NCBI GenBank assembly: GCA_003450815.1
Contig: DMES01000077.1
Coordinates: forward strand, 97,671 to 161,670
Length of the DNA stretch: 64,000 nucleotides
Reading direction: 5' to 3'
From: Elusimicrobiota bacterium
Lineage (GTDB): Bacteria; Elusimicrobiota; Elusimicrobia; Elusimicrobiales; UBA9959
Shown here: piece by piece, positions 1-64,000 of the stretch
Layout of the letters: each line of letters opens with the position of its first letter
Numbering within the stretch: the stretch's first letter is position 1
The notes under the pieces: generated by a model
Told to the model about the DNA's origin: nothing
The model's database searches: none
What the model saw: the letters and a program-made list of their open reading frames with translations, nothing else
Position numbers and translations under genes: made by a program

Positions 1-1192
1 TAAGCACCGGGGAAACCGTTTCCAGACGCCCCGCCAGCTCCGGCACGCATTCAAAAAAACCGGCGGAGGTTAAAAGAAGTTTCAAGCGCGGCAGCTGGCC
101 CAAAGCTTTGCGCGCGGCGGCGATATCACGAGGGCTTGCGCTGCGGGCAAGAACCCTGCCTAACAGTCGTTCAATGTCGGGGATCTGAGATAGTATTTCC
201 GCAAGGTTCTCCCGCGCTTCCCGGTTCCCCGCCAGGAAAGCGGTAAAGTTCTGGCGGATGTTAACGGTATGCAGCTCGGCCAGCGGCTCAAGCAGCCATC
301 GTTTAAGCAGGCGGGAGCCCATGGAGGTTTTTGTAAGGTCAAGAACCCCCCAAAGCGTTTTTGAATCGTCGTCGTATTGCGAACTTACCAGTTCCAGCGT
401 TTTTATTGCGGATTCGTCCAGTTGCAGGCGGTTGAAGGGCTCAAAAAAAGAAGGGGAAAAAACCTCTTTCAGTCCTGGCTGGTTCCGGCGCACATACGCG
501 GCGGCGGCGGCGGCCGTTCGCGCGGCCAGCTTGTGATTGCGCCACACGCTTTCAAGCGCCCAGGCAGGCTCCGCCTCATGGCCGCTTTCATATTCCGTTA
601 TTTCCGTTCCGGAAAAAGAAATATTCTTTTTTTTAAGCTCGGATACGGTGTGCGGCCCGGCTATAATTTCAGCGGGAGCCAGGCGCGAAACCATTGCGAA
701 CAGGCCAGACAAATCCGGATCGTTGAGATTCTGGGTGGCAAAAAATTCGCCCGTGGACGCGTCAATGCAGGCCAGGCCCCAGCCCACTATATCAAGTTTA
801 ATCGATACCAGGTAATTGGACACCCTGGTACGCAGGAGCTCATCTTCCACTATGGTGCCGGGCGTTATCAGCCGCACCACTTCCCGTTTGAAAAGCTTTG
901 TTTTTTTCAAGTCGGCTGAAGGAGCTGTCTGTTCGCAGATTGCCACTTTGCGCCCTAGCGCCAGCAGCTTTGAAATATACCCGGATGCGGAGTGGTAGGG
1001 AATGCCGCACATGGGCACGCCGTTCCTGGCCGTAAGGGTAAGCCCAAGCAGGGCGCTCGCGGCGGCGGCGTCTTCGGAGAACATTTCGTAAAAATCGCCA
1101 AGCCTGAAAAAAAGTATGGCGTGAGGGCAGGAGTTTTTCAAAGTCTGGTATTGCTGCATCAGCGGCGTTTCAGGAATTTCGATATGGGACAT
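1..1192 (-). CDS. mutS: DNA mismatch repair protein MutS. N-terminal part only; the gene continues past the left window edge.
   Basis: The minus frame is open from the window edge to the ATG (complement of 1190-1192). The translation MSHIEIPETPLMQQYQTLKNSCPHAILFFRLGDFYEMF...GIPYHS...TSMGSRLLKRWLLEPL matches MutS mismatch-binding and core signatures. It is absent from the ORF track, probably because it runs off the window. Confidence 0.9.
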   Translation of the reverse strand, partial: MSHIEIPETPLMQQYQTLKNSCPHAILFFRLGDFYEMFSEDAAAASALLGLTLTARNGVPMCGIPYHSASGYISKLLALGRKVAICEQTAPSADLKKTKLFKREVVRLITPGTIVEDELLRTRVSNYLVSIKLDIVGWGLACIDASTGEFFATQNLNDPDLSGLFAMVSRLAPAEIIAGPHTVSELKKKNISFSGTEITEYESGHEAEPAWALESVWRNHKLAARTAAAAAAYVRRNQPGLKEVFSPSFFEPFNRLQLDESAIKTLELVSSQYDDDSKTLWGVLDLTKTSMGSRLLKRWLLEPLAELHTVNIRQNFTAFLAGNREARENLAEILSQIPDIERLLGRVLARSASPRDIAAARKALGQLPRLKLLLTSAGFFECVPELAGRLETVSPVL

Positions 1193-1198
1193 AATTTT

Positions 1199-1278
1199 AG
1201 GGTATAGGGGATAGGGTAGAGGGTTGAGGGAGCAGACATTAAGAACTCCTTAAGCCTAAACCCTGAACCCTATACCCT
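1199..1278. repeat. Intercistronic word-palindrome hairpin (GGGxTAG words) between the dus stop and the mutS start
   Basis: The 5' arm is agggtataggggatagggtagagggttgaggg and the 3' arm is agcctaaaccctgaaccctataccct. The outer ~10 bp are perfectly complementary. The central core read on the minus strand is cttaaggagttcttaatgtctgct. Confidence 0.7.
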
Positions 1279-2259
1279 TTCTTCTGTATATTGTATCAAA
1301 AGCGCCCTTGCATCTTTAAGGGTTTTCAGGGTCATGTAAGAAGCGCGGACGGCCGCGCTGCCGGGCAGGCCTTTGAGCCAGTATCCCACAAGCTTACGGG
1401 AGGCGGCAAGCCCCCGCTCCTCTCCGTAAAGTCCGGCGTTAAGTTCAATAAACCGCAAAAAAAGCTTCACGCGCTCTCTGTCGCTCAGCAATTCCGGAGA
1501 CCGGCCGCCCAGCTCGCCGGCTATTTCCCGGAAGACGGCTGGATTGCGCACCGCGCCTCTGCCTATGGCCACGCCGGCGCAGCCGGTTTCAAGGATGGCG
1601 CGCGCCTCGGGCGCTCCGCTTACACCGCCATTACCTATAACCGGTATCTTAACGGCGGCAGCCGTCAGGCGCAGGGCTTCAAAGTTGATGGGGCCGGAAT
1701 GGAAATTGGCGACCGGGCGGCCATGCAGCGTGATGGCAGCGACTCCCTCTTCTTCCATTATTTTCGCGAGTTCCGGGCTTAAAAGCTCTTTTTCATTCCA
1801 GCCGGGCCTCAATTTAACCATTACGGGCACTTGTACGCATTTACGGATTGTGCGCGCTATCTCCGCCAATAAGAGCGGTTTTTTCATCAGTGCCGCTCCC
1901 GCGCCGTTGCGCAGGATTTTTTTTACCGGACAACCCGCGTTGATGTCTATCGCGTCGGCTCCCGCTTCAACCGCCGCGCGCGCAGCCATTGCCAGCGCCG
2001 CCGGATCCGCGCCGAAGAGTTGTACCGCCACCGGATGCTCCGCGGGAGAAAGCTCCAGCATTTTAAAAGATTTTCTGTTGGCGTAGCGAATGCTGTCGGC
2101 GGAAACCATTTCCGTCACCACCAGCCCGGCCCCGCCTTCCGAAGCCAGTATCCTGAAGGACTGATTTGTGATGCCCGCCATGGGGGCGAGAAAAAGGTTG
2201 CTTTTAAGCTTTAAAGTCCCGATATGGAGCTCTTGGATTAACGGCATAGTCAGGAACAC
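1270..2259 (-). CDS. dus: tRNA-dihydrouridine synthase (Dus family). The start is GTG at 2259 or ATG at 2247.
   Basis: 329-aa ORF with LAPMAGITNQSFR, a TIM-barrel flavoprotein pattern and NAGCPVKKI, typical of the DusB/Dus family. Confidence 0.85.
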   Translation of the reverse strand: MFLTMPLIQELHIGTLKLKSNLFLAPMAGITNQSFRILASEGGAGLVVTEMVSADSIRYANRKSFKMLELSPAEHPVAVQLFGADPAALAMAARAAVEAGADAIDINAGCPVKKILRNGAGAALMKKPLLLAEIARTIRKCVQVPVMVKLRPGWNEKELLSPELAKIMEEEGVAAITLHGRPVANFHSGPINFEALRLTAAAVKIPVIGNGGVSGAPEARAILETGCAGVAIGRGAVRNPAVFREIAGELGGRSPELLSDRERVKLFLRFIELNAGLYGEERGLAASRKLVGYWLKGLPGSAAVRASYMTLKTLKDARALLIQYTEERV

Positions 2260-2384
2260 ATGCGAATAACCGGCGAATGAACGGATATGCCAATCAGTGC
2301 GAAGACCGTGCGGATATATCGCTTGGATTTAAAGCAGCATTCGTGTTTATTCGCATAAGCCGTTAATTCGCATAAAATTCGCAT
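2260..2384. repeat. Intercistronic word-palindrome hairpin (GCGAAT words)
   Basis: atgcgaataaccggcgaatgaacgg (2260-2284) is complementary to ccgttaattcgcataaaattcgcat (2360-2384). It fills the gap between the stop of the 2389 gene and the dus start. Confidence 0.6.
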
Positions 2385-2388
2385 TGGG

Positions 2389-3126
2389 TCAGGGTTTAAT
2401 TGAATAGTTACCGTCGTGGGAAACGCTGAAATCGCGCGGCGCTCTTTTACGCAGAGTGTTGATTTCTAGTCCCGGCGCGCCTATTTTACGCAGTATTCCC
2501 TCCTGGAAAGAGCAGGCCTTGGCCTCAACGTTAAAAATGTCTTCAAGACTTGTGTAATCGAGAGCCGCGGGATTAACCGAGAATTTCCGTTCATCCTTCT
2601 CGCCGGGAAGAGGCGGCCGGATCTTTTCCCTTTTTTGGGAATTAAATTTCATATAGGCGTGAAAAGCCTGGTGGGCGATAAGCCCGGCGCACCAGGTAAG
2701 TGAGCGCCCGGCCTGGGCGCGTGACAGCGCGGCCACCGGCCGACCGTTGTCCAGGTAAAAGTCCGTCTTATTTTCGTTGCGTATGACGGAGAGATATTTT
2801 TTAATGAACAGGAAATTTTTTCTGTCGGAGAGCCAGATGCGTTTAAGCGACTGCGTGACCTGGTTTTTAAAATTCTCGTCTCCTTGTATGTCAAGGCCGG
2901 CCTCAGGCCCCTCCGCGCCCATATTCTGCGCTGGGAGTGCCCGCTCCCCGTGCTGCGCTCCCCTGAAGCCGTCAGGCGTCACTGGCGTGCCGCCTTTCTC
3001 CGGGGCCTGGTCACTTGCGCCGTTTTTCGCTATATAATACCAGACCCCCGCTCCTATAAAAAGCAACGGCAGCAACGCCAGGACTTTAGCGGTCCTGAAA
3101 AAACTTTTATGTTCCGTTGTTTCCAT
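2389..3126 (-). CDS. Hypothetical membrane-anchored protein
   Basis: 245-aa ORF with one N-terminal hydrophobic helix (VLALLPLLFIGAGVWYYI). No family recognised. Confidence 0.5.
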   Translation of the reverse strand: METTEHKSFFRTAKVLALLPLLFIGAGVWYYIAKNGASDQAPEKGGTPVTPDGFRGAQHGERALPAQNMGAEGPEAGLDIQGDENFKNQVTQSLKRIWLSDRKNFLFIKKYLSVIRNENKTDFYLDNGRPVAALSRAQAGRSLTWCAGLIAHQAFHAYMKFNSQKREKIRPPLPGEKDERKFSVNPAALDYTSLEDIFNVEAKACSFQEGILRKIGAPGLEINTLRKRAPRDFSVSHDGNYSIKP

Positions 3127-3128
3127 CG

Positions 3129-3220
3129 GTAAGTGATTAAGCGATTGAGTAATTAAGTGATTGAGTTTAAGAATCTCCGACTCTTACTCAATTACTTAAT
3201 CACTTCTTCACTATCTTCAC
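3129..3220. repeat. Intercistronic word-palindrome hairpin (GTGATTAA/GTAATTAA words)
   Basis: The 5' arm is gtaagtgattaagcgattgagtaattaagtgattgag and the 3' arm is actcaattacttaatcacttcttcactatcttcac. The inner 20 nt pair at about 17/20. It uses the same word set as the element at 19494-19595. Confidence 0.7.
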
Positions 3221-3618
3221 TTCAACGCTTTCAGATAAGACTTGTAGAACGCCTGCAATTCGTTATCCGGGTTCTGGAACTCAAGAAGATGTTTTTTACA
3301 GCCTCGCTTGGAACAAAACTGCACCTGCCCGCCACCTGTAAGGTCAAACGCGACCATTTGTGCGCCGCAGACTTCGCATTTTCTGATTATTTTAAGATCC
3401 GCTTTGCAATGGGGGCAGCGGAAACCGGCCGCTTTGCCGAGTGGCACGTTGAGTTCGCTCTCAATCGCGTAACTGCCGTAAAGCGAGCTGAGATACAGGG
3501 GGGCATGTTTTCCCGCGTAGGTCAGATTTACTTCCAGCGCCGGCGCCTTATCCAGCTTCTTCTTGGCACTCACCAAGGATTTGCCGCAACACGGGCATTT
3601 AACGGAAATACATATCAT
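3217..3618 (-). CDS. Small multi-CxxC zinc-ribbon protein
   Basis: MICISVKCPCCG...CPHC...CEVC...C..RGC gives four Cys pairs. GGAGG lies 6 nt upstream of the ATG at 3616-3618. The longer ORF-track start at 3657 has no RBS. Confidence 0.55.
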   Translation of the reverse strand: MICISVKCPCCGKSLVSAKKKLDKAPALEVNLTYAGKHAPLYLSSLYGSYAIESELNVPLGKAAGFRCPHCKADLKIIRKCEVCGAQMVAFDLTGGGQVQFCSKRGCKKHLLEFQNPDNELQAFYKSYLKALK

Positions 3619-3905
3619 TGTAGCCTCCAAAAAAACCTGCTGCCGGCCGGCATACATACCGGCTCAGGCTGGATCCCATTGTTACGCCAATATAATACTA
3701 AATTATCCCATCGCCTGCTTAATATTTCACAAAAGACCCCCACTTTTTGTATTATTAGAAACAGTAGCTTGCTTTTTGTGGTTTGGGCACACCCGGAAGA
3801 TGCGGATAAGGGAAAACCTCACAACCGCTTATATTTCCTGTTTGTAGCTTTGGCCGGGAGGATAACGCGCTGGAAAGCCTGTCCCCGGGAAAACAAGGAG
3901 GCCGA

Positions 3906-5627
3906 ATGGCATGTATTTGTTTAGTCGACGATGACCCCTTGGCCATCATGTTACTTAAAGACTGGCTGGAACCCCTCGGATACAAAGTCTGCGCGGCTGG
4001 TTCGGCGGAGACCTTCGTCGATTTGATGTCCACCACCATACCCGATCTCATCATAATGGATATGCAGTTCCCCGGCGGCGGAGCTCCGGCCGCCATGAAA
4101 GTGATGCAGGGCCGCAAGGAGCTTGCCTCCATACCGGTCATCTTATTCACATCAATGCCCACAGAACAGATAAACCAGTGGTTCCCTGAATCACCACTGT
4201 GCAGGCATCATGTAAAGCCGATTGATTTTCCCCGGATGGAAAAGCTCTTCGAGGAACTGTTGCAAGACAAATACCTTCGTCCGACCGAAATTTCCACCCC
4301 GCTTCCGCCGCACGTCCCCCTATCTACCGCCGGCCCTTCCGCGCTAGCCAAGCTCTTCGAGGCCGAGGGAACCAGGTTGCGAAAAAAGAATGAAACCTCT
4401 GACGCAAAACTGGCGGTAGCCGGACGCCTGGCAGAGCAGCTCCTGGCGGACGCTGTAACCGCCGGAGCCAGCGATATACATATTGAATCTTTCCGCGACA
4501 TGGTCATTGTCCGGTATCGCATCGACGGAACACTCAAGGACCAGCTATCCTACGCGAAAGACCTGCCGTTGCTCGCACGCCTTCGCATCATGGCGGGCCT
4601 GGCTCCGATAGCCACGGCGGCCCCTCTCCCGGAGGAGGGGAGCTTCGACGTCTCTCCCGGCATCAGGGCTCGTCTCGCCTTGTATCCTTCAGCATGCGGG
4701 GACAAGATTGCCATCCGCATCCTTAATAAAAACCAAGGAATACTAAACCTGGAAGCGCTCGGGTTCCTGCCGGACGATCTCAAGAGGATTAGGAGCATAA
4801 TAAGCCAGCCAAACGGGATATTTCTGGTCTCAGGAGCGACCGGCAGCGGCAAAACAACCACCCTGTGCAGCCTCATGCTGGAATCAAATGCCGCAGGGAC
4901 CAACATCATGACTCTGGAGGACCCGATCGAATACCAGCTTCCCAGGGTTATTCATACGCAGGTCAACCCCAAGGCCGGACTAACTTTCGCCGAAGGCCTG
5001 CGGGCTATGCTCCGCCAGGACCCGAACATCATCATGGTGGGAGAGATCCGGGACAAGGGAACCGCCGAGGTCGCCTTCCAGGCGGCGATGACAGGCCATC
5101 TGATTTTATCTTCGATCCACGCCACCGACGCAAGCGGAGTCGTAGCCCGTCTTATCGGTATGGGCATCGACCCTTACATGATCAGCACTTTTCTGATCGG
5201 AGCGCTGTCGCAGCACCTGGTCCGCCGGGTATGCCCCCATTGCTCCCGCCGCTCCGTCCCCGACCCGGCGGTGATCGCGGCTATCATGAAAACAGTCAAT
5301 CAGCACGTAGGCCGGAGCATAGAAACCATCCTCAACACTAAAGGCGGACGGTTCCTCTCACCTGCCGGCTGCGAGGCGTGCTCTGGCACAGGATACAAGG
5401 GCCGTGTCGGGATCTATGAGTTGCTTTCCATCAACTCGGCGATCTCCGAATTGATTTTCCGGAAAGCCAGCGTCAACGAGCTCTCGACTGCGGCCACCAA
5501 ATCCGGAATGAAGACATTCGTAATTGACGCGGTAACCAAGGCCTGGGGCGGTTGGACGACTATCCAGGAAGCGGCACAGGTGGCGCGCTGGGTGGCCGCC
5601 GGGCCTGAGGAATCTCGCCGGTTATAG
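3906..5627 (+). CDS. Receiver (REC) domain fused to a GspE/PilB-type secretion ATPase
   Basis: The N-terminus has LVDDD...IIMDMQFPGGG...LFTS...VKP, the CheY-like acidic pocket, phospho-Asp, Thr and Lys pattern. The C-terminus has Walker A GATGSGKTTT, the GspE Asp and His boxes, and a CPHC...CEAC tetracysteine. AAGGAGG RBS. Confidence 0.85.
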   Translation: MACICLVDDDPLAIMLLKDWLEPLGYKVCAAGSAETFVDLMSTTIPDLIIMDMQFPGGGAPAAMKVMQGRKELASIPVILFTSMPTEQINQWFPESPLCRHHVKPIDFPRMEKLFEELLQDKYLRPTEISTPLPPHVPLSTAGPSALAKLFEAEGTRLRKKNETSDAKLAVAGRLAEQLLADAVTAGASDIHIESFRDMVIVRYRIDGTLKDQLSYAKDLPLLARLRIMAGLAPIATAAPLPEEGSFDVSPGIRARLALYPSACGDKIAIRILNKNQGILNLEALGFLPDDLKRIRSIISQPNGIFLVSGATGSGKTTTLCSLMLESNAAGTNIMTLEDPIEYQLPRVIHTQVNPKAGLTFAEGLRAMLRQDPNIIMVGEIRDKGTAEVAFQAAMTGHLILSSIHATDASGVVARLIGMGIDPYMISTFLIGALSQHLVRRVCPHCSRRSVPDPAVIAAIMKTVNQHVGRSIETILNTKGGRFLSPAGCEACSGTGYKGRVGIYELLSINSAISELIFRKASVNELSTAATKSGMKTFVIDAVTKAWGGWTTIQEAAQVARWVAAGPEESRRL

Positions 5628-5672
5628 CCAAAGTTTAACCCGACGCATCAATTGCGTAAATTGGCAAAGATG

Positions 5673-6284
5673 TTATTTTGCGGAATCGTTCGACTGTGTT
5701 CCAGCGCCTGCAGTGGAAAACCCGGGCTTTAGACCTCTTGTCTTATATATCCGTGCCGCGGCATCATCGTTATTTATGTCCAGCCTTAACGCTGCGTACC
5801 ATTCTCTGAGCGCCGCGGCAGTATCTCCCGCCCCATAAAATTTTACGCCTTCCAGATAATGCTTCCGGGACTTCAACCGGTCGGCTTCAGACACCGCGGT
5901 TGCCCGGCTTATGGCATCAGGATTTGTTATGTCCTGTATCCGGCGCAATCCGGTCACGGCATTCTCATTGCCGGGATAATAGCGCAGCGCAATTCCCCAC
6001 TCCGCGGCGGCCTTTTCATATTCATCGCTGCTTTGAAAAATTTTTAACCCTTCAAGATAATGCTTCTGAGACGCAACGCAGTCGGCTTCAGACACCTCTG
6101 CGCCTTTCACCGGACCACATTCCTTGTTTAATGAAGGTCCCGGCGCAGAAAAACTGACACTGCTTTTCGCGTCTGTCTTATTTATTTTATCTACAGCAGG
6201 TGCAAAGGAAGAAAAGCGATAAGCCGCATAGCCCCCTCCAAGCAGACAAATGCTGATGACGCCCAATACAAGCTTCACCTTCAT
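5673..6284 (-). CDS. Secreted or membrane-anchored protein with two TPR-like repeats
   Basis: MKVKLVLGVISICLLGG is a signal or anchor. There are two copies of KHYLEG.K....D...AA.EW..ALR. The start was chosen at the internal Met (6284) rather than 6359. Confidence 0.5.
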   Translation of the reverse strand: MKVKLVLGVISICLLGGGYAAYRFSSFAPAVDKINKTDAKSSVSFSAPGPSLNKECGPVKGAEVSEADCVASQKHYLEGLKIFQSSDEYEKAAAEWGIALRYYPGNENAVTGLRRIQDITNPDAISRATAVSEADRLKSRKHYLEGVKFYGAGDTAAALREWYAALRLDINNDDAAARIYKTRGLKPGFSTAGAGTQSNDSAK

Positions 6285-6380
6285 ATGTTCAATAGGATAA
6301 TAGATTTTTATTGCGGAACTATTACGGAGGGGAGAAGTAAAATTGCTCCAGCGCTTCAAATCCGGCTTAGAGCTTACTTC

Positions 6381-8330
6381 TTATTCATACCTCAGCGCGT
6401 CTATCGGCGAAAGGAGTGAGGCTTTTTTTGCCGGCCAGAAGCCGAACACAATACCCACCCCGGCCGAAAAGCCGAAGGCCAGGGCCACTGAAAAAGGCGA
6501 GATATAAACCGCCCAGCCGGAAAGTTTTGAAAGTATAAGAGAGCTGGCCGCTCCGGCTATTATGCCCAGCAGGCCGCCCACCACCGATACTATCACCGCC
6601 TCTATCAGGAACTGCAGCAGCACCGCACGGCTTGTGGCGCCAATGGCCTTGCGCAGGCCTATCTCCTTGGTGCGCTCGCTGACGCTTACCAGCATTATGT
6701 TCATTATGCCTATGCCGCCCACTATCAGCGAGATGCCCGCTATCATGCCCAGCAGCGTACTGAAGGTTTTTATGGTGCCGGTCAGCATGGTCTGCATCTC
6801 GGCCATATTCATCAGCATCACATCGTCGGCCTTGTGGGCGGGCACATTGTGCCGCTTGCGCATCAGCTCCTTTATTCTCCCCTGCACCTCCGGCATAAGG
6901 CTGAAATCGGACACTTCCACCCAGACTGAATCAATATAGTTTTTACCCAGCACCACCTTCATGGCGGTCTGCAGCGGCACTATCACCACATCGTCCTGGT
7001 CACGCGGGCCCTGTGCGCCCTTAAGCGGCAGCACGCCTATCACTGTAAAATACTTGCTGTTTATCTTAATGGTCTTTCCCACCGGGTTCTCTCCGGCAAA
7101 CAGCTCCTTCACCACTGTGTTGCCCACAAGCGCCACTTTGGCCAGCCGCGCCCCCTCAGCGTCTGAGAAAAAGCGGCCGTAATAAGGCTGAGAGTTGCGC
7201 ATTGCGGCGTAAACGGCTGTGACCCCAGTGATATTAGTGCGCTGGTTCTTTGCGCCGTAAGCCACCTGGGCGTTGCCGGAAACATTGGAATCGGCCCTGG
7301 TAATGTTCGGCACCTCACTCGCGATGGCCTTGGCGTCATCCAGGGTTAGGCGGCTGACAGCGCCGGCACCGAGGCCCGCGCCGCCCTGGCGGAACATGCC
7401 GGGCATAACGCTCAGCAGATTGGTGCCTAGAGAAGACATCTGCTTCTGTATGGAGCGCTGGGCGCCGGTGCCCACCGCCAGCATGGCTATCAGGGCGCCA
7501 ACGCCTATGATTATGCCCAGCATGGTCAGAAGCGACCTGGTTTTATTGCTTATTATCGAGCTGACCGACGAGGCAAGATTTTCGGACACCTCGCGCCAAC
7601 TGAGAAAAAAGGATCCGGGGATGTGCAGGCGCGCGGCCGCGGCTGTTTTTTTTGCCGTGGCTTTTTTAGACACATCCTCAATTATCTGGCCGTCTTTCAG
7701 TTTTATAACACGGTCTGCCCAGGCGGCGATGTCGGGTTCATGCGTGACTATCACCACCGTAATGCCGCTCTCGTTGAGCTTGCGGAAAATGTGCATTATC
7801 TCGTTAGACTGGTCGGAAGCCAGGTTGCCGGTGGGTTCGTCGGCGAATATTATTTTAGGACTGTTGACCAGAGAGCGGGCTATGGCTACGCGCTGCTGCT
7901 GGCCGCCGGAGAGCTGGTTGGGTTTATGGTCGGCCCGGTTAGCGAGCCCCACCTGTTCCAGGTATTTTGCCGCTTCGTGCGGGCGCGCTTTTTCACCAAG
8001 GTAAATTTGCGGCAGGGCCACATTGGAGGCGGCGCTTATGCGGGGCAGCAGGTTGAACTGCTGGAACACGAAACCGAGTATGCGCGCCCTCAGGTAGGAC
8101 AGTTCCACATCGTTCAGCTCGGAAATTTCACGGCCGAACAGCTTATAGGAGCCGGCGCTGGGCCGATCGAGCAGGCCCAGTATGTGCATCAGCGTGGACT
8201 TGCCGGAGCCGGACGGCCCCATGATGGCGACAAACTCGCCCTCCTTTACCGAAAGATCAACGCCTTTTAAAATCTCAAGCGGCTCACCGCCCATCTGGTA
8301 AACTTTCTTAATGCCTTTAAGTTCGATCAT
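6381..8330 (-). CDS. macB: MacB-type ABC transporter (ATPase fused to FtsX-like permease)
   Basis: GPSGSGKST Walker A, LSGGQQQRVAIARS signature, and a C-terminal four-TM MacB/FtsX permease with a large periplasmic loop. Confidence 0.9.
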   Translation of the reverse strand: MIELKGIKKVYQMGGEPLEILKGVDLSVKEGEFVAIMGPSGSGKSTLMHILGLLDRPSAGSYKLFGREISELNDVELSYLRARILGFVFQQFNLLPRISAASNVALPQIYLGEKARPHEAAKYLEQVGLANRADHKPNQLSGGQQQRVAIARSLVNSPKIIFADEPTGNLASDQSNEIMHIFRKLNESGITVVIVTHEPDIAAWADRVIKLKDGQIIEDVSKKATAKKTAAAARLHIPGSFFLSWREVSENLASSVSSIISNKTRSLLTMLGIIIGVGALIAMLAVGTGAQRSIQKQMSSLGTNLLSVMPGMFRQGGAGLGAGAVSRLTLDDAKAIASEVPNITRADSNVSGNAQVAYGAKNQRTNITGVTAVYAAMRNSQPYYGRFFSDAEGARLAKVALVGNTVVKELFAGENPVGKTIKINSKYFTVIGVLPLKGAQGPRDQDDVVIVPLQTAMKVVLGKNYIDSVWVEVSDFSLMPEVQGRIKELMRKRHNVPAHKADDVMLMNMAEMQTMLTGTIKTFSTLLGMIAGISLIVGGIGIMNIMLVSVSERTKEIGLRKAIGATSRAVLLQFLIEAVIVSVVGGLLGIIAGAASSLILSKLSGWAVYISPFSVALAFGFSAGVGIVFGFWPAKKASLLSPIDALRYE

Positions 8331-8336
8331 AATGAA

Positions 8337-8443
8337 AGGGTATAGGGTAGAGGGTTCCGGGTAGAGGGGAAGGAGTTTCTTGTTTCTGCAATCTCTCCCC
8401 TCACTTGTTTACTCTCTACCCTAACCACTAATCCCTATATCCC
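8337..8443. repeat. Word-palindrome hairpin (GGGTAGAG words) between macA and macB
   Basis: The arms are agggtatagggtagagggttccgggtagagggga and tctcccctcacttgtttactctctaccctaaccactaatccctatatccc. The core aaggagtttcttgtttct (8370-8387) is identical to 11961-11978. Confidence 0.7.
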
Positions 8444-8447
8444 GCTC

Positions 8448-9422
8448 TTAATGCATCGCCCTGCCGGCACCGCGCGGCATGGCGGGACGGCTGGGCATCA
8501 GAGGGTTTTTACCTGAAGAATCTACTTGCGCCGTATAGCCTTTTTTTAAATAAAAGACCGTCTCCCCGGCTTCAAGTCCGGAAACTATCTCCACCTGTTC
8601 GCCCTCATTGCGGCCGGTCTCCACCCTGGCGTAAACAGGCTGGCCGTCTTTCAATTCCTTTATCACCACCGTTTCGCCCTGCTGGTTGGTGGTGACCGCC
8701 ATGGCCGGCAGCAGCAGGATATTTTTGCGCTCCGAGATGGCTATTTTTATATTGGCTGTCATCTGCGAGCGGAAGAACGCCGGCACGCTCTCCGGGCGTA
8801 TTTTTACGGTATAGGTGACCACATTGCTCTTAATGGTTCCCTCATCCAGTATTTTGAAAACCGTGCCGCGTACCCGCTTGTCCGGGTAGGCGTCCAGCAC
8901 TATGGTGGCCCGCTGGCCCGGTTTTACCCTGCCTACATCCGACTCGTCCAGGCTGGCGGCAACCAGCAGTTTGTCGGACAGGGCAAACAGCACGGCGCCG
9001 GAATTCACAGTCTGGCCCTCCACCACATTCCTGAGTATCAGCGTGCCGCTTATCGGTGAAATGATTTTAATGGGCTTGTAGGTTTCTTTCCACTGTTTGT
9101 ACTGGTCGTCGCCGGCGGAGCGCGCCGCGTCCAGTATTGCCACGCGGTCGGAGGAGCTCATCAGCGCCAGCACCTCGCCGGCCTTTATCGCCTCGCCTTC
9201 GTCCACAAGAATCTCTTCTATGCGGCCCGAGGCGGAGGGCTGTATCTCCACACGGTTCTCCGGCGCTATAACGCCTGTGGTATCCACCACTTCTGAAAGG
9301 TCCCTAAGTTCCGCCTGTGCGCTGATATATTTCGGCTTGCCCTTGCCGCTATTTTTTTTAAACGCGTACCAGCCGCCGCCGGCCACCGCCGCAACCAAAA
9401 GGATGATGATGAATTTTTTCAT
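8448..9422 (-). CDS. macA: MacA/HlyD-family periplasmic adaptor
   Basis: N-terminal anchor plus biotinyl-lipoyl-like and beta-barrel segments (e.g. VEIQPSASGRIEEILVDEGEAIKAGEVLA). Located between the tolC-like and macB genes. Confidence 0.85.
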   Translation of the reverse strand: MKKFIIILLVAAVAGGGWYAFKKNSGKGKPKYISAQAELRDLSEVVDTTGVIAPENRVEIQPSASGRIEEILVDEGEAIKAGEVLALMSSSDRVAILDAARSAGDDQYKQWKETYKPIKIISPISGTLILRNVVEGQTVNSGAVLFALSDKLLVAASLDESDVGRVKPGQRATIVLDAYPDKRVRGTVFKILDEGTIKSNVVTYTVKIRPESVPAFFRSQMTANIKIAISERKNILLLPAMAVTTNQQGETVVIKELKDGQPVYARVETGRNEGEQVEIVSGLEAGETVFYLKKGYTAQVDSSGKNPLMPSRPAMPRGAGRAMH

Positions 9423-9427
9423 ATTAT

Positions 9428-10711
9428 TTATTCCTCTACACCCACACCCAGCATCTGCTCCAGCGCCAGTTTGCGGCTGTGTGCCGCGCGGGCGTAGTTA
9501 AGCTGGTTCAAATCCGAATCCACAAAGTTCTGTTCCACATTCTCCAGATCAATAAAGCTTATCTTACCAGCCATATATTTTATCTGGGCTTCCTTGAAGC
9601 GCTCCTCGTTGGCCCGCAGCAGGGAAACGCTGGCCAGCGCCGTTTCGGCGGCGCTCAGGTAATCGTCGTAACCGGAGCGCAGCGAAGCGGCGAGCGCTAT
9701 CCTCTCGGCCTTAAAATTCTCCTCCGCGGCGGCCAGAGATTTTTTGGCGGCCGACAGCGTATTAAAATAATAAGTAGGCCCGCCGGAAAAAATAGGGATG
9801 TTAAGGCTAAGCCCCAGCGACCATCTCCCGTCCTGCGGGAATTCACTGGCCCCGCTCCAGCCATAGGACTGGCTGGCCCGGAGAGTGGGCATTGCGTAAT
9901 AGCGGGCGGAGCTGGTTCTTTCGTTTGCCGACTCAAGGCTCTTCCTGGCCGACACGATGCGGGGAGATCTCTCCAGCGCACGGTTCACACGCGCCTCGTC
10001 CATGGCGAAGGCGGGCACGCTTAAATCTCCGCTCGCCTTTACCGGCGTCTTTCCCTCCAGGCCTATAGCCTCAAGAAGGGCGCGCTGCGCCGTGACCAGC
10101 TGGCGCTCAGCTTTTTTAACGGAAACGCCGGAGTTTTCGGCCAGAGCCTCAGTGTATAACGCGTTGCCATTGGACTCCATGCCGCTTTCATACTTAAGCC
10201 TTATGAGCCTGGCGTTTTCCCGCCTTATGCCGAAAATTTTCTTCTGCACCTCTATTCCTTTCTGGGCAAAGAGCAAATCCGCGAAAGCGCCGGCCAGTGT
10301 CTGCCTGGCCGAAGCTGAAGCTATCATATAATCGGCCTCAGCCTTTTCCTTGGCTATACGGCTGGTTTTAACACCGGACACCGTCCTCAGGTTAAACAGG
10401 TCCTCTGAAGCCGAGACGGAGGCGCTCCAGCCGGTGGAAGGAGAAGAATTATCCCCGCCGCTCCTGGACACCGAATGCGACACGCCAACCTGCGGCATAT
10501 AGGAATTGAGCCCGGCCAGGTAATTGTATCCGGCCTGTTCCATTGAGGCGCGCGCGGCCTTAACAGAGGGGTTATGCTCTACAGCCAGACGCCTTGCCTC
10601 ATCCCAGCTAAGGTTAAGCTGCTGCGCGGCCGCGCGGCCGGATAACAGTAAAACCAAGGGCAATATTAGGAGTTTTTTGTTAGTGGTCATAGGTTTGTCA
10701 AGAAACCGCAT
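9428..10711 (-). CDS. TolC-family outer-membrane efflux protein
   Basis: 427 aa with a signal peptide and two long repeated coiled alpha/beta OEP repeats. First gene of the efflux operon. Confidence 0.8.
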   Translation of the reverse strand: MRFLDKPMTTNKKLLILPLVLLLSGRAAAQQLNLSWDEARRLAVEHNPSVKAARASMEQAGYNYLAGLNSYMPQVGVSHSVSRSGGDNSSPSTGWSASVSASEDLFNLRTVSGVKTSRIAKEKAEADYMIASASARQTLAGAFADLLFAQKGIEVQKKIFGIRRENARLIRLKYESGMESNGNALYTEALAENSGVSVKKAERQLVTAQRALLEAIGLEGKTPVKASGDLSVPAFAMDEARVNRALERSPRIVSARKSLESANERTSSARYYAMPTLRASQSYGWSGASEFPQDGRWSLGLSLNIPIFSGGPTYYFNTLSAAKKSLAAAEENFKAERIALAASLRSGYDDYLSAAETALASVSLLRANEERFKEAQIKYMAGKISFIDLENVEQNFVDSDLNQLNYARAAHSRKLALEQMLGVGVEE

Positions 10712-10749
10712 TCAACAGTATAACGCACCAATGCCCGGTTTTATTGCAT

Positions 10750-11907
10750 TTATTTTAATTTTTCCTGGCTGGAAAAGTTGCGTTCCAGGGTAAAGCCCGC
10801 CAATATTTCCCTGTCGTCAGCGGACGGCTTGCCGGCTATATGGGCGGCGATGGTTTCGCCAAGGCCCGGCCCCAGCATAAAGCCCTGGCCGCACATCCCC
10901 ACCGCCAGCACATAGCCCTTGAGAGCCCCGGGGAAATCAACTATGGGGAACCCGTCCGGAGTCATGGGGTACAGTCCGCGCCAGGTGCGGCGCACCTTGA
11001 TGTTTGCCAGGTCCGGCATAAGCGCGGTCATGCGTTTTGAAACCTCAGGGAGGAATTGAGATGTTGAACGCCTGTCACGGCCCCATATGGGCGGCTGGGG
11101 GGTAAGGCAGAACACTATCTGTCCCTCCGAATTCTGGTAGAAATAATAATTCTTGGACTTGTCGCCGGGCCGTATATCCACCACCATCGGCTCAAAAAAC
11201 CTCTCCATAGGTTCGGTTATCCCGGCTTCGTGGCAGTCAGGGTTTACAGGAACCTTTACGCCGGCCATAGCCGACACCTCCGCCGCATCCGCTCCCGCGG
11301 CGTTTACCACCCAGGACGCATTGTAACGACCCAGTGAGGTAACGACCCCTTTTACCACGCCCGCTTCCGAGCATATTTCCGTCACAGGCTCCATAAAATG
11401 GAACTCGGCCCCCAAACCCAGCGCTCTCCTGTAAAACGCGTTTATAGCCAGCAGGGGTGAGGCTGAGCCGTCGTCCGGCGCGTAGGTGCCGCCGCGCAAT
11501 TCCTTTTGGGTGATTCCAGGTATCAGGCCGCGCATTTTATCCGCATCCAGCCAGTCTATATTCAGGCCGAAACCGCGCTGCACCTTAAGCAGTTCCTTAA
11601 GCACTTCCTCGTCCTGCTCCGTGTAAACCGGGAAAGCGTAACCGCCTTTTAGCCAGCCTATATCCTCGCCGCACTTTTCCCTCCAGGTGGAAAAAATATC
11701 AAGGCTGCGCAGGCAGGCTTTTATTTTTGCGCCGTCGGAATGCGTGGCGCGCACGCCGCCTATGGCGCATTTGTTCTGGCCCTGTCCGACAGAGGGCATG
11801 GTTTCAAGAACCAGCGTTCTCAGGTTGCGCCCTGCGAGCGCCATGGCAAGCGGTACGCCGACAGATCCGGCGCCTATGACAATGACATCGTAAGTTTTAA
11901 CGGACAT
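10750..11907 (-). CDS. FAD-dependent oxidoreductase (DAO / sarcosine oxidase beta-like)
   Basis: YDVIVIGAGSVGVPLAMALAG is a dinucleotide-binding fold, and the overall layout is DAO-family. Confidence 0.8.
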   Translation of the reverse strand: MSVKTYDVIVIGAGSVGVPLAMALAGRNLRTLVLETMPSVGQGQNKCAIGGVRATHSDGAKIKACLRSLDIFSTWREKCGEDIGWLKGGYAFPVYTEQDEEVLKELLKVQRGFGLNIDWLDADKMRGLIPGITQKELRGGTYAPDDGSASPLLAINAFYRRALGLGAEFHFMEPVTEICSEAGVVKGVVTSLGRYNASWVVNAAGADAAEVSAMAGVKVPVNPDCHEAGITEPMERFFEPMVVDIRPGDKSKNYYFYQNSEGQIVFCLTPQPPIWGRDRRSTSQFLPEVSKRMTALMPDLANIKVRRTWRGLYPMTPDGFPIVDFPGALKGYVLAVGMCGQGFMLGPGLGETIAAHIAGKPSADDREILAGFTLERNFSSQEKLK

Positions 11908-11927
11908 ATGATCTCCAGTAACTGCAG

Positions 11928-12012
11928 GGAATAGGGGATAGCGAATAGGGGCTAGGGGTTAAGGAGTTTCTTGTTTCTTCACCCTATACGCTCTTCGCTA
12001 TCCCCTATACCC
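11928..12012. repeat. Word-palindrome hairpin (GGGxTAG / CGAATAG words)
   Basis: ataggggatagcgaa in the 5' arm pairs perfectly (15 nt) with ttcgctatcccctat in the 3' arm. The core is aaggagtttcttgtttct at 11961-11978. Confidence 0.75.
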
Positions 12013-12017
12013 TGCTG

Positions 12018-14201
12018 TTAAAACCCGCTCCAGGAGGCCTTTTCCTCTTCTTCCGTGCGGCATGTGATGTTTGAAAAAGCTCCAAGCGGCACTTCCATAA
12101 ACAGCGGCCTCTGGCTTAAAGCCGTGACTTCCTTAAGGTCCACGCCCTCACTTTTATAAATGCCGGCAATAAGCGAGGCGCAGGTTTTCGCCCCGCAGGC
12201 TCCCATACCGGCGCGGGTAACGGCTTTAAGCTGGTTCAAATCCCTTACACCCGCGCGTATCGCCTTCCGTATCTCGCCGAGCGAAATCCGTTCACATCGG
12301 CAGATAATGGCCGAATCCGGCATAGCAGAAAAACCGCCGCCGGTCTTTTCCGGTTTCTGCGGCTCGTAAAGCTTCAGGCCCGCGGCTCTGTCAGCAACAG
12401 CTGAGGTCGTTTTCGCTATCACTATCAGCGTGTTCTCTGCCTTAAAATCTTTCACATCCGTCACCTGTGCCTTCTCAAGCCCTGCTCCTTCGTAGTCTGT
12501 AAGGGTTACTGTATCGCCTTTTTTCACAAGGCCCCGGCCTATTTCAAAAGGAAGCGCTACCGTCGGGTGTTTCGGGTCCTTGCGCTTGTCAACAATGGTA
12601 ACGGCAAGCCCCGGGCAGATAAGCAGGCATTTGTAGCATCCAATGCAGTCCCCCTCAAATTTTGGGACGGCCATCATGTTGCTTTTAGGTATTTTTATGG
12701 ATTTTTTAGGGCAGACCGTGGCGCACGGGTCGCAGGGAATTTCCTGGCGGCAGTGAAGCACGGGATACACCGCTTTATCATGCTCTCTTACGGCGCTTTC
12801 ATGTGTTTTGCCCGGCCGCGATTTCAGGGTTTGCAGGCGTTCAAACCAGAAGTCAGGCACCGGCCCCGTCATCACACCCAGGCTCTTAAGCACCTTGTGA
12901 GCGGTTATCCTGCCGCTGAACATCGCGGCCGACGCCTCGGCTATTTCTTCGGCGTCACCGCACACGAAAGCGTTCATGCCGAAAGCTACGGCCTGGCCGT
13001 GGAATTCGCTCACGGAATTTAAGCCCACCGCCACCAACAGCGTGTCCGCCGCGAATGTTTTTTCCGTGCCTTCAAGAGGCTTGAAATTTTTATCCACCTG
13101 CGCCACCGTGACAGTTTCCAATCCGGTTGTTCCGCCGGCTCTTACCACGGTGTGGCTGGTATAAACAGGCACGCCCAGCCGCTTGATTTTATCCAGATGT
13201 ACCTTATAGCCGCCGCAATGGTCCATGGCTTCTATAAGGCCGGCCACCTTTATACCGGCCTGGAGGGCGTGATACGCGGCTATAAGCCCCACATTCCCGC
13301 CGCCGACTATGAACAGATTTTTTGAGGGCCGCACCAAATCACGGTTCACCAAAGTCTGGAATGCCCCGGCGCCGTAAACGCCCGGCAGGGTATTGCCCTC
13401 AAAAGCGAGTGTTTTCTCCCTTGCGCCAGTTGCGCTTATAAAAGCCTTGGGTTTTACAAGATAATAGCCGCCGTTATAAACCACACCAACGCGCCTGTCT
13501 GAAAAAACGGCGACGCAGGCAGCGTTCACCCACACCTTTACAGATGGGTACGCCTTAAGCTGGTCCTCAAGCTTATCGGCGATATCTATGCCTCTCGTGC
13601 CCGCGAAACAATCCTCTACCGACCCGAAAAATTTATGCGTCTGCAGCACAAGCTTGCCGCCAAGCTTATGCTTGTCGTCTATTATAAGCGTGCTGACATC
13701 AAGTTTCCCAAGCTCTGCGGCGGCGGCAAGTCCCGCTGGGCCACCTCCCACAATAAGCGCATCCACTTCAATTTCTTCCACCCTTCCCAACTCCTGCGCG
13801 CAGGTCTCGCCCTTTTGGCCTGGAAAGCGCGGTGCGCCATTTTTCTCCGCACCTCCCGCGCCGGCGTCCTGCTCCGACATGGCGGGCCCTGTCGCGCTCG
13901 GCATTTTGGGCAGGCCGTTAAGGCGGGCCACGGTCATTCCTTCTCTGACCTTTGTCACGCAAGCCTTTACCGGCAGACCGTCGGCTACCACCGCGCATTG
14001 GGCGCACTGGCCGTTGGCGCAGAAAATGCCCTGCGGGCTGCCGTCTTTTTTATGATAGCTGAAAATCTTGATCCCTGAGGCGAACAAAGCGGAGGAGATG
14101 ACCTCATCCCCAAGGGCCTCCAGGGACTTCCCTTCAAAAGTAAAACGGAGTTTCTTTTTTTCTTCCGGCTCAAGCACAGGATGGTCTGTTATTCTTTCCA
14201 T
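12018..14201 (-). CDS. Multidomain iron-sulfur flavoprotein: 2Fe-2S domain, FAD/NAD(P) oxidoreductase, 4Fe-4S dicluster and BFD-like domain
   Basis: CANGQCAQCAV (SoxA/HcnA-like 2Fe-2S), VGGGPAGLAAA and VGGGNVGL Rossmann motifs, CIGCYKCLLICP ferredoxin, and a CRCERISLGEI BFD-like domain. The start was moved to MERITDHP (14201) because the 59-aa extension overlaps the divergent gene. Confidence 0.75.
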   Translation of the reverse strand: MERITDHPVLEPEEKKKLRFTFEGKSLEALGDEVISSALFASGIKIFSYHKKDGSPQGIFCANGQCAQCAVVADGLPVKACVTKVREGMTVARLNGLPKMPSATGPAMSEQDAGAGGAEKNGAPRFPGQKGETCAQELGRVEEIEVDALIVGGGPAGLAAAAELGKLDVSTLIIDDKHKLGGKLVLQTHKFFGSVEDCFAGTRGIDIADKLEDQLKAYPSVKVWVNAACVAVFSDRRVGVVYNGGYYLVKPKAFISATGAREKTLAFEGNTLPGVYGAGAFQTLVNRDLVRPSKNLFIVGGGNVGLIAAYHALQAGIKVAGLIEAMDHCGGYKVHLDKIKRLGVPVYTSHTVVRAGGTTGLETVTVAQVDKNFKPLEGTEKTFAADTLLVAVGLNSVSEFHGQAVAFGMNAFVCGDAEEIAEASAAMFSGRITAHKVLKSLGVMTGPVPDFWFERLQTLKSRPGKTHESAVREHDKAVYPVLHCRQEIPCDPCATVCPKKSIKIPKSNMMAVPKFEGDCIGCYKCLLICPGLAVTIVDKRKDPKHPTVALPFEIGRGLVKKGDTVTLTDYEGAGLEKAQVTDVKDFKAENTLIVIAKTTSAVADRAAGLKLYEPQKPEKTGGGFSAMPDSAIICRCERISLGEIRKAIRAGVRDLNQLKAVTRAGMGACGAKTCASLIAGIYKSEGVDLKEVTALSQRPLFMEVPLGAFSNITCRTEEEEKASWSGF

Positions 14202-14264
14202 AAAATCGCCTCTTGTAACGGCAAAATCTCGTTTTATTTCAATATAGTATAATAAAAAACCGAT

Positions 14265-16919
14265 ATGGCGACCAATAAACTGCGGGACATGTTTAAACGC
14301 GTTGTCGCGAACCGGGCGTTCATTTTTTTGCCGGCCGCGGCGGCTATTGCGCTGGCGCTTTGGCAGTTGAGCCGCCAAACATTCTACTCAATTCAAAACC
14401 TTTCCGCTTACGCGGATCGCGGAGAGCTTATACTGCATGGCGTAAGCGACAAGGCTTTAAGTTACAGTATGCCTTTTTTCAGCCTGCTGAACGCCTTAGC
14501 CCTTTATCACTGGCAGGGCACCTTAACACCCGTTATCTTTTTTGCGGGTTTTCTGGTCTATCTGCTTTGTTATTCCATAGGCGCCGCAAACGGCGGGCCG
14601 CTGCGTGGTTTAATTTTCGCTTTTTCCGCCATATTTCTGGGTTTTACGATTAAACTCCCGGAAAGCGAACAGCTTCTCTACACGCTGGCCCTGCTTTTAT
14701 ACACAAATGCCGCCGTTCTTAAACTACAAAAGAACACGGCCCCGATCGCAATAGCGGCCGGGTTGGCGCTTGGCGTATCCCTGCTCATCCGCTCGCCAAT
14801 GCTTCTTTTCCCGCTGCCTGCTATTTTATATGAACGCTTCTGGGGGAAGCATCTGCGTTTGCGGCGCTACGCCCTTAACACCTCACTTTTTTTACTCTCT
14901 TCCTACATACTGCTGATCCCCTGGATCCGTGTCAATTACTCTCTTTTCGACCGTTTTATTCCCTTTGAAGAGGCGCGCGGCGACTGCAACCTGATAACGG
15001 GGGCCAAGGGAACCGTGTTTACAATGGAAGGCGACTGCAGGGCCTTCGGCGGCCTTTCAAGGACAGAGCCGGTTTACTCCTGGGCCTTAAAAACAGTGGC
15101 GGCCTCGCCTTTTAACTATATGGAAGCCGTAGCTAAAAGAATGTGGCAGGTAGCTCTGATGTTCCCCCTGCTTTTGGCGGCCGCCATTATCGCTCTTTTT
15201 TTATCGCGCCGGAGAGAGACGCGCTTTCTCGCTGTGTTGGCAGGCTATTTTGTAGTTATCCATTGTCTATTGTCCATTGAGGAGAGATACTTCTATCCTC
15301 TGCGCTACCTTCTGACGCTTATTACGGCCGCCGGAATATTTGACTTTCTGAAAACCTTATGGTCGGGAGCGGAAAGAAAAAACGGCGGGATATTTATCTT
15401 CAGCGGCGTTTTCGCCATTTTGATTCTTTTTTCGTTCTGGACCGTTTATAAAACCCTTTTATGGCCGGCCCGGGCCGCGGAACCTGTCATCGCTGTCACA
15501 CGCGGGCTTACAAATAACCCCTCCGACGCCTGGCTGTTCAAAAAGAAAGGGGAAATTCTACTGTCATTCAACAGCACTGAAATAGGCATTGCCGCCCTTA
15601 CGCGCTACGCCGGACTTTCTAAGAATCCCTGCCTGGAAACAATTTACATACTTGATACCCTGGCCTCAAAAAAGCCGCCGGCACCCGACGGGTTTGAAAA
15701 CATCTACGACCTCACCATCGTAAAAACCCTGCGCGAACTTGAGCTGAACGACATGAAAGCCGCGGCGGCCTCTTTTGCCCTTGCGCAGGGGATGTGGGAA
15801 AAAGAAAAAAACTCCCTTAAGGGGCTGTCTTACGAAAAAGACCGACGGCTGGCCGCCAGCATACGCCCCTCCAATAACAGCTTTTGGGATTATGACCTTT
15901 ATGCCGCCTTTTACTATTTCCCGCTTAAGCGGCGCGAGGCAATATTGACCCGGATGTCCTCTCTTACGACTCTTACGCCTAAACTTAAATATTTAATGCT
16001 GGAATCCGCGCTGGAAAACGGCAAAAAAGCCTCGGTTACAGACGCGCTTAACCGGCTTTCATCCAAACTGGAAAAAGAACTGCCGCCCTCGGAATTTAAC
16101 TATGGCCGCCAAGCCGGCGCTCTGCTGGAGGCTTTGCTTAAACCTGCTGGCGGATGCTCCACAAAAAACCTGTCTGAACTTTCCGGTTTAGCGGCTAAAG
16201 CGGTTGAAATATCTATAACAAAGAACGGCGTTCAAGATACTATCAACCGTTTCAGTCCCGGGTCCGGAGAAACTGGCTGGCAAAAAATTTCTCTCTTGTA
16301 TTCGGCTTATGAAGCCAAAAATGCGAAGCAGAGCTTTGCCGCCCAGGCCGAAGCTCTTGCCGCCGCAGAGCCGGACAATCTTGTTTTATTCTATTTATCG
16401 GCCTGCCGCGTCGCCGCGCAGACCGGGGGGCGGCCGCTGCCGGACCTGGGCAAAAGAATTTATCCGCTGGCGACGGCCGCTTCAGTTTTGCTTGCAAACA
16501 GCCAAAAAGCCGCGGCTCTCAAGCTCTTGCGGACAGCGGCTAACTCCGGCACGTTTGATGCTGACGGCCTGGAAGCCGCGGCCATAACCGCGCAGGAGGC
16601 GGAGGATTATCCGCTCGCTCTTGAGCTGATCAATAAAGGCCTGGCAGGGAAGCCTGTTTCGCCGGCGCTTTATAATGACCGCGGAGTTATCCTGCGTTTT
16701 AGCGGAAAAAACCTTGAAGCGATAGCTGATTTTAAAAAAGCCGTGGCTCTTGACGGACGATGCTTTTCAGCCGCGTTAAACCTGGCCTCAAGCCTTGAAC
16801 TTGCGCACGACAAACAGGCGGCGCTGAAAATCTATTCCGGTCTCGCCCTCGACGGCTCAATGCCGCGGGATGTACGGCAGACCGCGGCGCAAGCCGCCGC
16901 ACGCCTTGAAAAACGCTAA
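14265..16919 (+). CDS. Polytopic membrane protein with a C-terminal TPR-repeat domain (possible ArnT/PMT-like glycosyltransferase)
   Basis: The N-terminal ~400 aa hold about 10 hydrophobic helices. The C-terminal half is helical and Ala/Leu-rich, ending in recognisable TPRs (YNDRGVILRFSGKNLEAIADFKKAVALD). The enzymatic assignment is inference only. Confidence 0.55.
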   Translation: MATNKLRDMFKRVVANRAFIFLPAAAAIALALWQLSRQTFYSIQNLSAYADRGELILHGVSDKALSYSMPFFSLLNALALYHWQGTLTPVIFFAGFLVYLLCYSIGAANGGPLRGLIFAFSAIFLGFTIKLPESEQLLYTLALLLYTNAAVLKLQKNTAPIAIAAGLALGVSLLIRSPMLLFPLPAILYERFWGKHLRLRRYALNTSLFLLSSYILLIPWIRVNYSLFDRFIPFEEARGDCNLITGAKGTVFTMEGDCRAFGGLSRTEPVYSWALKTVAASPFNYMEAVAKRMWQVALMFPLLLAAAIIALFLSRRRETRFLAVLAGYFVVIHCLLSIEERYFYPLRYLLTLITAAGIFDFLKTLWSGAERKNGGIFIFSGVFAILILFSFWTVYKTLLWPARAAEPVIAVTRGLTNNPSDAWLFKKKGEILLSFNSTEIGIAALTRYAGLSKNPCLETIYILDTLASKKPPAPDGFENIYDLTIVKTLRELELNDMKAAAASFALAQGMWEKEKNSLKGLSYEKDRRLAASIRPSNNSFWDYDLYAAFYYFPLKRREAILTRMSSLTTLTPKLKYLMLESALENGKKASVTDALNRLSSKLEKELPPSEFNYGRQAGALLEALLKPAGGCSTKNLSELSGLAAKAVEISITKNGVQDTINRFSPGSGETGWQKISLLYSAYEAKNAKQSFAAQAEALAAAEPDNLVLFYLSACRVAAQTGGRPLPDLGKRIYPLATAASVLLANSQKAAALKLLRTAANSGTFDADGLEAAAITAQEAEDYPLALELINKGLAGKPVSPALYNDRGVILRFSGKNLEAIADFKKAVALDGRCFSAALNLASSLELAHDKQAALKIYSGLALDGSMPRDVRQTAAQAAARLEKR

Positions 16920-16981
16920 GATCCAAAGCCTGTGGTGAAATTTAGTACAATATAAGGAAGTCTAATACTAGGAGCGCTAAA

Positions 16982-17524
16982 ATGAAAAAAATATTTTTAA
17001 GTTCTGCTGTAGCGGTTCTTTCGTGCGGCTTTCTTGCCGCTGAAACCATTAACTTCAGCGACGCGGATTTTTCAAAAAGCCTTAATACGGTGGCCGTGAC
17101 TGCGGCACAGAATGTTAAAGCCGATATCTCTCCGGCGATAAAACCGGCCGTGGCTAGAACCGGCCAGTATGTGCAGGTTTCCGGCTATGTCAACCTCAAC
17201 GGCAACGGCTGGATGCCGTCCAACGGCGGCTATACCAGCGTCAATCTCACCGGTTGGGGCTCATTCCAGGATTCCACCGGCAAAGTCACCTCCAACCAGG
17301 CATACATCACGGAGTCGGCCTCAATGTGGCTATACCCCAATCAGTATGCCTACCAAACCGTGTATCCCAATGTCTATGTCCAGTTTTATAAGGACGGAAA
17401 ACCCGTGGGCTCCACTTATCTGCGCGGCAGCATCAGCGTAAGCGGCTGGCCGAGCAGCAGCTTTGTTTCTCTCAGCGGCAGCGGCTACCTGAGCGGCTCT
17501 ATTTATGTGGAGGACGCTCAGTAG
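16982..17524 (+). CDS. Secreted hypothetical protein
   Basis: Signal peptide MKKIFLSSAVAVLSCGFLAA with an upstream aggag RBS. The composition is beta-rich (Y/S/G/N). Confidence 0.5.
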   Translation: MKKIFLSSAVAVLSCGFLAAETINFSDADFSKSLNTVAVTAAQNVKADISPAIKPAVARTGQYVQVSGYVNLNGNGWMPSNGGYTSVNLTGWGSFQDSTGKVTSNQAYITESASMWLYPNQYAYQTVYPNVYVQFYKDGKPVGSTYLRGSISVSGWPSSSFVSLSGSGYLSGSIYVEDAQ

Positions 17525-17565
17525 CTTTTCGCCGAGGCGAAAGCTGTTTTAAGTCACGAAAAAAA

Positions 17566-17600
17566 GGGCGGCGGCTTTGAACGCCAGCCCTTTTTGTTTT
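17566..17600 (+). terminator. Rho-independent terminator candidate
   Basis: A stem gggcggcg / cgccAgccc (one bulge) is followed by tttttgtttt and preceded by an A-run. Confidence 0.55.
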
Positions 17601-17611
17601 AAGATATATCC

Positions 17612-18520
17612 ATGCGCATACTTGAGGGAAAAAGCCTTTCGGCCGAAATACTGGGCTCGCTGATACCGCGTGTAAAAGCGGTGAAAGCCGGGCTTGGACG
17701 CCCGCCGTCGCTTGCCATAATAAATTATTTTGGGGATTCTCCCTCCGCGGTTTATGTAAAACGCAAGATCGCCGCCTGTGAAGCGCTCGGCATAGAGGTA
17801 AAACTTTTCAACCCCGCGGCCGCCGACGGCTACACCGCCTTTAAAAACCTGCTGTCCCGCCTGGGCGCGGATGCCGCCTGCGACGCCATCATGCTTGAGC
17901 GCCCGCTGCCGGACGGCTTTGAGACCCTTGAAACCTGGGACGCTCTCCCCGCCGCCAAGGATGTGGACGGTTTGTCCTCACTCAATATGGGCAGGCTCTT
18001 TATCTCTACAAAATTCCCGGAAATAGCCGCCGGCGGCTTTTTCGCGCCTTGCACGGCATTGGCGGTAATACGCCTGATGAAGTTTCATGGCATAGATCCC
18101 GCCGGGAAAATTATAGCCGTGGCCGGCCGTTCGGCGATAGTCGGAAAGCCGCTCGCGCAGATGCTGACCATGCTTAACGCCACCGTTACGCTTTGCCACA
18201 CAAAAACGCCGGACCTGCCGGGGATTTTCAAACGAAGCGATGTCGTGATAAGCGCGGCGGGCAAGCCCCGCTGGATAAAAAAAGAAATGCTTCAAGCGAG
18301 CGCGGCTGTAATAGATGTGGGCACAAATTTCGACGAGACCGGAAAAATGTGCGGCGACGCGGATTTTGAGGATATAAAAGGCTCCATTTACGCCGCCACG
18401 CCCGTCCCGGGCGGGGTGGGCCCTGTAACGCTGGCCTGCCTGCTTGAGGCCTCGGTCGCGGCCGCGGAAACACGGGCCCGTTCTACATCGGGCGGATTGT
18501 CCTCAGCAGAGAAAAAATAA
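17612..18520 (+). CDS. folD: Bifunctional methylenetetrahydrofolate dehydrogenase/cyclohydrolase
   Basis: ILEGKSLSAEI..., VGDSPSAVYVKRK-like, GRSAIVGKPLAQML and PVPGGVGPVT motifs. Confidence 0.9.
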   Translation: MRILEGKSLSAEILGSLIPRVKAVKAGLGRPPSLAIINYFGDSPSAVYVKRKIAACEALGIEVKLFNPAAADGYTAFKNLLSRLGADAACDAIMLERPLPDGFETLETWDALPAAKDVDGLSSLNMGRLFISTKFPEIAAGGFFAPCTALAVIRLMKFHGIDPAGKIIAVAGRSAIVGKPLAQMLTMLNATVTLCHTKTPDLPGIFKRSDVVISAAGKPRWIKKEMLQASAAVIDVGTNFDETGKMCGDADFEDIKGSIYAATPVPGGVGPVTLACLLEASVAAAETRARSTSGGLSSAEKK

Positions 18521-18553
18521 AAAGTTTGACGTTTGGGGAGGAATAATACGGAC

Positions 18554-19024
18554 ATGAAAACAACAATCTTACTATTATCCGCATTTTTTATCACGGGCGC
18601 GTTGTTATTGCCTGCCGACGCCCAGGAAAAAACCAGCTACGCGCCGCAGGACGGCTCGCTTCAGACCGACACAGCGGACCAACCGGCTGCGTCTCTGAAG
18701 AAAGTCACAACCAAAAAAAAACCGGCAAAAAAGAAAAAAATAAAAAAAGCGGCTGCCCCCGCGCCGGTATCCGAGTATAAATTCAAAGCCGTGGGCACCC
18801 CGCCAACATATAAATTCGATAAACAGGGCGACCCCATAATAAAAACCAAACCGAAAGCTTCCCCCAAAAAAAAGAAAAAGGGGAGAAAGTCCGCGGCCAC
18901 AAACACTGAACAGACCACCCTGAAGCTACAAAAAACCCCCGGATTCGGAGAAGAGACGCCCGCCAATGCCGCCACGGATTCCCAAGGCAGCGCTCCCGCA
19001 AATAATCCGGAGGAAAGCCAGTAA
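18554..19024 (+). CDS. Secreted lysine-rich low-complexity protein
   Basis: GGAGG RBS before the ATG at 18554. Signal peptide MKTTILLLSAFFITGALLLPADA, followed by KKKPAKKKKIKK and PKKKKKGRK tracts. Confidence 0.5.
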   Translation: MKTTILLLSAFFITGALLLPADAQEKTSYAPQDGSLQTDTADQPAASLKKVTTKKKPAKKKKIKKAAAPAPVSEYKFKAVGTPPTYKFDKQGDPIIKTKPKASPKKKKKGRKSAATNTEQTTLKLQKTPGFGEETPANAATDSQGSAPANNPEESQ

Positions 19025-19497
19025 TGGCGGACCTGCTGGTAAAACTCTACTCCCTGCCGGAAAGCGGCGGGGTTTGTGCCGCCCTTAAAGAAAAAGGTGT
19101 TGAAATAAAACGCGCCATCGGCCCTGAAAAATCGGCGGTGGTCGGCTGGGTGCTGGCCAATTTTTCAAAAGCCTGGGCAAGCGAGGCGGATGTGGCATTC
19201 TCGCAAAATCCTCCCGGCCTTTTTATTGCGGTGAAAGACGGCGGCATTCTCGGGTTTGCCTGTTATGATGCCACCGCCAAAGGCTTTTTCGGGCCGATAG
19301 GCGTGGCGGAAACAGCGCGAACAGGCGGGCTTGGCACCGGACTTCTCCTGCGGACGCTTGAAGCCATGCGCGAAGCCGGCTACGGCTATGCGATCGTGGG
19401 CTGGGCGGGGCCGGTGGATTTCTTTGAAAAGACCGTAGGCGCGGTGGTTATTGCGGGCTCGGAACCCGGGGTTTATAAGAATATGGTAAAAGGGTGA
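19024..19497 (+). CDS. GNAT-family N-acetyltransferase
   Basis: GPIGVAETARTGGLGTGLLLRTLEAMREAGYGYAIV matches the acetyl-CoA binding motif A (R/Q-x-x-G-x-G/A). Confidence 0.65.
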   Translation: MADLLVKLYSLPESGGVCAALKEKGVEIKRAIGPEKSAVVGWVLANFSKAWASEADVAFSQNPPGLFIAVKDGGILGFACYDATAKGFFGPIGVAETARTGGLGTGLLLRTLEAMREAGYGYAIVGWAGPVDFFEKTVGAVVIAGSEPGVYKNMVKG

Positions 19498-19595
19498 TTA
19501 AGTAATTAAGTGATTGAGTAAAGAGTTATTACGCTGGGGGAGAGAATATCTAACAAAAACCTTAATCACTAAATCACTTAATTACTTAATCACTC
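19494..19595. repeat. Word-palindrome hairpin (GTGATTAA/GTAATTAA words)
   Basis: The arms are gtgattaagtaattaagtgattgag and cttaatcactaaatcacttaattacttaatcactc. The core starts taaagagttatt (19519). It overlaps the GNAT stop codon and ends 7 nt before the next ATG. Confidence 0.7.
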
Positions 19596-19601
19596 ACAAC
19601 A

Positions 19602-20372
19602 ATGAAACTTAAAAACGATTGGCACAAAGATTTCTTTAATAACACATTCTATAATCCGGCCTCTCCGGCGGCGGTGGAAAAAGCGCCATCAGAGGCGCGC
19701 TTTGTATTAAAACAGTTGAAACTTAAAAAAGGGGCCGCTCTGCTGGACCTCTGCTGCGGGCCGGGCCGGCACGCGGTGGAATTCGCAAAAAAAGGCCTGA
19801 ATGTCACCGGCTATGATTTCTCAGAAGAATACCTGAATGAAGCCGCCGCCCGCGCCAAAAAGCGTAAAGTAACAATCCGCCTGACGCGCGGTGATATGCG
19901 CGCTCTTAAATACAAAAATGAATTTGACGCCGTAGTCAATCTTTTTACCAGCTTCGGCTATTTCCAGAGATTTTCCGATGACATGAAAGTTTTAAAGGGC
20001 CTCTTCCGCGCGCTGAAACCCGGCGGCAGGCTGCTGATAGATATTATTCACGGCGATTTTGTACGCGCACACTTCCTCCCCCGCAACTGGGCCAAAATGC
20101 CGGGCGGAGGCTTTCACCTTGAAAACACATATTACCACAAGAACAGGAAAGGGGTTTTTAACACCTGGACCATATTGAAACCGGGAAAAAAACCGGTCAG
20201 CCGCTCCTTCTTTAACCGCCTCTACAACAAGAAAAACATAAGCGCGGCCCTGAAAAACGCCGGGTTGACTCCCTTAAAATTCTGGGGCAATTTCCGCGGC
20301 CAGCCACTCTCCACCCAAAAAAACCGCTTAATAGTGCTGGCGGTGAAAAAGCCTAAAAAAACCTCCAGATGA
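19602..20372 (+). CDS. Class I SAM-dependent methyltransferase
   Basis: LLDLCCGPGRHAVEFAKKG (motif I), followed by an acidic loop and FDAVVNLFTS. Confidence 0.8.
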   Translation: MKLKNDWHKDFFNNTFYNPASPAAVEKAPSEARFVLKQLKLKKGAALLDLCCGPGRHAVEFAKKGLNVTGYDFSEEYLNEAAARAKKRKVTIRLTRGDMRALKYKNEFDAVVNLFTSFGYFQRFSDDMKVLKGLFRALKPGGRLLIDIIHGDFVRAHFLPRNWAKMPGGGFHLENTYYHKNRKGVFNTWTILKPGKKPVSRSFFNRLYNKKNISAALKNAGLTPLKFWGNFRGQPLSTQKNRLIVLAVKKPKKTSR

Positions 20373-20445
20373 ACATTACACAACTGGAAACACAAGGAAC
20401 AAAAAAAGCCGGTTTTTTGTATTATATTTAACAGTTCAATACCCC

Positions 20446-21981
20446 ATGAGAATTATAAAGGTTTTATCAGCGACAGCTCTTATCTCCGGGCTCTCGTTTT
20501 TTTACTTTTCCCCGGCAGAAAGGCGGATGACCAATCCACCGGGAGCTATGCGGGATTCCCCCGTTTCCGCAGGAGCGCTTGAACAGGCGGTCCGTTATAA
20601 TAACGATATTCTTCCCACCCCGGAACCGCGGCAGACCGCTCCCGGGAAGCTTCCCGCGCAGGATGGCGGGGCGACAATCGCGCCGGTAAGGGATTGGACC
20701 GTTATCTACTACTCCACAACAAAGGACATTCTTTCCTATTCGCTGATATCGGCGCTGCTTGAAATGAAAAAAACAGGCACCACGGACCGGGTGAATGTGG
20801 TCGTGGAAGCCGCTCTGCCTGTCCGGTCGCCCTCAGGAACACTGTCGGTTCCCTCCATCCGTATGGTGCTGGGAAAAGCCGCCGATCCCGAAAAGATAGC
20901 CGGATACTCGCGTTTGCTGCGCAGGTACACGGAGGGAGTGATAGACTCCGCTGTCCTTAAAGCTTTCTCAGGGGATATTGTTAAAACTGAAAACAACGCG
21001 GATACAGGGGACTGGCGCCGGGCCGCGGAATTCATCAACTGGGCCCGGGAAAATTATCCGGCAAAGAGATACGCGCTTGTTCTGTTCGGCCACGGCGAGG
21101 GTTTTCTGGACCGGAAAAAGTTCCTGAACAATGGCAAGGGTGTCCTGATAGACGCCGTCACCCATAATTATGTGACGCTCCCTGAACTACGCCTGCTGAT
21201 GGCCGCTACCGGTAAGGTGGATCTTTTTGCGATGCATTCCTGCGTCATGCAGATGGCGGAGGTGGCCTACCAGCTCAGGGATTACGCCGATGTTATAGTC
21301 GGTTCCAGCGATCTCCAATTCGGCACGGGTTACGACATGAGAGGGTTTTTGGACGCACTGAACGCCGCGCCGGGAGCCAGCAGCAAAGCCTTAGGCGCGG
21401 ACTTGGCGGCGGGTTATGTGCGCAGAATCCATGATCGGGCTTCACCAAGAGTGCCGGGCGCCCAGGCATCTGCTCTTTCGTCGTCAAAATTACAGGGTTT
21501 TACCGCCAGGCTTGACGCTTGGGTGGACGCTGTCATGGCTTTGAAGGATAAAAGGGTCTTCAGGACCGCAATACATGAAGTGGTTCGCTTTGATATTTTT
21601 GCAATCACCCCGAAAACCGCTAATGCGGCTGCGGCCAGGGCTTATTCAATATCGGGGGACCTTTATGATTTTGTCCGCCTGATAAATGAAAACCTGCCGC
21701 AGGATGACCCCGTAAGCCCGCTTGCCCGCGGTCGTGGCATTGAATTAATGGATTTTATAGCGGGCGAGCTGGTGGCCGGCTATTCCTATACCGGCAACTC
21801 CACAACCGGTTTTGGCCTGGGCCGCGCCCATGGCCTTGCCATTCATGTGCCGCCGGAGCTGTTCTATGAGGACTCCTTGGAAGGTTTCAATAGTATCTCA
21901 GAGACTAATTATTGGGATCTGCCTTTTGCCAAAGAAACCAGATGGGGAACTTTTCTTAACTGGCTTTATGCCGCGAAATGA
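20446..21981 (+). CDS. Clostripain-like (C11 family) cysteine peptidase, secreted
   Basis: N-terminal anchor. WTVIYYSTT...VNVVVEA, then LVLFGHGEGF (catalytic His context) and LFAMHSCVMQMAEVAYQL (catalytic Cys context). Confidence 0.6.
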   Translation: MRIIKVLSATALISGLSFFYFSPAERRMTNPPGAMRDSPVSAGALEQAVRYNNDILPTPEPRQTAPGKLPAQDGGATIAPVRDWTVIYYSTTKDILSYSLISALLEMKKTGTTDRVNVVVEAALPVRSPSGTLSVPSIRMVLGKAADPEKIAGYSRLLRRYTEGVIDSAVLKAFSGDIVKTENNADTGDWRRAAEFINWARENYPAKRYALVLFGHGEGFLDRKKFLNNGKGVLIDAVTHNYVTLPELRLLMAATGKVDLFAMHSCVMQMAEVAYQLRDYADVIVGSSDLQFGTGYDMRGFLDALNAAPGASSKALGADLAAGYVRRIHDRASPRVPGAQASALSSSKLQGFTARLDAWVDAVMALKDKRVFRTAIHEVVRFDIFAITPKTANAAAARAYSISGDLYDFVRLINENLPQDDPVSPLARGRGIELMDFIAGELVAGYSYTGNSTTGFGLGRAHGLAIHVPPELFYEDSLEGFNSISETNYWDLPFAKETRWGTFLNWLYAAK

Positions 21982-22766
21982 AAAAAACCATTGATAACTT
22001 CCCAATGTTTCCCACAGATCTGAAAATACTCGGCGTGCTGGAATCCTGTTTTCAGGAAAAATTCGGCACCCCGCGCCAGCCGCAGCTTGTGCCCGGCTCT
22101 TCGGCTAAATTGCGCATTTATCCGCAATATGCTCCGAAACATTCTCTTTCAGGCTTATCGGGATTCAGCCATGTCTGGCTTCTGTCCTGGTTTCACTTAA
22201 ACACAAATAAAACCTTTCACCCTAAAATTCACCCACCGCGCCTCAAAGGCGGCAAAATAGGTGTTTTCGCCTCGCGCTCGCCCCACCGCCCAAATCCCGT
22301 GGGCCTGTCGCTCGCAAAACTTGAGCGGGTGGAGGAGGATACTCTTTACTTTTCCGGCATAGACCTGGTAAACGGCACCCCTATTTTTGACATCAAACCT
22401 TACCTTCCCGCAAGCGACGCCGCGGCGTCAGCGCTGGCCGGCTGGCCGGAACACAGCGCTTTCCCTGAATTAGAGGTGGTATTTTCAACACGGGCGCTTA
22501 AGGACATTGCGGCAATTGAAGCATCGGGCGGACGGAATTTCAGGACGCTGGTGGCCGATACTCTGCGGCACGACCCGCGCAACGCCAGGGACAAAGCGCA
22601 GATGAAAGACGGCGCGGACTGGGGCTTTTTCCTCTGGAATCACGATGTGCATTTTTCAGTGGCCGGCGGCACGGCCATAGTGCTGCGCGTGGACACCGGA
22701 ACAAAGTTTGAGAAAAAGTTTCACCGGGAAAAACCACCCCCCCCGACAATTAATCCGGGGACATAA
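21978..22766 (+). CDS. trmO: tRNA (m6t6A37) methyltransferase TrmO (TsaA/YaeB family)
   Basis: FGTPRQP..., SHVWLLSWFH, RSPHRPNPVGLSLAKL and GTPIFDIKPYLP motifs. Confidence 0.8.
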   Translation: MKKTIDNFPMFPTDLKILGVLESCFQEKFGTPRQPQLVPGSSAKLRIYPQYAPKHSLSGLSGFSHVWLLSWFHLNTNKTFHPKIHPPRLKGGKIGVFASRSPHRPNPVGLSLAKLERVEEDTLYFSGIDLVNGTPIFDIKPYLPASDAAASALAGWPEHSAFPELEVVFSTRALKDIAAIEASGGRNFRTLVADTLRHDPRNARDKAQMKDGADWGFFLWNHDVHFSVAGGTAIVLRVDTGTKFEKKFHREKPPPPTINPGT

Positions 22767-22802
22767 TACCTATTTTTCTGAATTAGGTATTATGTCCCCG
22801 GA
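22754..22802. terminator. Bidirectional hairpin between convergent trmO and rlmN
   Basis: An 18-bp perfect stem, tccggggacataatacct / aggtattatgtccccgga, with a 13-nt T-rich loop. Both stop codons lie inside the stem. Confidence 0.6.
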
Positions 22803-23818
22803 TTTACGGCGAGCTGGCCGCAGGCAGCCATTATATCGGACCCTTTTTCCACTCGCAGATAGGTGCGTATCCCGGCCGCAATCAGCAGCTTCTGAAATTC
22901 TTTGACCCGCGCGTGGCTGTCAGCGCGTACTGGGCCGCCGCGCCACAGGTTATGCGGAATAAGATTTACACGGCAACCAATGCCCTTAATCAGCTTAATT
23001 AATTTCTCCGCGTCGGAGGGGGAATCGTTTTCCCCGCCAAGAACAAGATACTCAAAAAACACCTGGGCATTCCGGGCCAGACAATAATGCCGCGCGGCCT
23101 CAATCACCTCCGCCAAAGGATATGTCGCATTCATCGGCACAAGTTTTGCTCGTTGCTTTTCATCCGCCGTTACAACGGATATGGCCAGTTTTATTTTAAG
23201 GTCAGATTTTGCGAGCTCCTGTATTACCGGCACAATGCCCACTGTGGATACCGTCATTTTTGTCTGCGGAAAATTACAACCTTTGTTGTCGGAAAGTATA
23301 AGTATGCTTTTTTTGACGTTTTCCCAGTTTAAAAAAGGTTCACCCATGCCCATGAACACTACGCTGCTTAAGTTCCCGCCGGCCTCACGCAGGCAGGCGG
23401 CGAACTGCGCCGTTATTTCTGAAGGCTTAAGGTCGCGCCTGAAACCAAGAGCGCCTGTGGCGCAAAAAACACAGCCGCAGGCACAGCCGGCCTGTGAAGA
23501 GAGACAGGCGGAAACCCTGTTTTTACCGGGAATAATTACGCTTTCAACCTCAGCGCCATCCTGAAACCTGAAAAGCAGTTTAATCGTGCCGTCAATTTTT
23601 GAAACTCGCCTGTCAATTACCGGAAACCAGGCAAGCGAATACCCGGCTGCGAGTTTAACTTTAACGCTTTCAGGAATGCCGGACAGCTCCGAAAAGTTCC
23701 CGGCATTTTTTCTGCATAAACAGCCAAACACCCGCGTTGCGTGGGCTTTCTTCACGCCAAGCGAAATCATTATCTCCGAAAGTTCGGAACGGGTGTAATC
23801 CCTGATATCAGGAAACAT
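22790..23818 (-). CDS. rlmN: 23S rRNA/tRNA m2A methyltransferase RlmN (radical SAM)
   Basis: CLSSQAGCACGCVFCATG is the radical-SAM cluster motif. GMGEPFLNW and the C-terminal AACGQL are also present. Confidence 0.9.
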   Translation of the reverse strand: MFPDIRDYTRSELSEIMISLGVKKAHATRVFGCLCRKNAGNFSELSGIPESVKVKLAAGYSLAWFPVIDRRVSKIDGTIKLLFRFQDGAEVESVIIPGKNRVSACLSSQAGCACGCVFCATGALGFRRDLKPSEITAQFAACLREAGGNLSSVVFMGMGEPFLNWENVKKSILILSDNKGCNFPQTKMTVSTVGIVPVIQELAKSDLKIKLAISVVTADEKQRAKLVPMNATYPLAEVIEAARHYCLARNAQVFFEYLVLGGENDSPSDAEKLIKLIKGIGCRVNLIPHNLWRGGPVRADSHARVKEFQKLLIAAGIRTYLRVEKGSDIMAACGQLAVNPGT

Positions 23819-23900
23819 AGGTCAATAATACAAAAAAGTGAAGCAGGGGTTTGTCGAGGGTTTAAGACTAACAACGGTGTAAACCTTAAGCCTTGTGCCT

Positions 23901-24926
23901 TCAGCCTTCAGCCAGTTCAAACATTTTTTCTATGGCTTTTTTAGCCCTGGCAGCTATTTCGGGGGGGACTGTTACTAATTGTTCTTTTGAAGGTTTTTTA
24001 AGCGTCTGCAGGATATTTTCAAGCGTAACGGCTTTCATGTACGGGCACAGCCGGCACATGGCGATAAAGTTTTTATCGGGAAACTTTATGCGCGCCAGTT
24101 CCCCAAAACCGCATTCCGTAACCAGCAGATAGGCGGCGGCGTTAGTGTTCTCCACATAGCGCATCATGTCGCCGGTGCCGCCCATATAATCCACCGCGTT
24201 TATTATATCCGAGGGACATTCCGCGTGAGCAAGAACGGCTACGCCCGGGTAATTCTTCCGGTAAAGCGCTATTGTACGCGCATCAAAATGCTCATGAACT
24301 ACGCAGGAACCGTTCCATAAAATTATGTCCTCGCCGGGCGTTTTGCCCAGAACTTTAGCCAGATTTGCGCCCATAAACCTGTCGGGGATGAAAATCACCT
24401 TTTTGTTCTTTTCGTAGATACGGCGAAGTATCTTTTCCGCGTTGGCGCTGGTCACAATGCAGTCGGACTCCGCTTTCACCTCGGCTGAAGTGTTTATATA
24501 GGTCACTACCGACGCGCCGGGATGCGCGGCTTTTAGCCCGCGCACATCTTCGGCTGTCACGCTTTCACTGAGCGAGCAGCCGGCGTCAAGAGAAGGAATG
24601 TACACTTTCTTTGCGGGGTTTAAAACGGCCGCCGTTTCAGCCATGAACCGCACTCCGCAGAAAACAATAATATCCGCCGCCGTATGCCGCGAATCGTCGG
24701 CCAGCTTGTAAGAATCACCCACAAAGTCGCCTATACCAAGGATTATCTCCGGCGTCTGGTAAACATGCGCGCAGATAACGGCATTTTTTTCTTTTTTAAG
24801 CCTGTTTATCTCTTCCGTCAGCGCCGCTATTTGGTCCAGCCGTCCCTCCACGCACCGATGGTGGAGCCCCAGCGCCATCAGCCTTTTGGATTCTTCCTTA
24901 ATCTCGCTTTCATTGATACAAGACAT
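23901..24926 (-). CDS. nadA: Quinolinate synthase
   Basis: ICAHVYQTPEI, FCGVRFMAETA, VVTYINTSAEVKA and AHAECP motifs. Confidence 0.9.
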   Translation of the reverse strand: MSCINESEIKEESKRLMALGLHHRCVEGRLDQIAALTEEINRLKKEKNAVICAHVYQTPEIILGIGDFVGDSYKLADDSRHTAADIIVFCGVRFMAETAAVLNPAKKVYIPSLDAGCSLSESVTAEDVRGLKAAHPGASVVTYINTSAEVKAESDCIVTSANAEKILRRIYEKNKKVIFIPDRFMGANLAKVLGKTPGEDIILWNGSCVVHEHFDARTIALYRKNYPGVAVLAHAECPSDIINAVDYMGGTGDMMRYVENTNAAAYLLVTECGFGELARIKFPDKNFIAMCRLCPYMKAVTLENILQTLKKPSKEQLVTVPPEIAARAKKAIEKMFELAEG

Positions 24927-24978
24927 AAAAATTCAGGAACACCTTCCCTAACCCCTATTCCCTATTCGCTATTCGCTG
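24927..24978. repeat. Half copy of the GGGxTAG word element (no partner arm)
   Basis: The minus strand reads gcgaatagcgaatagggaataggggttagggaaggtgttcctgaattttt and then the nadA ATG. The words overlap the last 5 codons of the upstream phosphodiesterase gene. Confidence 0.45.
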
Positions 24979-25702
24979 CATTTGTTCCCATTATATCCGG
25001 ATAATTCGTAAAAATACCGTCCACGCCCATTTCCTTCATGCGCAGGGCGTCGTTCTTTTCGTTTACCGTGTAAACACAGACGCGGAAACCGGCTTTTTTT
25101 ATTTCTGCCACATTAAGCAGGCCCGCCAGCCGGAAATTGAAGTGGAAATTCTCCGCGCTGATGGCCTTGGCTTTTTTAAGAGCCACCGGAAGCAGCACAG
25201 CGCTTAAGCCATGGTTCAGATAGGCCAACCGCAGTGCCGGTGAAAGCCCGCGGCACCGGTCAGCCGTACCGGGGTCAAAACTGGAAACCACCGCCTTTTC
25301 AAACAGCGCGGGCCTTAAGCGCAGAAAAGCCAACAGGTCTCCCTCTATGCCAGGGTAAACATTGCCGTCGTTCTTTATCTCAAAATTCAGCCAGCTCGCC
25401 GCGGGCTCAACAATTTCAAGAACTTCCTCTAGCCTTGGAACCCTCTGAAAAGCCGGATCTTTGGAGAAATGCGCCGCCACATTTATTTCTTTCAGTTCGG
25501 CGTATGTAAGCTCCGCTATTTTGGCATCTGTAGCGGCCGTTCTCTTAAGGTCAAAATCATGATGCGCCACCAGAATACCATCGCGCGTGCGGTGCAAGTC
25601 AAATTCAAAATCCCGTGAGCCCATTTTAACGGCCAGCTCAAAAGCCTTTAGAGTATTTTCCGGAGCATAGCCCGAAGCCCCGCGATGAGCTATTATTTTC
25701 AT
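24962..25702 (-). CDS. Glycerophosphodiester phosphodiesterase
   Basis: MKIIAHRGASGYAPENTLKAF and FEFDLHRTRDGILVAHHD are GDPD family signatures. Confidence 0.85.
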   Translation of the reverse strand: MKIIAHRGASGYAPENTLKAFELAVKMGSRDFEFDLHRTRDGILVAHHDFDLKRTAATDAKIAELTYAELKEINVAAHFSKDPAFQRVPRLEEVLEIVEPAASWLNFEIKNDGNVYPGIEGDLLAFLRLRPALFEKAVVSSFDPGTADRCRGLSPALRLAYLNHGLSAVLLPVALKKAKAISAENFHFNFRLAGLLNVAEIKKAGFRVCVYTVNEKNDALRMKEMGVDGIFTNYPDIMGTNAANSE

Positions 25703-26511
25703 ATAAACGCTTTTTTTATGCCTTTAAACATCTCGTCGCTGTATTCAAACCCGAACATCTTGTCACGGTCCGTGCCGGGGCCGTGAAAATCTATGCCGGC
25801 GGTGATAAAAAGGCCGTACCGCGCTGCAAGCGCTATAAATTCCCTGGTACGTGTATTGCTGTGCGATGGATAAAAAGCTTCAATCCCGTCAAGGCCCATT
25901 TCTTTCCAGGCAGCCAGGTCAAGAATTTTAGCCACCACTCCCGGATGAGCCAGTACCGCAAGCCCCCCTGCCGCCTTGATCGTTTTAATAACTTCCTCTA
26001 TGCAGGGGCCATTCGGCGGCACATAGGCCGGCCGTCCCCAGCCGATATATCTTTCAAAAGCTTCCTTGTGCGCTTTTACGAGGCATTTTTTTTTAAGCAG
26101 GTTCGCTATGTGCGGACGGCCTATGGTACACGCATTATTAAAAGGAAGTTCTTCATAAGAAACGTCAAGGCCCAAGCCGCGCAGGAGCGCCATGATTTGT
26201 TTCAGCCTTTCACGGCGTTTCTCCCTAAATCCAGCAGTTTTGACAAGCAACGCCGGGTTTGCCGGATCCAGGCCGTAGCCGAGTATATGCAGGCTGTCGT
26301 GCAAATTGGAGCTTAACTCCACCCCATAACAATAAATTATCCCGGCCTCTTTTAAAGCCGGTTCCAGCCCGGCCCAACCGCCGGTTATATCGTGATCGGT
26401 AAGTGAGAAATACTTGATGCCGGCCCGCGCGACCTCCCGGACCAGCGCTTCCGGAGTGAGAGTACCGTCAGAATAAGAGGAATGGTTATGAAGGTTTATC
26501 AGGGGAAGCAT
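25699..26511 (-). CDS. PHP-domain phosphoesterase (TrpH/YciV-like)
   Basis: INLHNHSSYSDGTLTP...SLTDHD, and later AHPG...GIEAFY. The start was placed at the internal Met (26511) because the upstream 29 codons are low-complexity repeat sequence. Confidence 0.75.
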   Translation of the reverse strand: MLPLINLHNHSSYSDGTLTPEALVREVARAGIKYFSLTDHDITGGWAGLEPALKEAGIIYCYGVELSSNLHDSLHILGYGLDPANPALLVKTAGFREKRRERLKQIMALLRGLGLDVSYEELPFNNACTIGRPHIANLLKKKCLVKAHKEAFERYIGWGRPAYVPPNGPCIEEVIKTIKAAGGLAVLAHPGVVAKILDLAAWKEMGLDGIEAFYPSHSNTRTREFIALAARYGLFITAGIDFHGPGTDRDKMFGFEYSDEMFKGIKKAFI

Positions 26512-26649
26512 AAGAAAAGACAAAGTGAAAACAGCAAAGTGCAAAATCGGGGATGAAAACGGGCAGAACCCGCAGGAGCAGGCGTATGACGGGAACAATT
26601 ATTAAAGGCCTCTGCCTTTACCACCCTATTCTCTATACGCTGCCGTTTC

Positions 26650-26874
26650 TCACCCAACCCGCACTTCTTTGACTTCGGGAACTTCTTCCTTTATCATCTT
26701 TTCCACCACATGTTTAAGCGTCATAGTGGCATGCGGGCAGCAGCCGCAGGCGCCGGTAAGTTTTACAGTTACCACGCCGGTTTTTTCATCCACCCCCAGC
26801 AACTCAACGGAGCCGCCGTCAGCCGCAAGCATGGGCTTGATTTTTACAATTACTTTTTCAATCTTGTTCTTCAT
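26650..26874 (-). CDS. NifU C-terminal-like (Nfu) iron-sulfur scaffold/carrier protein
   Basis: ADGGSVELLGVDEKTGVVTVKLTGACGCCPHATMTLK is the Nfu CxxC motif. AGGAGG RBS before the ATG at 26874. Confidence 0.75.
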   Translation of the reverse strand: MKNKIEKVIVKIKPMLAADGGSVELLGVDEKTGVVTVKLTGACGCCPHATMTLKHVVEKMIKEEVPEVKEVRVG

Positions 26875-27065
26875 AAGACCTCCTGGCTTAAAGCAGGCAT
26901 CGGTAAAGGTATAGATAAAGGAACTGTCACTTCTCACTTGACGCTGAATTATGCTTAGCCCCTACCTTAACCTCTACCTTTCCCTTTGTCTCTGCCTGCT
27001 GTTACTAATTATAGCAAGTCTGCCTCAAGCACCGCTAAAACCAAAATATTTGTACAATATCGGAT

Positions 27066-27443
27066 ATGCTGCGCGAAACGCCTAATATCCGCCAGATACC
27101 AGGGGAACCGCCGCGCCGGTGGTTTGCGGACGAGTTTTTTGACCTTATAGTCTGGTTTGACACGGACGGGGCCGTGAACGGGTTTCAGTTGTGCTACGAC
27201 CGCGAGTTCCACCCGCGTGCTTTAACCTGGACAAAGAGCGCAGGCTATACCCATAACGCCATAGACGACGGAGACACCGCTACAGGTTCGCACAAATCCT
27301 CTCCGGTGCTAGTTCCCGACGGCGCTTTCAACGCAAAAAACATTTACAGCCAGTTTGAAAAAGCAAGCGCTCTTCTGCCGGAAGATATCTGCAAAATAAC
27401 GCTTGAAAAAATAAAAGAGTTTCCGGATGCTGACAAACTTTAA
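27066..27443 (+). CDS. Hypothetical protein
   Basis: 125-aa ORF that overlaps the next gene by 17 nt. No family recognised. Confidence 0.4.
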   Translation: MLRETPNIRQIPGEPPRRWFADEFFDLIVWFDTDGAVNGFQLCYDREFHPRALTWTKSAGYTHNAIDDGDTATGSHKSSPVLVPDGAFNAKNIYSQFEKASALLPEDICKITLEKIKEFPDADKL

Positions 27444-27915
27444 ACCGGCCATGGGCAGCGGCGACGACGGAACGACCGGCCTGCTTTTGGGCAGGCGGGT
27501 TTCAAAAACCGATGTGCGCGTGAAGGCGAACGCCCTTATAGACGAGTTAACCGCCTGGCTGGGGCTTGCTAAAACCAAGGGACCGGCCTCCTCGCGGGAT
27601 GGGCTGGAAGCCGCGCAAAAAGACCTGTTCACGCTTGCCGCCCACATAGCCGGGCTTGATAATTCAAAAACGATAGAATCCGTAACCCGCAAACTTGAAA
27701 AAGAAATAACCCGCCTCTCCGAAAACCTGCCTAAACTTAAATCTTTCACGGTTCCCGGCAAAACCGAAGCGGAGGCTACGCTGCACTTAGCCCGCGCCAG
27801 GTGCCGCTCAGCCGAGATATTAACCTGGCATGTAAAAAAAGCCAAACCCTGCGCCGTTTACCTAAACCGCCTATCCGATTACCTCTTCCTGTTAACCCAG
27901 ATAAGTTGCAAGTAA
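27427..27915 (+). CDS. PduO-type ATP:cob(I)alamin adenosyltransferase
   Basis: GDDGTTGLL..RVSK.D.RV.A...IDEL, FTVPGKT...LHLARARCR.AE and NRLSDYLFLL are MMAB/PduO signatures. Confidence 0.8.
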   Translation: MLTNFKPAMGSGDDGTTGLLLGRRVSKTDVRVKANALIDELTAWLGLAKTKGPASSRDGLEAAQKDLFTLAAHIAGLDNSKTIESVTRKLEKEITRLSENLPKLKSFTVPGKTEAEATLHLARARCRSAEILTWHVKKAKPCAVYLNRLSDYLFLLTQISCK

Positions 27916-27940
27916 TACCCTAAAAAATATTTATGGCCAA

Positions 27941-27973
27941 TCATGCTCCTGCATGGTATATTGGTTTAGCCAT
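27941..27973 (-). pseudogene. Remnant of the 5' end of a paralogue of the 29723-30613 regulator gene
   Basis: The minus strand reads ATG GCT AAA CCA ATA TAC CAT GCA GGA GCA TGA. The ATG and its upstream 51 nt align to the regulator's start region at 30610-30660 (offset 2640 nt). Confidence 0.5.
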
Positions 27974-28020
27974 CGGCTAAACAAAAGGCGTTTTTATTTA
28001 ACCGCCGCTCCTGGGTCAAA
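27970..28020. repeat. Conserved divergent-promoter block, copy A (copy B at 30610-30660)
   Basis: ccatcggctaaacaaaaggcGtttttatttaAccgccgctcctgggtcaaa matches copy B at 49 of 51 positions. The minus strand carries TTGACC, 17 nt, then TAAAAA. Confidence 0.65.
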
Positions 28021-28145
28021 TACCCTGACGGACTTGGTTCTTCGGCCTCATGAAGTTCACCGGCAAACGGAGTAAACTTATATCATGAGGCTTTGGAACG
28101 GCACGGTAAGCCACATCCGGGATCAAGCACTAAGGAGATAATAAA

Positions 28146-28628
28146 ATGAAAACCACTAAAATATTTGCCACCGCGGTGTTCACGGTCTTCGCTTACGGCG
28201 TAGCTTATGCCGGGGAGTTAGAAGCGGAAAGGATGGATAGCGGCATAAAGTTCGGCGAAACATCTTTTATGACCGAGGCCCCCGCGGTCCAGGGGGCCGG
28301 CGACTTTAAAGCCGGGCCCACAGCGGCACTGACCGTGAGCCTCAAGAAGGAAGCGGCTAAAGTATCCGTTCCTCCCCTGCCCGACAGCGCAAGCAAAGAT
28401 AAGGCGCCGAGCATACAGAAAAAGACCCCTAAGCAGGTCATAGCCGGCGACATAGCTGGTTTTAAGTCAATCAAAGGCGCCAAGAACATCTCCAAGTATG
28501 TCGGGGAGACTCTTTTAATCGGACTTGGCGGCGTTGGTATCGGGCTTCTGGCTTTCGGCGGTCTTGCCCCGGCTCTTATGCTGGGCGCGGTGTTAACGGT
28601 GATGTTTGTGGTCGGCGGCCCTAAGTAA
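28146..28628 (+). CDS. Secreted/membrane protein with a C-terminal glycine-zipper hydrophobic hairpin
   Basis: TAAGGAG RBS. Signal peptide MKTTKIFATAVFTVFAYGVAYA. A Lys/Pro/Ala linker. The C-terminus is LLIGLGGVGIGLLAFGGLAPALMLGAVLTVMFVVGG. Confidence 0.55.
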   Translation: MKTTKIFATAVFTVFAYGVAYAGELEAERMDSGIKFGETSFMTEAPAVQGAGDFKAGPTAALTVSLKKEAAKVSVPPLPDSASKDKAPSIQKKTPKQVIAGDIAGFKSIKGAKNISKYVGETLLIGLGGVGIGLLAFGGLAPALMLGAVLTVMFVVGGPK

Positions 28629-28629
28629 A

Positions 28630-28679
28630 GCAACAAGCTTGCACAGGCAGCAAACAATCAGCAGGCAGGACGAACAAAA
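28630..28679 (+). promoter_or_regulatory. Conserved 5' leader, copy A (copy B at 30727-30776)
   Basis: gcaacaagCttgCacaGgcagcAaacaatcagcaggcaggacgaacaaaa matches copy B at 46 of 50 positions. It contains an ACAAG-N5-ACA(A/G)G direct repeat and GGA motifs upstream of the SD. Confidence 0.55.
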
Positions 28680-28715
28680 ACATAAAGGAGAAAAAAGAAA
28701 TAAGGAGATAATAAA

Positions 28716-29501
28716 ATGAAAAAGACATTAATAGCGGCGGTTCTTATTATGATGACCGGAGGCGCATACGCAGCGGAGTTCGCCGATCTGGCGGTGAAAG
28801 CCACCGATCTAAAAACCCGGGCAGCAGGGGAAGGTGTTCCCGTTCCGGCTATTTCCAAGGGAAAGGTAACTATACCCGTGTCCCAGGAGAGAGTTGTTGG
28901 TACGCAAGCGGATGCCATGACGATCAAGGGCGCGTTACTTAAAATCAGCGATTATACGGAAAAAGAGCTGTGCGGCAATATATTGAACTCGAAAGAATTG
29001 GAGGACCTCACTAATCATCTGAATTTTTTTGTGGGACTTCCTGCTAAGGATATTCCTGTGGGGATACTAGGTTATCTTGAGGGTATAAGCATCTCCATTC
29101 AGGAACTGCTTCCCAAGGGCCCGGTCGGCCGGAATATTGCGCCGGCTCTCAAAGCCGCGCGCACTCTCCAACTGAAGACGCAAGCAATCCTGCCATCAAA
29201 TAAAGCTGGTGCCACAGAAAAGGGTACCGCGCAGATCCAGGCTTCGGTGCTTAAGATTAGTGACTATACGGAGAAAGAGCTTGCCGGCAAACTGCTTAAC
29301 ACTAAGGAATTGGAGGATCTTACTAAGCAGTTGAGTTTCCTTGCCCTTCCCGGCACGGATATCCCTATGGAACTTTTGGGCTATCTTGAGGGAATAAGCA
29401 TCTCTATTCAGGAACTGCTTCCCAAGGGCCCGGTCGGCCGGAATATTGCGCCGGCTCTCAAAGCCGCGCGCGCGCTTCAGGTAAAAGTGGTAGCTTTGTA
29501 A
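28716..29501 (+). CDS. Secreted protein with two tandem ~103-aa repeats
   Basis: Signal peptide MKKTLIAAVLIMMTGGAYA. The repeat LKISDYTEKEL.G..LN.KELEDLT..L.F...P..DIP...LGYLEGISISIQELLPKGPVGRNIAPALKAAR occurs twice. A 66-nt stretch is identical at 29097-29162 and 29406-29471. Confidence 0.6.
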   Translation: MKKTLIAAVLIMMTGGAYAAEFADLAVKATDLKTRAAGEGVPVPAISKGKVTIPVSQERVVGTQADAMTIKGALLKISDYTEKELCGNILNSKELEDLTNHLNFFVGLPAKDIPVGILGYLEGISISIQELLPKGPVGRNIAPALKAARTLQLKTQAILPSNKAGATEKGTAQIQASVLKISDYTEKELAGKLLNTKELEDLTKQLSFLALPGTDIPMELLGYLEGISISIQELLPKGPVGRNIAPALKAARALQVKVVAL

Positions 29502-29722
29502 GATAGCCTTACAAATAAAGGCCAAGTACACTTGGGGATGAAAGTTCCCTATGGGTGAGTGTTGTTGACCCTTGGACAAATCAGTTGCGTAGGGAGTGAG
29601 CCGGGCGCGTGCGTAAGCCGCGCCCGGTACGCTATCCGAGCAGTGGACACAAACCGGAAACTGCGGTGGAAAATCGCAACACTTACATCGGAACCGTGAA
29701 ATACCGCTTGTTTACACCGGGT

Positions 29723-30613
29723 TCAATCTCTGGGAAGGACGCTGAATATATCGGCTCTAATGTAATATATCTCGGATTCCTGCTTGTTTGCCTCGGGTTC
29801 TTCATAGATACAGGCCAGGTCAACGGCTTTTTCAAGATGCTGGAAATATATATCAAAGTTGGCCTTCGTCATACGCAGGGTCAGCGTCTTAGTGCCGGCA
29901 AGTTTGGAATCCGCCAGCCACGTATTCCAATTCTTCCTCATCGCCACCCTGATCTGAGCCGTCTCCGGCGTCTTCGGCAGCGCCTTGATCACCTTATCCG
30001 CAAACAGGCTGCGCGCCTTGTCTACTGAAAACTCGATTAAACCTCCGGAAGCCAGCGCCTTAAGCGCCTTCCTTATCTCTTCAGGCTTAAATCCGGTCGC
30101 CTCCGCCAATTCCCGTACCGGGACCCAGCCAGTGGTGTTTACCAGAAAGATCTGACAAATATGCGTCACCGTGTCCCTGGCGCGCAATTTCCATTGCTCA
30201 AGCGTAAGGTTGACGCTGCGCCGCGCAATCGCCTGATGAGTAGCTGCTTCGGCCAATTCCCGGCTGGGGAGGTCAACGCCGGCGGAGGCCGGGGCTGACA
30301 GGATTTGAATGAGCTCATCGGATCCTGAAAGCGCTCTGAAATAGGCCCGGACCAGTTCTTTAGCCTTGGGCGAATGCTTATCAATACCTAACGCCGCTAT
30401 GATCGCCTTGAGGCGCCAGCTCTTGGGCAGTTTCTTTCCGCGTTCCATATCCCAATAACTAACGAAGGCAAGCCCCAGGTTTTTACTTCCGCCGACGCTC
30501 TTGAAGAATTGATGCGCGCTGGAGTAGCCCTGCTCTTTCCTGATCCCGGACAGCACACTGCCGAATGTCTTAGCGTTGGTCATACCACCAGTATACAATA
30601 TTTGCTTAACCAT
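29723..30613 (-). CDS. Putative HTH (XRE-like) transcriptional regulator with an uncharacterised C-terminal domain
   Basis: The N-terminus FGSVLSGIRKEQGYSSAHQFFKSVGG...VSYWDMERGKKLP resembles an XRE-type HTH. From memory, the length and layout resemble the TIGR02147/DUF4423 family; this is unverified. It is divergent from the secreted-protein gene. Confidence 0.55.
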   Translation of the reverse strand: MVKQILYTGGMTNAKTFGSVLSGIRKEQGYSSAHQFFKSVGGSKNLGLAFVSYWDMERGKKLPKSWRLKAIIAALGIDKHSPKAKELVRAYFRALSGSDELIQILSAPASAGVDLPSRELAEAATHQAIARRSVNLTLEQWKLRARDTVTHICQIFLVNTTGWVPVRELAEATGFKPEEIRKALKALASGGLIEFSVDKARSLFADKVIKALPKTPETAQIRVAMRKNWNTWLADSKLAGTKTLTLRMTKANFDIYFQHLEKAVDLACIYEEPEANKQESEIYYIRADIFSVLPRD

Positions 30614-30660
30614 CGGCTAAACAAAAGGCATTTTTATTTAGCCGCCGCTCCTGGGTCAAA
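30610..30660. repeat. Conserved divergent-promoter block, copy B
   Basis: See 27970-28020. It starts exactly at the regulator's start codon. Weaker homology continues to about 30720. Confidence 0.65.
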
Positions 30661-30726
30661 AAAAAAGACCAACTTGGGCACTATGCCTCTTGGGAGGAAC
30701 CTTCATACAGGCTAAACTATAGTATC

Positions 30727-30776
30727 GCAACAAGTTTGTACAAGCAGCTAACAATCAGCAGGCAGGACGAACAAAA
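30727..30776 (+). promoter_or_regulatory. Conserved 5' leader, copy B
   Basis: See 28630-28679. It lies immediately upstream of the 30797 gene. Confidence 0.55.
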
Positions 30777-30796
30777 TTATAAAAGGGAGAAAAGAA

Positions 30797-31480
30797 ATGA
30801 ATAAAATGATGATGGCGATAGTTATGATAGTTTCTGTCGGCACGGCTTATGCCGCCGACTTCGGCAGCCTTGCGGTCAGCGCGGACAGCATTAAAGCGTC
30901 CGCGGACAGCGTTTCGCTGGTAACCCCTAACGCTGTTTCCAGCGACAGTCTTAATATACTGAAGAAAATCCAGGCTGAAACGGGCGTGCAGGGCACAACG
31001 TATTACGAGGTTCTTAAAAACCTCTTTGAAAAGGGTGTTCCGGCCAGTGATAAGGATTTGACCGGCTGGTATTCCGGACGTACGGTGCTGACGAATTCGC
31101 CAAACTCTTTCCTGGGAAGCATTATAATCGGCGCGAAACAACCAGTGGCTTCCGACGGCGGGCCGTTGTTTCCCCAAAAAAGGCTGCTTGAGGTGGTAGG
31201 GACATACACGGCGAATAATGCTCCTGATTATTTTGAGAAGCTTTCCCTTGCCGAGCAAAAAAGGGTGGCAATGCTCCTGCCCTTAGGTTCGGGAGTAGTT
31301 ATACCATTCCCCGCCGCTGAAGGTATGGCGGAGGGCTACTCCGGAGGAAAAACAGTGGCTCAGTATCGCAAAACGGAAGGATATGTCTTTGAACACATGG
31401 TCAGCCATGATGTGCAGAACAATATAACCAGGGAAAGGTATTCATATTACTTTTCACCCATAACAAACTCAGTAAAATAA
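30797..31480 (+). CDS. Secreted hypothetical protein
   Basis: The signal peptide and first mature residues (GTAYAADFGSLAVSADSIK) are paralogous to those of the 28716 gene (GGAYAAEFADLAVKATDLK). The rest of the protein is unrelated. Confidence 0.55.
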   Translation: MNKMMMAIVMIVSVGTAYAADFGSLAVSADSIKASADSVSLVTPNAVSSDSLNILKKIQAETGVQGTTYYEVLKNLFEKGVPASDKDLTGWYSGRTVLTNSPNSFLGSIIIGAKQPVASDGGPLFPQKRLLEVVGTYTANNAPDYFEKLSLAEQKRVAMLLPLGSGVVIPFPAAEGMAEGYSGGKTVAQYRKTEGYVFEHMVSHDVQNNITRERYSYYFSPITNSVK

Positions 31481-31492
31481 AAGATACTCGCA

Positions 31493-31531
31493 AAGAAGCC
31501 TCCACGCATATTGTTTGCGCGGAGGCTTCTT
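31493..31531. terminator. Hairpin between the convergent 30797 gene and the RayT-like gene
   Basis: aagaagcctcc...ggaggcttctt is an 11-bp perfect stem followed by a T-rich tail. Confidence 0.55.
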
Positions 31532-31540
31532 ATCTTTCGG

Positions 31541-31562
31541 TTAAGGTGACACAGAACTTAAG
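31541..31562. repeat. Inverted repeat flanking the RayT-like gene (3' side, overlaps its last codons)
   Basis: ttaaggtgacacagaacttaag is the reverse complement (one mismatch) of the aagttgtgtgtcacct units at 32339-32377. Confidence 0.65.
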
Positions 31563-32224
31563 TCCGTTTTCCTGGGTTTAGGGCCTGGCCGCTGCTTAGC
31601 CAGCCTTCGCCCCAGGTTGCCTTCCAAAGCGGCAATAAATTCTTTTCCTCCAAGCGGACGCCCTGTTGAGGAATGCTTTTTTATCATATCTATTTCCTCT
31701 TTTTTTAAATCCCAATCTGCAAGAGGCCCCCGCAAGGCAATAATTTCGTTCAATCGCATCGGGTACGCCAGCAGATCCGCCTGCCCTGAAAGGCGGCTGT
31801 TGACGCTGCTCTAGGGATACTCGCAAGGATGCGCAACAAGGCCCGCGCGCACCGGGTTGTATTCACTATACCGGACCACGGCGCAAAGATAGGCATCATC
31901 CATGATATAAGACGCAAACCGCCCTTGCCACAGACAGCCTTTCCAGCCCTCTCGCGCGTTGATCAGACGGGTATAGTGCCAGTGCGCCATCCCTATTGCG
32001 CGCCCTAAGCCAGACTCATCCAGCGGCACGGCCACCAGGTGGGAATGATTCTGCATAAGGCAATAGCTCCATATTTCAACCCCGCATTTTTCGCACCACT
32101 CTTTCATTAACTGAAGATAAAGCTTAAAATCTCCGTCGTTAAAGAAAGTTTTCTGCCGCCTGTTCCCGCGCTGCGTAATATGATGCGGATATCCCGGCGC
32201 TACCACCCTGGCTATACGTGACAT
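31541..32224 (-). pseudogene. REP-associated tyrosine transposase (RayT / IS200-like Y1 HUH) interrupted by one in-frame TAG
   Basis: YPHHITQRGN, the HUH motif NHSHLVAVP and the catalytic-Tyr region VVRYSEYNPVRAGLV are present. The frame continues after the TAG (complement of 31811-31813) into SSVN...TGRPLGGKEFIAALE..GRRL...GPKP. The TAG replaces the Trp of the usual YPWSS motif. AAGGAGGG RBS. Confidence 0.75.
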
Positions 32225-32336
32225 AAGCCCTCCTTTCCCTTCTGGCCTAAATAGCATAGCAGACGAACACGACAACGGCATGTCGGGTTGCCATAAATTT
32301 TCTCAATTTAAAAGGGAATGCTCCGCGTGGCGAGAA

Positions 32337-32379
32337 TTAAGTTGTGTGTCACCTAAACCTCAAGTTGTGTGTCACCTTA
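32337..32379. repeat. Two direct copies of the 16-nt unit aagttgtgtgtcacct on the 5' side of the RayT-like gene
   Basis: Copies lie at 32339-32354 and 32362-32377, separated by aaacctc. They are inverted relative to 31541-31562. Confidence 0.65.
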
Positions 32380-33990
32380 TTACATTTTTTCGGGGGAAGA
32401 AACTCCCAGCAGGCCTAATCCTTCGGAGATAACGGCTTTTACCGCTTTAAGCAGGAACAGCCGCATGGCAGTGGTTTGCGGTTCCTCCGGCACAAGCACT
32501 TTGTGCTTTGTATAGAAGGAATGGAACAAAGCGGAAAGCTCGGTGAGGTAAGTAGTGAGATAGTGGGGGGAAAAGTCACCGGCGCAGGTTTCGAGCGTTT
32601 TCTCAAACCATAAAAGTTTTAACGCCAGGGCGCGCTCTTCGGGGTTAAAAGTTATTTCAGCGGGCTCAAACCCGGCCTTTACATCCACTCCTTTTTCGGC
32701 CGCATTGGCGAAAATAGAGCAAATACGCGCGTGAACATACTGCACATAGTAAACCGGATTCTCATTTGAGCGCTTTTTCGCCAGATCTATATCAAAGATC
32801 AGGTGCGTGTTGGGGCCGCGCATGGCGAAAAAGAACCGGCAGGCGTCGGCGCCCACTTCCTCCACCAGCTCTTTCAGCGAGATAAAATCCCCTTCCCGCT
32901 TTGACATTTTCACAAGCGCCTCTCCGCGCTTTAAGATCACCATCTGGTGGATGATGACCTTAAAAGCTCCTGAGGTTTTGCCCAAAGCGGAAACAGCGGC
33001 TTCCATCCTGGGCACATAGCCGTGATGGTCGGCACCCCAGATATCAATAAGTAAATTAAATCCCCTGTCGTATTTGTTGAGGTGGTAGGCGATATCATTA
33101 AGGAAATAGGTGTTCCTGCCGTCGGATTTAACCAGCACCCGGTCCTTATCGTCGGAGCTCATCTCGGAAGAGCCGCCGAACCAGACCGCCCCTTCTTTTT
33201 CATAAGCCATGCCTCGGCTTTTAAGGGCTTCAAGGGCCTTGCGCGGAGCGTCGGCTGCGTGCAGTTCGGATTCCAAGAACCATCTATCAAACTCAACGCC
33301 GAAAGCGCTCATATCCGCCTTATGCAGCAGCAGCATCCTGGCCACGGCAAATTCGGAAAATTGCTTTTCCGTCCAGCCGGAGGCTTCCGGCGACATGGCC
33401 GCGGCTATGTCTTTCAGATAAGCGCCTTTGTAGCCGTCCTCCGGCGGTTCCGTCCCCTCAAAGCGTGCCTTTAGCGAGCGGCCAAGCAGGTCCACCTGCC
33501 GCCCCATGTTATTGACATAAAATTCGGAACTTGCCCCGGCTCCCAGCAGCCGCAGAATCTTCACAAGGCTGTCGCCTAGCGTGGCCCCCCGCCCCGAAGC
33601 AAGGTGAAGGGGGCCGGTGGGATTTGCGGAAACAAATTCCAGGTTTATTTTCTGGCCCGCCCGCGCCGGATTATTGAAATAGGCCGGACCTGAAATAATA
33701 TCCCGTAACGCCTCAAAAAGAATTTCGGTTTTTAAATTTATATTTACAAAGCCCGGGGCGATCACGCCGGCTTCAAAATCAGGCGACAAAACAGCCGCCA
33801 GCTCTTCGGCTATTTTTAAAGGCGGTCTCTTAAGCAGTTTGGCGGCGGATATGGGCCAGGCTATGGAAATATCCGCCCGTATATGGGGCGGCGGGGCGCT
33901 GAGGCTGAAGGCCGCGGTTTGGTCTGCGGAAAGCTTAAAGGCGCGCGCGGCGCGCTCTTTCAGTTCCGCTTCAAGCGCCGAAAGTTTCAT
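32380..33990 (-). CDS. argS: Arginine--tRNA ligase
   Basis: EFVSANPTGPLHLASGRG (HIGH region), the class I anticodon-binding C-terminus and a terminal Met are typical of ArgS. Confidence 0.92.
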   Translation of the reverse strand: MKLSALEAELKERAARAFKLSADQTAAFSLSAPPPHIRADISIAWPISAAKLLKRPPLKIAEELAAVLSPDFEAGVIAPGFVNINLKTEILFEALRDIISGPAYFNNPARAGQKINLEFVSANPTGPLHLASGRGATLGDSLVKILRLLGAGASSEFYVNNMGRQVDLLGRSLKARFEGTEPPEDGYKGAYLKDIAAAMSPEASGWTEKQFSEFAVARMLLLHKADMSAFGVEFDRWFLESELHAADAPRKALEALKSRGMAYEKEGAVWFGGSSEMSSDDKDRVLVKSDGRNTYFLNDIAYHLNKYDRGFNLLIDIWGADHHGYVPRMEAAVSALGKTSGAFKVIIHQMVILKRGEALVKMSKREGDFISLKELVEEVGADACRFFFAMRGPNTHLIFDIDLAKKRSNENPVYYVQYVHARICSIFANAAEKGVDVKAGFEPAEITFNPEERALALKLLWFEKTLETCAGDFSPHYLTTYLTELSALFHSFYTKHKVLVPEEPQTTAMRLFLLKAVKAVISEGLGLLGVSSPEKM

Positions 33991-34508
33991 TTTTTCCGGT
34001 TAGTCTTTTTTGTCGGTTTGGTTTTCCCGCGGGCGGACTTAGCCGGCTTTTTCCGGGTGGCGGGTTTGGCTTTCTTCTTAGCAGCCGGTTTTGATTTGGG
34101 CCTAGCCGCGGGGGCGGCTTTTTTTACTTCGGTTTTCCGGGGAACGGCAGCTTCCCTCCAGGGGATTTGGCGAAACGAGGCGAAAAGCGCGTCCATGGAG
34201 TAAAATTCCCTGGCCCCGGTTTCAAAGATATGCACAAGCACACCGCCGTAATCAAGCACCTTCCAGGCGCGGCTGTCGCCGCCTTCACGGTAAAGGACAT
34301 ACAGCCCCTGTTCTTTAAAAGCTCTATTCACAGCTTCTTCCACCGCCTCAAGCTGCGGCACGGAGTCGGCGGTCATAAGCACCACATAATCAGCCAGCGT
34401 AGAGCTTTTTGAGGGCTCATAGATCACAATATTTTCCGCATGCTTTGAGTCGCCCAGCCTAGCGGCTTCGATGGCTATTTTTTTAAACTTGACTTCGGCA
34501 TTTTTCAT
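33987..34508 (-). CDS. rsfS: Ribosome silencing factor RsfS with a lysine-rich C-terminal tail
   Basis: ADYVVLMTADSVPQLEAV...WKVLDYGGVLVHIF is the RsfS/iojap core. It is followed by KKAAPAARPKSKPAAKKKAKPATRKKPAKSARGKTKPTKKTNRKK. Confidence 0.8.
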   Translation of the reverse strand: MKNAEVKFKKIAIEAARLGDSKHAENIVIYEPSKSSTLADYVVLMTADSVPQLEAVEEAVNRAFKEQGLYVLYREGGDSRAWKVLDYGGVLVHIFETGAREFYSMDALFASFRQIPWREAAVPRKTEVKKAAPAARPKSKPAAKKKAKPATRKKPAKSARGKTKPTKKTNRKK

Positions 34509-35395
34509 ATAAGGTTTTTTCGATTCGTAAGTTTGAGGAGCATTTCTGCTTCTACGCGGTGTTCAATATTCTCCATGGTTGAGCTGATAATAGACGATAT
34601 TGTATTAAATATCGTGCCAAGATTGTTTTTTTCGTAACAGGAAACATCCGCGGACTTGCAAAACCGGACATATCCGAGCGGGGCGGCATGCCGGGAACAA
34701 GCCATCAGGTAGGTACGGGCGTCCAGCCAGCCGTCTTGCGGCGCGCTCTGGGCCGCCGCAACCGCGGGTTCGTCAAAGCTAGCTTTTGATCCGGCAAGTT
34801 CATATTCCTCATTGAACTTGTTGTAAAAATAGGCGGTTATATTCCAGTCGCCCTCAAAATAAATACTTATTTCATCCACCGTTCTGGCCATGAACGCCGC
34901 CGAAGATTTGTGCTCTTCCATTATAACCCGGCTCATATCAAACAGCATGGTGAGTTCGTTTGAGGTATGCTGCAGGCGCCTTAGCACCACTTTCATTATT
35001 TCCGTAAAAACACTTATCCCCGTTTCCGGGTGTTCTTTAATGAACCGCAGGAACTCCGAGCGCTTTATCTCGTAGAGGGCGGTTTCTCCGGAGGACCGCG
35101 CCTGCGCGGTGCGGCTCTGCCCCTCAAGAACAGCCATCTCGCCGAAAAACTCGCCTTTGGCAAGCACCGCCAGCGGCTTGAATTCTTTTCCCTCCGCGTC
35201 CAACCCCTTTTCTATTATAACTTCGCCGGAGGTAATAATAAAAATAGTGTCGCCTTCGCTCTTCTCCCTGAAGATAACGGCCCCATCCGGGTGGGAGACA
35301 CGCTTGAAATATCTGGAAAACTCTTCCAGCATGTCAGTGGTGAAATTTTTAAAAATGCCTATTTCTTTAAGCCCGTCAATTTCAGCCATGCTCAA
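34505..35395 (-). CDS. Cyclic-nucleotide-binding domain protein with an uncharacterised C-terminal half
   Basis: FGEMAVLEGQSRTAQARSSGETALYEIKRSEF is a cNMP-binding beta-roll motif. No HTH was recognised. It has 4-nt overlaps with both neighbouring genes. Confidence 0.7.
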   Translation of the reverse strand: MSMAEIDGLKEIGIFKNFTTDMLEEFSRYFKRVSHPDGAVIFREKSEGDTIFIITSGEVIIEKGLDAEGKEFKPLAVLAKGEFFGEMAVLEGQSRTAQARSSGETALYEIKRSEFLRFIKEHPETGISVFTEIMKVVLRRLQHTSNELTMLFDMSRVIMEEHKSSAAFMARTVDEISIYFEGDWNITAYFYNKFNEEYELAGSKASFDEPAVAAAQSAPQDGWLDARTYLMACSRHAAPLGYVRFCKSADVSCYEKNNLGTIFNTISSIISSTMENIEHRVEAEMLLKLTNRKNLI

Positions 35396-36462
35396 GCCCC
35401 TCTCCCGCAGAGTGTCTTGAAATTAGTCTGGTCATGCGCCTTGGCAATAGCGGCGTCAAAAGAAACAAGATTCTGCGCGACCAGGTTAGCGAGCGCTTTA
35501 TCCATGGGGATCATGCCGAACTTGAGGCCGGTCTCTATGGCGCTGTAAATCATGTGCGTTTTGCCCTCCCGTATCAGGTTTGAGATGGCGGGCGTCATAA
35601 TCATTACCTCGCGCGCGGCCACGCGGCCTTTGCCGTCAATCCTGGGCAGCAGTATCTGCGATACCACCGCCTGCAGCGAACTCGCAAGCTGAACCCGCAC
35701 CTGCGTTTGCTGGTGCGGGGGGAAAACGTCTATAATCCGGTCCACGGTTGACGGAGCGTCCTGGGTATGCAGGGTGGCAAATGACAGGTGGCCGGTCTCA
35801 GCCGCTGTGATGGTAAGCTGTATGGTCTCCAGGTCACGCATTTCACCCACTAAAATAACGTTCGGATCTTCGCGCAGGGCGGCCCTGAGAGCGTTGCTGA
35901 AGGACTTTGTGTGCTGGCCGATTTCGCGCTGGCGGACTATACATTCCTTGCTCTCATAGGTGAATTCTATCGGGTCTTCTATGGTAAGGATATGCCCTTT
36001 TTTCTTCTGGTTTATAAGATCCAGAATAGCGGCAAGCGTGGTGGATTTGCCTGAGCCGGTGGGCCCGGTAACCAGCACCAGTCCTTTCGGAAGCGTGGAA
36101 AGGTTTACTATGGTCGGCTGAAGGTTCAATTGTTCCGGAGTCGGAATTATGGACGGGATGACGCGCATTACCGCTTCCACGCCTCCTCTTGCCACAAGCA
36201 CATTCAACCGGAACCGCGACACGCCTTTAATGGCGAAGGAACAGTCCAGTTCCCAATTCTCTTCAAATTTTGCCCGCTGCTCATCGTAAAGCGCGGAATA
36301 CACCAGCGCCTTTGTTTCCTCCGGCTTAAGCGGCGGCAGACCCTCAGTCACCGGCATTATCTGTCCGTTAAGGCGCATCATGGGCGGCTTGCCGGTACAG
36401 ACGTGTATGTCGGAAGCGCCCTGTTTCACTGCCGTGCTGAGTATGGTTACCAGATCCACCAT
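35392..36462 (-). CDS. pilT: Type IV pilus retraction ATPase PilT
   Basis: GASDIHV...PMMRLNG, Walker A GPTGSGKSTTLAA, TIEDPIEF and GEMRDLETI are PilT signatures. Confidence 0.9.
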   Translation of the reverse strand: MVDLVTILSTAVKQGASDIHVCTGKPPMMRLNGQIMPVTEGLPPLKPEETKALVYSALYDEQRAKFEENWELDCSFAIKGVSRFRLNVLVARGGVEAVMRVIPSIIPTPEQLNLQPTIVNLSTLPKGLVLVTGPTGSGKSTTLAAILDLINQKKKGHILTIEDPIEFTYESKECIVRQREIGQHTKSFSNALRAALREDPNVILVGEMRDLETIQLTITAAETGHLSFATLHTQDAPSTVDRIIDVFPPHQQTQVRVQLASSLQAVVSQILLPRIDGKGRVAAREVMIMTPAISNLIREGKTHMIYSAIETGLKFGMIPMDKALANLVAQNLVSFDAAIAKAHDQTNFKTLCGRGA

Positions 36463-36484
36463 AAAAACCCCCTGAATTTTGTAA

Positions 36485-37405
36485 CTAGTTTTTTAGAATA
36501 ATTTCGTTAAAATCCGCGCCAAGAACCACCGAAACTTCCGCGACATAGCCCGCTTTAGGCTTTGAATATATTTCCAGCCCTGTAAGCCCCAAAGCCGAGC
36601 GCACTGCCCTGGCCGCCTCCATATTGCCTGAACAGTTTACTATTTTTGTCTGTCCGGCCGCACGCTCATAAGTCCCGAAATTTATAACGTCAAAACCCTT
36701 TTTCCGCAGGTATTTGGTGACCTTCACGGCAAGGTCTTTTTTTCCGGAAGCGTTCAAAACCTCCACCCGGACAACCGCGGCCGGAACTCCGGTTTCACTG
36801 TTTGTGCTACCCCCAGTTTCATTCGCGCCGAAGTTCTCCGACGCTACTGCGCGTAAAACACTGCGTTCAAAATCCGTAATAATAAAATTGGAGGAATTAA
36901 GGCGTGATAATTCCAGAACCGCCAGCAAAAGATCGTGAAAGGAAATATTGGTGCGTTCCTCTTTTTTAAGCAGCCAAAGCCGGCGGGCGACTTCAAAAAA
37001 AAGTCTGGGCCTGGAACGCCAGGAATTAAGCATCGCGTAAAACGCTCCTAAATCATCCCCCACACATCCGGAATGTGTGGGGTCGTCTGTTGCGAGATAA
37101 AGAACATCTTCCCTTTGGCCCGGAATTTTACCGGAAACCAGGGCCAGCGCCGCGCAGGCCTTTTGATAATTTGAGCCGCCGTTTTTCAGCCGCGCAGGAG
37201 GCAGGTTTATCACGGTTATGGTTTTTGAAAAGGCGTGATAAATAAAAACCTTGGGCGCCCTGTCGCTGATAAGAGCTATTTCAAGATCGCGGTTGGCGGC
37301 AAGCCTGGGGGCCACACCGGATAAATAATGCGCCGCTACCAGCCCCAAGCATAAGGCGAGTCCAAACGCCAGCATCAGTCTTTCTTTGTTTGGTGAAGTT
37401 TCCAT
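36485..37405 (-). CDS. LytR_C domain-containing membrane-anchored protein
   Basis: N-terminal TM helix. The C-terminus VRVEVLNASGKKDLAVKVTKYLRKKGFDV...GADF matches the LytR C-terminal domain pattern. Confidence 0.6.
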   Translation of the reverse strand: METSPNKERLMLAFGLALCLGLVAAHYLSGVAPRLAANRDLEIALISDRAPKVFIYHAFSKTITVINLPPARLKNGGSNYQKACAALALVSGKIPGQREDVLYLATDDPTHSGCVGDDLGAFYAMLNSWRSRPRLFFEVARRLWLLKKEERTNISFHDLLLAVLELSRLNSSNFIITDFERSVLRAVASENFGANETGGSTNSETGVPAAVVRVEVLNASGKKDLAVKVTKYLRKKGFDVINFGTYERAAGQTKIVNCSGNMEAARAVRSALGLTGLEIYSKPKAGYVAEVSVVLGADFNEIILKN

Positions 37406-38526
37406 TGAATTTTCAGGGTTATGGGATGCCGCCAGAAACCGCTCATAGCCGCATGTTTGAGTTTAACATAATTTGCCGCCCGAAAAGCCGCGTCAAGGTC
37501 CCGCCGCGCAACACGCCCTGTTTTTTCCGCCTCCGGAAACCCCCTGCCCTCCGCCGCAAGGTCGGCCACATAGATTATCTTTGACAGCGCGTCCATGCGC
37601 ACAGCTCCCAGGGTATGCAGGGAGATAGCCCGCAAAACAGCTTTCTCGCGCACCCCGAAACGCTCTGCGGCAAGTCTTGCGGAAGCGTAGGAGTGCAGGA
37701 GTACCGGCGCGTGGCCGACCGTCGCATTGAACCAGGGAACTTTCAGCCTTTTTGCAATGGCATAGCGTATAAGGCGGTTTTTTTTAAAATCCCTGGCGGC
37801 GTCATGCAAAAGCCCTGCGAGCGCGGCCTGCCGCGGGTTTTCCCCGTATTTGCCGGCAAGCTCCGCCGCCAATCTGGCCACCGCCAGACAATGAGAATAC
37901 CTCGCCGGGGTAAGCAAAGTCTTCAAAAGCCGTCTTTCCCTCAGAAAATAAAGCCCTTTTTTCTCTATATAACCGTTTACCGGCCCGGCAAGAAAGCGGC
38001 TATGGTCTCCCACTAATAACGCTGCCCGCAAAAAAGTGGAGGAAACCTCCGGAAAAATTCCCTCAAGCCGCTCAAACGGAACACCCGACGGATTTTTCAG
38101 CGGAAACCCGTTGCGCGCGCCAACGAGCAACACGGCGTTTTTAATGATGCCGCGGTAATTTTTCCATCTACCGAAACCGGCCAGGCAGTCCGAACCCATC
38201 AGGAAATAAATTTTCTTTCTGGGATGCAGGCGCCTGAAATACCTTATGGTCTTAAAAGTGTAGGAAAGGCAGTCCCTGTTTCCTTCAAAACGGCTTATCC
38301 TGACATGCTCCAGGCCGACGCCCCGCAGGGCCAGTTTCGTCATTTTAAAACGATCATTAAATGAAACGGGGACGGGTTCTTTAAAAGGAGCCTTGAACGC
38401 CGGCGCCACATAACTCCGGCTCGGCTTTATTTTTTTGATGGCTGCCTTCAACAGGGCCGCGTGTCCCCTGTGCGGCGGGTCAAAACTGCCGCCGTAAACG
38501 ATAATAGTTTCTCTGGTCTGGTTCAT
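37375..38526 (-). CDS. nadD: Nicotinate-nucleotide adenylyltransferase fused to a YqeK-type HD phosphohydrolase
   Basis: The N-terminus has YGGSFDPPHRGH, the NadD (H/T)xGH motif. The C-terminus has YSHCLAVARLA...GLLHDAARD, an HD domain. Confidence 0.85.
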   Translation of the reverse strand: MNQTRETIIVYGGSFDPPHRGHAALLKAAIKKIKPSRSYVAPAFKAPFKEPVPVSFNDRFKMTKLALRGVGLEHVRISRFEGNRDCLSYTFKTIRYFRRLHPRKKIYFLMGSDCLAGFGRWKNYRGIIKNAVLLVGARNGFPLKNPSGVPFERLEGIFPEVSSTFLRAALLVGDHSRFLAGPVNGYIEKKGLYFLRERRLLKTLLTPARYSHCLAVARLAAELAGKYGENPRQAALAGLLHDAARDFKKNRLIRYAIAKRLKVPWFNATVGHAPVLLHSYASARLAAERFGVREKAVLRAISLHTLGAVRMDALSKIIYVADLAAEGRGFPEAEKTGRVARRDLDAAFRAANYVKLKHAAMSGFWRHPITLKIQWKLHQTKKD

Positions 38527-38685
38527 GTCTCCGTCGGCCAGGCGGCTAAGGCTAAATGCTCCGCCGGCCGGCTAATTTAGTATAATACACTTCAGCCCGC
38601 TTTGCCAATGCCGCCCTTTTGGATACGCATTGGAACCGAAAGGGCTGGGTTGGCCCGCTGCCATCGTACGGCCAAGTGGAACTCT

Positions 38686-39423
38686 ATGGAAAACAAGAGA
38701 AATAACTGTATTATCCTGCTGGCTGAAGTGCCGGAACCGGGAAAAACCAACTGCGAACTTAAAACTTCGCTCGGCGAAGAGCGCGCCCTTCATGTATCCG
38801 GCGACCTGCTTAAAAACTCATATGCTCTCGCGAAGAATTTTAAGGACTCTATTTTGCTGATTTCCTACGAAAAAACCTCCGCCCACCCCGACCTTACCTG
38901 GCTGGATCCCGAGGACCCCGGTTTTCTAGAAACCAAGAAAAAAACCGCCGCCGAACAACTGACCGACGCTTTCACCCTTGCGTTCAATGCCGGCGCGAAA
39001 AAAGCTCTTTTTTTGAATCACCTTTCCCCCGTTGTAAAGACAGAATGGCTTTCACAGGCTTTTGACAACGCCGGAGAAAGAACCATTTCCATCGGCCGCA
39101 ATCAGGACGGCTCTTTTTACCTGCTGGCCCTGACAAAAAACAACCTTAAAACCATTTCCGGCTTTTCACCCAACGCGCCAAACACCGCGGATGAATTATC
39201 GGAAAAAGCCAAAAAGAACAAACTGGCCGTTTTCATTACGCCTGAAACTTTCGCGGTTAAAAACGAAGAAACGCTCCGGACCTGGCTTGAAACCAGAACG
39301 CAGGAGACGCCGCTTTTTTCGACTATACATCCAGCTCTTGAACAAAATCCAGCTTTAAAACACACTAAAATCCACTCCGGGAAAAACCGCAGGGGAACTC
39401 CCCAGGAAGAAAGCGGAAAATAA
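38686..39423 (+). CDS. DUF2064-like (glycosyltransferase-fold) hypothetical protein
   Basis: CIILLAEVPEPGKTNCELKTSLGEERA resembles the N-terminal motif of the DUF2064/TIGR04282 family as I recall it. The start was chosen at MENKR rather than at 38602. Confidence 0.4.
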   Translation: MENKRNNCIILLAEVPEPGKTNCELKTSLGEERALHVSGDLLKNSYALAKNFKDSILLISYEKTSAHPDLTWLDPEDPGFLETKKKTAAEQLTDAFTLAFNAGAKKALFLNHLSPVVKTEWLSQAFDNAGERTISIGRNQDGSFYLLALTKNNLKTISGFSPNAPNTADELSEKAKKNKLAVFITPETFAVKNEETLRTWLETRTQETPLFSTIHPALEQNPALKHTKIHSGKNRRGTPQEESGK

Positions 39424-39488
39424 CTCCCGGAAATTGACAGTTTCCGTGCCATAATCCCTGAAGACACCGCCCGATTGAGGATTAAAAA

Positions 39489-40817
39489 ATGATTAAAACA
39501 GAAAATATCTGCGAGCGTATTTTCGCCCTGGCAAAAGGGGTCCAGACGGAAGCTTTTATAGAGCATTCCTCCGGGGCCCTCACGCGATTCGCGGATAATG
39601 AAATTTCACAAAATGTGTACAACGACATTTCGTCCGTCAGCATACGTTTTGTGGACGCCGGAAAAACCTCCAAGGTAACGCTCAACCAGTTTGACCTGCC
39701 GGCCATTGAACGCGCCGTGAAAAGCGGGCTTGAAACGCTTAAATGGCAAAAAAAAGACAAAAATCTTCTGCCTCTGGCCGGGCCGAAACAGCTGGCCAGT
39801 AGCCGCAATGTTTTTTCCAAAGAAACCGCGGAGCTGCCTCCGCTTTACCGGGCCGGCAAAATAAACGCTCTTATAAAGGCCTGTAAGAAAACCCGGCAGA
39901 TAGCCTTTGGCACTCTTGAAAACGGCCTCACCTCCTACACCCTCGCCAACAGCCGCGGTGTTTTCGCCCGACACCGTGAAAGCTACATAAGCTACAGCGT
40001 CACGGTACGGGACAGGGACGGTTTCGGCTGGGCTGAAACACCCGCATCGAACTCCGATGACATTGATTTTGAAGCCGTCAACCGGACCGCCCGCCTGAAA
40101 GCGGCCATGAGCAGAAATCCGCGCGACATAAAACCCGGCCTTTATCCGGTCATCCTTGAGCCGGCGGCAGCGGCCGACCTTTTATCTTACCTGTGCGTTT
40201 TCGGGTTCGGGGGCCAGTTTTATAATGAGGGCTCCAGCTTTGTAAGCGGCAATCTGGGAAAAACCCTTCTGAGCCCGCGGCTTTCAATTGAGGACAACGC
40301 GCTTGACGGCCCGGCGCCGGGCATGCCTTTTGATTTTGAAGGCCAGCCCCGGAGCAGGGTGCTTCTGGTTGAAAAAGGAACGGTGAAAGCCGTGGTGCAC
40401 GACAGGAAAACTGCGGCGGCGGCCAAAACAGTTTCCACGGGCCACTCCTTGCCGCAGCCAAACGGTTTTACCCCTTTTCCGCTTAATATTTCCGTACGTA
40501 CGGGGGAAAGCTCAATTGAAGAAATGATAAAAACCTCACAAAAGGCCGTGCTGATCACACAGCTCCACTATACTAACCTCCTAAGACCGCCGGATGTGGA
40601 AATGACCGGCATGACAAGAAACGGAACCTTTCTGGTGGAAAACGGAAAAATCTCAAAGCCGCTTAAAAACCTGCGCTTCACGCAGAGCATGGTAAAAGCT
40701 TTCCGGGAAGTGGAAGCGGTGGGCCGCAAGGCCGAGCTCTGCCAGGTTTGGGGCAAGCTAAGCTGCCCGGCCTTCAAACTTAAGGCTTTTAATTTTTCCT
40801 CAGCCACAAAATTTTAG
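39489..40817 (+). CDS. pmbA: PmbA/TldE-family metalloprotease subunit
   Basis: 442 aa with the PmbA_TldD fold pattern. It is paired with a downstream gene that carries HExxxH. Confidence 0.8.
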   Translation: MIKTENICERIFALAKGVQTEAFIEHSSGALTRFADNEISQNVYNDISSVSIRFVDAGKTSKVTLNQFDLPAIERAVKSGLETLKWQKKDKNLLPLAGPKQLASSRNVFSKETAELPPLYRAGKINALIKACKKTRQIAFGTLENGLTSYTLANSRGVFARHRESYISYSVTVRDRDGFGWAETPASNSDDIDFEAVNRTARLKAAMSRNPRDIKPGLYPVILEPAAAADLLSYLCVFGFGGQFYNEGSSFVSGNLGKTLLSPRLSIEDNALDGPAPGMPFDFEGQPRSRVLLVEKGTVKAVVHDRKTAAAAKTVSTGHSLPQPNGFTPFPLNISVRTGESSIEEMIKTSQKAVLITQLHYTNLLRPPDVEMTGMTRNGTFLVENGKISKPLKNLRFTQSMVKAFREVEAVGRKAELCQVWGKLSCPAFKLKAFNFSSATKF

Positions 40818-40838
40818 GCGCTTCGCAGGGAGAAACAT

Positions 40839-42287
40839 ATGTTTGATCTGGCAAAAAAAGCTGTTGAAATAGCGAATAAGAGAAAAGCTGAGTTCGCCGA
40901 TATCCGGATAATAGAGGAAAGGCGCCAAAGCCTGAGCGTAAAAAACGGGGAAATAGCGTCCTTAAACGACCTGGTAACGCTTGGTTTCGGGGTACGCGTG
41001 CTGTACAGGGGATCATGGGGCTTTGCCTCAAGCAACCTGCTTAATTCCCGCTCTATTGAGCTTTGCACGCTTAAAGCCTTTGAAATAGCGCTGGCCGGAA
41101 CAATTATCAACGGGCGCCCGGCGCGCATGGCTCCGGAACCGGCCTGGCAGGATTTCTGGCAGACTCCGTTTATAAAAGATCCTTTCGCAGTTTCAGTTGA
41201 AGATAAACTGGCTTTGCTTTTTAAAACGAACGCGATTCTGCGTAAAAATAAAAAAATTAAATCCGCTGTATGCGACCTGAACCTAATCCGCGAACACCAG
41301 TGGCACATGACCACTGACGGCTCAAAAATAGAGCAGGTCCTGCTATCCTGCGGCGCAGGCTCTTCCGCCTCCGCTATTTCAGAAGGCGAAGTGCAGATCC
41401 GCTCTTATCCTTCCACTCATGGCGGCCAGACGCTTTCCGGAGGCTACGAGCTTATAGAAACTCTTGACCTGGCCGGAAACGCCGAACGGATACGGGAAGA
41501 GGCCTTGGCGCTTTTAACGGCCCCTCAATGCCCCTCCGGCAAAAAAGACCTTATTATAGGCGGGAACCAGCTCGCCCTGCAGATCCACGAATCCGTTGGA
41601 CACGCCACAGAACTTGACCGCGTGCTGGGTTACGAGGAATCTTTCGCGGGCTCAAGTTTCGCTACAACGGAAAAACTGGGAAAATTCCGCTACGGTTCGC
41701 CGCTCGTCAATCTGGTGGCTGACGCCACCCTTCCGGGGGGACTCGCCACCGCGGGATACGATGACGACGCGGTAAAGGCCCAGCGCTGGCATATAGTAAA
41801 AAACGGCGTTTTAACCGGCTACATGACAAACAGGGAGTTTGCGCACGCCATAGGCGCCCGGAGAAGCTGCGGCAGCTGCCGCGCCGACGGCTTCTCCAAT
41901 ATACCAATAACAAGGATCTGCAACCTCAGCCTTATGCCGGGTGATATTCCTTACGAAGAACTGATCGCCTCAACAAAAGACGGCATTTTAATGGAAAACA
42001 ACAAGTCCTGGAGCATAGACCAGAAGCGCCTTAATTTCCAATTCGGCTGCGAACTGGGCTGGCTGGTGAAAAACGGGAAAAAAACCACACTGGTTAAAAA
42101 TCCAACCTATCAGGGAATTACGCCGGAGTTCTGGAATTCCTGCGATGCTATCTCCGACGAAAACAGCTGGCGCCTTTACGGCGTAGCCAACTGCGGAAAG
42201 GGCCAACCGGGGCAGACCGCCATGATGTGCCACGGAAACAGCCCCGCCCGTTTCAGGAAAGTAAAGATTGGAGTAAAAGACAATTGA
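40839..42287 (+). CDS. tldD: TldD-family metalloprotease
   Basis: IHESVGHATELDR (HExxxH) and GNCGKGQPGQ near the C-terminus. Confidence 0.85.
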   Translation: MFDLAKKAVEIANKRKAEFADIRIIEERRQSLSVKNGEIASLNDLVTLGFGVRVLYRGSWGFASSNLLNSRSIELCTLKAFEIALAGTIINGRPARMAPEPAWQDFWQTPFIKDPFAVSVEDKLALLFKTNAILRKNKKIKSAVCDLNLIREHQWHMTTDGSKIEQVLLSCGAGSSASAISEGEVQIRSYPSTHGGQTLSGGYELIETLDLAGNAERIREEALALLTAPQCPSGKKDLIIGGNQLALQIHESVGHATELDRVLGYEESFAGSSFATTEKLGKFRYGSPLVNLVADATLPGGLATAGYDDDAVKAQRWHIVKNGVLTGYMTNREFAHAIGARRSCGSCRADGFSNIPITRICNLSLMPGDIPYEELIASTKDGILMENNKSWSIDQKRLNFQFGCELGWLVKNGKKTTLVKNPTYQGITPEFWNSCDAISDENSWRLYGVANCGKGQPGQTAMMCHGNSPARFRKVKIGVKDN

Positions 42288-42482
42288 CTTTCAGCTTAAA
42301 AAGGAATAGTATTGTTATATTAGGGTCGGTGAAACAATTTTTTAATAATTCGCCTTTTTTTATTAGTAAAAACACCTGTTTCTTTCAGGAAATAAAGTTA
42401 TTAACAGAAAAAAGCTATAAAAAACAAGACTTTTCTATTAATGGCTCAAATCTACTAACAATTGTGGACAACTTGTGGATAA
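42288..42482. promoter_or_regulatory. AT-rich region with DnaA boxes upstream of dnaA (candidate oriC part or dnaA autoregulatory region)
   Basis: ttgtggaca (42462-42470) and tgtggataa (42474-42482, the reverse complement of the consensus TTATCCACA). These are preceded by about 170 nt of A/T-rich sequence with A and T runs. Confidence 0.55.
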
Positions 42483-43842
42483 CTTAACCGATATCAAAGA
42501 AATCTGGCAGGAGTTAACAAAAAAACTTGAAGGAGAGGTTGGCCTTGAGGCCGTAGACCTTTGGATAAGGCAAATAAAACCCTTGCTTATAGAAAATGAT
42601 ACTTTAAAACTTGAGGTTCCCAACTCCACAATTTACAACACTGTCAAACAGCGTTATGAAGAAAAAATTTTAAAAATTGCCGCCGGCTTAACAGGGAAAA
42701 CTCTTTCTATCAACTATTCCATGTCAATCGCCCAGGCCGAGCCCAAACCGGCGCCGGAACCGGCGGCTGAAACCCGGCCCGCCTCCATGCGCCAGCTGAG
42801 TTTTAATCCGAACTATACCTTTGAAACCTTTGTGCGCGGGGCCTCAAACCGCTTCGCTTACGCTACGGCTGAAGGTGTCGCGAACAATCCCGGCCAGACC
42901 AATCCTTTTTTTATCTACAGCGCGCCCGGTCTCGGCAAGACGCATCTTCTTCACGCCATAGCCCACGGAATTTTTAAAAACAACCCTTCGGCCAAGATCC
43001 TTTATACCGCAAGCGAAAATTTCGTCAATGAGTATATTGACGCCGTACGCGGCAAAGCGGAAAGCGCGGAACAATTCCGCAGCAAGTACCGGAAACTGGA
43101 TTGCCTGCTTTTGGACGATATACAGTTTTTGGTGAATAAAGAGCGCAGTGAAGAGGAGTTTTTTTATACTTTCAACACCTTGTTTGAGTCAAAAAAACAA
43201 ATAGTTGTCACCTCCGACCGGCCTCCCAGGGAGCTTGCGCTGACACAGCGCCTTATTTCCCGCTTCCTTGCCGGCGGGGTGGCCGATATAAAAAACCCGG
43301 ATTTTGAAACACGCGTGGCCATACTGCGGCAGAAAAGGGATTTTCACAAATACGATATCCCTAACGACATTATAACCTTCATCGCCGAAAATGTGCGGAA
43401 GAATATAAGAGAGCTGGAAGGCTGTCTTATAACCGCCGGAAGTTTTTTTACAAGCATGAATATTCCTCCCTCAATAGACGCTGTAAAGGAAATAATAAAA
43501 GATCACATAACGGACTCCGACCAGGAGGAAAATAAAGTTGAAATAGAATTAATAAAAACCGTGGTCGGTGAAAAATTTAATATAGACGCAAAAGATTTTA
43601 ATTCAAGAAAAAAAACCGAAGCGGTGGCCTTCCCACGCCAGATAGCTATGTATCTGGCCTGTGAACTCACCGATATGTCCCTTCCGGATATCGGCGAAGC
43701 TTTCAGCCGCGACCATACCACGGTCATGTACGCCCGGGATAAAATAAGCCGTATGTTGCACACCGACGCCTTTTTTAATGAAAATGTTAATTCCATTATC
43801 GCCAGGGTAAAGGTTGTTAACAACTCGGGGAAAACGCGATAG
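42475..43842 (+). CDS. dnaA: Chromosomal replication initiator DnaA (GTG start inside a DnaA box)
   Basis: Walker A YSAPGLGKTHLLHA, LLLDDIQFL, the sensor region, and the C-terminal DNA-binding motif PRQIAMYL...DIG..F.RDHTTV. Confidence 0.95.
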   Translation: MDNLTDIKEIWQELTKKLEGEVGLEAVDLWIRQIKPLLIENDTLKLEVPNSTIYNTVKQRYEEKILKIAAGLTGKTLSINYSMSIAQAEPKPAPEPAAETRPASMRQLSFNPNYTFETFVRGASNRFAYATAEGVANNPGQTNPFFIYSAPGLGKTHLLHAIAHGIFKNNPSAKILYTASENFVNEYIDAVRGKAESAEQFRSKYRKLDCLLLDDIQFLVNKERSEEEFFYTFNTLFESKKQIVVTSDRPPRELALTQRLISRFLAGGVADIKNPDFETRVAILRQKRDFHKYDIPNDIITFIAENVRKNIRELEGCLITAGSFFTSMNIPPSIDAVKEIIKDHITDSDQEENKVEIELIKTVVGEKFNIDAKDFNSRKKTEAVAFPRQIAMYLACELTDMSLPDIGEAFSRDHTTVMYARDKISRMLHTDAFFNENVNSIIARVKVVNNSGKTR

Positions 43843-43959
43843 TTGGTTTTTTTTTGTTGAGCGTATCAGTAATAAGTAAAAAATTGTGGATAATTATCAG
43901 CTATAAAACTAACAGTATCAACATTATAAACAGCTTCATTCTTATAGAGGAGTGTTAAG
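43843..43959. promoter_or_regulatory. dnaA-dnaN intergenic AT-rich region with a consensus DnaA box (candidate oriC part)
   Basis: tgtggataa lies at 43885-43893. The surrounding sequence is strongly A/T-rich. Confidence 0.5.
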
Positions 43960-45075
43960 ATGAAAATAAATACTAATAGAGAAACCTTAATAAAGGGTAT
44001 ACAAACCATACAAGCCGGCGTTTCCTCTAAAACCGGCACTATCCCGATATTGCAAAACTTCTTAATGGAAACCGAGGAGCAGGGTTTAAAAATAATTTTC
44101 ACAGACCTTGAAATGGCGGTAAAGCACCATATAGATGTAAATATAAAAAATGAGGGCAGTATAACCATCCCTATAAAAAAATTCATGGAAATAGTCCAGA
44201 ACCTTGAAGGGGAAGCCGAGGTAAATGTTTCAGTGGACGAGACAAATAAAATAGCGATAAACAGCGGAAAATCAAAATTTAAAATAAGCGGAGCCCCAAA
44301 AAACGATTATCCTGTTATTCCCGATCTTGATGAAACGAATTCTTTTAAAATCCCGGCCGGGGTTTTGTCAGAAATGATAAGCGGCACCATCTTTTCAGCC
44401 TCAATGGAGGATGATAGGCATTTTTTAAGCGGCCTTTTATGGAAGCATGAGAAAGACGGTTTTTTTATGGTGGCCACGGATGGAAGGAGGCTTGCCTTAT
44501 CCTCAAATTATAAACTTAAGATAAAAAAAGACTTTAAGGTTATTGTTCCCTCAAAAATACTCGGTGAGCTAATTAAATTTATAAAAAGCGCCGGAATCAA
44601 TGAAAAGACAGAAGTGACGGTGGGCCTTTCTTCAAACCAGATAGGTTTTAAAGTAGAAAAAACCGTTTTTATTTCAAGGCTGGTAGAGGGAAATTTTCCC
44701 GCTTACGAGCAGATAATCCCTAAGACAAAAGAGATGTCTATTGAATTAAACTCCGAAAAATTACTGGCGGTCACCAAAAGAGCCGCTATCTGCTCAAATG
44801 AAAGGAACGGCTCGGTTAAATATGTTTTTAAAAAGGGGCTCTTATCCGTAAGTTCAGAATCGCAGAATATGAATTTTGAAGATGAACTTGAGGTGGACTA
44901 TGCAGGCACGGATTTTCAGATCAATTTTAACCCCCGCTTCGTTATAGATGTTTTAAAAAGCGCCGGGGGAAAAAATATTTTAATAGAATTTTCTACACCC
45001 GCTACGCCCGCTTTAATACGTATAGCCGGCAGCGACGCTTTTGTTTATATTATCATGCCGCTCAGGACGCAATAA
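43960..45075 (+). CDS. dnaN: DNA polymerase III beta sliding clamp
   Basis: 371 aa with the three-domain clamp pattern (e.g. RLVEGNFPAYEQIIP and a terminal MPLR). Confidence 0.95.
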   Translation: MKINTNRETLIKGIQTIQAGVSSKTGTIPILQNFLMETEEQGLKIIFTDLEMAVKHHIDVNIKNEGSITIPIKKFMEIVQNLEGEAEVNVSVDETNKIAINSGKSKFKISGAPKNDYPVIPDLDETNSFKIPAGVLSEMISGTIFSASMEDDRHFLSGLLWKHEKDGFFMVATDGRRLALSSNYKLKIKKDFKVIVPSKILGELIKFIKSAGINEKTEVTVGLSSNQIGFKVEKTVFISRLVEGNFPAYEQIIPKTKEMSIELNSEKLLAVTKRAAICSNERNGSVKYVFKKGLLSVSSESQNMNFEDELEVDYAGTDFQINFNPRFVIDVLKSAGGKNILIEFSTPATPALIRIAGSDAFVYIIMPLRTQ

Positions 45076-45113
45076 GTAAACACGTAGGAAACCGGAAGTC
45101 AGAATAATTTTTT

Positions 45114-45419
45114 ATGTTTTTAACCAGAAGAAGCTCCAATTGGACCAGAGCCTCTGAAATAAAATCTTCCTGGAAATTTCTTGGCGGCATAGACCCGGAC
45201 CGTCTGGTTATTCTTGACGCTGTCTGGAAAAAAGAGCTTGGCCGCCTGGCGCCTCACTGCCCGATTTTAGGGGTTAGCAAGAGCTGGATACTAGTAAAAG
45301 CGGATTCTTCCGTTATGGCGAACGAGCTGCTTCTGCGCGACCGGCAGCTGGTAAGAAGCCTCAACCGGTATTTCAGGAGGCCCTGGATAAAAGGCATAAG
45401 AACCGCCAGTGAGATTTAA
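45114..45419 (+). CDS. DUF721 (DciA-like) protein
   Basis: About 100 aa with W...LG.....C.ILGVSKSWILVKADSSVMANELLL. The position between dnaN and gyrB is typical for DUF721. Confidence 0.6.
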   Translation: MFLTRRSSNWTRASEIKSSWKFLGGIDPDRLVILDAVWKKELGRLAPHCPILGVSKSWILVKADSSVMANELLLRDRQLVRSLNRYFRRPWIKGIRTASEI

Positions 45420-45452
45420 AGGCCGGCGGCTAATCCGCCCCGAACGCTGTGC

Positions 45453-45500
45453 AGGCCGTCTGTAGGGCATAGCCCTTGTTACGGCACGACCATAGGTCAG
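45453..45500. repeat. Single copy of the twin ATA-loop hairpin repeat
   Basis: aggccgtctgtaGGGCataGCCCttgttacggcacGACCataGGTCag is homologous to the 46-nt units at 52485-52601, with compensatory stem changes. Confidence 0.6.
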
Positions 45501-45551
45501 ACGAAATCGCGAGCCGGGGCCGCGAGTTCAGCCGAGCGACGGCGAGGCTGA

Positions 45552-49340
<3,789 letters not shown>

Positions 49341-49414
49341 AGCTGAAGCGCTGAAGTCCTGAAGCTCTGAAGTAAAGAGCTTCTCTAAACCTTCAGCTCT
49401 TCAGCGCTTCAGCA
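49341..49414. repeat. Word-palindrome hairpin (CTGAAGnn words) between gyrB and gyrA
   Basis: The arms are agctgaagcgctgaagtcctgaagctctgaag and cttcagctcttcagcgcttcagc. The core is taaagagcttctctaaac (49373-49390). Confidence 0.75.
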
Positions 49415-49436
49415 CTGATTTTAAGGAGCAATTGAA

Positions 49437-51941
49437 ATGACCGAACACAAAGACAAGACACCTGTGAACCCTGAAAATCTTTTTATGAATATTGTGGACC
49501 GCGATATAAGCGAGGAGATGAAATCCTCCTATATTGAATATTCCATGAGCGTTATAGTGGGACGCGCTCTTCCAGATGTGCGCGACGGGTTAAAGCCCGT
49601 TCACCGCCGCGTGCTTTACACCATGGAAGACATGGGGCTTCAGCACAATAAGCCCTTTAAGAAGTCGGCCCGCATAGTCGGCGATGTGATGGGTAAATAC
49701 CATCCGCACGGCGACTCCGCCATTTACGACACGCTGGTCCGCATGGCGCAGGATTTTTCTCTTCGCTATCCGCTGGTTGACGGGCAGGGAAATTTCGGCT
49801 CGGTGGACGGCGATCCGGCGGCCGCCATGCGTTATACCGAGGCGCGGCTTTCTGGTATAGCCGGCGAGTTGCTTGCCGACATAGAAAAAGAAACGGTAAA
49901 ATTCACCCCCAACTACGACGGCTCGCTGACGGAGCCTTCTGTTCTGCCCGCTAAGCTCCCAAATCTGCTGATAAACGGCTCTTCCGGCATAGCGGTCGGC
50001 ATGGCCACCAATATTCCCACCCATAATCTTTTGGAAGTCTGCGACGCCACCATGGCCGTGATCGAAAACCCCGATATAGAGGTTAAGGAACTTTTGAAGA
50101 TAATAAAAGGCCCCGATTTCCCCACCGGCGGCATTATCCGCGGACGCAAGGGCATAAAGGATTATTTTGAAACAGGCCGCGGCTCCATAAAAACCCAGGC
50201 CCGCGCCGAAATAGAGGAACTGAAAGGCAACAGGGAAGCTATTATAATCACCGAGATCCCCTATCAGGTCAACAAGGCAAACCTCATAGAGTCCATCGCC
50301 AACCTGGTAAAAGAAAAAAAGATCCCGGATATTTCGGATATCCGCGACGAATCGGACCGCCGGGGAATGCGCATATATGTGGAAGTGAAGCGCGACGGCA
50401 ACGCCCAGGTGGTGTTAAACCAGCTTTACAAGCACACCCAGATGGAAACCTCCTTCGGGGTCATCATGCTAGCCATTGTGGATGGCAGGCCCCGCGTGCT
50501 TCCGCTTAAAGAAGTTATACGGCATTATATCAGGCACCGCCAGCTTATGGTGGTGAACCGCACCAAGTACGACCTGAACAAAGCGCTTCGCCGCGCGCAT
50601 ATCCTTGAAGGCTACCTGATAGCCCTCCAGAACATCGACGCCGTGGTGGCCATCATCAAGAAAGCGAAGGACGCCCTTGACGCAAAACAGAAATTAATGA
50701 GCCAGTTCGCCCTTTCGGACATACAGGCGCAGGCTATTCTTGACATGCGCCTGCACCAGCTCACCCGCCTTGAAGTGGGCGCCATTGAGGAAGAGCATAA
50801 AGCGCTTTTAAAGCTTATAGAAGAACTGCGCGCCATTCTCGGCGACCCCCAGAAAGTGCTGAAAATAATAATAGCCGAACTTAAAGAGATCAAGGAAAAA
50901 TACGGCGACAAGCGCAAAACCGACATAACCGGAGAGGCGGCCGAGCTGGATATTGAAGACCTTATCCCCGAGGAGAAAGTGGTCATCACGCTTTCGCACG
51001 GCGGCTATATCAAGCGCATCCCTTCCGACACCTACAAAGTGCAGGGCCGCGGAGGCAAAGGCATTATCGGCTCTGAGGTAAGAGAGGAAGACTTTATTGA
51101 AAAGCTCTTCGTCACCTCAAGCCACGCCACCATACTGATGTTTACCACGCGCGGCAAAGTGTACGCTCTCAAAGGCTACGAAATACCAGAGGGAAACCGC
51201 ACCTCGCGCGGCAAGGCCATAGTGAACCTATTGCAGGTAAAAGACGAAAAAGTGACCTCGGTTCTTGCAGTGGAGTCTTTTGATGAGGCCAAGGGTAAAG
51301 AAAACTATATTGTTATGTGCACCCGCACGGGAAACATTAAAAAAACCCCCATAAAAGACTTCGCGAATATCCGTAACTCCGGCATTATAGCCATAGGGCT
51401 TGAGGACGGAGACATTCTTACCAGCGTAGGACATACGGACGGCAGCTATGAAATTATAATAGGAACCAGGCAGGGCATGTCTATACGCTTCAATGAATCG
51501 GATGTGCGCTCTATGGGCCGCAACGCCATGGGTGTGCGCGGCATAAGGCTGGACAAGGAAGATATAGTAGTGGGAATGGAAGTGGCCGAGCCTAAGACAA
51601 AAAAAACCCTTCTAACGGTATGCGCCAACGGCTACGGCAAGCGCACCAAGCTGGATGAGTACCGCAACCAGCACCGTGGCGGTTCCGGAGTTATAACTAT
51701 AAAAGCCAACGAGCGCAACGGCGCCGGCCTAGGCATTTACCTGGTAGAAGATGACGACCACCTTATGGTGATGACCGAAAAAGGCAAGATTATCCGCATG
51801 CCCTGCAAGGACATACGCGCTATTTCCAGAAACACCCAGGGGGTGCGGCTGGTCCGGCTTGAAGAGGGTGATAAAATAGCCTCGGTCGAACCGGTAATAG
51901 ACGACGGAGAAGTGGAAATTCCGACCGAAGAAAAGAAGTAA
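49437..51941 (+). CDS. gyrA: DNA gyrase subunit A
   Basis: [28 protein letters not shown], the catalytic Tyr in AMRYTE, and C-terminal beta-pinwheel repeats. Confidence 0.95.
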
Positions 51942-52005
51942 CCCGGAAATTGCCGCAATTTCCGGGTCCGGGTGAGAACCTGTCACTTCGGCTGTGTTCT
52001 AAGTT

Positions 52006-52041
52006 AAAAAAAAGCCGCCGGTTTCAAACCGGCGGCTTTTT
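52006..52041. terminator. Bidirectional rho-independent terminator between gyrA and the ACT gene
   Basis: The order is an A8 run, the stem agccgccggtt with loop tca and aaccggcggct (11 bp), then a T5 run. Confidence 0.75.
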
Positions 52042-52062
52042 AACTGCCACGCGCGCATTTTT

Positions 52063-52470
52063 TCAGCTTTCCAGTTCAGCCTTCAGCACTTCCATCGCCT
52101 TGTCGGAGTCGGAAACATTCAGCAGCAGCCGGGCCCTTGACCCGCCTGACGAGGTGCCGTAAACGGTGGTAATATTAATATCGTTTTTGCCAAGGATCTT
52201 CGTAAGGCGCAGAAGCTCTCCCGGATTATCCGGCAGCTCAAGCGCCAGCATGGAGGTTTCTATGGTGGTAAAACCGGCGTTCGTAAGCATATGGCTTACC
52301 TTCCGGTCCGCTTCCACTGCCACGCGCACTATACCGGAATCATCGCGTATCTCTGAGGCGATGCCTATTATGTTTACCCCTTCCTTAGCGAACAGCTCCA
52401 CAAACTTGCTTAAGGCGCCGGGGATATTGGGCAGAAACACGGTGTACTGGTTGACGGCTTTCATGGACAT
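52063..52470 (-). CDS. Tandem ACT-domain protein
   Basis: VFLPNIPGALSKFVELFAKEGVNIIGI and LELPDNPGELLRLTKILGKNDINI are two ACT motifs. The start was placed at MSMKAV (52470) because the upstream ORF extension is repeat DNA. Confidence 0.7.
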   Translation of the reverse strand: MSMKAVNQYTVFLPNIPGALSKFVELFAKEGVNIIGIASEIRDDSGIVRVAVEADRKVSHMLTNAGFTTIETSMLALELPDNPGELLRLTKILGKNDINITTVYGTSSGGSRARLLLNVSDSDKAMEVLKAELES

Positions 52471-52484
52471 AAATTTGAGTTCTC

Positions 52485-52601
52485 CTGATACGGCACAGCC
52501 ATAGGCTAGGCCGTCTGATGGGCATAGCCCCTGATACGGCACAGCCATAGGCTAGGCCGTCTAATGAGCATAGCTCCCGATACGGCACAGCCATAGGCTA
52601 G
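52485..52601. repeat. Tandem array (about 2.5 units) of a 46-nt twin-hairpin repeat
   Basis: The unit is ctgatacggcacAGCCataGGCTaggccgtctgatGGGCataGCCC. Units lie at 52485-52530, 52531-52577 and 52578-52601 (partial). Confidence 0.8.
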
Positions 52602-52659
52602 TAAATTTTCCATGTGGTAGGCAATAAAAATTGAGATAATATAGAATCGGATGTGATTT

Positions 52660-53262
52660 ATGGAAAACCCTGAAGCTGAAAAAGCGCTCCCCGCGCAAGC
52701 GGCGAGTGCTGGTGAACTCGGGTCCGGCGTAAACAAAAGCAGGCTTGTAACTGTAGCGGGAGTTGCGGCCATTTTGATAGGCGGCTTCCTAAGCATATCA
52801 TTTGCCCGTGCCAATTTCACTCTTGTTTCCATGTTTTCCTCCCCCTCCTTCCAGCTTTCTATGTCGCGCGCCACCGTGCCGGTGGGGATGCCGCCGGCGG
52901 CTGTTTTTCTTGTTGCTCATCCCCGCGGTTTTTTCTTTTTTTCACTGATACTGTGGCTTTCCATCACGGTGTTGGGTTTTGGTATTTTGCGGCGCAGGAA
53001 ATGGGCGCGCGGCGGTTTTAACGCTGTTTTGTACCTAGGCGCTGCGGTTTTGTTTCTCCTCTTCCTGTTCCCGGCGCTGGTGGTGCCGAAGCCCTTTTAC
53101 TATCAGGGGGTATCGCTTGCGCCTGAATTCAACTCAGCCGTTAAAACCGCCAGATTATGTCTTCAGTCTTTCTGCGGAGTAGGGACGGCGCTTTTTTTAT
53201 GGCTGGCCAGGAAATTTGAAACCCAGGCAATAAGAAACGAATTTAATCCAAAAAACCATTAA
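52660..53262 (+). CDS. Hypothetical polytopic membrane protein
   Basis: 200 aa with four or five hydrophobic helices. No family recognised. Confidence 0.5.
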   Translation: MENPEAEKALPAQAASAGELGSGVNKSRLVTVAGVAAILIGGFLSISFARANFTLVSMFSSPSFQLSMSRATVPVGMPPAAVFLVAHPRGFFFFSLILWLSITVLGFGILRRRKWARGGFNAVLYLGAAVLFLLFLFPALVVPKPFYYQGVSLAPEFNSAVKTARLCLQSFCGVGTALFLWLARKFETQAIRNEFNPKNH

Positions 53263-53663
53263 GAACTGGCTTTTTGGGGTCTAGCAACCGAACAATCCGG
53301 CTATTATACCCCAACCCTATGGCACATTGAACGGCGCCTCCATATATAATAAAATCATAATACAAGGGCATCTTCGCCCATTTTGTGGCGTTGTCGGTCC
53401 TTTCAGCTTTGCAATATTGATTCCGGCGCGGTAAATATTTGGCGATCCTGTCAGTTGTTTTTGTAGTAGCAAAGCTTGCTTTGCCTCTTCTGCGGGCAGA
53501 GTAAGATCAGTCGCGGACAAGGCCAGTGGAAACCGCAAGGCGGTTTCCACTCAGCTGTTGGGAAAGGGTGGGGTAAGTGTCACTGTTGCTGCACACAGAA
53601 CGAAGGTAACGGTGAAAGATACACGAGTGCACCGAATAGTGATCAGTGGCAGTGAGGCAAACC
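53263..53663. other. Unassigned 400-nt non-coding region with several stable hairpins upstream of nifU (possible leader or ncRNA)
   Basis: There is no convincing ORF. A 12-bp perfect hairpin agtggaaaccgc-aag-gcggtttccact lies at about 53543-53569, gcaaag-cttg-ctttgc lies at about 53470-53485, and cggtg...caccg lies near 53602-53625. Confidence 0.25.
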
Positions 53664-54497
53664 ATGTGGAATTATACCGAAAAGGTCTATGAATACTTCA
53701 AAAACCCACGCAATGTGGGCGAGGTGGAAAACCCCGACGCCGTGGGCGAGGTGGGCAGCATAATCTGCGGCGACGCCCTAAAGCTCACACTGAAAGTGGA
53801 AAAAGGCACCGAAAAAATACTGGACGCCAAATTTAAGACCTTCGGCTGTGCCAGCGCCATAGCCTCTTCCTCTGCCCTTACCGAGATGATAAAGGGCATA
53901 ACCCTTGCTGACGCCTCAAAAATAACCAACCAGCAGATAGCCGAATTTCTTGGCGGGCTGCCAAGCGAAAAAATGCACTGTTCCGTAATGGGCATGGAGG
54001 CTCTGGAAGCCGCCATAAAAAGCTATAAAGGCGGCAAGCAGGACAAGGTTATTATAGGCGCGGGAGAACGCATTGTCTGCAAATGCTTCAGCGTTACCGA
54101 AGCCAAGATTTTAAAGGCCATAAAAGAGAATAAGCTGCATACCGTTGAGGAAGTCACTAATTTCACCAAAGCCGGCGGCGGCTGCCGCCAATGCGTGGGC
54201 GAGATAGAAAAAATAATAAAAGACTACTGGGCCGAAGCCGAACATAAGAGCTTTGAAAAAATGACTGTGGTGGAAAAGATTAAAATGCTGGAAAAAGTTC
54301 TGGCTGAGGATATAAACCCGAAGCTTAAAGCCGACGGCGGCTGGATAGAGCTGGTGGATGTGCGCGGCAAAACGGTCGTGCTGCGGTTCCTCGGCATGTG
54401 TGTCGGCTGCCCGTCCTCTTCGGCCACGCTCAAAAATGTGGTGGAAAAAGAATTCAGGGAAAGAATAGACCCAACGCTGGAAGTCGAAGCGCAATAG
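53664..54497 (+). CDS. nifU: NifU-type Fe-S cluster scaffold (IscU-like N-terminus, BFD-like middle, Nfu-like C-terminus)
   Basis: FKNPRNVGEV...GSIICGDALKL, FGCASAIASSS, CKCFSVTE...GGGCRQC, and C-terminal GMCVGCPSSSATLK. Confidence 0.9.
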   Translation: MWNYTEKVYEYFKNPRNVGEVENPDAVGEVGSIICGDALKLTLKVEKGTEKILDAKFKTFGCASAIASSSALTEMIKGITLADASKITNQQIAEFLGGLPSEKMHCSVMGMEALEAAIKSYKGGKQDKVIIGAGERIVCKCFSVTEAKILKAIKENKLHTVEEVTNFTKAGGGCRQCVGEIEKIIKDYWAEAEHKSFEKMTVVEKIKMLEKVLAEDINPKLKADGGWIELVDVRGKTVVLRFLGMCVGCPSSSATLKNVVEKEFRERIDPTLEVEAQ

Positions 54498-54504
54498 CGC
54501 TTCG

Positions 54505-54690
54505 ATTGCTATAAGCCATAAGCCCAAGTCGTCATTCCGGCGCAAGCCGGAATCCAGGAATATCGACGACACTGGACCCCGGCTTGCGCCGGGGTGACAG
54601 CAAGAGTTTCACCAACGATGAAAAATGCTTCTACGAGACCTCCGCCTTACGTTTTGGACTATGGCTTAAGGCATACGACATATGCCAGAA
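54505..54690. repeat. Composite word-palindrome element (ATAAGCC words) with nested GC hairpins between nifU and nifS
   Basis: The outer arms are ctataagccataagcccaagtc and ttggactatggcttaaggcat. The inner 27-nt units at 54531-54557 and 54572-54598 are reverse complements of each other. The core-like caagagtttcacc lies at 54601. Confidence 0.6.
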
Positions 54691-54712
54691 GATAGAGACG
54701 ATAAATAATCTT

Positions 54713-55921
54713 ATGGAAAACGAAAAAGTGATCTACTTCGACAACAACGCTACCAGCCGCACCGCGCCTGAAGTGACCGAAGAAATGCTGCCCTTCTTCG
54801 GCGAGTTTTACGGCAACCCTTCAAGTATGCACTTTTTCGGCGGCGGGGTACAGAAGCCCCTTGACCTGGCCCGCGCTCGGGTGGCCGCCCTTCTGGGCGC
54901 AATGCCTGAGGAAATAATTTTCACCAGCTGCGGTACTGAATCCGACTCCACCGCTCTTTGGTCCGCCGCCCGCGCCTTCCCGGATAGAAAACATATTATC
55001 ATCACAAAAGTTGAGCATCCCGCGGTAACGAACACCGCAAAATTCCTGGAGAGCCAGGGCTGGCGCGTCACACACCTTCAGGTGGACGGCGACGGCAGGT
55101 TGAATTTAGAAGATTTAAAAGCCGCCCTTACCCCAGACACAGCTTTGGTTTCCATGATGTGGGCAAACAACGAAACCGGCGTAATCTTCCCGGTTGAAGA
55201 AGCGGCGCGCATAACACACGCGAAGGGCGCAATGTTTCATACCGACGCCGTTCAGGCTGCCGGCAAACTGCCCATAAGCCTTAAAGACGCTAAAATTGAC
55301 ATGCTTTCCATTTCGGGGCACAAATTACACGCCCCAAAGGGCATAGGCGCGTTTTACCTCAAAAAGGGCTCGCGGTTTATGCCGTTCATGATGGGTGGCC
55401 ATCAGGAAAGCGGGCGTCGGGCCGGCACCGAAAATGTGCCGTATATAATCGGGCTCGGCAAGGCGGCTGAACTTGCGGCCTTGAACCTTGAGAAAGAAAA
55501 TACCCATGTAAAAGGTCTGCGCGACCGTCTGGAGCAGGGGCTTTCCAAAGCCATAAAAAACACCAGGATAAACGGCCTCGGGGCCGAGCGCCTGCCTAAT
55601 ACTGTAAATATCAGTTTTGAATATGTGGAAGGAGAATCAATTTTAATCATGCTGAGCGAAAAAGGCATTTGTGCCTCATCTGGCTCAGCCTGCACCTCCG
55701 GCTCGCTTGAGCCGTCGCATGTTATCCGGTCCATGGGTGTGCCGCAGACCTATGCCCAGGGCTCAATAAGATTCTCGCTCAGCGTTTATAATACCGTTGA
55801 TGAAGTGGATTATGTGATTAAGGAGTTGCCGCCAATAATAGAGCGCCTGCGCGTCATCTCGCCTTTTGCGGAAGATAAGCCACTGTTCGGTATGGACGCC
55901 TGCCAAATGCACAATCACTAA
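54713..55921 (+). CDS. nifS: Cysteine desulfurase NifS
   Basis: IYFDNNATS, SCGTESD, the SISGHKLHAPKGIGA PLP-Lys motif and the SSGSACTSGS active-site Cys loop. The start is at MENEK (54713); the longer ORF covers the hairpin element. Confidence 0.9.
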   Translation: MENEKVIYFDNNATSRTAPEVTEEMLPFFGEFYGNPSSMHFFGGGVQKPLDLARARVAALLGAMPEEIIFTSCGTESDSTALWSAARAFPDRKHIIITKVEHPAVTNTAKFLESQGWRVTHLQVDGDGRLNLEDLKAALTPDTALVSMMWANNETGVIFPVEEAARITHAKGAMFHTDAVQAAGKLPISLKDAKIDMLSISGHKLHAPKGIGAFYLKKGSRFMPFMMGGHQESGRRAGTENVPYIIGLGKAAELAALNLEKENTHVKGLRDRLEQGLSKAIKNTRINGLGAERLPNTVNISFEYVEGESILIMLSEKGICASSGSACTSGSLEPSHVIRSMGVPQTYAQGSIRFSLSVYNTVDEVDYVIKELPPIIERLRVISPFAEDKPLFGMDACQMHNH

Positions 55922-55939
55922 GGCCCCACGCTAATAACT

Positions 55940-56230
55940 ATGCGTCTTTCACGAATTGAAGCCAATGCGCTGAAAAGTTCCCTTGCAGGGTTCAAAGGGG
56001 AAATATTTGTATTTGGTTCCAGGATTGATAATGCTAAAAAAGGCGGCGATATTGATCTGCTTCTAAAGCCTTACGTCAAAACCGATGCTTTAAACCTTTC
56101 CTTAAAAGTTAAAGCCGGTTTTTTTGCTCTATGCGAAGAAGATCTGGATGTTATAGTCTATAAAAAGGGAGATCTTTTCTGCGAGGAGGCCATTAAAAAT
56201 GCAAAAAGAATTTACCCTGAAAAACTTTAG
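55940..56230 (+). CDS. Minimal nucleotidyltransferase (MNT-type antitoxin candidate)
   Basis: FVFGSRIDNAKKGGDIDLLL matches the GS-x(n)-DxD NTase motif. 96 aa. Confidence 0.75.
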   Translation: MRLSRIEANALKSSLAGFKGEIFVFGSRIDNAKKGGDIDLLLKPYVKTDALNLSLKVKAGFFALCEEDLDVIVYKKGDLFCEEAIKNAKRIYPEKL

Positions 56231-56630
56231 AGACTTTAAAAAGGCGGTATCACTGCTTGCCGGTTCGGTTAAAAAATACAAGCCCTATAATCCCAAAACG
56301 CAATATACCCCAAAACAAATGGAGTATTACGATGCGCTTTCTTTCCGCTATGAGAAGACCGTAGAGGTTGCCCTATATTTTTTCAGGAGCCTGGAAAGTT
56401 ATTTATATTCCGCCGAGTCCGACACCCTTCGAAACCGTCTTTTGACAATGGAAAAACTCGGTATAATTTGTTCAGCGGAAAAATGGCTTGAGGTGCGGCT
56501 ATTACGGAACAGGGTCGCGCACGCGTATCTGCCGGCCGAGTTAAAAGCAATTTACGCTAAAATAGTTAAGTTTTCCACTTATATCCTGGCAGATTTTCCC
56601 CATGCGGAGGAGTATGTCAATAAACCATAA
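56199..56630 (+). CDS. HEPN-like nucleotidyltransferase substrate-binding protein (HI0074-like toxin candidate)
   Basis: RLLRNRVAHAY is an R-x4-H HEPN motif followed by Tyr. It overlaps the MNT gene by 32 nt. Confidence 0.7.
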   Translation: MQKEFTLKNFRDFKKAVSLLAGSVKKYKPYNPKTQYTPKQMEYYDALSFRYEKTVEVALYFFRSLESYLYSAESDTLRNRLLTMEKLGIICSAEKWLEVRLLRNRVAHAYLPAELKAIYAKIVKFSTYILADFPHAEEYVNKP

Positions 56631-56664
56631 GCGGTAAATTTTTTAATCAATACCGCCGGCTTCG

Positions 56665-56924
56665 CTCTGGGAAATTATAATCAACGCGATCGTCCATCGG
56701 GATTATTTCTTTGCCTGACTGCTCCGGGGTGGCTACATCAAAGTTCCCAGAAAATTATTGATATTATACGCAACCGGGGCAATGTTACAATATCGGAATT
56801 GTCCGATAGTTTGGGTATAACAGACCGAGCGATAAAAAAACAGTTAAGAGCCTTAAAGGCGCAAGGGCTTATTAAACGCATAGGCCCCGACAAAGGCGGG
56901 CATTGGGAGGTGCTATCCCAATGA
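56665..56924 (+). pseudogene. Decayed paralogue of the 57736-59097 gene (internal deletion plus frameshift)
   Basis: LWEIIINAIVHRDYFFA* (56665-56718) aligns to LREIIINAIVHRDYSCS. A second frame gives ...ISELSDSLGITDRAIKKQLRALKAQGLIKRIGPDKGGHWEVLSQ*, which aligns to the C-terminal HTH ending RIGPDKGGHWKVLSQ*. Confidence 0.65.
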
Positions 56925-57013
56925 ACATGCTTGGCCAAAATGGGGAACCGGCTTCCCCCACTTGTAACCATGGGTGTAATTATATACACTCATAGGTGTA
57001 GGGGAGTGGATTG

Positions 57014-57562
57014 ATGATGCTTTTTAAATCCAAAATTGCGCAAAAAGTTCTTGGGTATTTTTTCCTCAACCCCGAGGAACAGCTTTATATCAATGAGATA
57101 GCCAAAAATCTCCAGCTTGATAAGCGTAATCTGGTTAAAAAACTGAAGGAATTTGAAAAAGACGGGTTGCTGAAAAAAACCGCCCGGGGGAACATGAAAC
57201 TGTATTCAATAAATGATAAGTATCCGCTTTACAATGAATACAGAAAAATTATACTGGCAACCGCAGGAGCAGAGTATTCGCTAAGGAAAATACTTGCCGT
57301 GTTTCCGGATATTTCAGAGGCGTATATCTACGGTTCTTATGCGCGCGACACTATGGATGCGCACAGCGATATTGATCTTTTAGTGGTTGGTGGCCACAGC
57401 GTACTGGCGTTGCAGTGCAAACTGACGGCGCTTCAGAAGACTCTTGGCAGAGAGATCAACGCTGTTAATATGGACACCAAAGAGTTCAAAGAGAAGAAGG
57501 AAAGCGGCGATCCGTTTATAGTTGGCATTTTAAACAGTAAAAAGCTGAGGGTGTATCCTTGA
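57014..57562 (+). CDS. Winged-helix HTH fused to a nucleotidyltransferase domain
   Basis: The N-terminus has LYINEIAKNLQLDKRNLVKKLKEFEKDGLL (wHTH). The C-terminus has YIYGSYARDTMDAHSDIDLLVV (GS...DxD). GGAG lies 7 nt upstream of the ATG at 57014. Confidence 0.7.
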   Translation: MMLFKSKIAQKVLGYFFLNPEEQLYINEIAKNLQLDKRNLVKKLKEFEKDGLLKKTARGNMKLYSINDKYPLYNEYRKIILATAGAEYSLRKILAVFPDISEAYIYGSYARDTMDAHSDIDLLVVGGHSVLALQCKLTALQKTLGREINAVNMDTKEFKEKKESGDPFIVGILNSKKLRVYP

Positions 57563-57735
57563 ACAATAAGTACTTCGTGGATTTTGCCTTTACCCCGGAA
57601 CAGGTGCAAAAAAACCTGCAAAATGTCATGCGGGATTTGGGGATTGCGCGGGAAGACGCGATTCTTAAAAGTAAGTGACAAAAGAAGGGGGCCGGCTTAG
57701 GCTGTTCGGCGGCCCAGCCGCCTGGCAGTTTGCTT

Positions 57736-59097
57736 ATGACTTACAAAGACCTTGAAAAAATAATAGCCGCCGGCGAGTCCGCGCAAGTGGAATTCAAAGA
57801 GTCATTCGGCGATGCCGTAATCGAATCTTTGGTTGCTATGGCCAATGCCAAAGGGGGGGCGGTGCTTGTGGGCATTGCGGACAGAGGGGAGGTAGCCGGC
57901 ACAAGTATTCCCTTTAATGCAGCCAGTTCTTGGCTAAATGAAATCAAGACAAAAACTTCGCCTTCTCTCCTGCCGGATATCAAGTTCTTTGCTTATAAAA
58001 GTCTTAACCTCGCTATTCTGACCATCCCCGAATACCCCATCAAACCCGTATCTTTCAAGGGCCGCTATTTTCTCAGGGTAGGCAGTTCCAACCATCTTAT
58101 GCGCGTTGAAGATGTGGCGCGTTCTCATTACAACACTTTCAATACCAGTTGGGATTACACTATTGCCAAAGAGCACAGCTTGGGGGATATCTCTCTTGAG
58201 AAGGTTGACAACTTTTTATCCTTTGCCAACAAGAACCGTGAAATAGCCCTCAACGATCCGCCTGTTTCCACCCTCCGGAAACTAGAGTTATTGAGAGCTG
58301 ATGCCATATCAAAAGCTTGCTTCCTTCTTTTTATGAAGGAGGAATCTTTGCTGACAACCATTGAAATCGGGCGATTCCAGACGAAAACATTAATTAAGGA
58401 TGCCACACGGATTAAAACGGATTTGTTTTCAGAGGTAGACGCCGCTTTTCAATTCCTGATAAAGCATTTGAGCAAGAAATATATAATTACCGGTAAGCCG
58501 CAACGCGAGGAGCGCTGGGAATATCCGCTGGATGCGCTCAGGGAAATTATAATCAATGCGATAGTTCATCGTGATTACTCCTGTTCGTCCGATTCTGTAA
58601 TTAAAATCTTTGACGACAAAATAGAGTTTTTTAATCCCGGGCGGCTGTTTGGAAATCTTACCGTTGCCAGACTGCTCAGGGGCGACTACATTTCGACCAT
58701 ACGGAACAAGCAGATTGCCGGTATTTTTAAAGAAGCCGGTATTATGGAAAAGTATGGGTCGGGAATAGGAAGAATTATTGAGGCATTTCGCAATAGCGGC
58801 CTGCCCGCTCCTAAATTCAGAGAACTTGGAGATGGTTTTCTGGTTACAGTTTATAATGAGACCCCCCAGAAAACCCCCCAGACCCCCCCCCAGAAAACCC
58901 CCCAGAAGATCAGCCTTGCTGATCGTATACTAAGCGTCATTGCGAGTAACCCGAGCCTGACCAGGATTGAGCTTGCCACTACGCTGTCTGTGAGTCCTGA
59001 GACAATTAAGGAATACCTTGAGAAACTGCGTAAAGCGGACCGCATTAGGAGAATCGGCCCCGACAAAGGCGGGCATTGGAAGGTGCTATCGCAATGA
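57736..59097 (+). CDS. AlbA_2 (Schlafen-like) DNA-binding domain, HATPase_c_4-like region and C-terminal wHTH protein (COG2865-like)
   Basis: ESAQVEFKESFG...LVAMANAKGGAVLVGIADRGEVAG (AlbA_2), EALREIIINAIVHRDY, a TPQKTPQTPPQKTPQK linker, and a C-terminal HTH. Confidence 0.75.
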   Translation: MTYKDLEKIIAAGESAQVEFKESFGDAVIESLVAMANAKGGAVLVGIADRGEVAGTSIPFNAASSWLNEIKTKTSPSLLPDIKFFAYKSLNLAILTIPEYPIKPVSFKGRYFLRVGSSNHLMRVEDVARSHYNTFNTSWDYTIAKEHSLGDISLEKVDNFLSFANKNREIALNDPPVSTLRKLELLRADAISKACFLLFMKEESLLTTIEIGRFQTKTLIKDATRIKTDLFSEVDAAFQFLIKHLSKKYIITGKPQREERWEYPLDALREIIINAIVHRDYSCSSDSVIKIFDDKIEFFNPGRLFGNLTVARLLRGDYISTIRNKQIAGIFKEAGIMEKYGSGIGRIIEAFRNSGLPAPKFRELGDGFLVTVYNETPQKTPQTPPQKTPQKISLADRILSVIASNPSLTRIELATTLSVSPETIKEYLEKLRKADRIRRIGPDKGGHWKVLSQ

Positions 59098-59264
59098 ATA
59101 TGTTTGGCCAAAAGGGGGAAAAAGAACGATTAATTAAAAAAGCTGCAACACTTGGCTTTTAAAATACGGTTTTCCTGGACCTTGTTGCATGTTGACAAAC
59201 GATTTAATCAAAACCTGGTAGCTAATTTGTCTTATCAGATTCTGCTTGAAAGCATTGTGGAAAT

Positions 59265-59957
59265 ATGACAGACTTTACTCAAAGGCTTGCGATTGCATAC
59301 AGTAAAAGAAAGCAGATTTCAGCTAACCGTTATTCTTTGCTAAATCCTGCTACTTTGTACATGGCGCAAGGCCGCGAGAAAGGTGTTTTGCGGATATTGA
59401 AAGACAAGTGCGCTGTCAACCTTTCAGGGAAACTAATATTAGATGTGGGTTGTGGAAGTGGCGGGGGACTTCTGGATTTTGTGCGGTATGGAGCCAACCC
59501 AAAAAATCTTTACGGGATAGATTTGCTTCCGGAGCGAGTGAAGAGCGCAGAGCAAAAGTTGCCATATAGCAATATCTATCAAGGCGATGCCGCTTCCGGG
59601 TTGCCTTGGCCTGACAGCCGCTTTGACATTGCTACTCAACTCACAGTTTTTACATCTATACTAGAAATGGATGTAAAGCAGGCACTTGCGAAAGAAATTA
59701 TCAGGGTTCTTAAGCCTAAAGGTTTTCTGTTGTGGTATGATTTTCATTTTGATAACCCTTCCAACAAAGATGTTAAAGGGGTTAAGAAAGCGGAGATTGA
59801 GCAACTATTCCCCAGATGTGTGGTAAGTCTTGAAAGAATCACCCTGGCCCCACCATTGTCCCGCTTAATCGCACCATACTCAACCATTTGCTGCGCCCTG
59901 CTTGAAAAGATGAAGTTCCTGAACACACATTATATAGGATATATACAAAAACCATGA
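59265..59957 (+). CDS. Class I SAM-dependent methyltransferase
   Basis: ILDVGCGSGGGLLDFVRYG (motif I), GIDLLPERV and LKPKGFLLWYDF. Confidence 0.75.
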   Translation: MTDFTQRLAIAYSKRKQISANRYSLLNPATLYMAQGREKGVLRILKDKCAVNLSGKLILDVGCGSGGGLLDFVRYGANPKNLYGIDLLPERVKSAEQKLPYSNIYQGDAASGLPWPDSRFDIATQLTVFTSILEMDVKQALAKEIIRVLKPKGFLLWYDFHFDNPSNKDVKGVKKAEIEQLFPRCVVSLERITLAPPLSRLIAPYSTICCALLEKMKFLNTHYIGYIQKP

Positions 59958-60019
59958 GCAAAAAATCTCTTTTCACTGATAAAATGTAAAATATATACAT
60001 AGCCGAGGATGCATTATAT

Positions 60020-61003
60020 ATGGAAACACAGACAGAAACACAGACAGAAACACAGGAAGATGTGATAAACCTGCTTGAATACTGGCGCGTAATATGGAAA
60101 CGGAAAGTTTTCCTCATACTTCTTGTGACGGCAAGCGCTTTTGCCGGCGGTTTCTCTGCGCTGTTTATGCCGGATATATATTGTTCCACGGCAGTTATTA
60201 CGCCGATAGGAAGTAAAGATGGAGTAGGCGGGATTCCCAGTATGGCTCAGCAGTTCAGCGGGCTGACCGGAATGATGTCCTCAGGCTCGTCCTCCATGGA
60301 GATAATGAATCTGCTGAAGTCGAACATCCTCAAAGAAAAAATGATTGAGAAGTATAATCTGTTGCCGGTGCTCTTTCCTAAACAATGGGACGCAGAGAAG
60401 GGCGCGTGGAAGCAGGTAGAGAAGAAAAAGCAAGGGTTGAGTATCAGGAAAATTCTGGGTACACTTATCCCAAAAATCAGACCGGTACAACCCAAAGCCA
60501 TAAGTAAAATGGAAGATGATGGGTCTCCGACCGTATGGCAGAGCATTCGGGCGCTTAATGGAATGATCGCAGTGCGAAACAACGTAAGGGATAACGTTAT
60601 AACGATAGCCATAGAATTTGACGATCCTGAACTGGCGGCAAAGCTGGTTGATTATCTGCTAACCACCTTGAATGACTATATGCGGGGCGAGGCTAAAAGG
60701 GTGGCGCAGGCCAACAGAAGATATCTTGAAGAGCAGCTGAGTAAGACAGCCGACCCCCTGATAAGACAGAAGATCTACAATCTGATGGCTTCACAGATAG
60801 AAACCGCCATGATGAGCGAGGTGAAAGAAAATTTTGCCTTTAAAATCATTGACCCGTCGAAAGCGCCTGATATAAAAATAAAGCCTGTCAGGCGCAATGT
60901 GGTACTGTCTTGGGTTGCCAGCTCCCTTTTGATGGGGTTGTTTATAGTGTTTTTTTTGGACTATATCGGTAAAATGAAGAATCGGGAGGGAAAAGAAAAA
61001 TGA
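60020..61003 (+). CDS. Wzz/GumC-like polysaccharide chain-length determinant protein
   Basis: INLLEYWRVIWKRKVFLILLVTASAF is TM1 and DIYCSTAVI follows it. There is a coiled-coil middle region and a C-terminal TM preceded by PxxP-like KPVRRN. Confidence 0.75.
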   Translation: METQTETQTETQEDVINLLEYWRVIWKRKVFLILLVTASAFAGGFSALFMPDIYCSTAVITPIGSKDGVGGIPSMAQQFSGLTGMMSSGSSSMEIMNLLKSNILKEKMIEKYNLLPVLFPKQWDAEKGAWKQVEKKKQGLSIRKILGTLIPKIRPVQPKAISKMEDDGSPTVWQSIRALNGMIAVRNNVRDNVITIAIEFDDPELAAKLVDYLLTTLNDYMRGEAKRVAQANRRYLEEQLSKTADPLIRQKIYNLMASQIETAMMSEVKENFAFKIIDPSKAPDIKIKPVRRNVVLSWVASSLLMGLFIVFFLDYIGKMKNREGKEK

Positions 61004-64000
61004 ATTTCAGCTTTAAAATCAAACAAAACCATGCCGCAATCTTTTTTATGTGTCTGTTCCAGGCTGTTTTCTTGAAAGCTCCCGGCAACCTATTTGCCCA
61101 AAATAAAAGCATTGACACGGTACAGGCAGCCGCCATAGAAAGCGCTCTTGCGACAGCGGGGGTTGATAAAAAGTTTGTCATAGAAAACAGCCCGCTGGCG
61201 GCGGGGGTTGAAAAAGGGTTTAGCATAAAAGACATCAAAGCGTCCGCGGAAGCAGAAAAAGAGCCTGACTCCGTGATAGCCGAAAAGATAAAGAAAGAGA
61301 AAAAACCGGAAAATAGATTTGCGGCCCAACAGATGCAAGAGATTCCCAAAGGGCCGCAGAAGTTCGGCGCGGAACTCTTTTACCCGGCGCGCGGCAGGAT
61401 AAGGATGATGGAAAAGGGGCTTACAGACGGCTGGTTGCCCGAGACTAACCATAGAGATGCCCTTACCGGCTTTGTGGGGCCTTTGGACATGGCAGCGGCG
61501 TATGTAAACGCCACCATGCCGCCGTCATACATACTCAATCCGGGTGACCAGTTGATTATTAATTTCTGGGGCGACAACATCGAACTGATGACGGTTAAAC
61601 TGCTTGTTGATGAAAAAGGAGAAGTGGGCATACCTAAGGTTGGGATGCTAGTGGTGCGCGGGATGAGTCTTCCCCAATTCCAAGAGGCCGTTAAAAAACA
61701 GCTTGACCGCGTTTTCAGGGGCAATGTAAGCCTTATAGCCACGCTTGACAAGCTGCGGAGCATACAGATATTCGTCACGGGAGAAGCCTTCCGCCCCGGC
61801 AATTACGCCGTAAGCGCCGTTTCAACACTTTTTAACGCGCTTTACGCCTGCGGCGGCCCCAACGACAATGGCTCTTTGAGGGATATAAAGCTGATACGCG
61901 ACGGGAAAACCTCAACCGTTGATTTTTACAGCTACCTCATAAACGGAGACAGTGCGCAGGATTATCCACTGCTGGCCGGCGATGTTATTTTTATCTCCAA
62001 GGCCAGAAAGCAGGTAACCATAGACGGGGAAGTGTATCGCCCGGCCATATACGAGCTGAAAGAAGAGGCGGAAAAGCTTAGCGATTTGATTAAACTGGCC
62101 GACGGCGTAAAGCCAACGGCGGTAAAGCAGCAGGTGCAGATTATATCCGTTATCCCCAACAAGGAAAGGGTCATAATGGATATTGATCTGACAAAAGAAG
62201 GGCCTTCCTCCAACCCCGTTTTAATTGACAATGATACGGTTATGATCTTCACGGTACCCATGTCTATTGGCAATATGGTAACACTGGAGGGCAAGGCGGC
62301 AAGGCCGGGAAAATACGAGCTTAAGAAGGATATGCGGGTTGCCGACCTTTTCACGGCCATAAACCCGCCCCTCGGAGAGGCCTATCTGGACAGAGCGGAT
62401 ATTATAAGGCTGAACAAAGACAGGAAAACCACCGCGTTGCTATCGGTGGATCTGGGCAAGGCTTTGGCAAAGGACCTGGCGCACAATATACCGCTTTACC
62501 CGATGGACAGGATAATTGTTTACTCAAAATGGGATGTTAAATTCCTTCAGCCGCGCAGGGTGGTTATTACCGGCGCAGTCCAGAAGCCCGGGGATTACGA
62601 GCGCTCTGACGGTATGATGGTTAAAGACCTGCTGGTTATGGCCGGCGGCGCTATGCCAAACGCCTATCTTGACAGGGCGGAACTGCTGAGGTACGACTAT
62701 GCAACGGGGAAATACACCAATATTGAGCTGAACATCATAAAAGCGCAGGAGGGGTCGGACTCTGACAACCTCCTTCTTCAGGATGGGGATAATGTTACCC
62801 TGTATACCAACGAGGAAAAGACTTTCACCCCGGCGCGAGTAGTGTCTATTGAAGGTTACATCCAAAGGCCGGGCAAATATACGCGGTTTGAAGGCATGAA
62901 GATAAAAGACCTGCTGGACATGGCGGGCGGAGCACTGCCGGGCGCACATGACAGGATAGAGCTGGCAAGCGCAAGGACTAAAGGAAAAACTGAGATTCAA
63001 ACACTCAGCCTGGCGTTAATAGCCAAGGATGACGCCGGCCAGAACATACTGGTTAAGGACGGGGACATGGTAACCGTTCTTGGAGAATCGGATTTTTATG
63101 GAACCCCCCGCTGGGTAAAAGTGGAGGGAGAGGTAAAGACGCCGGGTAGCTATGCTTTGTACGGTAAAAATGACAGGTTAAGCGACATCATCCGCAGGGC
63201 GGGTGGGGTTACGGAATTCGCGCATATAAAGGGGACTGTCTTTATGCGCAGGGCGGAATATCTTCCTTCAGATAACCAGAAAAACGATGTTCTTCGGGTT
63301 AACAAGATGTTGGAGGAGGGGAACCTCTTGGAGTACGAGCGGCAGGTGGCCAAAAACAGGCTTCTTATGCAGAAGGAGTTTGGCGCCAAAGAAGCAGCCC
63401 AACCTTTAAGTTCCAATACCTCCATAGTAACAAGCGGCGCGTCTTCGGCCCAGGCAGCCGCAATCGGTTCGGCTCCCGGAGTAGCGCTGGCGGCGGGCCA
63501 GACAGTAGCGGGTGTTATGGATATTTTTGGCGCCTTACCGGGCATTGCCGGCAGAGCAAGAAAGCTTGGGGAGTACGAACTTAATCAGTCAAACCGAATT
63601 GTTGTCAATATTAAAGAAGCCCTGGCAAACAAAGGGGATAAAGAGGACTTGACGCTTATGGAGGGCGATACGATTTTTATCCCGCAAAAAGAGGAAACGG
63701 TAAGTGTTATAGGAGCGGTGATGCGGCCCACCACGGTGCATCACAACAGCGCCAGGTACATGGACTATATAAAAATGTCGGGGGATTATACCGATGACGC
63801 AAACACCGCCAGGACCATGGTAATGCGGGTGGATGGCAGCATCTGCCAGGCAAAAAATGTAAAAGCCATAGAGCCGGGCGATATAATATATGTCCCGACC
63901 AAGGTGATGGTCGCCGAGGTGGTTGAAAAATCAGACAAGGTTATAGGCGTAATAAAGTACGCATTGACCACGGTGGCAAGCGTGGTTGTATTCCTGGCGC
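61000..64000 (+). CDS. Polysaccharide export protein (Wza/KpsD-like Poly_export domain plus multiple SLBB domains). The 3' end lies beyond the window.
   Basis: The ATG at 61000 overlaps the upstream stop (ATGA), and the frame is open to the window end. Present are YILNPGDQLIINFWG...GEVGIPKVGMLVVRGMSLPQFQ (Poly_export) and about six or seven repeats of the V.I.G.V.RPG.Y......L.DLI..AGG pattern (SLBB). Confidence 0.85.
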   Translation, partial: MNFSFKIKQNHAAIFFMCLFQAVFLKAPGNLFAQNKSIDTVQAAAIESALATAGVDKKFVIENSPLAAGVEKGFSIKDIKASAEAEKEPDSVIAEKIKKEKKPENRFAAQQMQEIPKGPQKFGAELFYPARGRIRMMEKGLTDGWLPETNHRDALTGFVGPLDMAAAYVNATMPPSYILNPGDQLIINFWGDNIELMTVKLLVDEKGEVGIPKVGMLVVRGMSLPQFQEAVKKQLDRVFRGNVSLIATLDKLRSIQIFVTGEAFRPGNYAVSAVSTLFNALYACGGPNDNGSLRDIKLIRDGKTSTVDFYSYLINGDSAQDYPLLAGDVIFISKARKQVTIDGEVYRPAIYELKEEAEKLSDLIKLADGVKPTAVKQQVQIISVIPNKERVIMDIDLTKEGPSSNPVLIDNDTVMIFTVPMSIGNMVTLEGKAARPGKYELKKDMRVADLFTAINPPLGEAYLDRADIIRLNKDRKTTALLSVDLGKALAKDLAHNIPLYPMDRIIVYSKWDVKFLQPRRVVITGAVQKPGDYERSDGMMVKDLLVMAGGAMPNAYLDRAELLRYDYATGKYTNIELNIIKAQEGSDSDNLLLQDGDNVTLYTNEEKTFTPARVVSIEGYIQRPGKYTRFEGMKIKDLLDMAGGALPGAHDRIELASARTKGKTEIQTLSLALIAKDDAGQNILVKDGDMVTVLGESDFYGTPRWVKVEGEVKTPGSYALYGKNDRLSDIIRRAGGVTEFAHIKGTVFMRRAEYLPSDNQKNDVLRVNKMLEEGNLLEYERQVAKNRLLMQKEFGAKEAAQPLSSNTSIVTSGASSAQAAAIGSAPGVALAAGQTVAGVMDIFGALPGIAGRARKLGEYELNQSNRIVVNIKEALANKGDKEDLTLMEGDTIFIPQKEETVSVIGAVMRPTTVHHNSARYMDYIKMSGDYTDDANTARTMVMRVDGSICQAKNVKAIEPGDIIYVPTKVMVAEVVEKSDKVIGVIKYALTTVASVVVFLA

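Follow-up and report, generated by a model that had tools for sequence, protein, structure and literature searches.

Intergenic palindromes of short tandem words in an Elusimicrobia genome resemble the heptamer hairpin repeats of cyanobacteria and Xanthomonas

Word palindromes in the gene gaps of the window

The window, a stretch of 64,000 nucleotides of contig DMES01000077.1, contains nine full and two half word palindromes, all of them intergenic. These are DNA palindromes of 75-190 nt made of repeated 7-8 nt words, and they occupy many gene gaps of this uncultured Elusimicrobia bacterium. The DNA belongs to an Elusimicrobiales MAG, and its GyrA shows 100% identity to a protein of an Elusimicrobia MAG. 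Within an element, the tandem words are followed by a short centre and then by the inverted words, and the element either overlaps the upstream stop codon or starts 0-12 nt past it. The following members were identified.

11928-12012, the focal element, in the gap from the Fer2_4/Pyr_redox_2 gene (stop at 12018) to the sarcosine-oxidase-beta-like DAO gene (start at 11907), two minus-strand genes; GGGxATA/GCGAATA heptamers at 11919-11963 and 11977-12020, apical core at 11961-11978
8337-8443, word palindrome between macA and macB; GGGTAGA-type heptamers, with an 18-nt core at 8370-8387 identical to the focal core
1199-1278, word palindrome between dus and mutS; GGGTATAG heptamers, the first containing the dus stop codon TAG; core variant TTAAGGAGTTCTTAATGTCT on the minus strand
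3129-3220, word palindrome between a 146-aa and a 245-aa gene; GTGATTAA/GTAATTGA octamers, with the upstream TGA inside an outer word; paralogue of the copy at 19494
19494-19595, word palindrome between the GNAT and methyltransferase (MTase) genes; GTGATTAA octamers, the first containing the GNAT TGA; arms 96% complementary
49341-49414, word palindrome between gyrB and gyrA; CTGAAGnn octamers, apex GTAAAGAGCTTCTCT; in the stem the hexamers are paired and the nn spacers unpaired
2260-2384, palindrome of looser build in the gap from the 245-aa gene to dus; GCGAAT words, centre of 36-75 nt, hairpin score 53
54505-54690, composite element in the nifU/nifS gap; a GC-rich hairpin at 54531-54598 is nested inside outer ATAAGCC/GGCTTAT arms
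26892-27000, degenerate full member in a divergent spacer; GGTAAAGG/CCTTTCC words
24927-24978, half copy, read on the minus strand; one purine-rich arm (GCGAATA, GCGAATA, GGGAATA, GGGGTTA) leading into the core-like GGTGTTCCTGAATTTTT and the nadA ATG, with the GDPD stop codon TAG within the third word
23884-23913, half copy, minus strand; GGCTGAA heptamer array beginning on the nadA stop codon (TGA in the word)

The focal element has 39-nt arms that are 85% complementary, a hairpin score of 83 and a covariance model score of 96.6 bits. The paralogues at 3129 and 19494 share an exact 19-mer (at 3148 and 19501). The first-pass annotation had listed eight sites and the half copy at 24927-24978, and all of these are present. 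The one at 2260-2384 is indeed a palindrome, but its words are irregularly spaced, about 11-12 nt apart, and the one at 54505-54690 proved to be composite. The members at 26892-27000 (full) and 23884-23913 (second half copy) are additions. Among the neighbouring genes named earlier, nifU/nifS flank the site at 54505, while the gap of the focal site was corrected to that between the Fer2_4/Pyr_redox_2 and DAO genes.

The idea of a single architecture recurring with different words is borne out. At least eight word families share it, including GGGTATA/GGGGATA/GGGAATA, CTGAAGnn, GTGATTAA, GCGAAT and GCCATAAG as well as AGAATAG and GGTTCAnn; the word period is 7, 8 or 10, and most families are not G4-capable. 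The elements do fill the stop-to-start gaps of co-oriented genes, as had been claimed. Divergent and convergent spacers hold them too (26892, L033 and L038 12501), and single-arm half copies adjoin stop codons (24927, 23884 and L048 5971-6022).

Arm periodicity was confirmed by TRF, which reported period-7/8 arrays on both sides at 1199-1278, 3129-3220, 11928-12012, 19494-19595 and 49341-49414, and on the 5' side only at 8337-8443. The arrays of these six elements hold 2.9-4.7 word copies, and autocorrelation is 0.5-0.9. An inverted-repeat search ranked the same sites within the window's top 12 by length, with an arm complementarity of 71-96%. Long hairpins are also far more frequent than in shuffled sequence. 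An einverted-style scan found 11 hairpins scoring at least 53, eight of them at listed sites, against 0-1 in five block shuffles. Hairpins with both arms periodic numbered 17 in 203 kb of Elusimicrobia loci and three in 232 kb of loci from unrelated genomes, where only one of the three was a genuine word palindrome. The window sequence is identical in independent Logan assemblies, which rules out an assembly artefact.

The two arms differ in composition. Purines predominate in the 5' arm of 14 of 18 copies, and 5' arms contain 77 stop codons against 44 in 3' arms. The stronger proposition that every word carries a stop, closing all three frames, was rejected as a trend only (9 of 26 leading and 2 of 26 trailing arms); a more consistent feature of the leading arm is its richness in purines. 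The stop codon of the upstream gene is provided by the first word in six of the 11 copies in the window. The predicted stems are imperfect, with arms of about 18-64 nt and stabilities of -33 to -59 kcal/mol for simple copies and roughly -80 to -90 kcal/mol for the nested nifU/nifS copy. The upstream stop codon lies in the base of the stem, and the downstream start stays unpaired. Several downstream genes (macB, mutS, MTase and dus) lack a Shine-Dalgarno (SD) sequence of their own beside the ATG.

A role as intrinsic terminators was rejected, as no word hairpin was among the 43 terminator-like sites in positions 1-20000 and the stems lack a U-tract, with tails such as CCCTAAAATT and CCCTTTCATT. 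The Rfam comparison proposed in the first-pass annotation revealed no known RNA family: Rfam 15 gave no match in the window at gathering score, and the sole match at E<=1 was a chance miRNA at the terminator hairpin 22743-22809.

Arm covariation, apical core and turnover among relatives

The earlier claim that both arms change together was confirmed in an alignment of seven copies. Paired cells amounted to 90.8% against 81.9% in shuffles, and seven pairs showed double-sided changes against 3.3 in shuffles; neither value was reached in 500 shuffles. In the L040 copy, every AGGG word has become AGTG and every CCCT has become CACT, with the palindrome retained. The stems are slippery, since their complementarity of 83% in register is still 63-64% after a shift by one word. 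A covariance model built from the seven copies is weak on other families. Its best matches, at L043 16125, L040 18555 and in L003, have E values of about 1e-4 to 1e-5, and the window copies at 49336 and 19487 reach only 0.24 and 2.1; the control loci for this model are biased because they were chosen for containing the core.

A strand preference could not be seen in the stems. Of the 144 mismatches, 25 are sense-strand G:U pairs, 24 are antisense-strand G:U pairs and 95 are of other kinds, which is the random 1:1:4 ratio; with this number of mismatches the test is of modest power, and word families are non-independent samples. Fold energies are likewise without sense/antisense bias. The core is SD-like on the sense strand in three cases and anti-SD-like in five. 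Unbiased mismatches, unbiased fold energies and mixed core orientation favour a DNA-level over an RNA-level element. The structure-selected RNA implied by the first-pass annotation was not upheld: arm covariation was found, but neither a G:U bias on the transcribed strand nor a fixed orientation accompanied it, orthologous sites are empty or replaced, and the core is weak in most copies.

The conserved centre proposed earlier stood in part. Exact copies of the 18-mer AAGGAGTTTCTTGTTTCT lie at 8370-8387 and 11961-11978; the expected count with up to three mismatches is 0.06. The apical motif AAGGAGTT(T)CTT, which is non-palindromic and SD-like, recurs in different word families, and the 7-mer AGGAGTT occurs in eight of 26 apexes against a maximum of five in 300 shuffles. 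However, the motif is solid in only about one third of the copies and absent or faint in most. A scan for the 18-mer in 185,579 species genomes (the window's own genome was not among them) gave 34 matches, about the chance number, of which only the one in L033, another Elusimicrobia MAG, is a true element. The 642-aa neighbour of that copy was considered as a macB orthologue and rejected, as BLASTP showed no relation. The ATG within the core at 1199 is out of frame (47 nt) and is therefore not the mutS start. Pairing of an anti-SD loop with the downstream SD fits the Fer2_4/DAO copy, yet it is not general because macB lacks an SD.

For the study of dispersal and turnover, eight relatives were compared. 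Paralogous copies were found at unrelated loci, also in different genomes. The copy at 8331 matches L033 over 44 nt (88.6%), that at 11915 matches the gap between a 254-aa gene and dus in L043 over 33 nt (91%), those at 3127 and 19490 match each other over 24 nt (96%), and the half copy at 24927 matches L043 17003 over 24 nt (96%). The CTGAAG type is also present at mutS/C11 in L043, and the GCCATAAG type at both nifU/nifS in L041 and dus/mutS in L043.

The earlier annotation had suggested comparing orthologous gaps, and this showed elements absent or replaced in relatives. The Fer2_4/DAO gap is filled in the window and in L043, and is a spacer of 10-15 nt in L044, L045 and L047. For macA/macB and GNAT/MTase, the window is the only filled case, the latter gap being empty in L043. 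At dus/mutS and at the gap between the 245-aa gene and dus, the word family differs between the window and L043, which carries a GGGATTAG-type element in the second of these gaps. The gyrB/gyrA gap holds an element in the window, L041, L038 and L040 and is empty in L048 and L046; the closest third relative there, P0002, has a gap of 136 nt. At nifU/nifS, a GCCATAAG-type element is found in L041, a GTAGGC-type in L038 and none in L040. Gain, loss and replacement at orthologous sites thus occur within the Elusimicrobia clade of 49-55% GC, while no elements were found in the GC-rich relatives sampled (59-66% GC). Relatives free of an element, with GyrA 86-93% or DAO 75-79% identical, have spacers of 10-28 nt or overlapping genes. 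Between the window and L041, the gyrB/gyrA copies share 91% identity, whereas identity at four-fold degenerate sites in the genes on either side is only 69-71%. Such a difference points to purifying selection on this copy or to its recent conversion.

Probable origin and possible function of the elements

On balance, the elements are probably lineage-specific dispersed simple-sequence palindromes of the STRR/heptamer-inverted-pair type, a class of DNA-level repeats and not a structured RNA gene; this reading is held with moderate confidence. An element would consist of a word array on or behind a stop codon and an inverted array a few tens of bases downstream, around a centre that often contains the AAGGAGTT(T)CTT module. 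Replication slippage could enlarge and homogenise the arrays, and arm matching may be kept by intramolecular template switching (quasipalindrome correction) or by inverted duplication. Copies would spread to new stop-proximal sites by some copy mechanism and persist only where they are harmless, between a stop codon and the next ribosome-binding site. Overlap with gene ends would be tolerated because the leading arm is rich in stop codons. Since most elements lie inside operons, they are expected to be transcribed and to fold as intercistronic stems. Their most likely effect would be that of non-terminating intercistronic stem-loops, serving as barriers to 3' exonucleases or as double-strand-specific processing sites that uncouple cistrons.

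Selected cis-regulatory RNA hairpins in operon mRNA would explain the arm covariation as compensatory evolution. Such hairpins could act in translational coupling, stability or processing, with an AAGGAG loop binding the 30S subunit or a CsrA-like protein. This account, already proposed for cyanobacterial STRR hairpins (PMC2670836), is consistent with the significant covariation, with stems running exactly from the stop codon to just before an unpaired start, with the conservation at gyrB/gyrA, with the genes that lack their own SD and with the enrichment of the apex motif. It nevertheless appears unlikely, as G:U pairs are not preferred on the sense strand, the core faces both ways, divergent and convergent spacers are also occupied, close relatives manage without elements and one site can carry different word families.

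Miniature transposable elements of the MITE or REPIN type, with the word arrays as terminal inverted repeats and a transposase acting in trans, would account for paralogues both at unrelated loci and in other genomes, for clean presence or absence at orthologous sites and for a non-palindromic internal segment in either orientation; REP doublets that form hairpins are mobile with RAYTs (PMC3116915). The comparison of filled and empty orthologous sites, however, showed no target-site duplication, and the supposed terminal repeats are the least conserved part while the internal 18-20 nt are the most conserved, the reverse of a transposon. The arms are simple-sequence arrays of variable period, half copies with a single arm lie beside stop codons, and no transposase was seen among the about 20 window proteins scanned, so that a transposon origin is regarded as quite improbable. 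G-quadruplex or i-motif elements, as proposed for the GGGNATC repeats of Xanthomonas and Nostoc, would make the hairpin incidental. The leading arm of the GGGxTAG family has four to five G3 tracts with 4-nt loops, the words GGGAATA and GGGGATA are one base from GGGAATC and GGGGATT, and the placement behind stop codons is the same (PMC4692102). Most families (CTGAAGnn, GTGATTAA, GCGAAT, GCCATAAG, AGAATAG and GGTTCAnn) have the same architecture without G tracts, and the L040 copy exchanged every GGG for GTG and kept the palindrome; as a general explanation, quadruplexes alone are disfavoured and very improbable. Spurious inverted junctions can arise in MAG assemblies, but an artefact or chance origin has practically no probability left, given identical independent assemblies, homologous elements in several other MAGs and the strong excess over shuffles and control genomes.

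Against the preferred reading as dispersed simple-sequence palindromes stands the apical motif, which is conserved from one word family to another while the arms are replaced; such a pattern would not be expected of junk DNA and is unusual among transposons. A mobilising enzyme, target-site duplication or donor site was not found (about 20 window proteins scanned; filled against empty sites), which leaves the dispersal without a mechanism. A dedicated process that writes or renews tandem-word hairpins behind stop codons around the oriented module AAGGAGTT(T)CTT..TTTCT, instead of slippage and chance, is a speculative and distinctly improbable proposal. Candidates would be a transposase or recombinase targeting single-stranded DNA hairpins, or a templated, reverse-transcriptase-like activity that adds repeats. 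If true, it would explain why the module is retained in different families and genomes while whole arms are rewritten (AGGG to AGTG in every word of both arms), why different words occur at one gene junction in sister lineages, and the similar elements in Bacteroidota, Xanthomonas and cyanobacteria.

Knowledge of intergenic heptamer arrays that form hairpins dates from 1990 for cyanobacteria and from 2015 for Xanthomonas. The Elusimicrobia clade is unusually informative, with many word families in one genome, orthologous sites that are filled, empty or differently filled, an apical module shared across families and one copy in which all words of both arms have changed in concert. Existing groundwater metagenomes and metatranscriptomes can be used to test whether the palindromes are kept by mutation (slippage and template switching) or by selection on RNA, and how arrays come to be seeded at stop codons. 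In these MAGs, most spacers of 80-140 nt between co-oriented genes are accounted for by the elements. Masking or annotating them is advisable, since across them gene callers extend ORFs or set wrong starts.

Comparison with known repeat systems

Integron attC sites were rejected as a counterpart, as the R''/R' end motifs (RYYYAAC...GTTRRRY) were not seen on reading the elements and the flanks are syntenic housekeeping genes (gyrB/gyrA, dus/mutS and nifU/nifS). In E. coli, REP hairpins in mRNA can stabilise upstream cistrons. The REP/BIME and REPIN/RAYT systems (PMC3116915; PMC3733652) are short dispersed extragenic imperfect palindromes, often between co-transcribed genes, and are similar in this respect. 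They differ in being a single conserved palindrome of 20-40 nt with a GTAG/CGTC head and not an array of tandem words, while in the Elusimicrobia elements the arms are the variable part, no head tetranucleotide is constant across families and neither a RAYT nor a Y1 transposase was seen among the about 20 window proteins scanned. MITEs are defined by conserved terminal inverted repeats and a target-site duplication; filled and empty orthologous sites showed no such duplication, and the ends of the elements are their least conserved part.

The small dispersed repeats (SDR) of Nostoc reportedly consist of a module of about 20 nt in many unrelated intergenic contexts, including tandem heptamers (Elhai et al., 2008). 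From this description, they share with the Elusimicrobia elements a conserved module of about 20 nt in otherwise unrelated intergenic surroundings. SDR5 inserts precisely inside HIP1 (PMC4390886). Direct heptamer repeats of TAACTGA, found in Beggiatoaceae, cyanobacteria and certain Bacteroidetes (MacGregor 2015, PMC4679880), are also intergenic arrays, which in forward orientation carry stops in all three frames; some overlap the stop of the upstream ORF, and arrays lie directly upstream of the next start. In contrast to the elements described here, they are direct arrays of a single word, with one inverted case, and not palindromes, and they have no apical module (PMC4679880).

Closer likeness was found to the G-rich heptamers GGGAATC of Xanthomonas, with 70-75 convergent inverted repeat pairs per genome, and GGGGA(C/T)T of Nostoc (Rehm et al. 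2015, PMC4692102). These are intergenic, mostly between co-oriented genes, with a G-rich array on the coding strand 0-50 bp past the stop and a C-rich array shortly before the following ORF; arrays occur singly as well as in inverted pairs, and length and sequence vary among close relatives (PMC4692102). The Elusimicrobia words GGGAATA and GGGGATA are one base off. Xanthomonas, however, has essentially one word as opposed to at least eight families, most of which cannot form G4; for Xanthomonas no conserved centre was reported, and 83% of the positions are common to Xcc and Xac (PMC4692102), in contrast to the high turnover in Elusimicrobia.

Mazel et al. reportedly described the cyanobacterial STRR heptamer repeats in 1990. 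STRR hairpins lie between genes, e.g. hupS and hupL and in nif clusters, and roles in transcript stability or translational coupling were proposed (PMC2670836); a title by Jackman and Mulligan (1995), seen as cited there, speaks of 'highly variable but structured intergenic regions'. As in the Elusimicrobia elements, tandem 7-bp units are found in spacers of co-transcribed genes, several heptamers occur per genome, and the sequence differs among close relatives while the hairpin potential stays. The Elusimicrobia elements differ in phylum and words, also use words of 8 and 10 nt, and share an oriented apical motif across word families. The statement in the first-pass annotation that no named repeat family could be recognised thus holds for Rfam, while precedents exist in the cyanobacterial STRR (PMC2670836) and the inverted GGGAATC pairs of Xanthomonas (PMC4692102). 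Both the head-to-tail arrays of 7-nt (6-9 nt) units, with TRF periods of 7/8, and the stop-proximal intergenic array with its convergent pairing array were found here. Reading of the sequences gave no identity with STRR1-3, and the units are not those of GGGAATC or GGGGATT, the nearest word being one mismatch from GGGAATC. The elements are therefore of the same kind but not of the same sequence family, and they resemble the cyanobacterial and Xanthomonas heptamer hairpin repeats rather than a new kind of element.

Word palindromes in the window and their gene context

The element at 11928-12012 reads GGAATAGGGGATAGCGAATAGGGGCTAGGGGTT-AAGGAGTTTCTTGTTTCT-TCACCCTATACGCTCTTCGCTATCCCCTATACCC: its left arm consists of heptamer words, which return in the right arm as inverted complements. 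All eight palindromes and the half copy (a single arm) reported by the first-pass annotation were found as described when the sequence was read again, and one further palindrome and a second half copy could be added.

Word palindromes and half copies in the window
1199-1278, word palindrome, periodic arms
2260-2384, word palindrome
3129-3220, word palindrome, periodic arms
8337-8443, word palindrome, periodic arms
11928-12012, word palindrome, periodic arms
19494-19595, word palindrome, periodic arms
23884-23913, second half copy (added)
24927-24978, half copy
26892-27000, word palindrome (added)
49341-49414, word palindrome, periodic arms
54505-54690, word palindrome

The arms marked as periodic are period-7 or period-8 arrays according to Tandem Repeats Finder, and the same six sites rank among the 12 longest inverted repeats of the window. 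An einverted-style dynamic programming scan with a score threshold of at least 53 returned 11 hairpins, compared with 0-1 in each of five block shuffles, which confirms the excess over chance. Eight of the 11 are previously reported sites; the others are 2430-2574 and 53011-53151, both non-periodic and in coding sequence, and 22752-22804. The last of these is an almost perfect 24-bp hairpin (23/24; loop of 5 nt) between convergent genes, an ordinary bidirectional terminator-like structure outside the word-palindrome family; it also gave the sole weak Rfam match in the window, a chance match to a miRNA model. Two sequencing runs, assembled independently in Logan, give the same window sequence, which is therefore not an assembly artefact.

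The window's GyrA matches an Elusimicrobia MAG protein at 100% identity, and its close homologues all belong to Elusimicrobia/Elusimicrobiales. The gene labels dus/mutS, macA/macB, gyrB/gyrA, nifU/nifS and GNAT/methyltransferase assigned earlier were correct. The element at 11928-12012 is flanked by genes for a Fer2_4/Pyr_redox_2 oxidoreductase and a DAO-family protein, a sarcosine-oxidase alpha/beta-like pair. Based on rough gene calls, 8 of the 42 co-oriented junctions in the window hold an element, and elements explain the majority of the 80-140 nt spacers between co-oriented genes; a few copies are also found in divergent or convergent spacers (26892, the Elusimicrobia locus L033, and 12501 in the Elusimicrobia locus L038). 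Elements start 0-12 nt past the upstream stop codon, which in six window copies falls within the first word or at the palindrome base (dus TAG, GNAT TGA, 146-aa gene TGA, GDPD TAG, nadA TGA, gyrB TAG), and end 6-25 nt ahead of the next start codon, which the predicted fold leaves free of pairing. On either strand, 14 of 18 periodic hairpins have a purine-rich leading arm. Leading arms contain 77 stop codons against 44 in trailing arms, and, out of 26, 9 leading arms but 2 trailing arms have a stop in each of the three frames. This trend, which is not a rule, fits elements that sit on gene ends without extending the ORF.

Several other features were observed in the window. The gyrB gene (45555-49340) carries an intein, recognised by Pfam Intein_splicing (residues 459-884) and a weak HNH endonuclease match; the insert lies at about 46904-48206, GyrB of relatives measures 817-821 aa, and the nucleotide alignment skips 1.3 kb there. 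The region 42000-46000 is likely the replication origin region, because it combines the dnaA-dnaN-dciA-gyrB-gyrA cluster with a fall of local GC to 43-44% and the cumulative GC skew minimum. A 46-nt unit repeated 2.6 times (94% matches) at 52484-52601, in the spacer past an ACT-domain gene, is partly conserved in L038 (13091-13216) and has no relation to the word palindromes. Two 12-nt tandem repeats were located at 58861-58907 (ACCCCCCAGAAA, 3.9 copies, within a Schlafen/AlbA_2-HATPase_c_4 gene) and 60023-60055 (GAAACACAGACA, 2.8 copies, 5' end of the Wzz gene ORF). Downstream of nifS, an NTase_sub_bind (HEPN-like) gene beside an NTP_transf_2 nucleotidyltransferase gene (56199-57562) looks like a toxin-antitoxin-type pair.

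Arm covariation, site turnover and the apical core

An alignment of seven copies (six loci, four genomes) over a consensus stem of 22 pairs was compared with 500 shuffles. Paired cells amounted to 90.8% (81.9% in shuffles), double-sided change was present at seven pairs (3.3) and the covariation score was 0.286 (0.113); none of the shuffles attained any of these observed values, and slid controls were 45-59% paired. The proposal that both arms change together is upheld by these results. The element at 22095-22185 of L040, another Elusimicrobia locus, matches the GGG family in alignment column for column and keeps the canonical core, while all its AGGG words are replaced by AGTG and all CCCT by CACT, concertedly across both arms. 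Stem complementarity reaches 83% in register and falls no further than 63-64% when one arm is moved by one word; the stems are therefore slippery, with an additional position-specific component.

Orthologous sites were compared using syntenic loci from eight relatives.

Junction contents in the window and in related Elusimicrobia loci (L038-L048)
Fer2_4/DAO: the elements of the window and L043 are homologous (77% identity, with words shuffled); spacer of 10-15 nt in L044, L045 and L047
macA/macB and GNAT/MTase: element in the window only, among compared relatives
245aa/dus: words of the GCGAAT type in the window and of the GGGATTAG type in L043; a 4-nt gene overlap in L044 and L045
dus/mutS: words of the GGGTATAG type in the window and of the GCCATAAG type in L043
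gyrB/gyrA: CTGAAGnn octamers shared by the window and L041; in L038, degenerate 10-mers whose apex is homologous (GTAAGAAGCTTCTT vs GTAAAGAGCTTCTCT); in L040, heptamers of the form nnnGATT; no element in L048 (28 nt; GyrA 93%) or L046 (18 nt; GyrA 88%)
nifU/nifS: three distinct fillings and one empty site

No word palindromes were found in the relatives of 59-66% GC (L044-L047). In the convergent spacer between gyrA and the ACT gene, L048 has a lone AACTCTn array abutting the ACT stop codon (5971-6022) and L038 a full palindrome of related words (12501-12596). The single array may represent a stage preceding the inverted pair.

In an unbiased count, AGGAGTT/AACTCCT was the top k-mer, present in 8 of 26 apexes, compared with 5 at most in 300 shuffles. 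The core always stands directly behind the purine-rich arm and is T-rich beyond; its variants are AAGGAGTTTCTTGTTTCT, AAGGAGTTTCTTATATTTCT, AAGGAGTTCTTTATATTTCT, AAGGAGTTCTTAATGTCT and AAGGAGTTCCTT, and it accompanies GGGxTAG, AGTGnnC, GCCATAAG and GTAGGC arms. The conserved centre claimed for the whole family is thus common to several word families, while other copies have a faint relative (GTAAAGAG[T/C]T) or none. The motif is similar to a local ribosome-binding region. The empty gyrB/gyrA spacer of L048 is GGAACGGAGTTCTTGAA-ATG, and the half copy at 24927 has the nadA start codon immediately after its purine-rich arm and a core-like GGTGTTCCTGAATTTTT. The core may be an RBS relic, a degenerate word pair at the innermost position, or a small self-mobile module.

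The 18-mer core is present in two exact copies in the window, against an expectation of 0.06 even with three mismatches allowed. Its 34 matches in 596 Gb of species-representative genomes are about the chance number and include one real element, that of L033 from another Elusimicrobia MAG, which has the complete architecture (GGGTATAGGGTTCAGGGTTCAGGG-core-CCCCTCTACCCTAGCCCCTCTACCC) beside an unrelated gene. Hairpins with both arms periodic numbered 17 in 203 kb of Elusimicrobia DNA and three in 232 kb of unrelated control loci. Two of these three are AT-rich low-complexity sequence; the third is genuine and belongs to L003 (Rikenellaceae MAG JBCQVD010000059), a contig that entered the set as a chance match of the core. 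As L003 carries two word palindromes (413-497 and 930-1021; GTTTAGC and GTTAAGC heptamers), the architecture is not confined to Elusimicrobia and extends to Bacteroidota.

All-against-all comparison showed that paralogous word families occupy non-orthologous loci: GGGxTAG (window 1199, 8337, 11928 and 24927; L033; two L043 sites), GTGATTAA (window 3129 and 19494, with an exact 19-mer in common), CTGAAG (gyrB/gyrA; L043 mutS/C11) and GCCATAAG (L041 nifU/nifS; L043 dus/mutS). A covariance model of the seven core-bearing copies, a check suggested earlier, recovered other word families only weakly (for example L043 16125, L040 18555 and L003, E of about 1e-4 to 1e-5).

Probable DNA-level origin and relation to known repeats

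In 23 copies of known transcriptional orientation, the 144 mismatched stem positions comprised 25 G:U pairs in the sense strand, 24 in the antisense strand and 95 others, which is the random 1:1:4 ratio. Fold energies differed in no consistent way between sense and antisense, and the non-palindromic core, read along the sense strand, was AAGGAG three times and CTCCTT five times. Together with the turnover at sites, this argues that the palindrome arises and is maintained at the DNA level; selection on RNA structure, a reading implied by the first-pass annotation, was not borne out. Slippage and template switching or inverted duplication are established mutational routes to tandem repeats and quasipalindromes. 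Here, replication slippage would make and keep the words within arrays, and intramolecular template switching or inverted duplication would do so for the palindrome between arms. Pure neutrality is argued against by the gyrB/gyrA copy, which is 91% identical between the window and L041, compared with 69-71% at four-fold degenerate sites of the flanking genes.

Intrinsic terminators were rejected, since a U-tract is absent from all word hairpins and none was called terminator-like, and so were MITEs, since target-site duplications are lacking and the ends are the least conserved part. The word palindromes also tested negative as attC sites, and they had no Rfam match at the gathering threshold or at E<=1. 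As regards REP/REPIN membership, no RAYT was found among the window proteins scanned (about 20), a small part of the genome.

Of the original interpretation, the common architecture, the covarying arms and, in part, the shared core hold; its supposed lack of precedent does not. On balance, we lean towards regarding the elements as STRR-like simple-sequence palindromes, a DNA-level class of dispersed repeats transcribed as non-terminating intercistronic hairpins; an RNA-level role is one that we only infer. Repeats of the same kind are on record. The STRR of filamentous cyanobacteria are hairpin-capable 7-bp tandem repeats between co-transcribed genes such as hupS/hupL, with proposed roles in transcript stability or translational coupling and no settled function (PMC2670836, where Jackman & Mulligan 1995 is cited for 'highly variable but structured intergenic regions'). 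GGGAATC heptamer arrays of Xanthomonas lie on the coding strand 0-50 bp from stop codons, form convergent inverted pairs in 70-75 cases per genome, and differ in length and sequence among close relatives (PMC4692102). TAACTGA direct repeats, with stops in all frames, occur upstream of start codons in Beggiatoaceae, cyanobacteria and some Bacteroidetes (PMC4679880). Unlike these repeats, the Elusimicrobia elements belong to another phylum, bring together many families of words (periods 7, 8 and 10), have an apical motif common to word families and turn over highly at their sites.

Follow-up and report, generated by a model that had tools for sequence, protein, structure and literature searches.

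The DNA analyzed here is a 64,000-nucleotide stretch (the window, to which all coordinates refer) within a contig of 199 kb assembled from a groundwater metagenome, and the GyrA encoded in the window is 86–88% identical to those of Elusimicrobiales/Elusimicrobiaceae metagenome-assembled genomes. The window includes a replication-origin region with dnaA, dnaN, a DciA-like gene, an intein-containing gyrB, and gyrA, and its cumulative GC skew reaches a minimum at approximately 42–44 kb. A Shine-Dalgarno (SD)-like site lies ahead of only about 50% of the window's 56 genes.

Between gyrB and gyrA lies a hairpin, which we refer to as E8 (49339–49416, + strand). Its 5′ arm (49341–49372) consists of four CTGAAG octamers, AGCTGAAG CGCTGAAG TCCTGAAG CTCTGAAG; the loop and apical part follow at 49373–49390, with GTAAAGAGCTTC inside, and the 3′ arm (49391–49414) is composed of CTTCAG words complementary to the 5′ arm. 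The stop codon of gyrB, TAG (49338–49340, + strand), overlaps the base of the stem. Folding of the RNA spanning 49336–49419 gave a predicted energy of −43.9 kcal/mol (z = −6.1 relative to 200 dinucleotide shuffles). Downstream of the hairpin, gyrA has its own SD, AAGGAG (49423–49428, + strand), positioned 8 nt 5′ of its ATG (49437) and with a duplex energy of −7.4 kcal/mol.

The original prediction held that the arms of E8 and similar hairpins act as three-frame blocks of stop codons on both strands, that the genes downstream often lack an SD, and that the elements serve as translational insulators, re-initiation devices, or mRNA stabilizers. TGA does occur at offsets 4, 12, 20, and 28 of the E8 5′ arm, with TAA next, as it described. 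Because gyrA has an SD of its own, the flagged copy is not itself an example of an SD-less downstream gene.

Word-arm hairpins between the genes of the window

We searched the window for inverted and tandem repeats and folded the candidates. Hairpins were listed from TRF arrays combined with a search for reverse-complement partners; a sliding-window minimum free energy scan was dropped for this purpose, being unspecific in GC-rich coding DNA. Besides E8, the window contains seven strong hairpins together with a weak one and a solo arm, and extension of the contig on both sides revealed no further word-arm hairpins within approximately 16 kb of either window end. The word families of this Elusimicrobiales genome are GGGTATA, GTGATTAA, CTGAAGNN, GGTAAAG, and GCGAAT; relatives have these or further families, in many cases at corresponding junctions.

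E1 (1199–1278, − strand) occupies the junction from dus to mutS and has arms of GGGTATA-type heptamers around a loop that carries the core TTAAGGAGTTCTTAA in mRNA sense; the dus stop, TAG, falls within its first word, and the mutS ATG lies 7 nt past its 3′ arm. Two further elements are found upstream in the same direction: E2 (2260–2384, − strand), between a gene for a 245-aa protein and dus, in which arms of GCGAAT words without an inherent stop enclose a long loop, and E3 (3131–3223, − strand), between a 146-aa gene and the 245-aa gene, with arms of GTGATTAA octamers. The macA–macB junction contains E4 (8338–8442, − strand), built of GGGTAGA heptamers, and that between a Fer2/FAD oxidoreductase gene and DAO contains E5 (11919–12020, − strand), built of GGGGATA/GCGAATA heptamers. 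The loop core of E4 reads AAGGAGTTTCTTGTTTCTG on the + strand, antisense to the genes; E5 carries the same core, also antisense, and the two are identical over 18 nt. E6 (19494–19594, + strand), between an acetyltransferase gene and a methyltransferase gene, again has GTGATTAA octamer arms, which are 96% complementary, and shares an exact 19-mer with E3; the stop TGA lies within its first word and the methyltransferase ATG 8 nt past its 3′ arm. E7 (26892–27000), a hairpin of GGTAAAG/GGTATAG words, lies between divergent genes and is the sole copy that is not internal to an operon. The weak hairpin, H1 (23840–23913, − strand), is a degenerate copy with CTGAAGG words from nadA to a radical SAM gene, in which the second word supplies the TGA that ends nadA. 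The solo array, H2 (24944–24977, − strand), is composed of GCGAATAG/GGAATAG words without a partner arm between GDPD and nadA, and GDPD ends at the TAG of its second word.

These copies share a common architecture. Words recur with periods of 7 or 8, with 2.9–4.7 copies per arm as measured by TRF, and the folded elements have predicted energies of −30 to −58 kcal/mol, stems of 22–35 bp, and loops of 17–48 nt. Nine of the ten window copies are flanked by co-directional gene pairs, and the upstream stop codon is located inside the 5′ arm or 0–8 nt from the stem. Five upstream open reading frames (ORFs) terminate within a word, namely dus, the 146-aa gene, the acetyltransferase gene, nadA, and GDPD.

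Such stable stems inside operons might suggest terminators or attenuators, and a T-run does follow the stem in some relatives (for example, ...CGATTTTTTTATG in the locus L091). None of the stems in the window is followed by a T-run, in keeping with the earlier statement that most lack one, and a terminator scan made no call at any of the elements within positions 1–20000 (E1–E6). The genome uses a canonical bidirectional terminator elsewhere (52009–52041), and termination at these sites would cut off the essential downstream genes gyrA and mutS. Taken with their operon-internal positions, long stems, and 17–48-nt loops, these observations bear out the view that the elements are not plain terminators, and we consider a role in termination or attenuation extremely improbable.

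Stop codon content of the arms

Across 16 5′ arms (8 elements, both strands), we counted 72 stop codons, whereas dinucleotide shuffles gave 56.0 ± 3.6; 11 of the 16 are closed in all three frames, where 4.8 are expected from such shuffles. The 3′ arms contain 21 stops in all, and none is closed in three frames. That stop-rich 5′ arms face ribosomes on both strands was anticipated correctly, the elements being palindromic, and the stop offsets given for 1201–1230, within E1, were likewise correct.

The shuffled arms differ from the real ones in more than their stops: dinucleotide shuffling destroys tandem repetition, and four consecutive copies of one stop-bearing word, recurring every 7 or 8 nt, are bound to yield four stops that cover all three frames. 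Since words repeated within an array cannot be counted as independent, we took word families as the units of a word-level control. A stop is present in four of the five families in the window, where the letters of the words predict 3.2 (P = 0.40), and the corresponding figures for the wider clade are 11 of 18 against 10.4 (P = 0.48). The predicted excess of stops over shuffled arms therefore holds at the level of arms (72 versus 56.0) and vanishes when counted by word family. Nor does every word contain a stop, as had been proposed, for the GCGAAT words of 2260–2384 and GGGTTCC in 8338–8371 have none. At homologous or orthologous positions in relatives, we also found the stop-free words AATCGAA/GGAATCG, GAGTCGG, and GCAGAGNNN.

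A second regularity concerns the polarity of the elements. In all 23 Elusimicrobia elements, the 5′ arm is purine-rich, whether or not it has stops, while elements from other phyla are mixed. Owing to the palindromic structure, a purine-rich, C-poor 5′ arm presents itself identically on both strands, and such an arm, repeated with a period not divisible by three, places stops in all three frames. The stop density is explained by words that are rich in T, A, and G and poor in C, together with their repetition at a non-multiple-of-three period. Because the word families carry stops about as often as their letters predict and stop-free words occupy the same positions in relatives, the three-frame stop block is not supported as a selected feature and would instead be a by-product. 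Some selection on stops may nonetheless operate in this genome, given the significant excess over shuffled arms.

Junction history and the starts of downstream genes

Comparison with relatives indicates how the hairpins came to lie where they do. The gyrB–gyrA spacers of the 16 closest relatives lack an E8-type element, with the exception of one locus (L007) that has a hairpin of different, stop-free words, GAGTCGG. In most relatives (86–88% GyrA identity), the gyrB stop is followed by 15–35 nt that include an SD and then by the gyrA ATG, with no hairpin. E8 sits exactly between the gyrB stop and the conserved ...TTTTAAGGAG, and the gyrA SD has a counterpart, ...TTTTCAAGGAGCC..., in the hairpin-less relatives. 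At least three phyla have such elements in the gyrB–gyrA spacer.

We obtained further loci of relatives by scanning metagenomes with Dus, which gave 80 loci. Presence or absence of a hairpin, with differing words, was observed at five other junctions: dus to mutS, macA to macB, the 245-aa gene to dus, the 146-aa gene to the 245-aa gene, and the oxidoreductase gene to DAO. From dus to mutS, many relatives have no hairpin and show either an ATGA overlap or a 4–29-nt spacer that ends in (A/T)TTTATG, with no SD; others carry a word-arm hairpin of 75–181 nt there, composed of GAGAGTG/GAGTTAA, AATCGAA, GGAATCG, GCCATAA, GAAGTAAG, GCAGAGNNN, or GGTNNCA words. The junction from the 245-aa gene to dus was ancestrally a GTGA overlap. 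On this comparative evidence, the elements are lineage specific, and word-arm hairpins have colonized the same tightly coupled junctions repeatedly.

These loci also bear on the claim that downstream genes start shortly after the 3′ arm with no SD. Four genes conform, with SD-less starts 3–8 nt past the 3′ arm: mutS, the 245-aa gene (start at 3126), macB, and the methyltransferase gene. A fifth gene that had been named, dus, starts 12 nt past the arm, and gyrA, at the flagged site, has its own AAGGAG; an SD is kept between element and ATG both in gyrA and in DAO, which retains its own GGAG after E5. In hairpin-less relatives, macB mostly follows a U-rich spacer, and a few copies have an SD. 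The SD-less or SD-poor starts of mutS, dus, and, for the most part, macB are thus ancestral rather than a consequence of the hairpin, and since such starts occur where there is no hairpin, the hairpin does not replace an SD.

An SD-like motif in the loop had been put forward as a substitute, in mRNA sense in six of eight copies. We find AAGGAG/AAAGAG in mRNA sense in four of six clear copies instead. The apical core that contains it, located by a Hamming scan, is in mRNA sense in four loops and antisense in five, and it lies 35–45 nt from the start codon. A core that occurs in either orientation cannot work as an SD, and we rejected the loop AAGGAG in that role. We also considered a small ORF running from the loop SD through the stop-free 3′ arm, for which E1 offers AAGGAG-N6-ATG and 27 codons; this candidate was rejected because the other copies, L110, and L113 have no start codon or conserved frame.

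The foregoing results can be set against the proposal of a dedicated translational insulator or re-initiation device, in which selection maintains the stops so that ribosomes are halted before the stem whatever their frame, and the loop AAGGAG serves as the SD of the next gene. The proposal draws on the excess of stops and of fully closed arms over dinucleotide shuffles, on the five upstream ORFs that end inside a word, and on the four SD-less genes that begin just past a stem; a translational role has moreover been suggested for TAACTGA repeats, which also place stops in all frames upstream of starts that lack a ribosome binding site (RBS) (PMC4679880). It is opposed by the word-level control in both the window and the clade, by stop-free words at the same junctions in relatives and in the published GGGAATC repeats (PMC4692102), by SD-poor starts in relatives that have no hairpin, and by the finding that only half of the window's genes have an SD in any case. 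The mixed orientation of the loop core, its distance from the start codon, and the intact SD of gyrA at the flagged site count further against it. The three-frame-stop insulator interpretation is not supported, and we judge a dedicated device of this kind quite unlikely. If so, no special selection has to be invoked for the three-frame stop content, which would remove the dedicated insulator as a hypothesis.

A different translational reading would have the hairpin act through its shape. Only inserts that form a tight hairpin would survive at coupled junctions, where folding back would set the stop at the 5′ base beside the SD-less start 3–12 nt past the 3′ base, and ribosomes would re-initiate across the stem, bypassing 75–140 looped-out nt in a manner resembling ribosome shunting. 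Purine-first polarity would, as part of this reading, also prevent the C-rich arm from being exposed as free untranslated RNA. Ancestral ATGA or GTGA overlaps or 4–29-nt spacers at the junctions from dus to mutS and from the 245-aa gene to dus speak for such coupling, as do the hairpin-bearing genomes, where the stop is placed within or at the first word, the ATG follows the last word by 3–12 nt, and the A/U-rich spacer is kept. Any insertion into a spacer of 0–30 nt would, however, give the same geometry, E7 lies between divergent genes, and we know of no mechanism in bacteria for shunting across a stem. We therefore hold this reading to be improbable; were it true, it would represent a bacterial counterpart of ribosome shunting and a new bacterial way to tolerate or use insertions inside operons.

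A probable dispersed family of palindromes and its relation to known repeats

The apical core AAGGAGTTTCTTGTTTCTG and its variants, which can be written (T)AAGGAGTTYCTT..., lie directly 3′ of the 5′ arm, and the core recurs in the hairpin loops of six loci from relatives (L087, L088, L110, L112, L113, and L114) with GGG or GCCATAA words. GGG-family copies with this core are found at different junctions in five genomes. Together with the 19-mer common to E3 and E6 and the loop common to E4 and E5, this scatter is what a dispersed repeat family shows. The opposite orientations of the loop could arise by recombination between arms and are not proof of independent insertions.

Of 53 long spacers, which we compared by a test of G-U versus A-C mismatches, the sense fold was the more stable in 29 and the antisense fold in 24, with no strand preference; folds that are equally stable in sense and antisense give no positive sign of selection on the transcript. 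Covariation within the GGG family amounted to double changes in 3 of 24 pairs, a family too conserved for this measure to inform.

Searches for a known class or for a means of mobility gave the following. Rfam returned no match at the gathering threshold and, with permissive thresholds, nothing relevant, only miRNA-precursor-like hits of 14–27 bits where gathering thresholds are 37–100. No consistent target-site duplication was found at the flanks of E1–E8, with a possible CCTGAC at E2 only, and no transposase or other mobilization mechanism for word-arm hairpins was identified. The genome does encode two Y1_Tnp genes, one in the window (31811–32224) and one just past its left end (13873–14481 of the locus L166), and one of them scores 58.7 bits against the NCBIfam model REP_Tyr_transpos. 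Since the word-arm elements are intergenic, palindromic, multi-copy, and clade specific, as REPs are, we considered that they might be REP elements mobilized by a RAYT. The NCBIfam score does not reach the cut-off, which is 80, and each Y1 gene is flanked by a different repeat of its own, AAGTTGTGTGTCACCT at one and AATCCGGGGACATAATACCTATTT at the other, with no word arrays beside either; the AATCCGGGGACATAATACCTATTT repeat also forms a perfect palindrome at 22752–22804. GTAG occurs within some GGG-family words, is absent from the CTGAAG, GTGATTAA, and GTAAAG families, and is not conserved as a hairpin foot. Word-arm hairpins as the REPs of these RAYT-like genes were rejected because the Y1 flanks carry different repeats, and there is very little likelihood that mobilization of this kind accounts for the elements.

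A regulatory repeat that forms a G-quadruplex or i-motif, as proposed for GGGNATC repeats, is comparably remote. The GGG-family 5′ arms (E1, E4, and E5) have at least four G3 tracts spaced 3–4 nt apart, and similar heptamers form G-quadruplexes in vitro (Rehm et al. 2015, PMC4692102). G3 tracts are nevertheless confined to the GGG family; the flagged CTGAAG element has none, and the GTGATTAA, GGTAAAG, and GCGAAT families share its architecture and positions without G-tracts. The complementary arm, in addition, favors the hairpin.

We consider it probable that the elements constitute a dispersed family of intercistronic palindromes that are tolerated as fold-back inserts, with their stops incidental. 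In each arm, about four degenerate words of 7 or 8 bases follow one another (a "long simple sequence repeat"), and the two arrays are inverted around the short conserved apical core. Insertion, loss, and slippage of words would make for fast turnover of the elements, which would persist only in the narrow interval that separates one cistron's stop from the start region of the following one, be it an A/U-rich spacer or an SD. Transcribed as part of an operon, they would form the hairpins of −30 to −58 kcal/mol described above, which are not terminators, and their by-product stops would allow an upstream ORF that abuts the element, or that lost its own stop, to end within one or two words. Folding back would hold stop and start close together, so that ancestral translational coupling would be tolerated. 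The stem might also be a barrier to 3′ exonucleases, a site for RNase III, or both, and could thereby uncouple the stability of the flanking cistrons; stems of 22–35 bp are, in principle, long enough for RNase III processing. The most likely role is that of a tolerated fold-back insert that may stabilize or process mRNA, and the mRNA-stabilizing option named in the original prediction remains plausible. The insulator and re-initiation options fared less well, given word families no richer in stops than their letters predict, stop-free words in relatives, ancestral SD-poor starts, and a loop AAGGAG in either orientation.

Several described repeats resemble these elements in part. REP/BIME elements are associated with RAYT transposases (Ton-Hoang et al. 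2012, PMC3333891). Like them, the hairpins here are multi-copy intergenic imperfect palindromes in operons, with clade-specific sequences at conserved positions; unlike them, they have internally periodic arms and no GTAG foot, and the repeats beside the two Y1 genes here are of other kinds. The effects of REPs include protection of mRNA 3′ ends. The species specificity of palindromic units was reportedly noted by Gilson et al. in 1987, and Liang, Rudd, and Deutscher are said to have found in 2015 that an E. coli REP within 15 nt of a stop codon makes translation of the gene upstream less efficient; every copy here is within approximately 8 nt of a stop, compared with the 15 nt of that account. 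The cyanobacterial STRR heptamer repeats, which Mazel et al. reportedly described in 1990 as mainly direct arrays of three fixed words, are likewise tandem heptanucleotide arrays in operon intergenic regions, and they differ in that no conserved core is described for them. Correia/NEMIS elements of Neisseria share inverted-repeat arms around a conserved core, insertion between genes, and co-transcription, and their hairpin is bound or cleaved by RNase III, which alters the expression of neighboring genes (PMC2649163). They end in fixed repeats of 26 bp and duplicate a TA target, whereas the elements here have variable word arrays and no duplication that we could find.

The TAACTGA direct heptamer repeats of marine Beggiatoaceae, Cyanobacteria, and Bacteroidetes, for which a translational role was proposed, occur as arrays of 2–6 units just upstream of mostly RBS-less starts, provide stops in three frames, and limit ORF overlap to about two units (MacGregor 2015, PMC4679880). 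They consist of one conserved word in direct repeats on one strand, with a single inverted case, in contrast to the inverted pairs of many words found here, and the match is partial.

The elements match the inverted heptamer pairs of Xanthomonas and Nostoc and belong with them to one kind of object. In these genera, GGGNATC heptamer simple sequence repeats, with four units preferred, are found between aligned ORFs, G-rich on the coding strand up to 50 bp after a stop (including overlaps) and on the non-coding strand just ahead of the next ORF; each Xanthomonas genome has 70–75 close inverted pairs, the same junctions are filled in two species with sequences and lengths that vary, and the repeats are transcribed, with no function found (Rehm et al. 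2015, PMC4692102). The correspondence extends to the 7-nt units, the approximately four units per array, the location between co-directional ORFs, the occupation of the same junctions in relatives, the polarity, and the many close inverted pairs able to form stem-loops (PMC4692102), and one relative (L098) has GGAATCG words that resemble the GGGNATC type. The population described here differs from those repeats in the coexistence of several unrelated word families, some without G-tracts (CTGAAG and GTGATTAA), in its additional 8-nt periods, in its conserved apical core, AAGGAGTTYCTT, and in the pairing of nearly all copies. Inverted heptamer or octamer arrays abound between operon genes in several phyla, and in Elusimicrobia they form multi-family populations with a conserved apical core.

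Apical core and gyrB-gyrA spacer of word-arm hairpins

Several word-arm hairpins, the intergenic palindromes whose arms each consist of about four tandem 7-8-nt words, have an apical core in common, AAGGAGTTYCTT(G)TTTCTG, which is found between unlike arm words and is kept across genomes at 57-84% Dus identity. In the window, this core occupies the loops of the hairpins between macA and macB (8370-8388), between the oxidoreductase and DAO genes (11961-11979), and between dus and mutS (1239-1253), and among the loci compared it recurs in the loops of L087, L088, L110, L112, L113, and L114. It lies in either orientation relative to transcription, and it might, for example, bind a protein or form an apical mini-stem.

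Word-arm hairpins also occur between gyrB and gyrA in lineages unrelated to one another, built from 7-9-nt words that differ in each case. The five loci (L007, 9917-9972; L038, 816-889; L050, 3432-3508; L057, 9872-9951; L071, 9879-9972) derive from one Elusimicrobia relative, three Deltaproteobacteria, and one Nitrospirota, and the stop-rich arm may be the 5' or the 3' one. Separately, in an Ignavibacteria genome (L048, 9225-9375), inverted arrays of the heptamer AAATTCC lie on both sides of tRNA-Ala (9264-9337), a layout reminiscent of the processing stalks that enclose stable RNAs.

Terminators, gene starts, and other repeats

Downstream of gyrA, a perfect 16-bp GC-rich palindrome with A- and T-runs at its flanks (52009-52041) is a canonical bidirectional intrinsic terminator; ordinary terminators are therefore in use by this organism. 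Across all 56 genes called in the window (1-64000), only about half have a Shine-Dalgarno-like site, defined as a duplex of -4.5 kcal/mol or stronger, and an A/U-rich TTTATG context precedes many of the starts that have none. The gyrB gene itself (45582-49340) encodes 1252 aa with an internal intein (Pfam Intein_splicing).

Two further elements lie beyond gyrA: a 46-nt tandem unit (52484-52601; 2.6 copies, 94% identity) in the spacer from which an ACT-domain gene and a gene for 200 aa diverge, and a GC-rich 27-bp hairpin (54531-54598; -71.7 kcal/mol in a 130-nt window) between the NifU-like and cysteine desulfurase genes, in which word periodicity is absent.

Y1 transposase genes and associated palindromes

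The genome encodes two RAYT-like Y1 transposases. The Y1_Tnp gene inside the window (31811-32224, - strand; Pfam E = 9e-11) scores 58.7 bits against NCBIfam REP_Tyr_transpos, under the cut-off. Three copies of AAGTTGTGTGTCACCT surround it (31541-32390), the left one inverted and the right two direct, and the window holds no further copy outside these flanks. The other gene, of 202 aa, lies just left of the window and is adjoined by a half-copy (L166, 13630-13660) of AATCCGGGGACATAATACCTATTT, a near-perfect 24-bp palindrome situated between convergent genes at 22752-22804; a related palindrome occurs in a dus-mutS spacer (L102, 7459-7503). Together, the AATCCGGGGACATAATACCTATTT palindrome and the 202-aa Y1 gene look like a true REP/REPIN-RAYT pair, separate from the word-arm hairpins.
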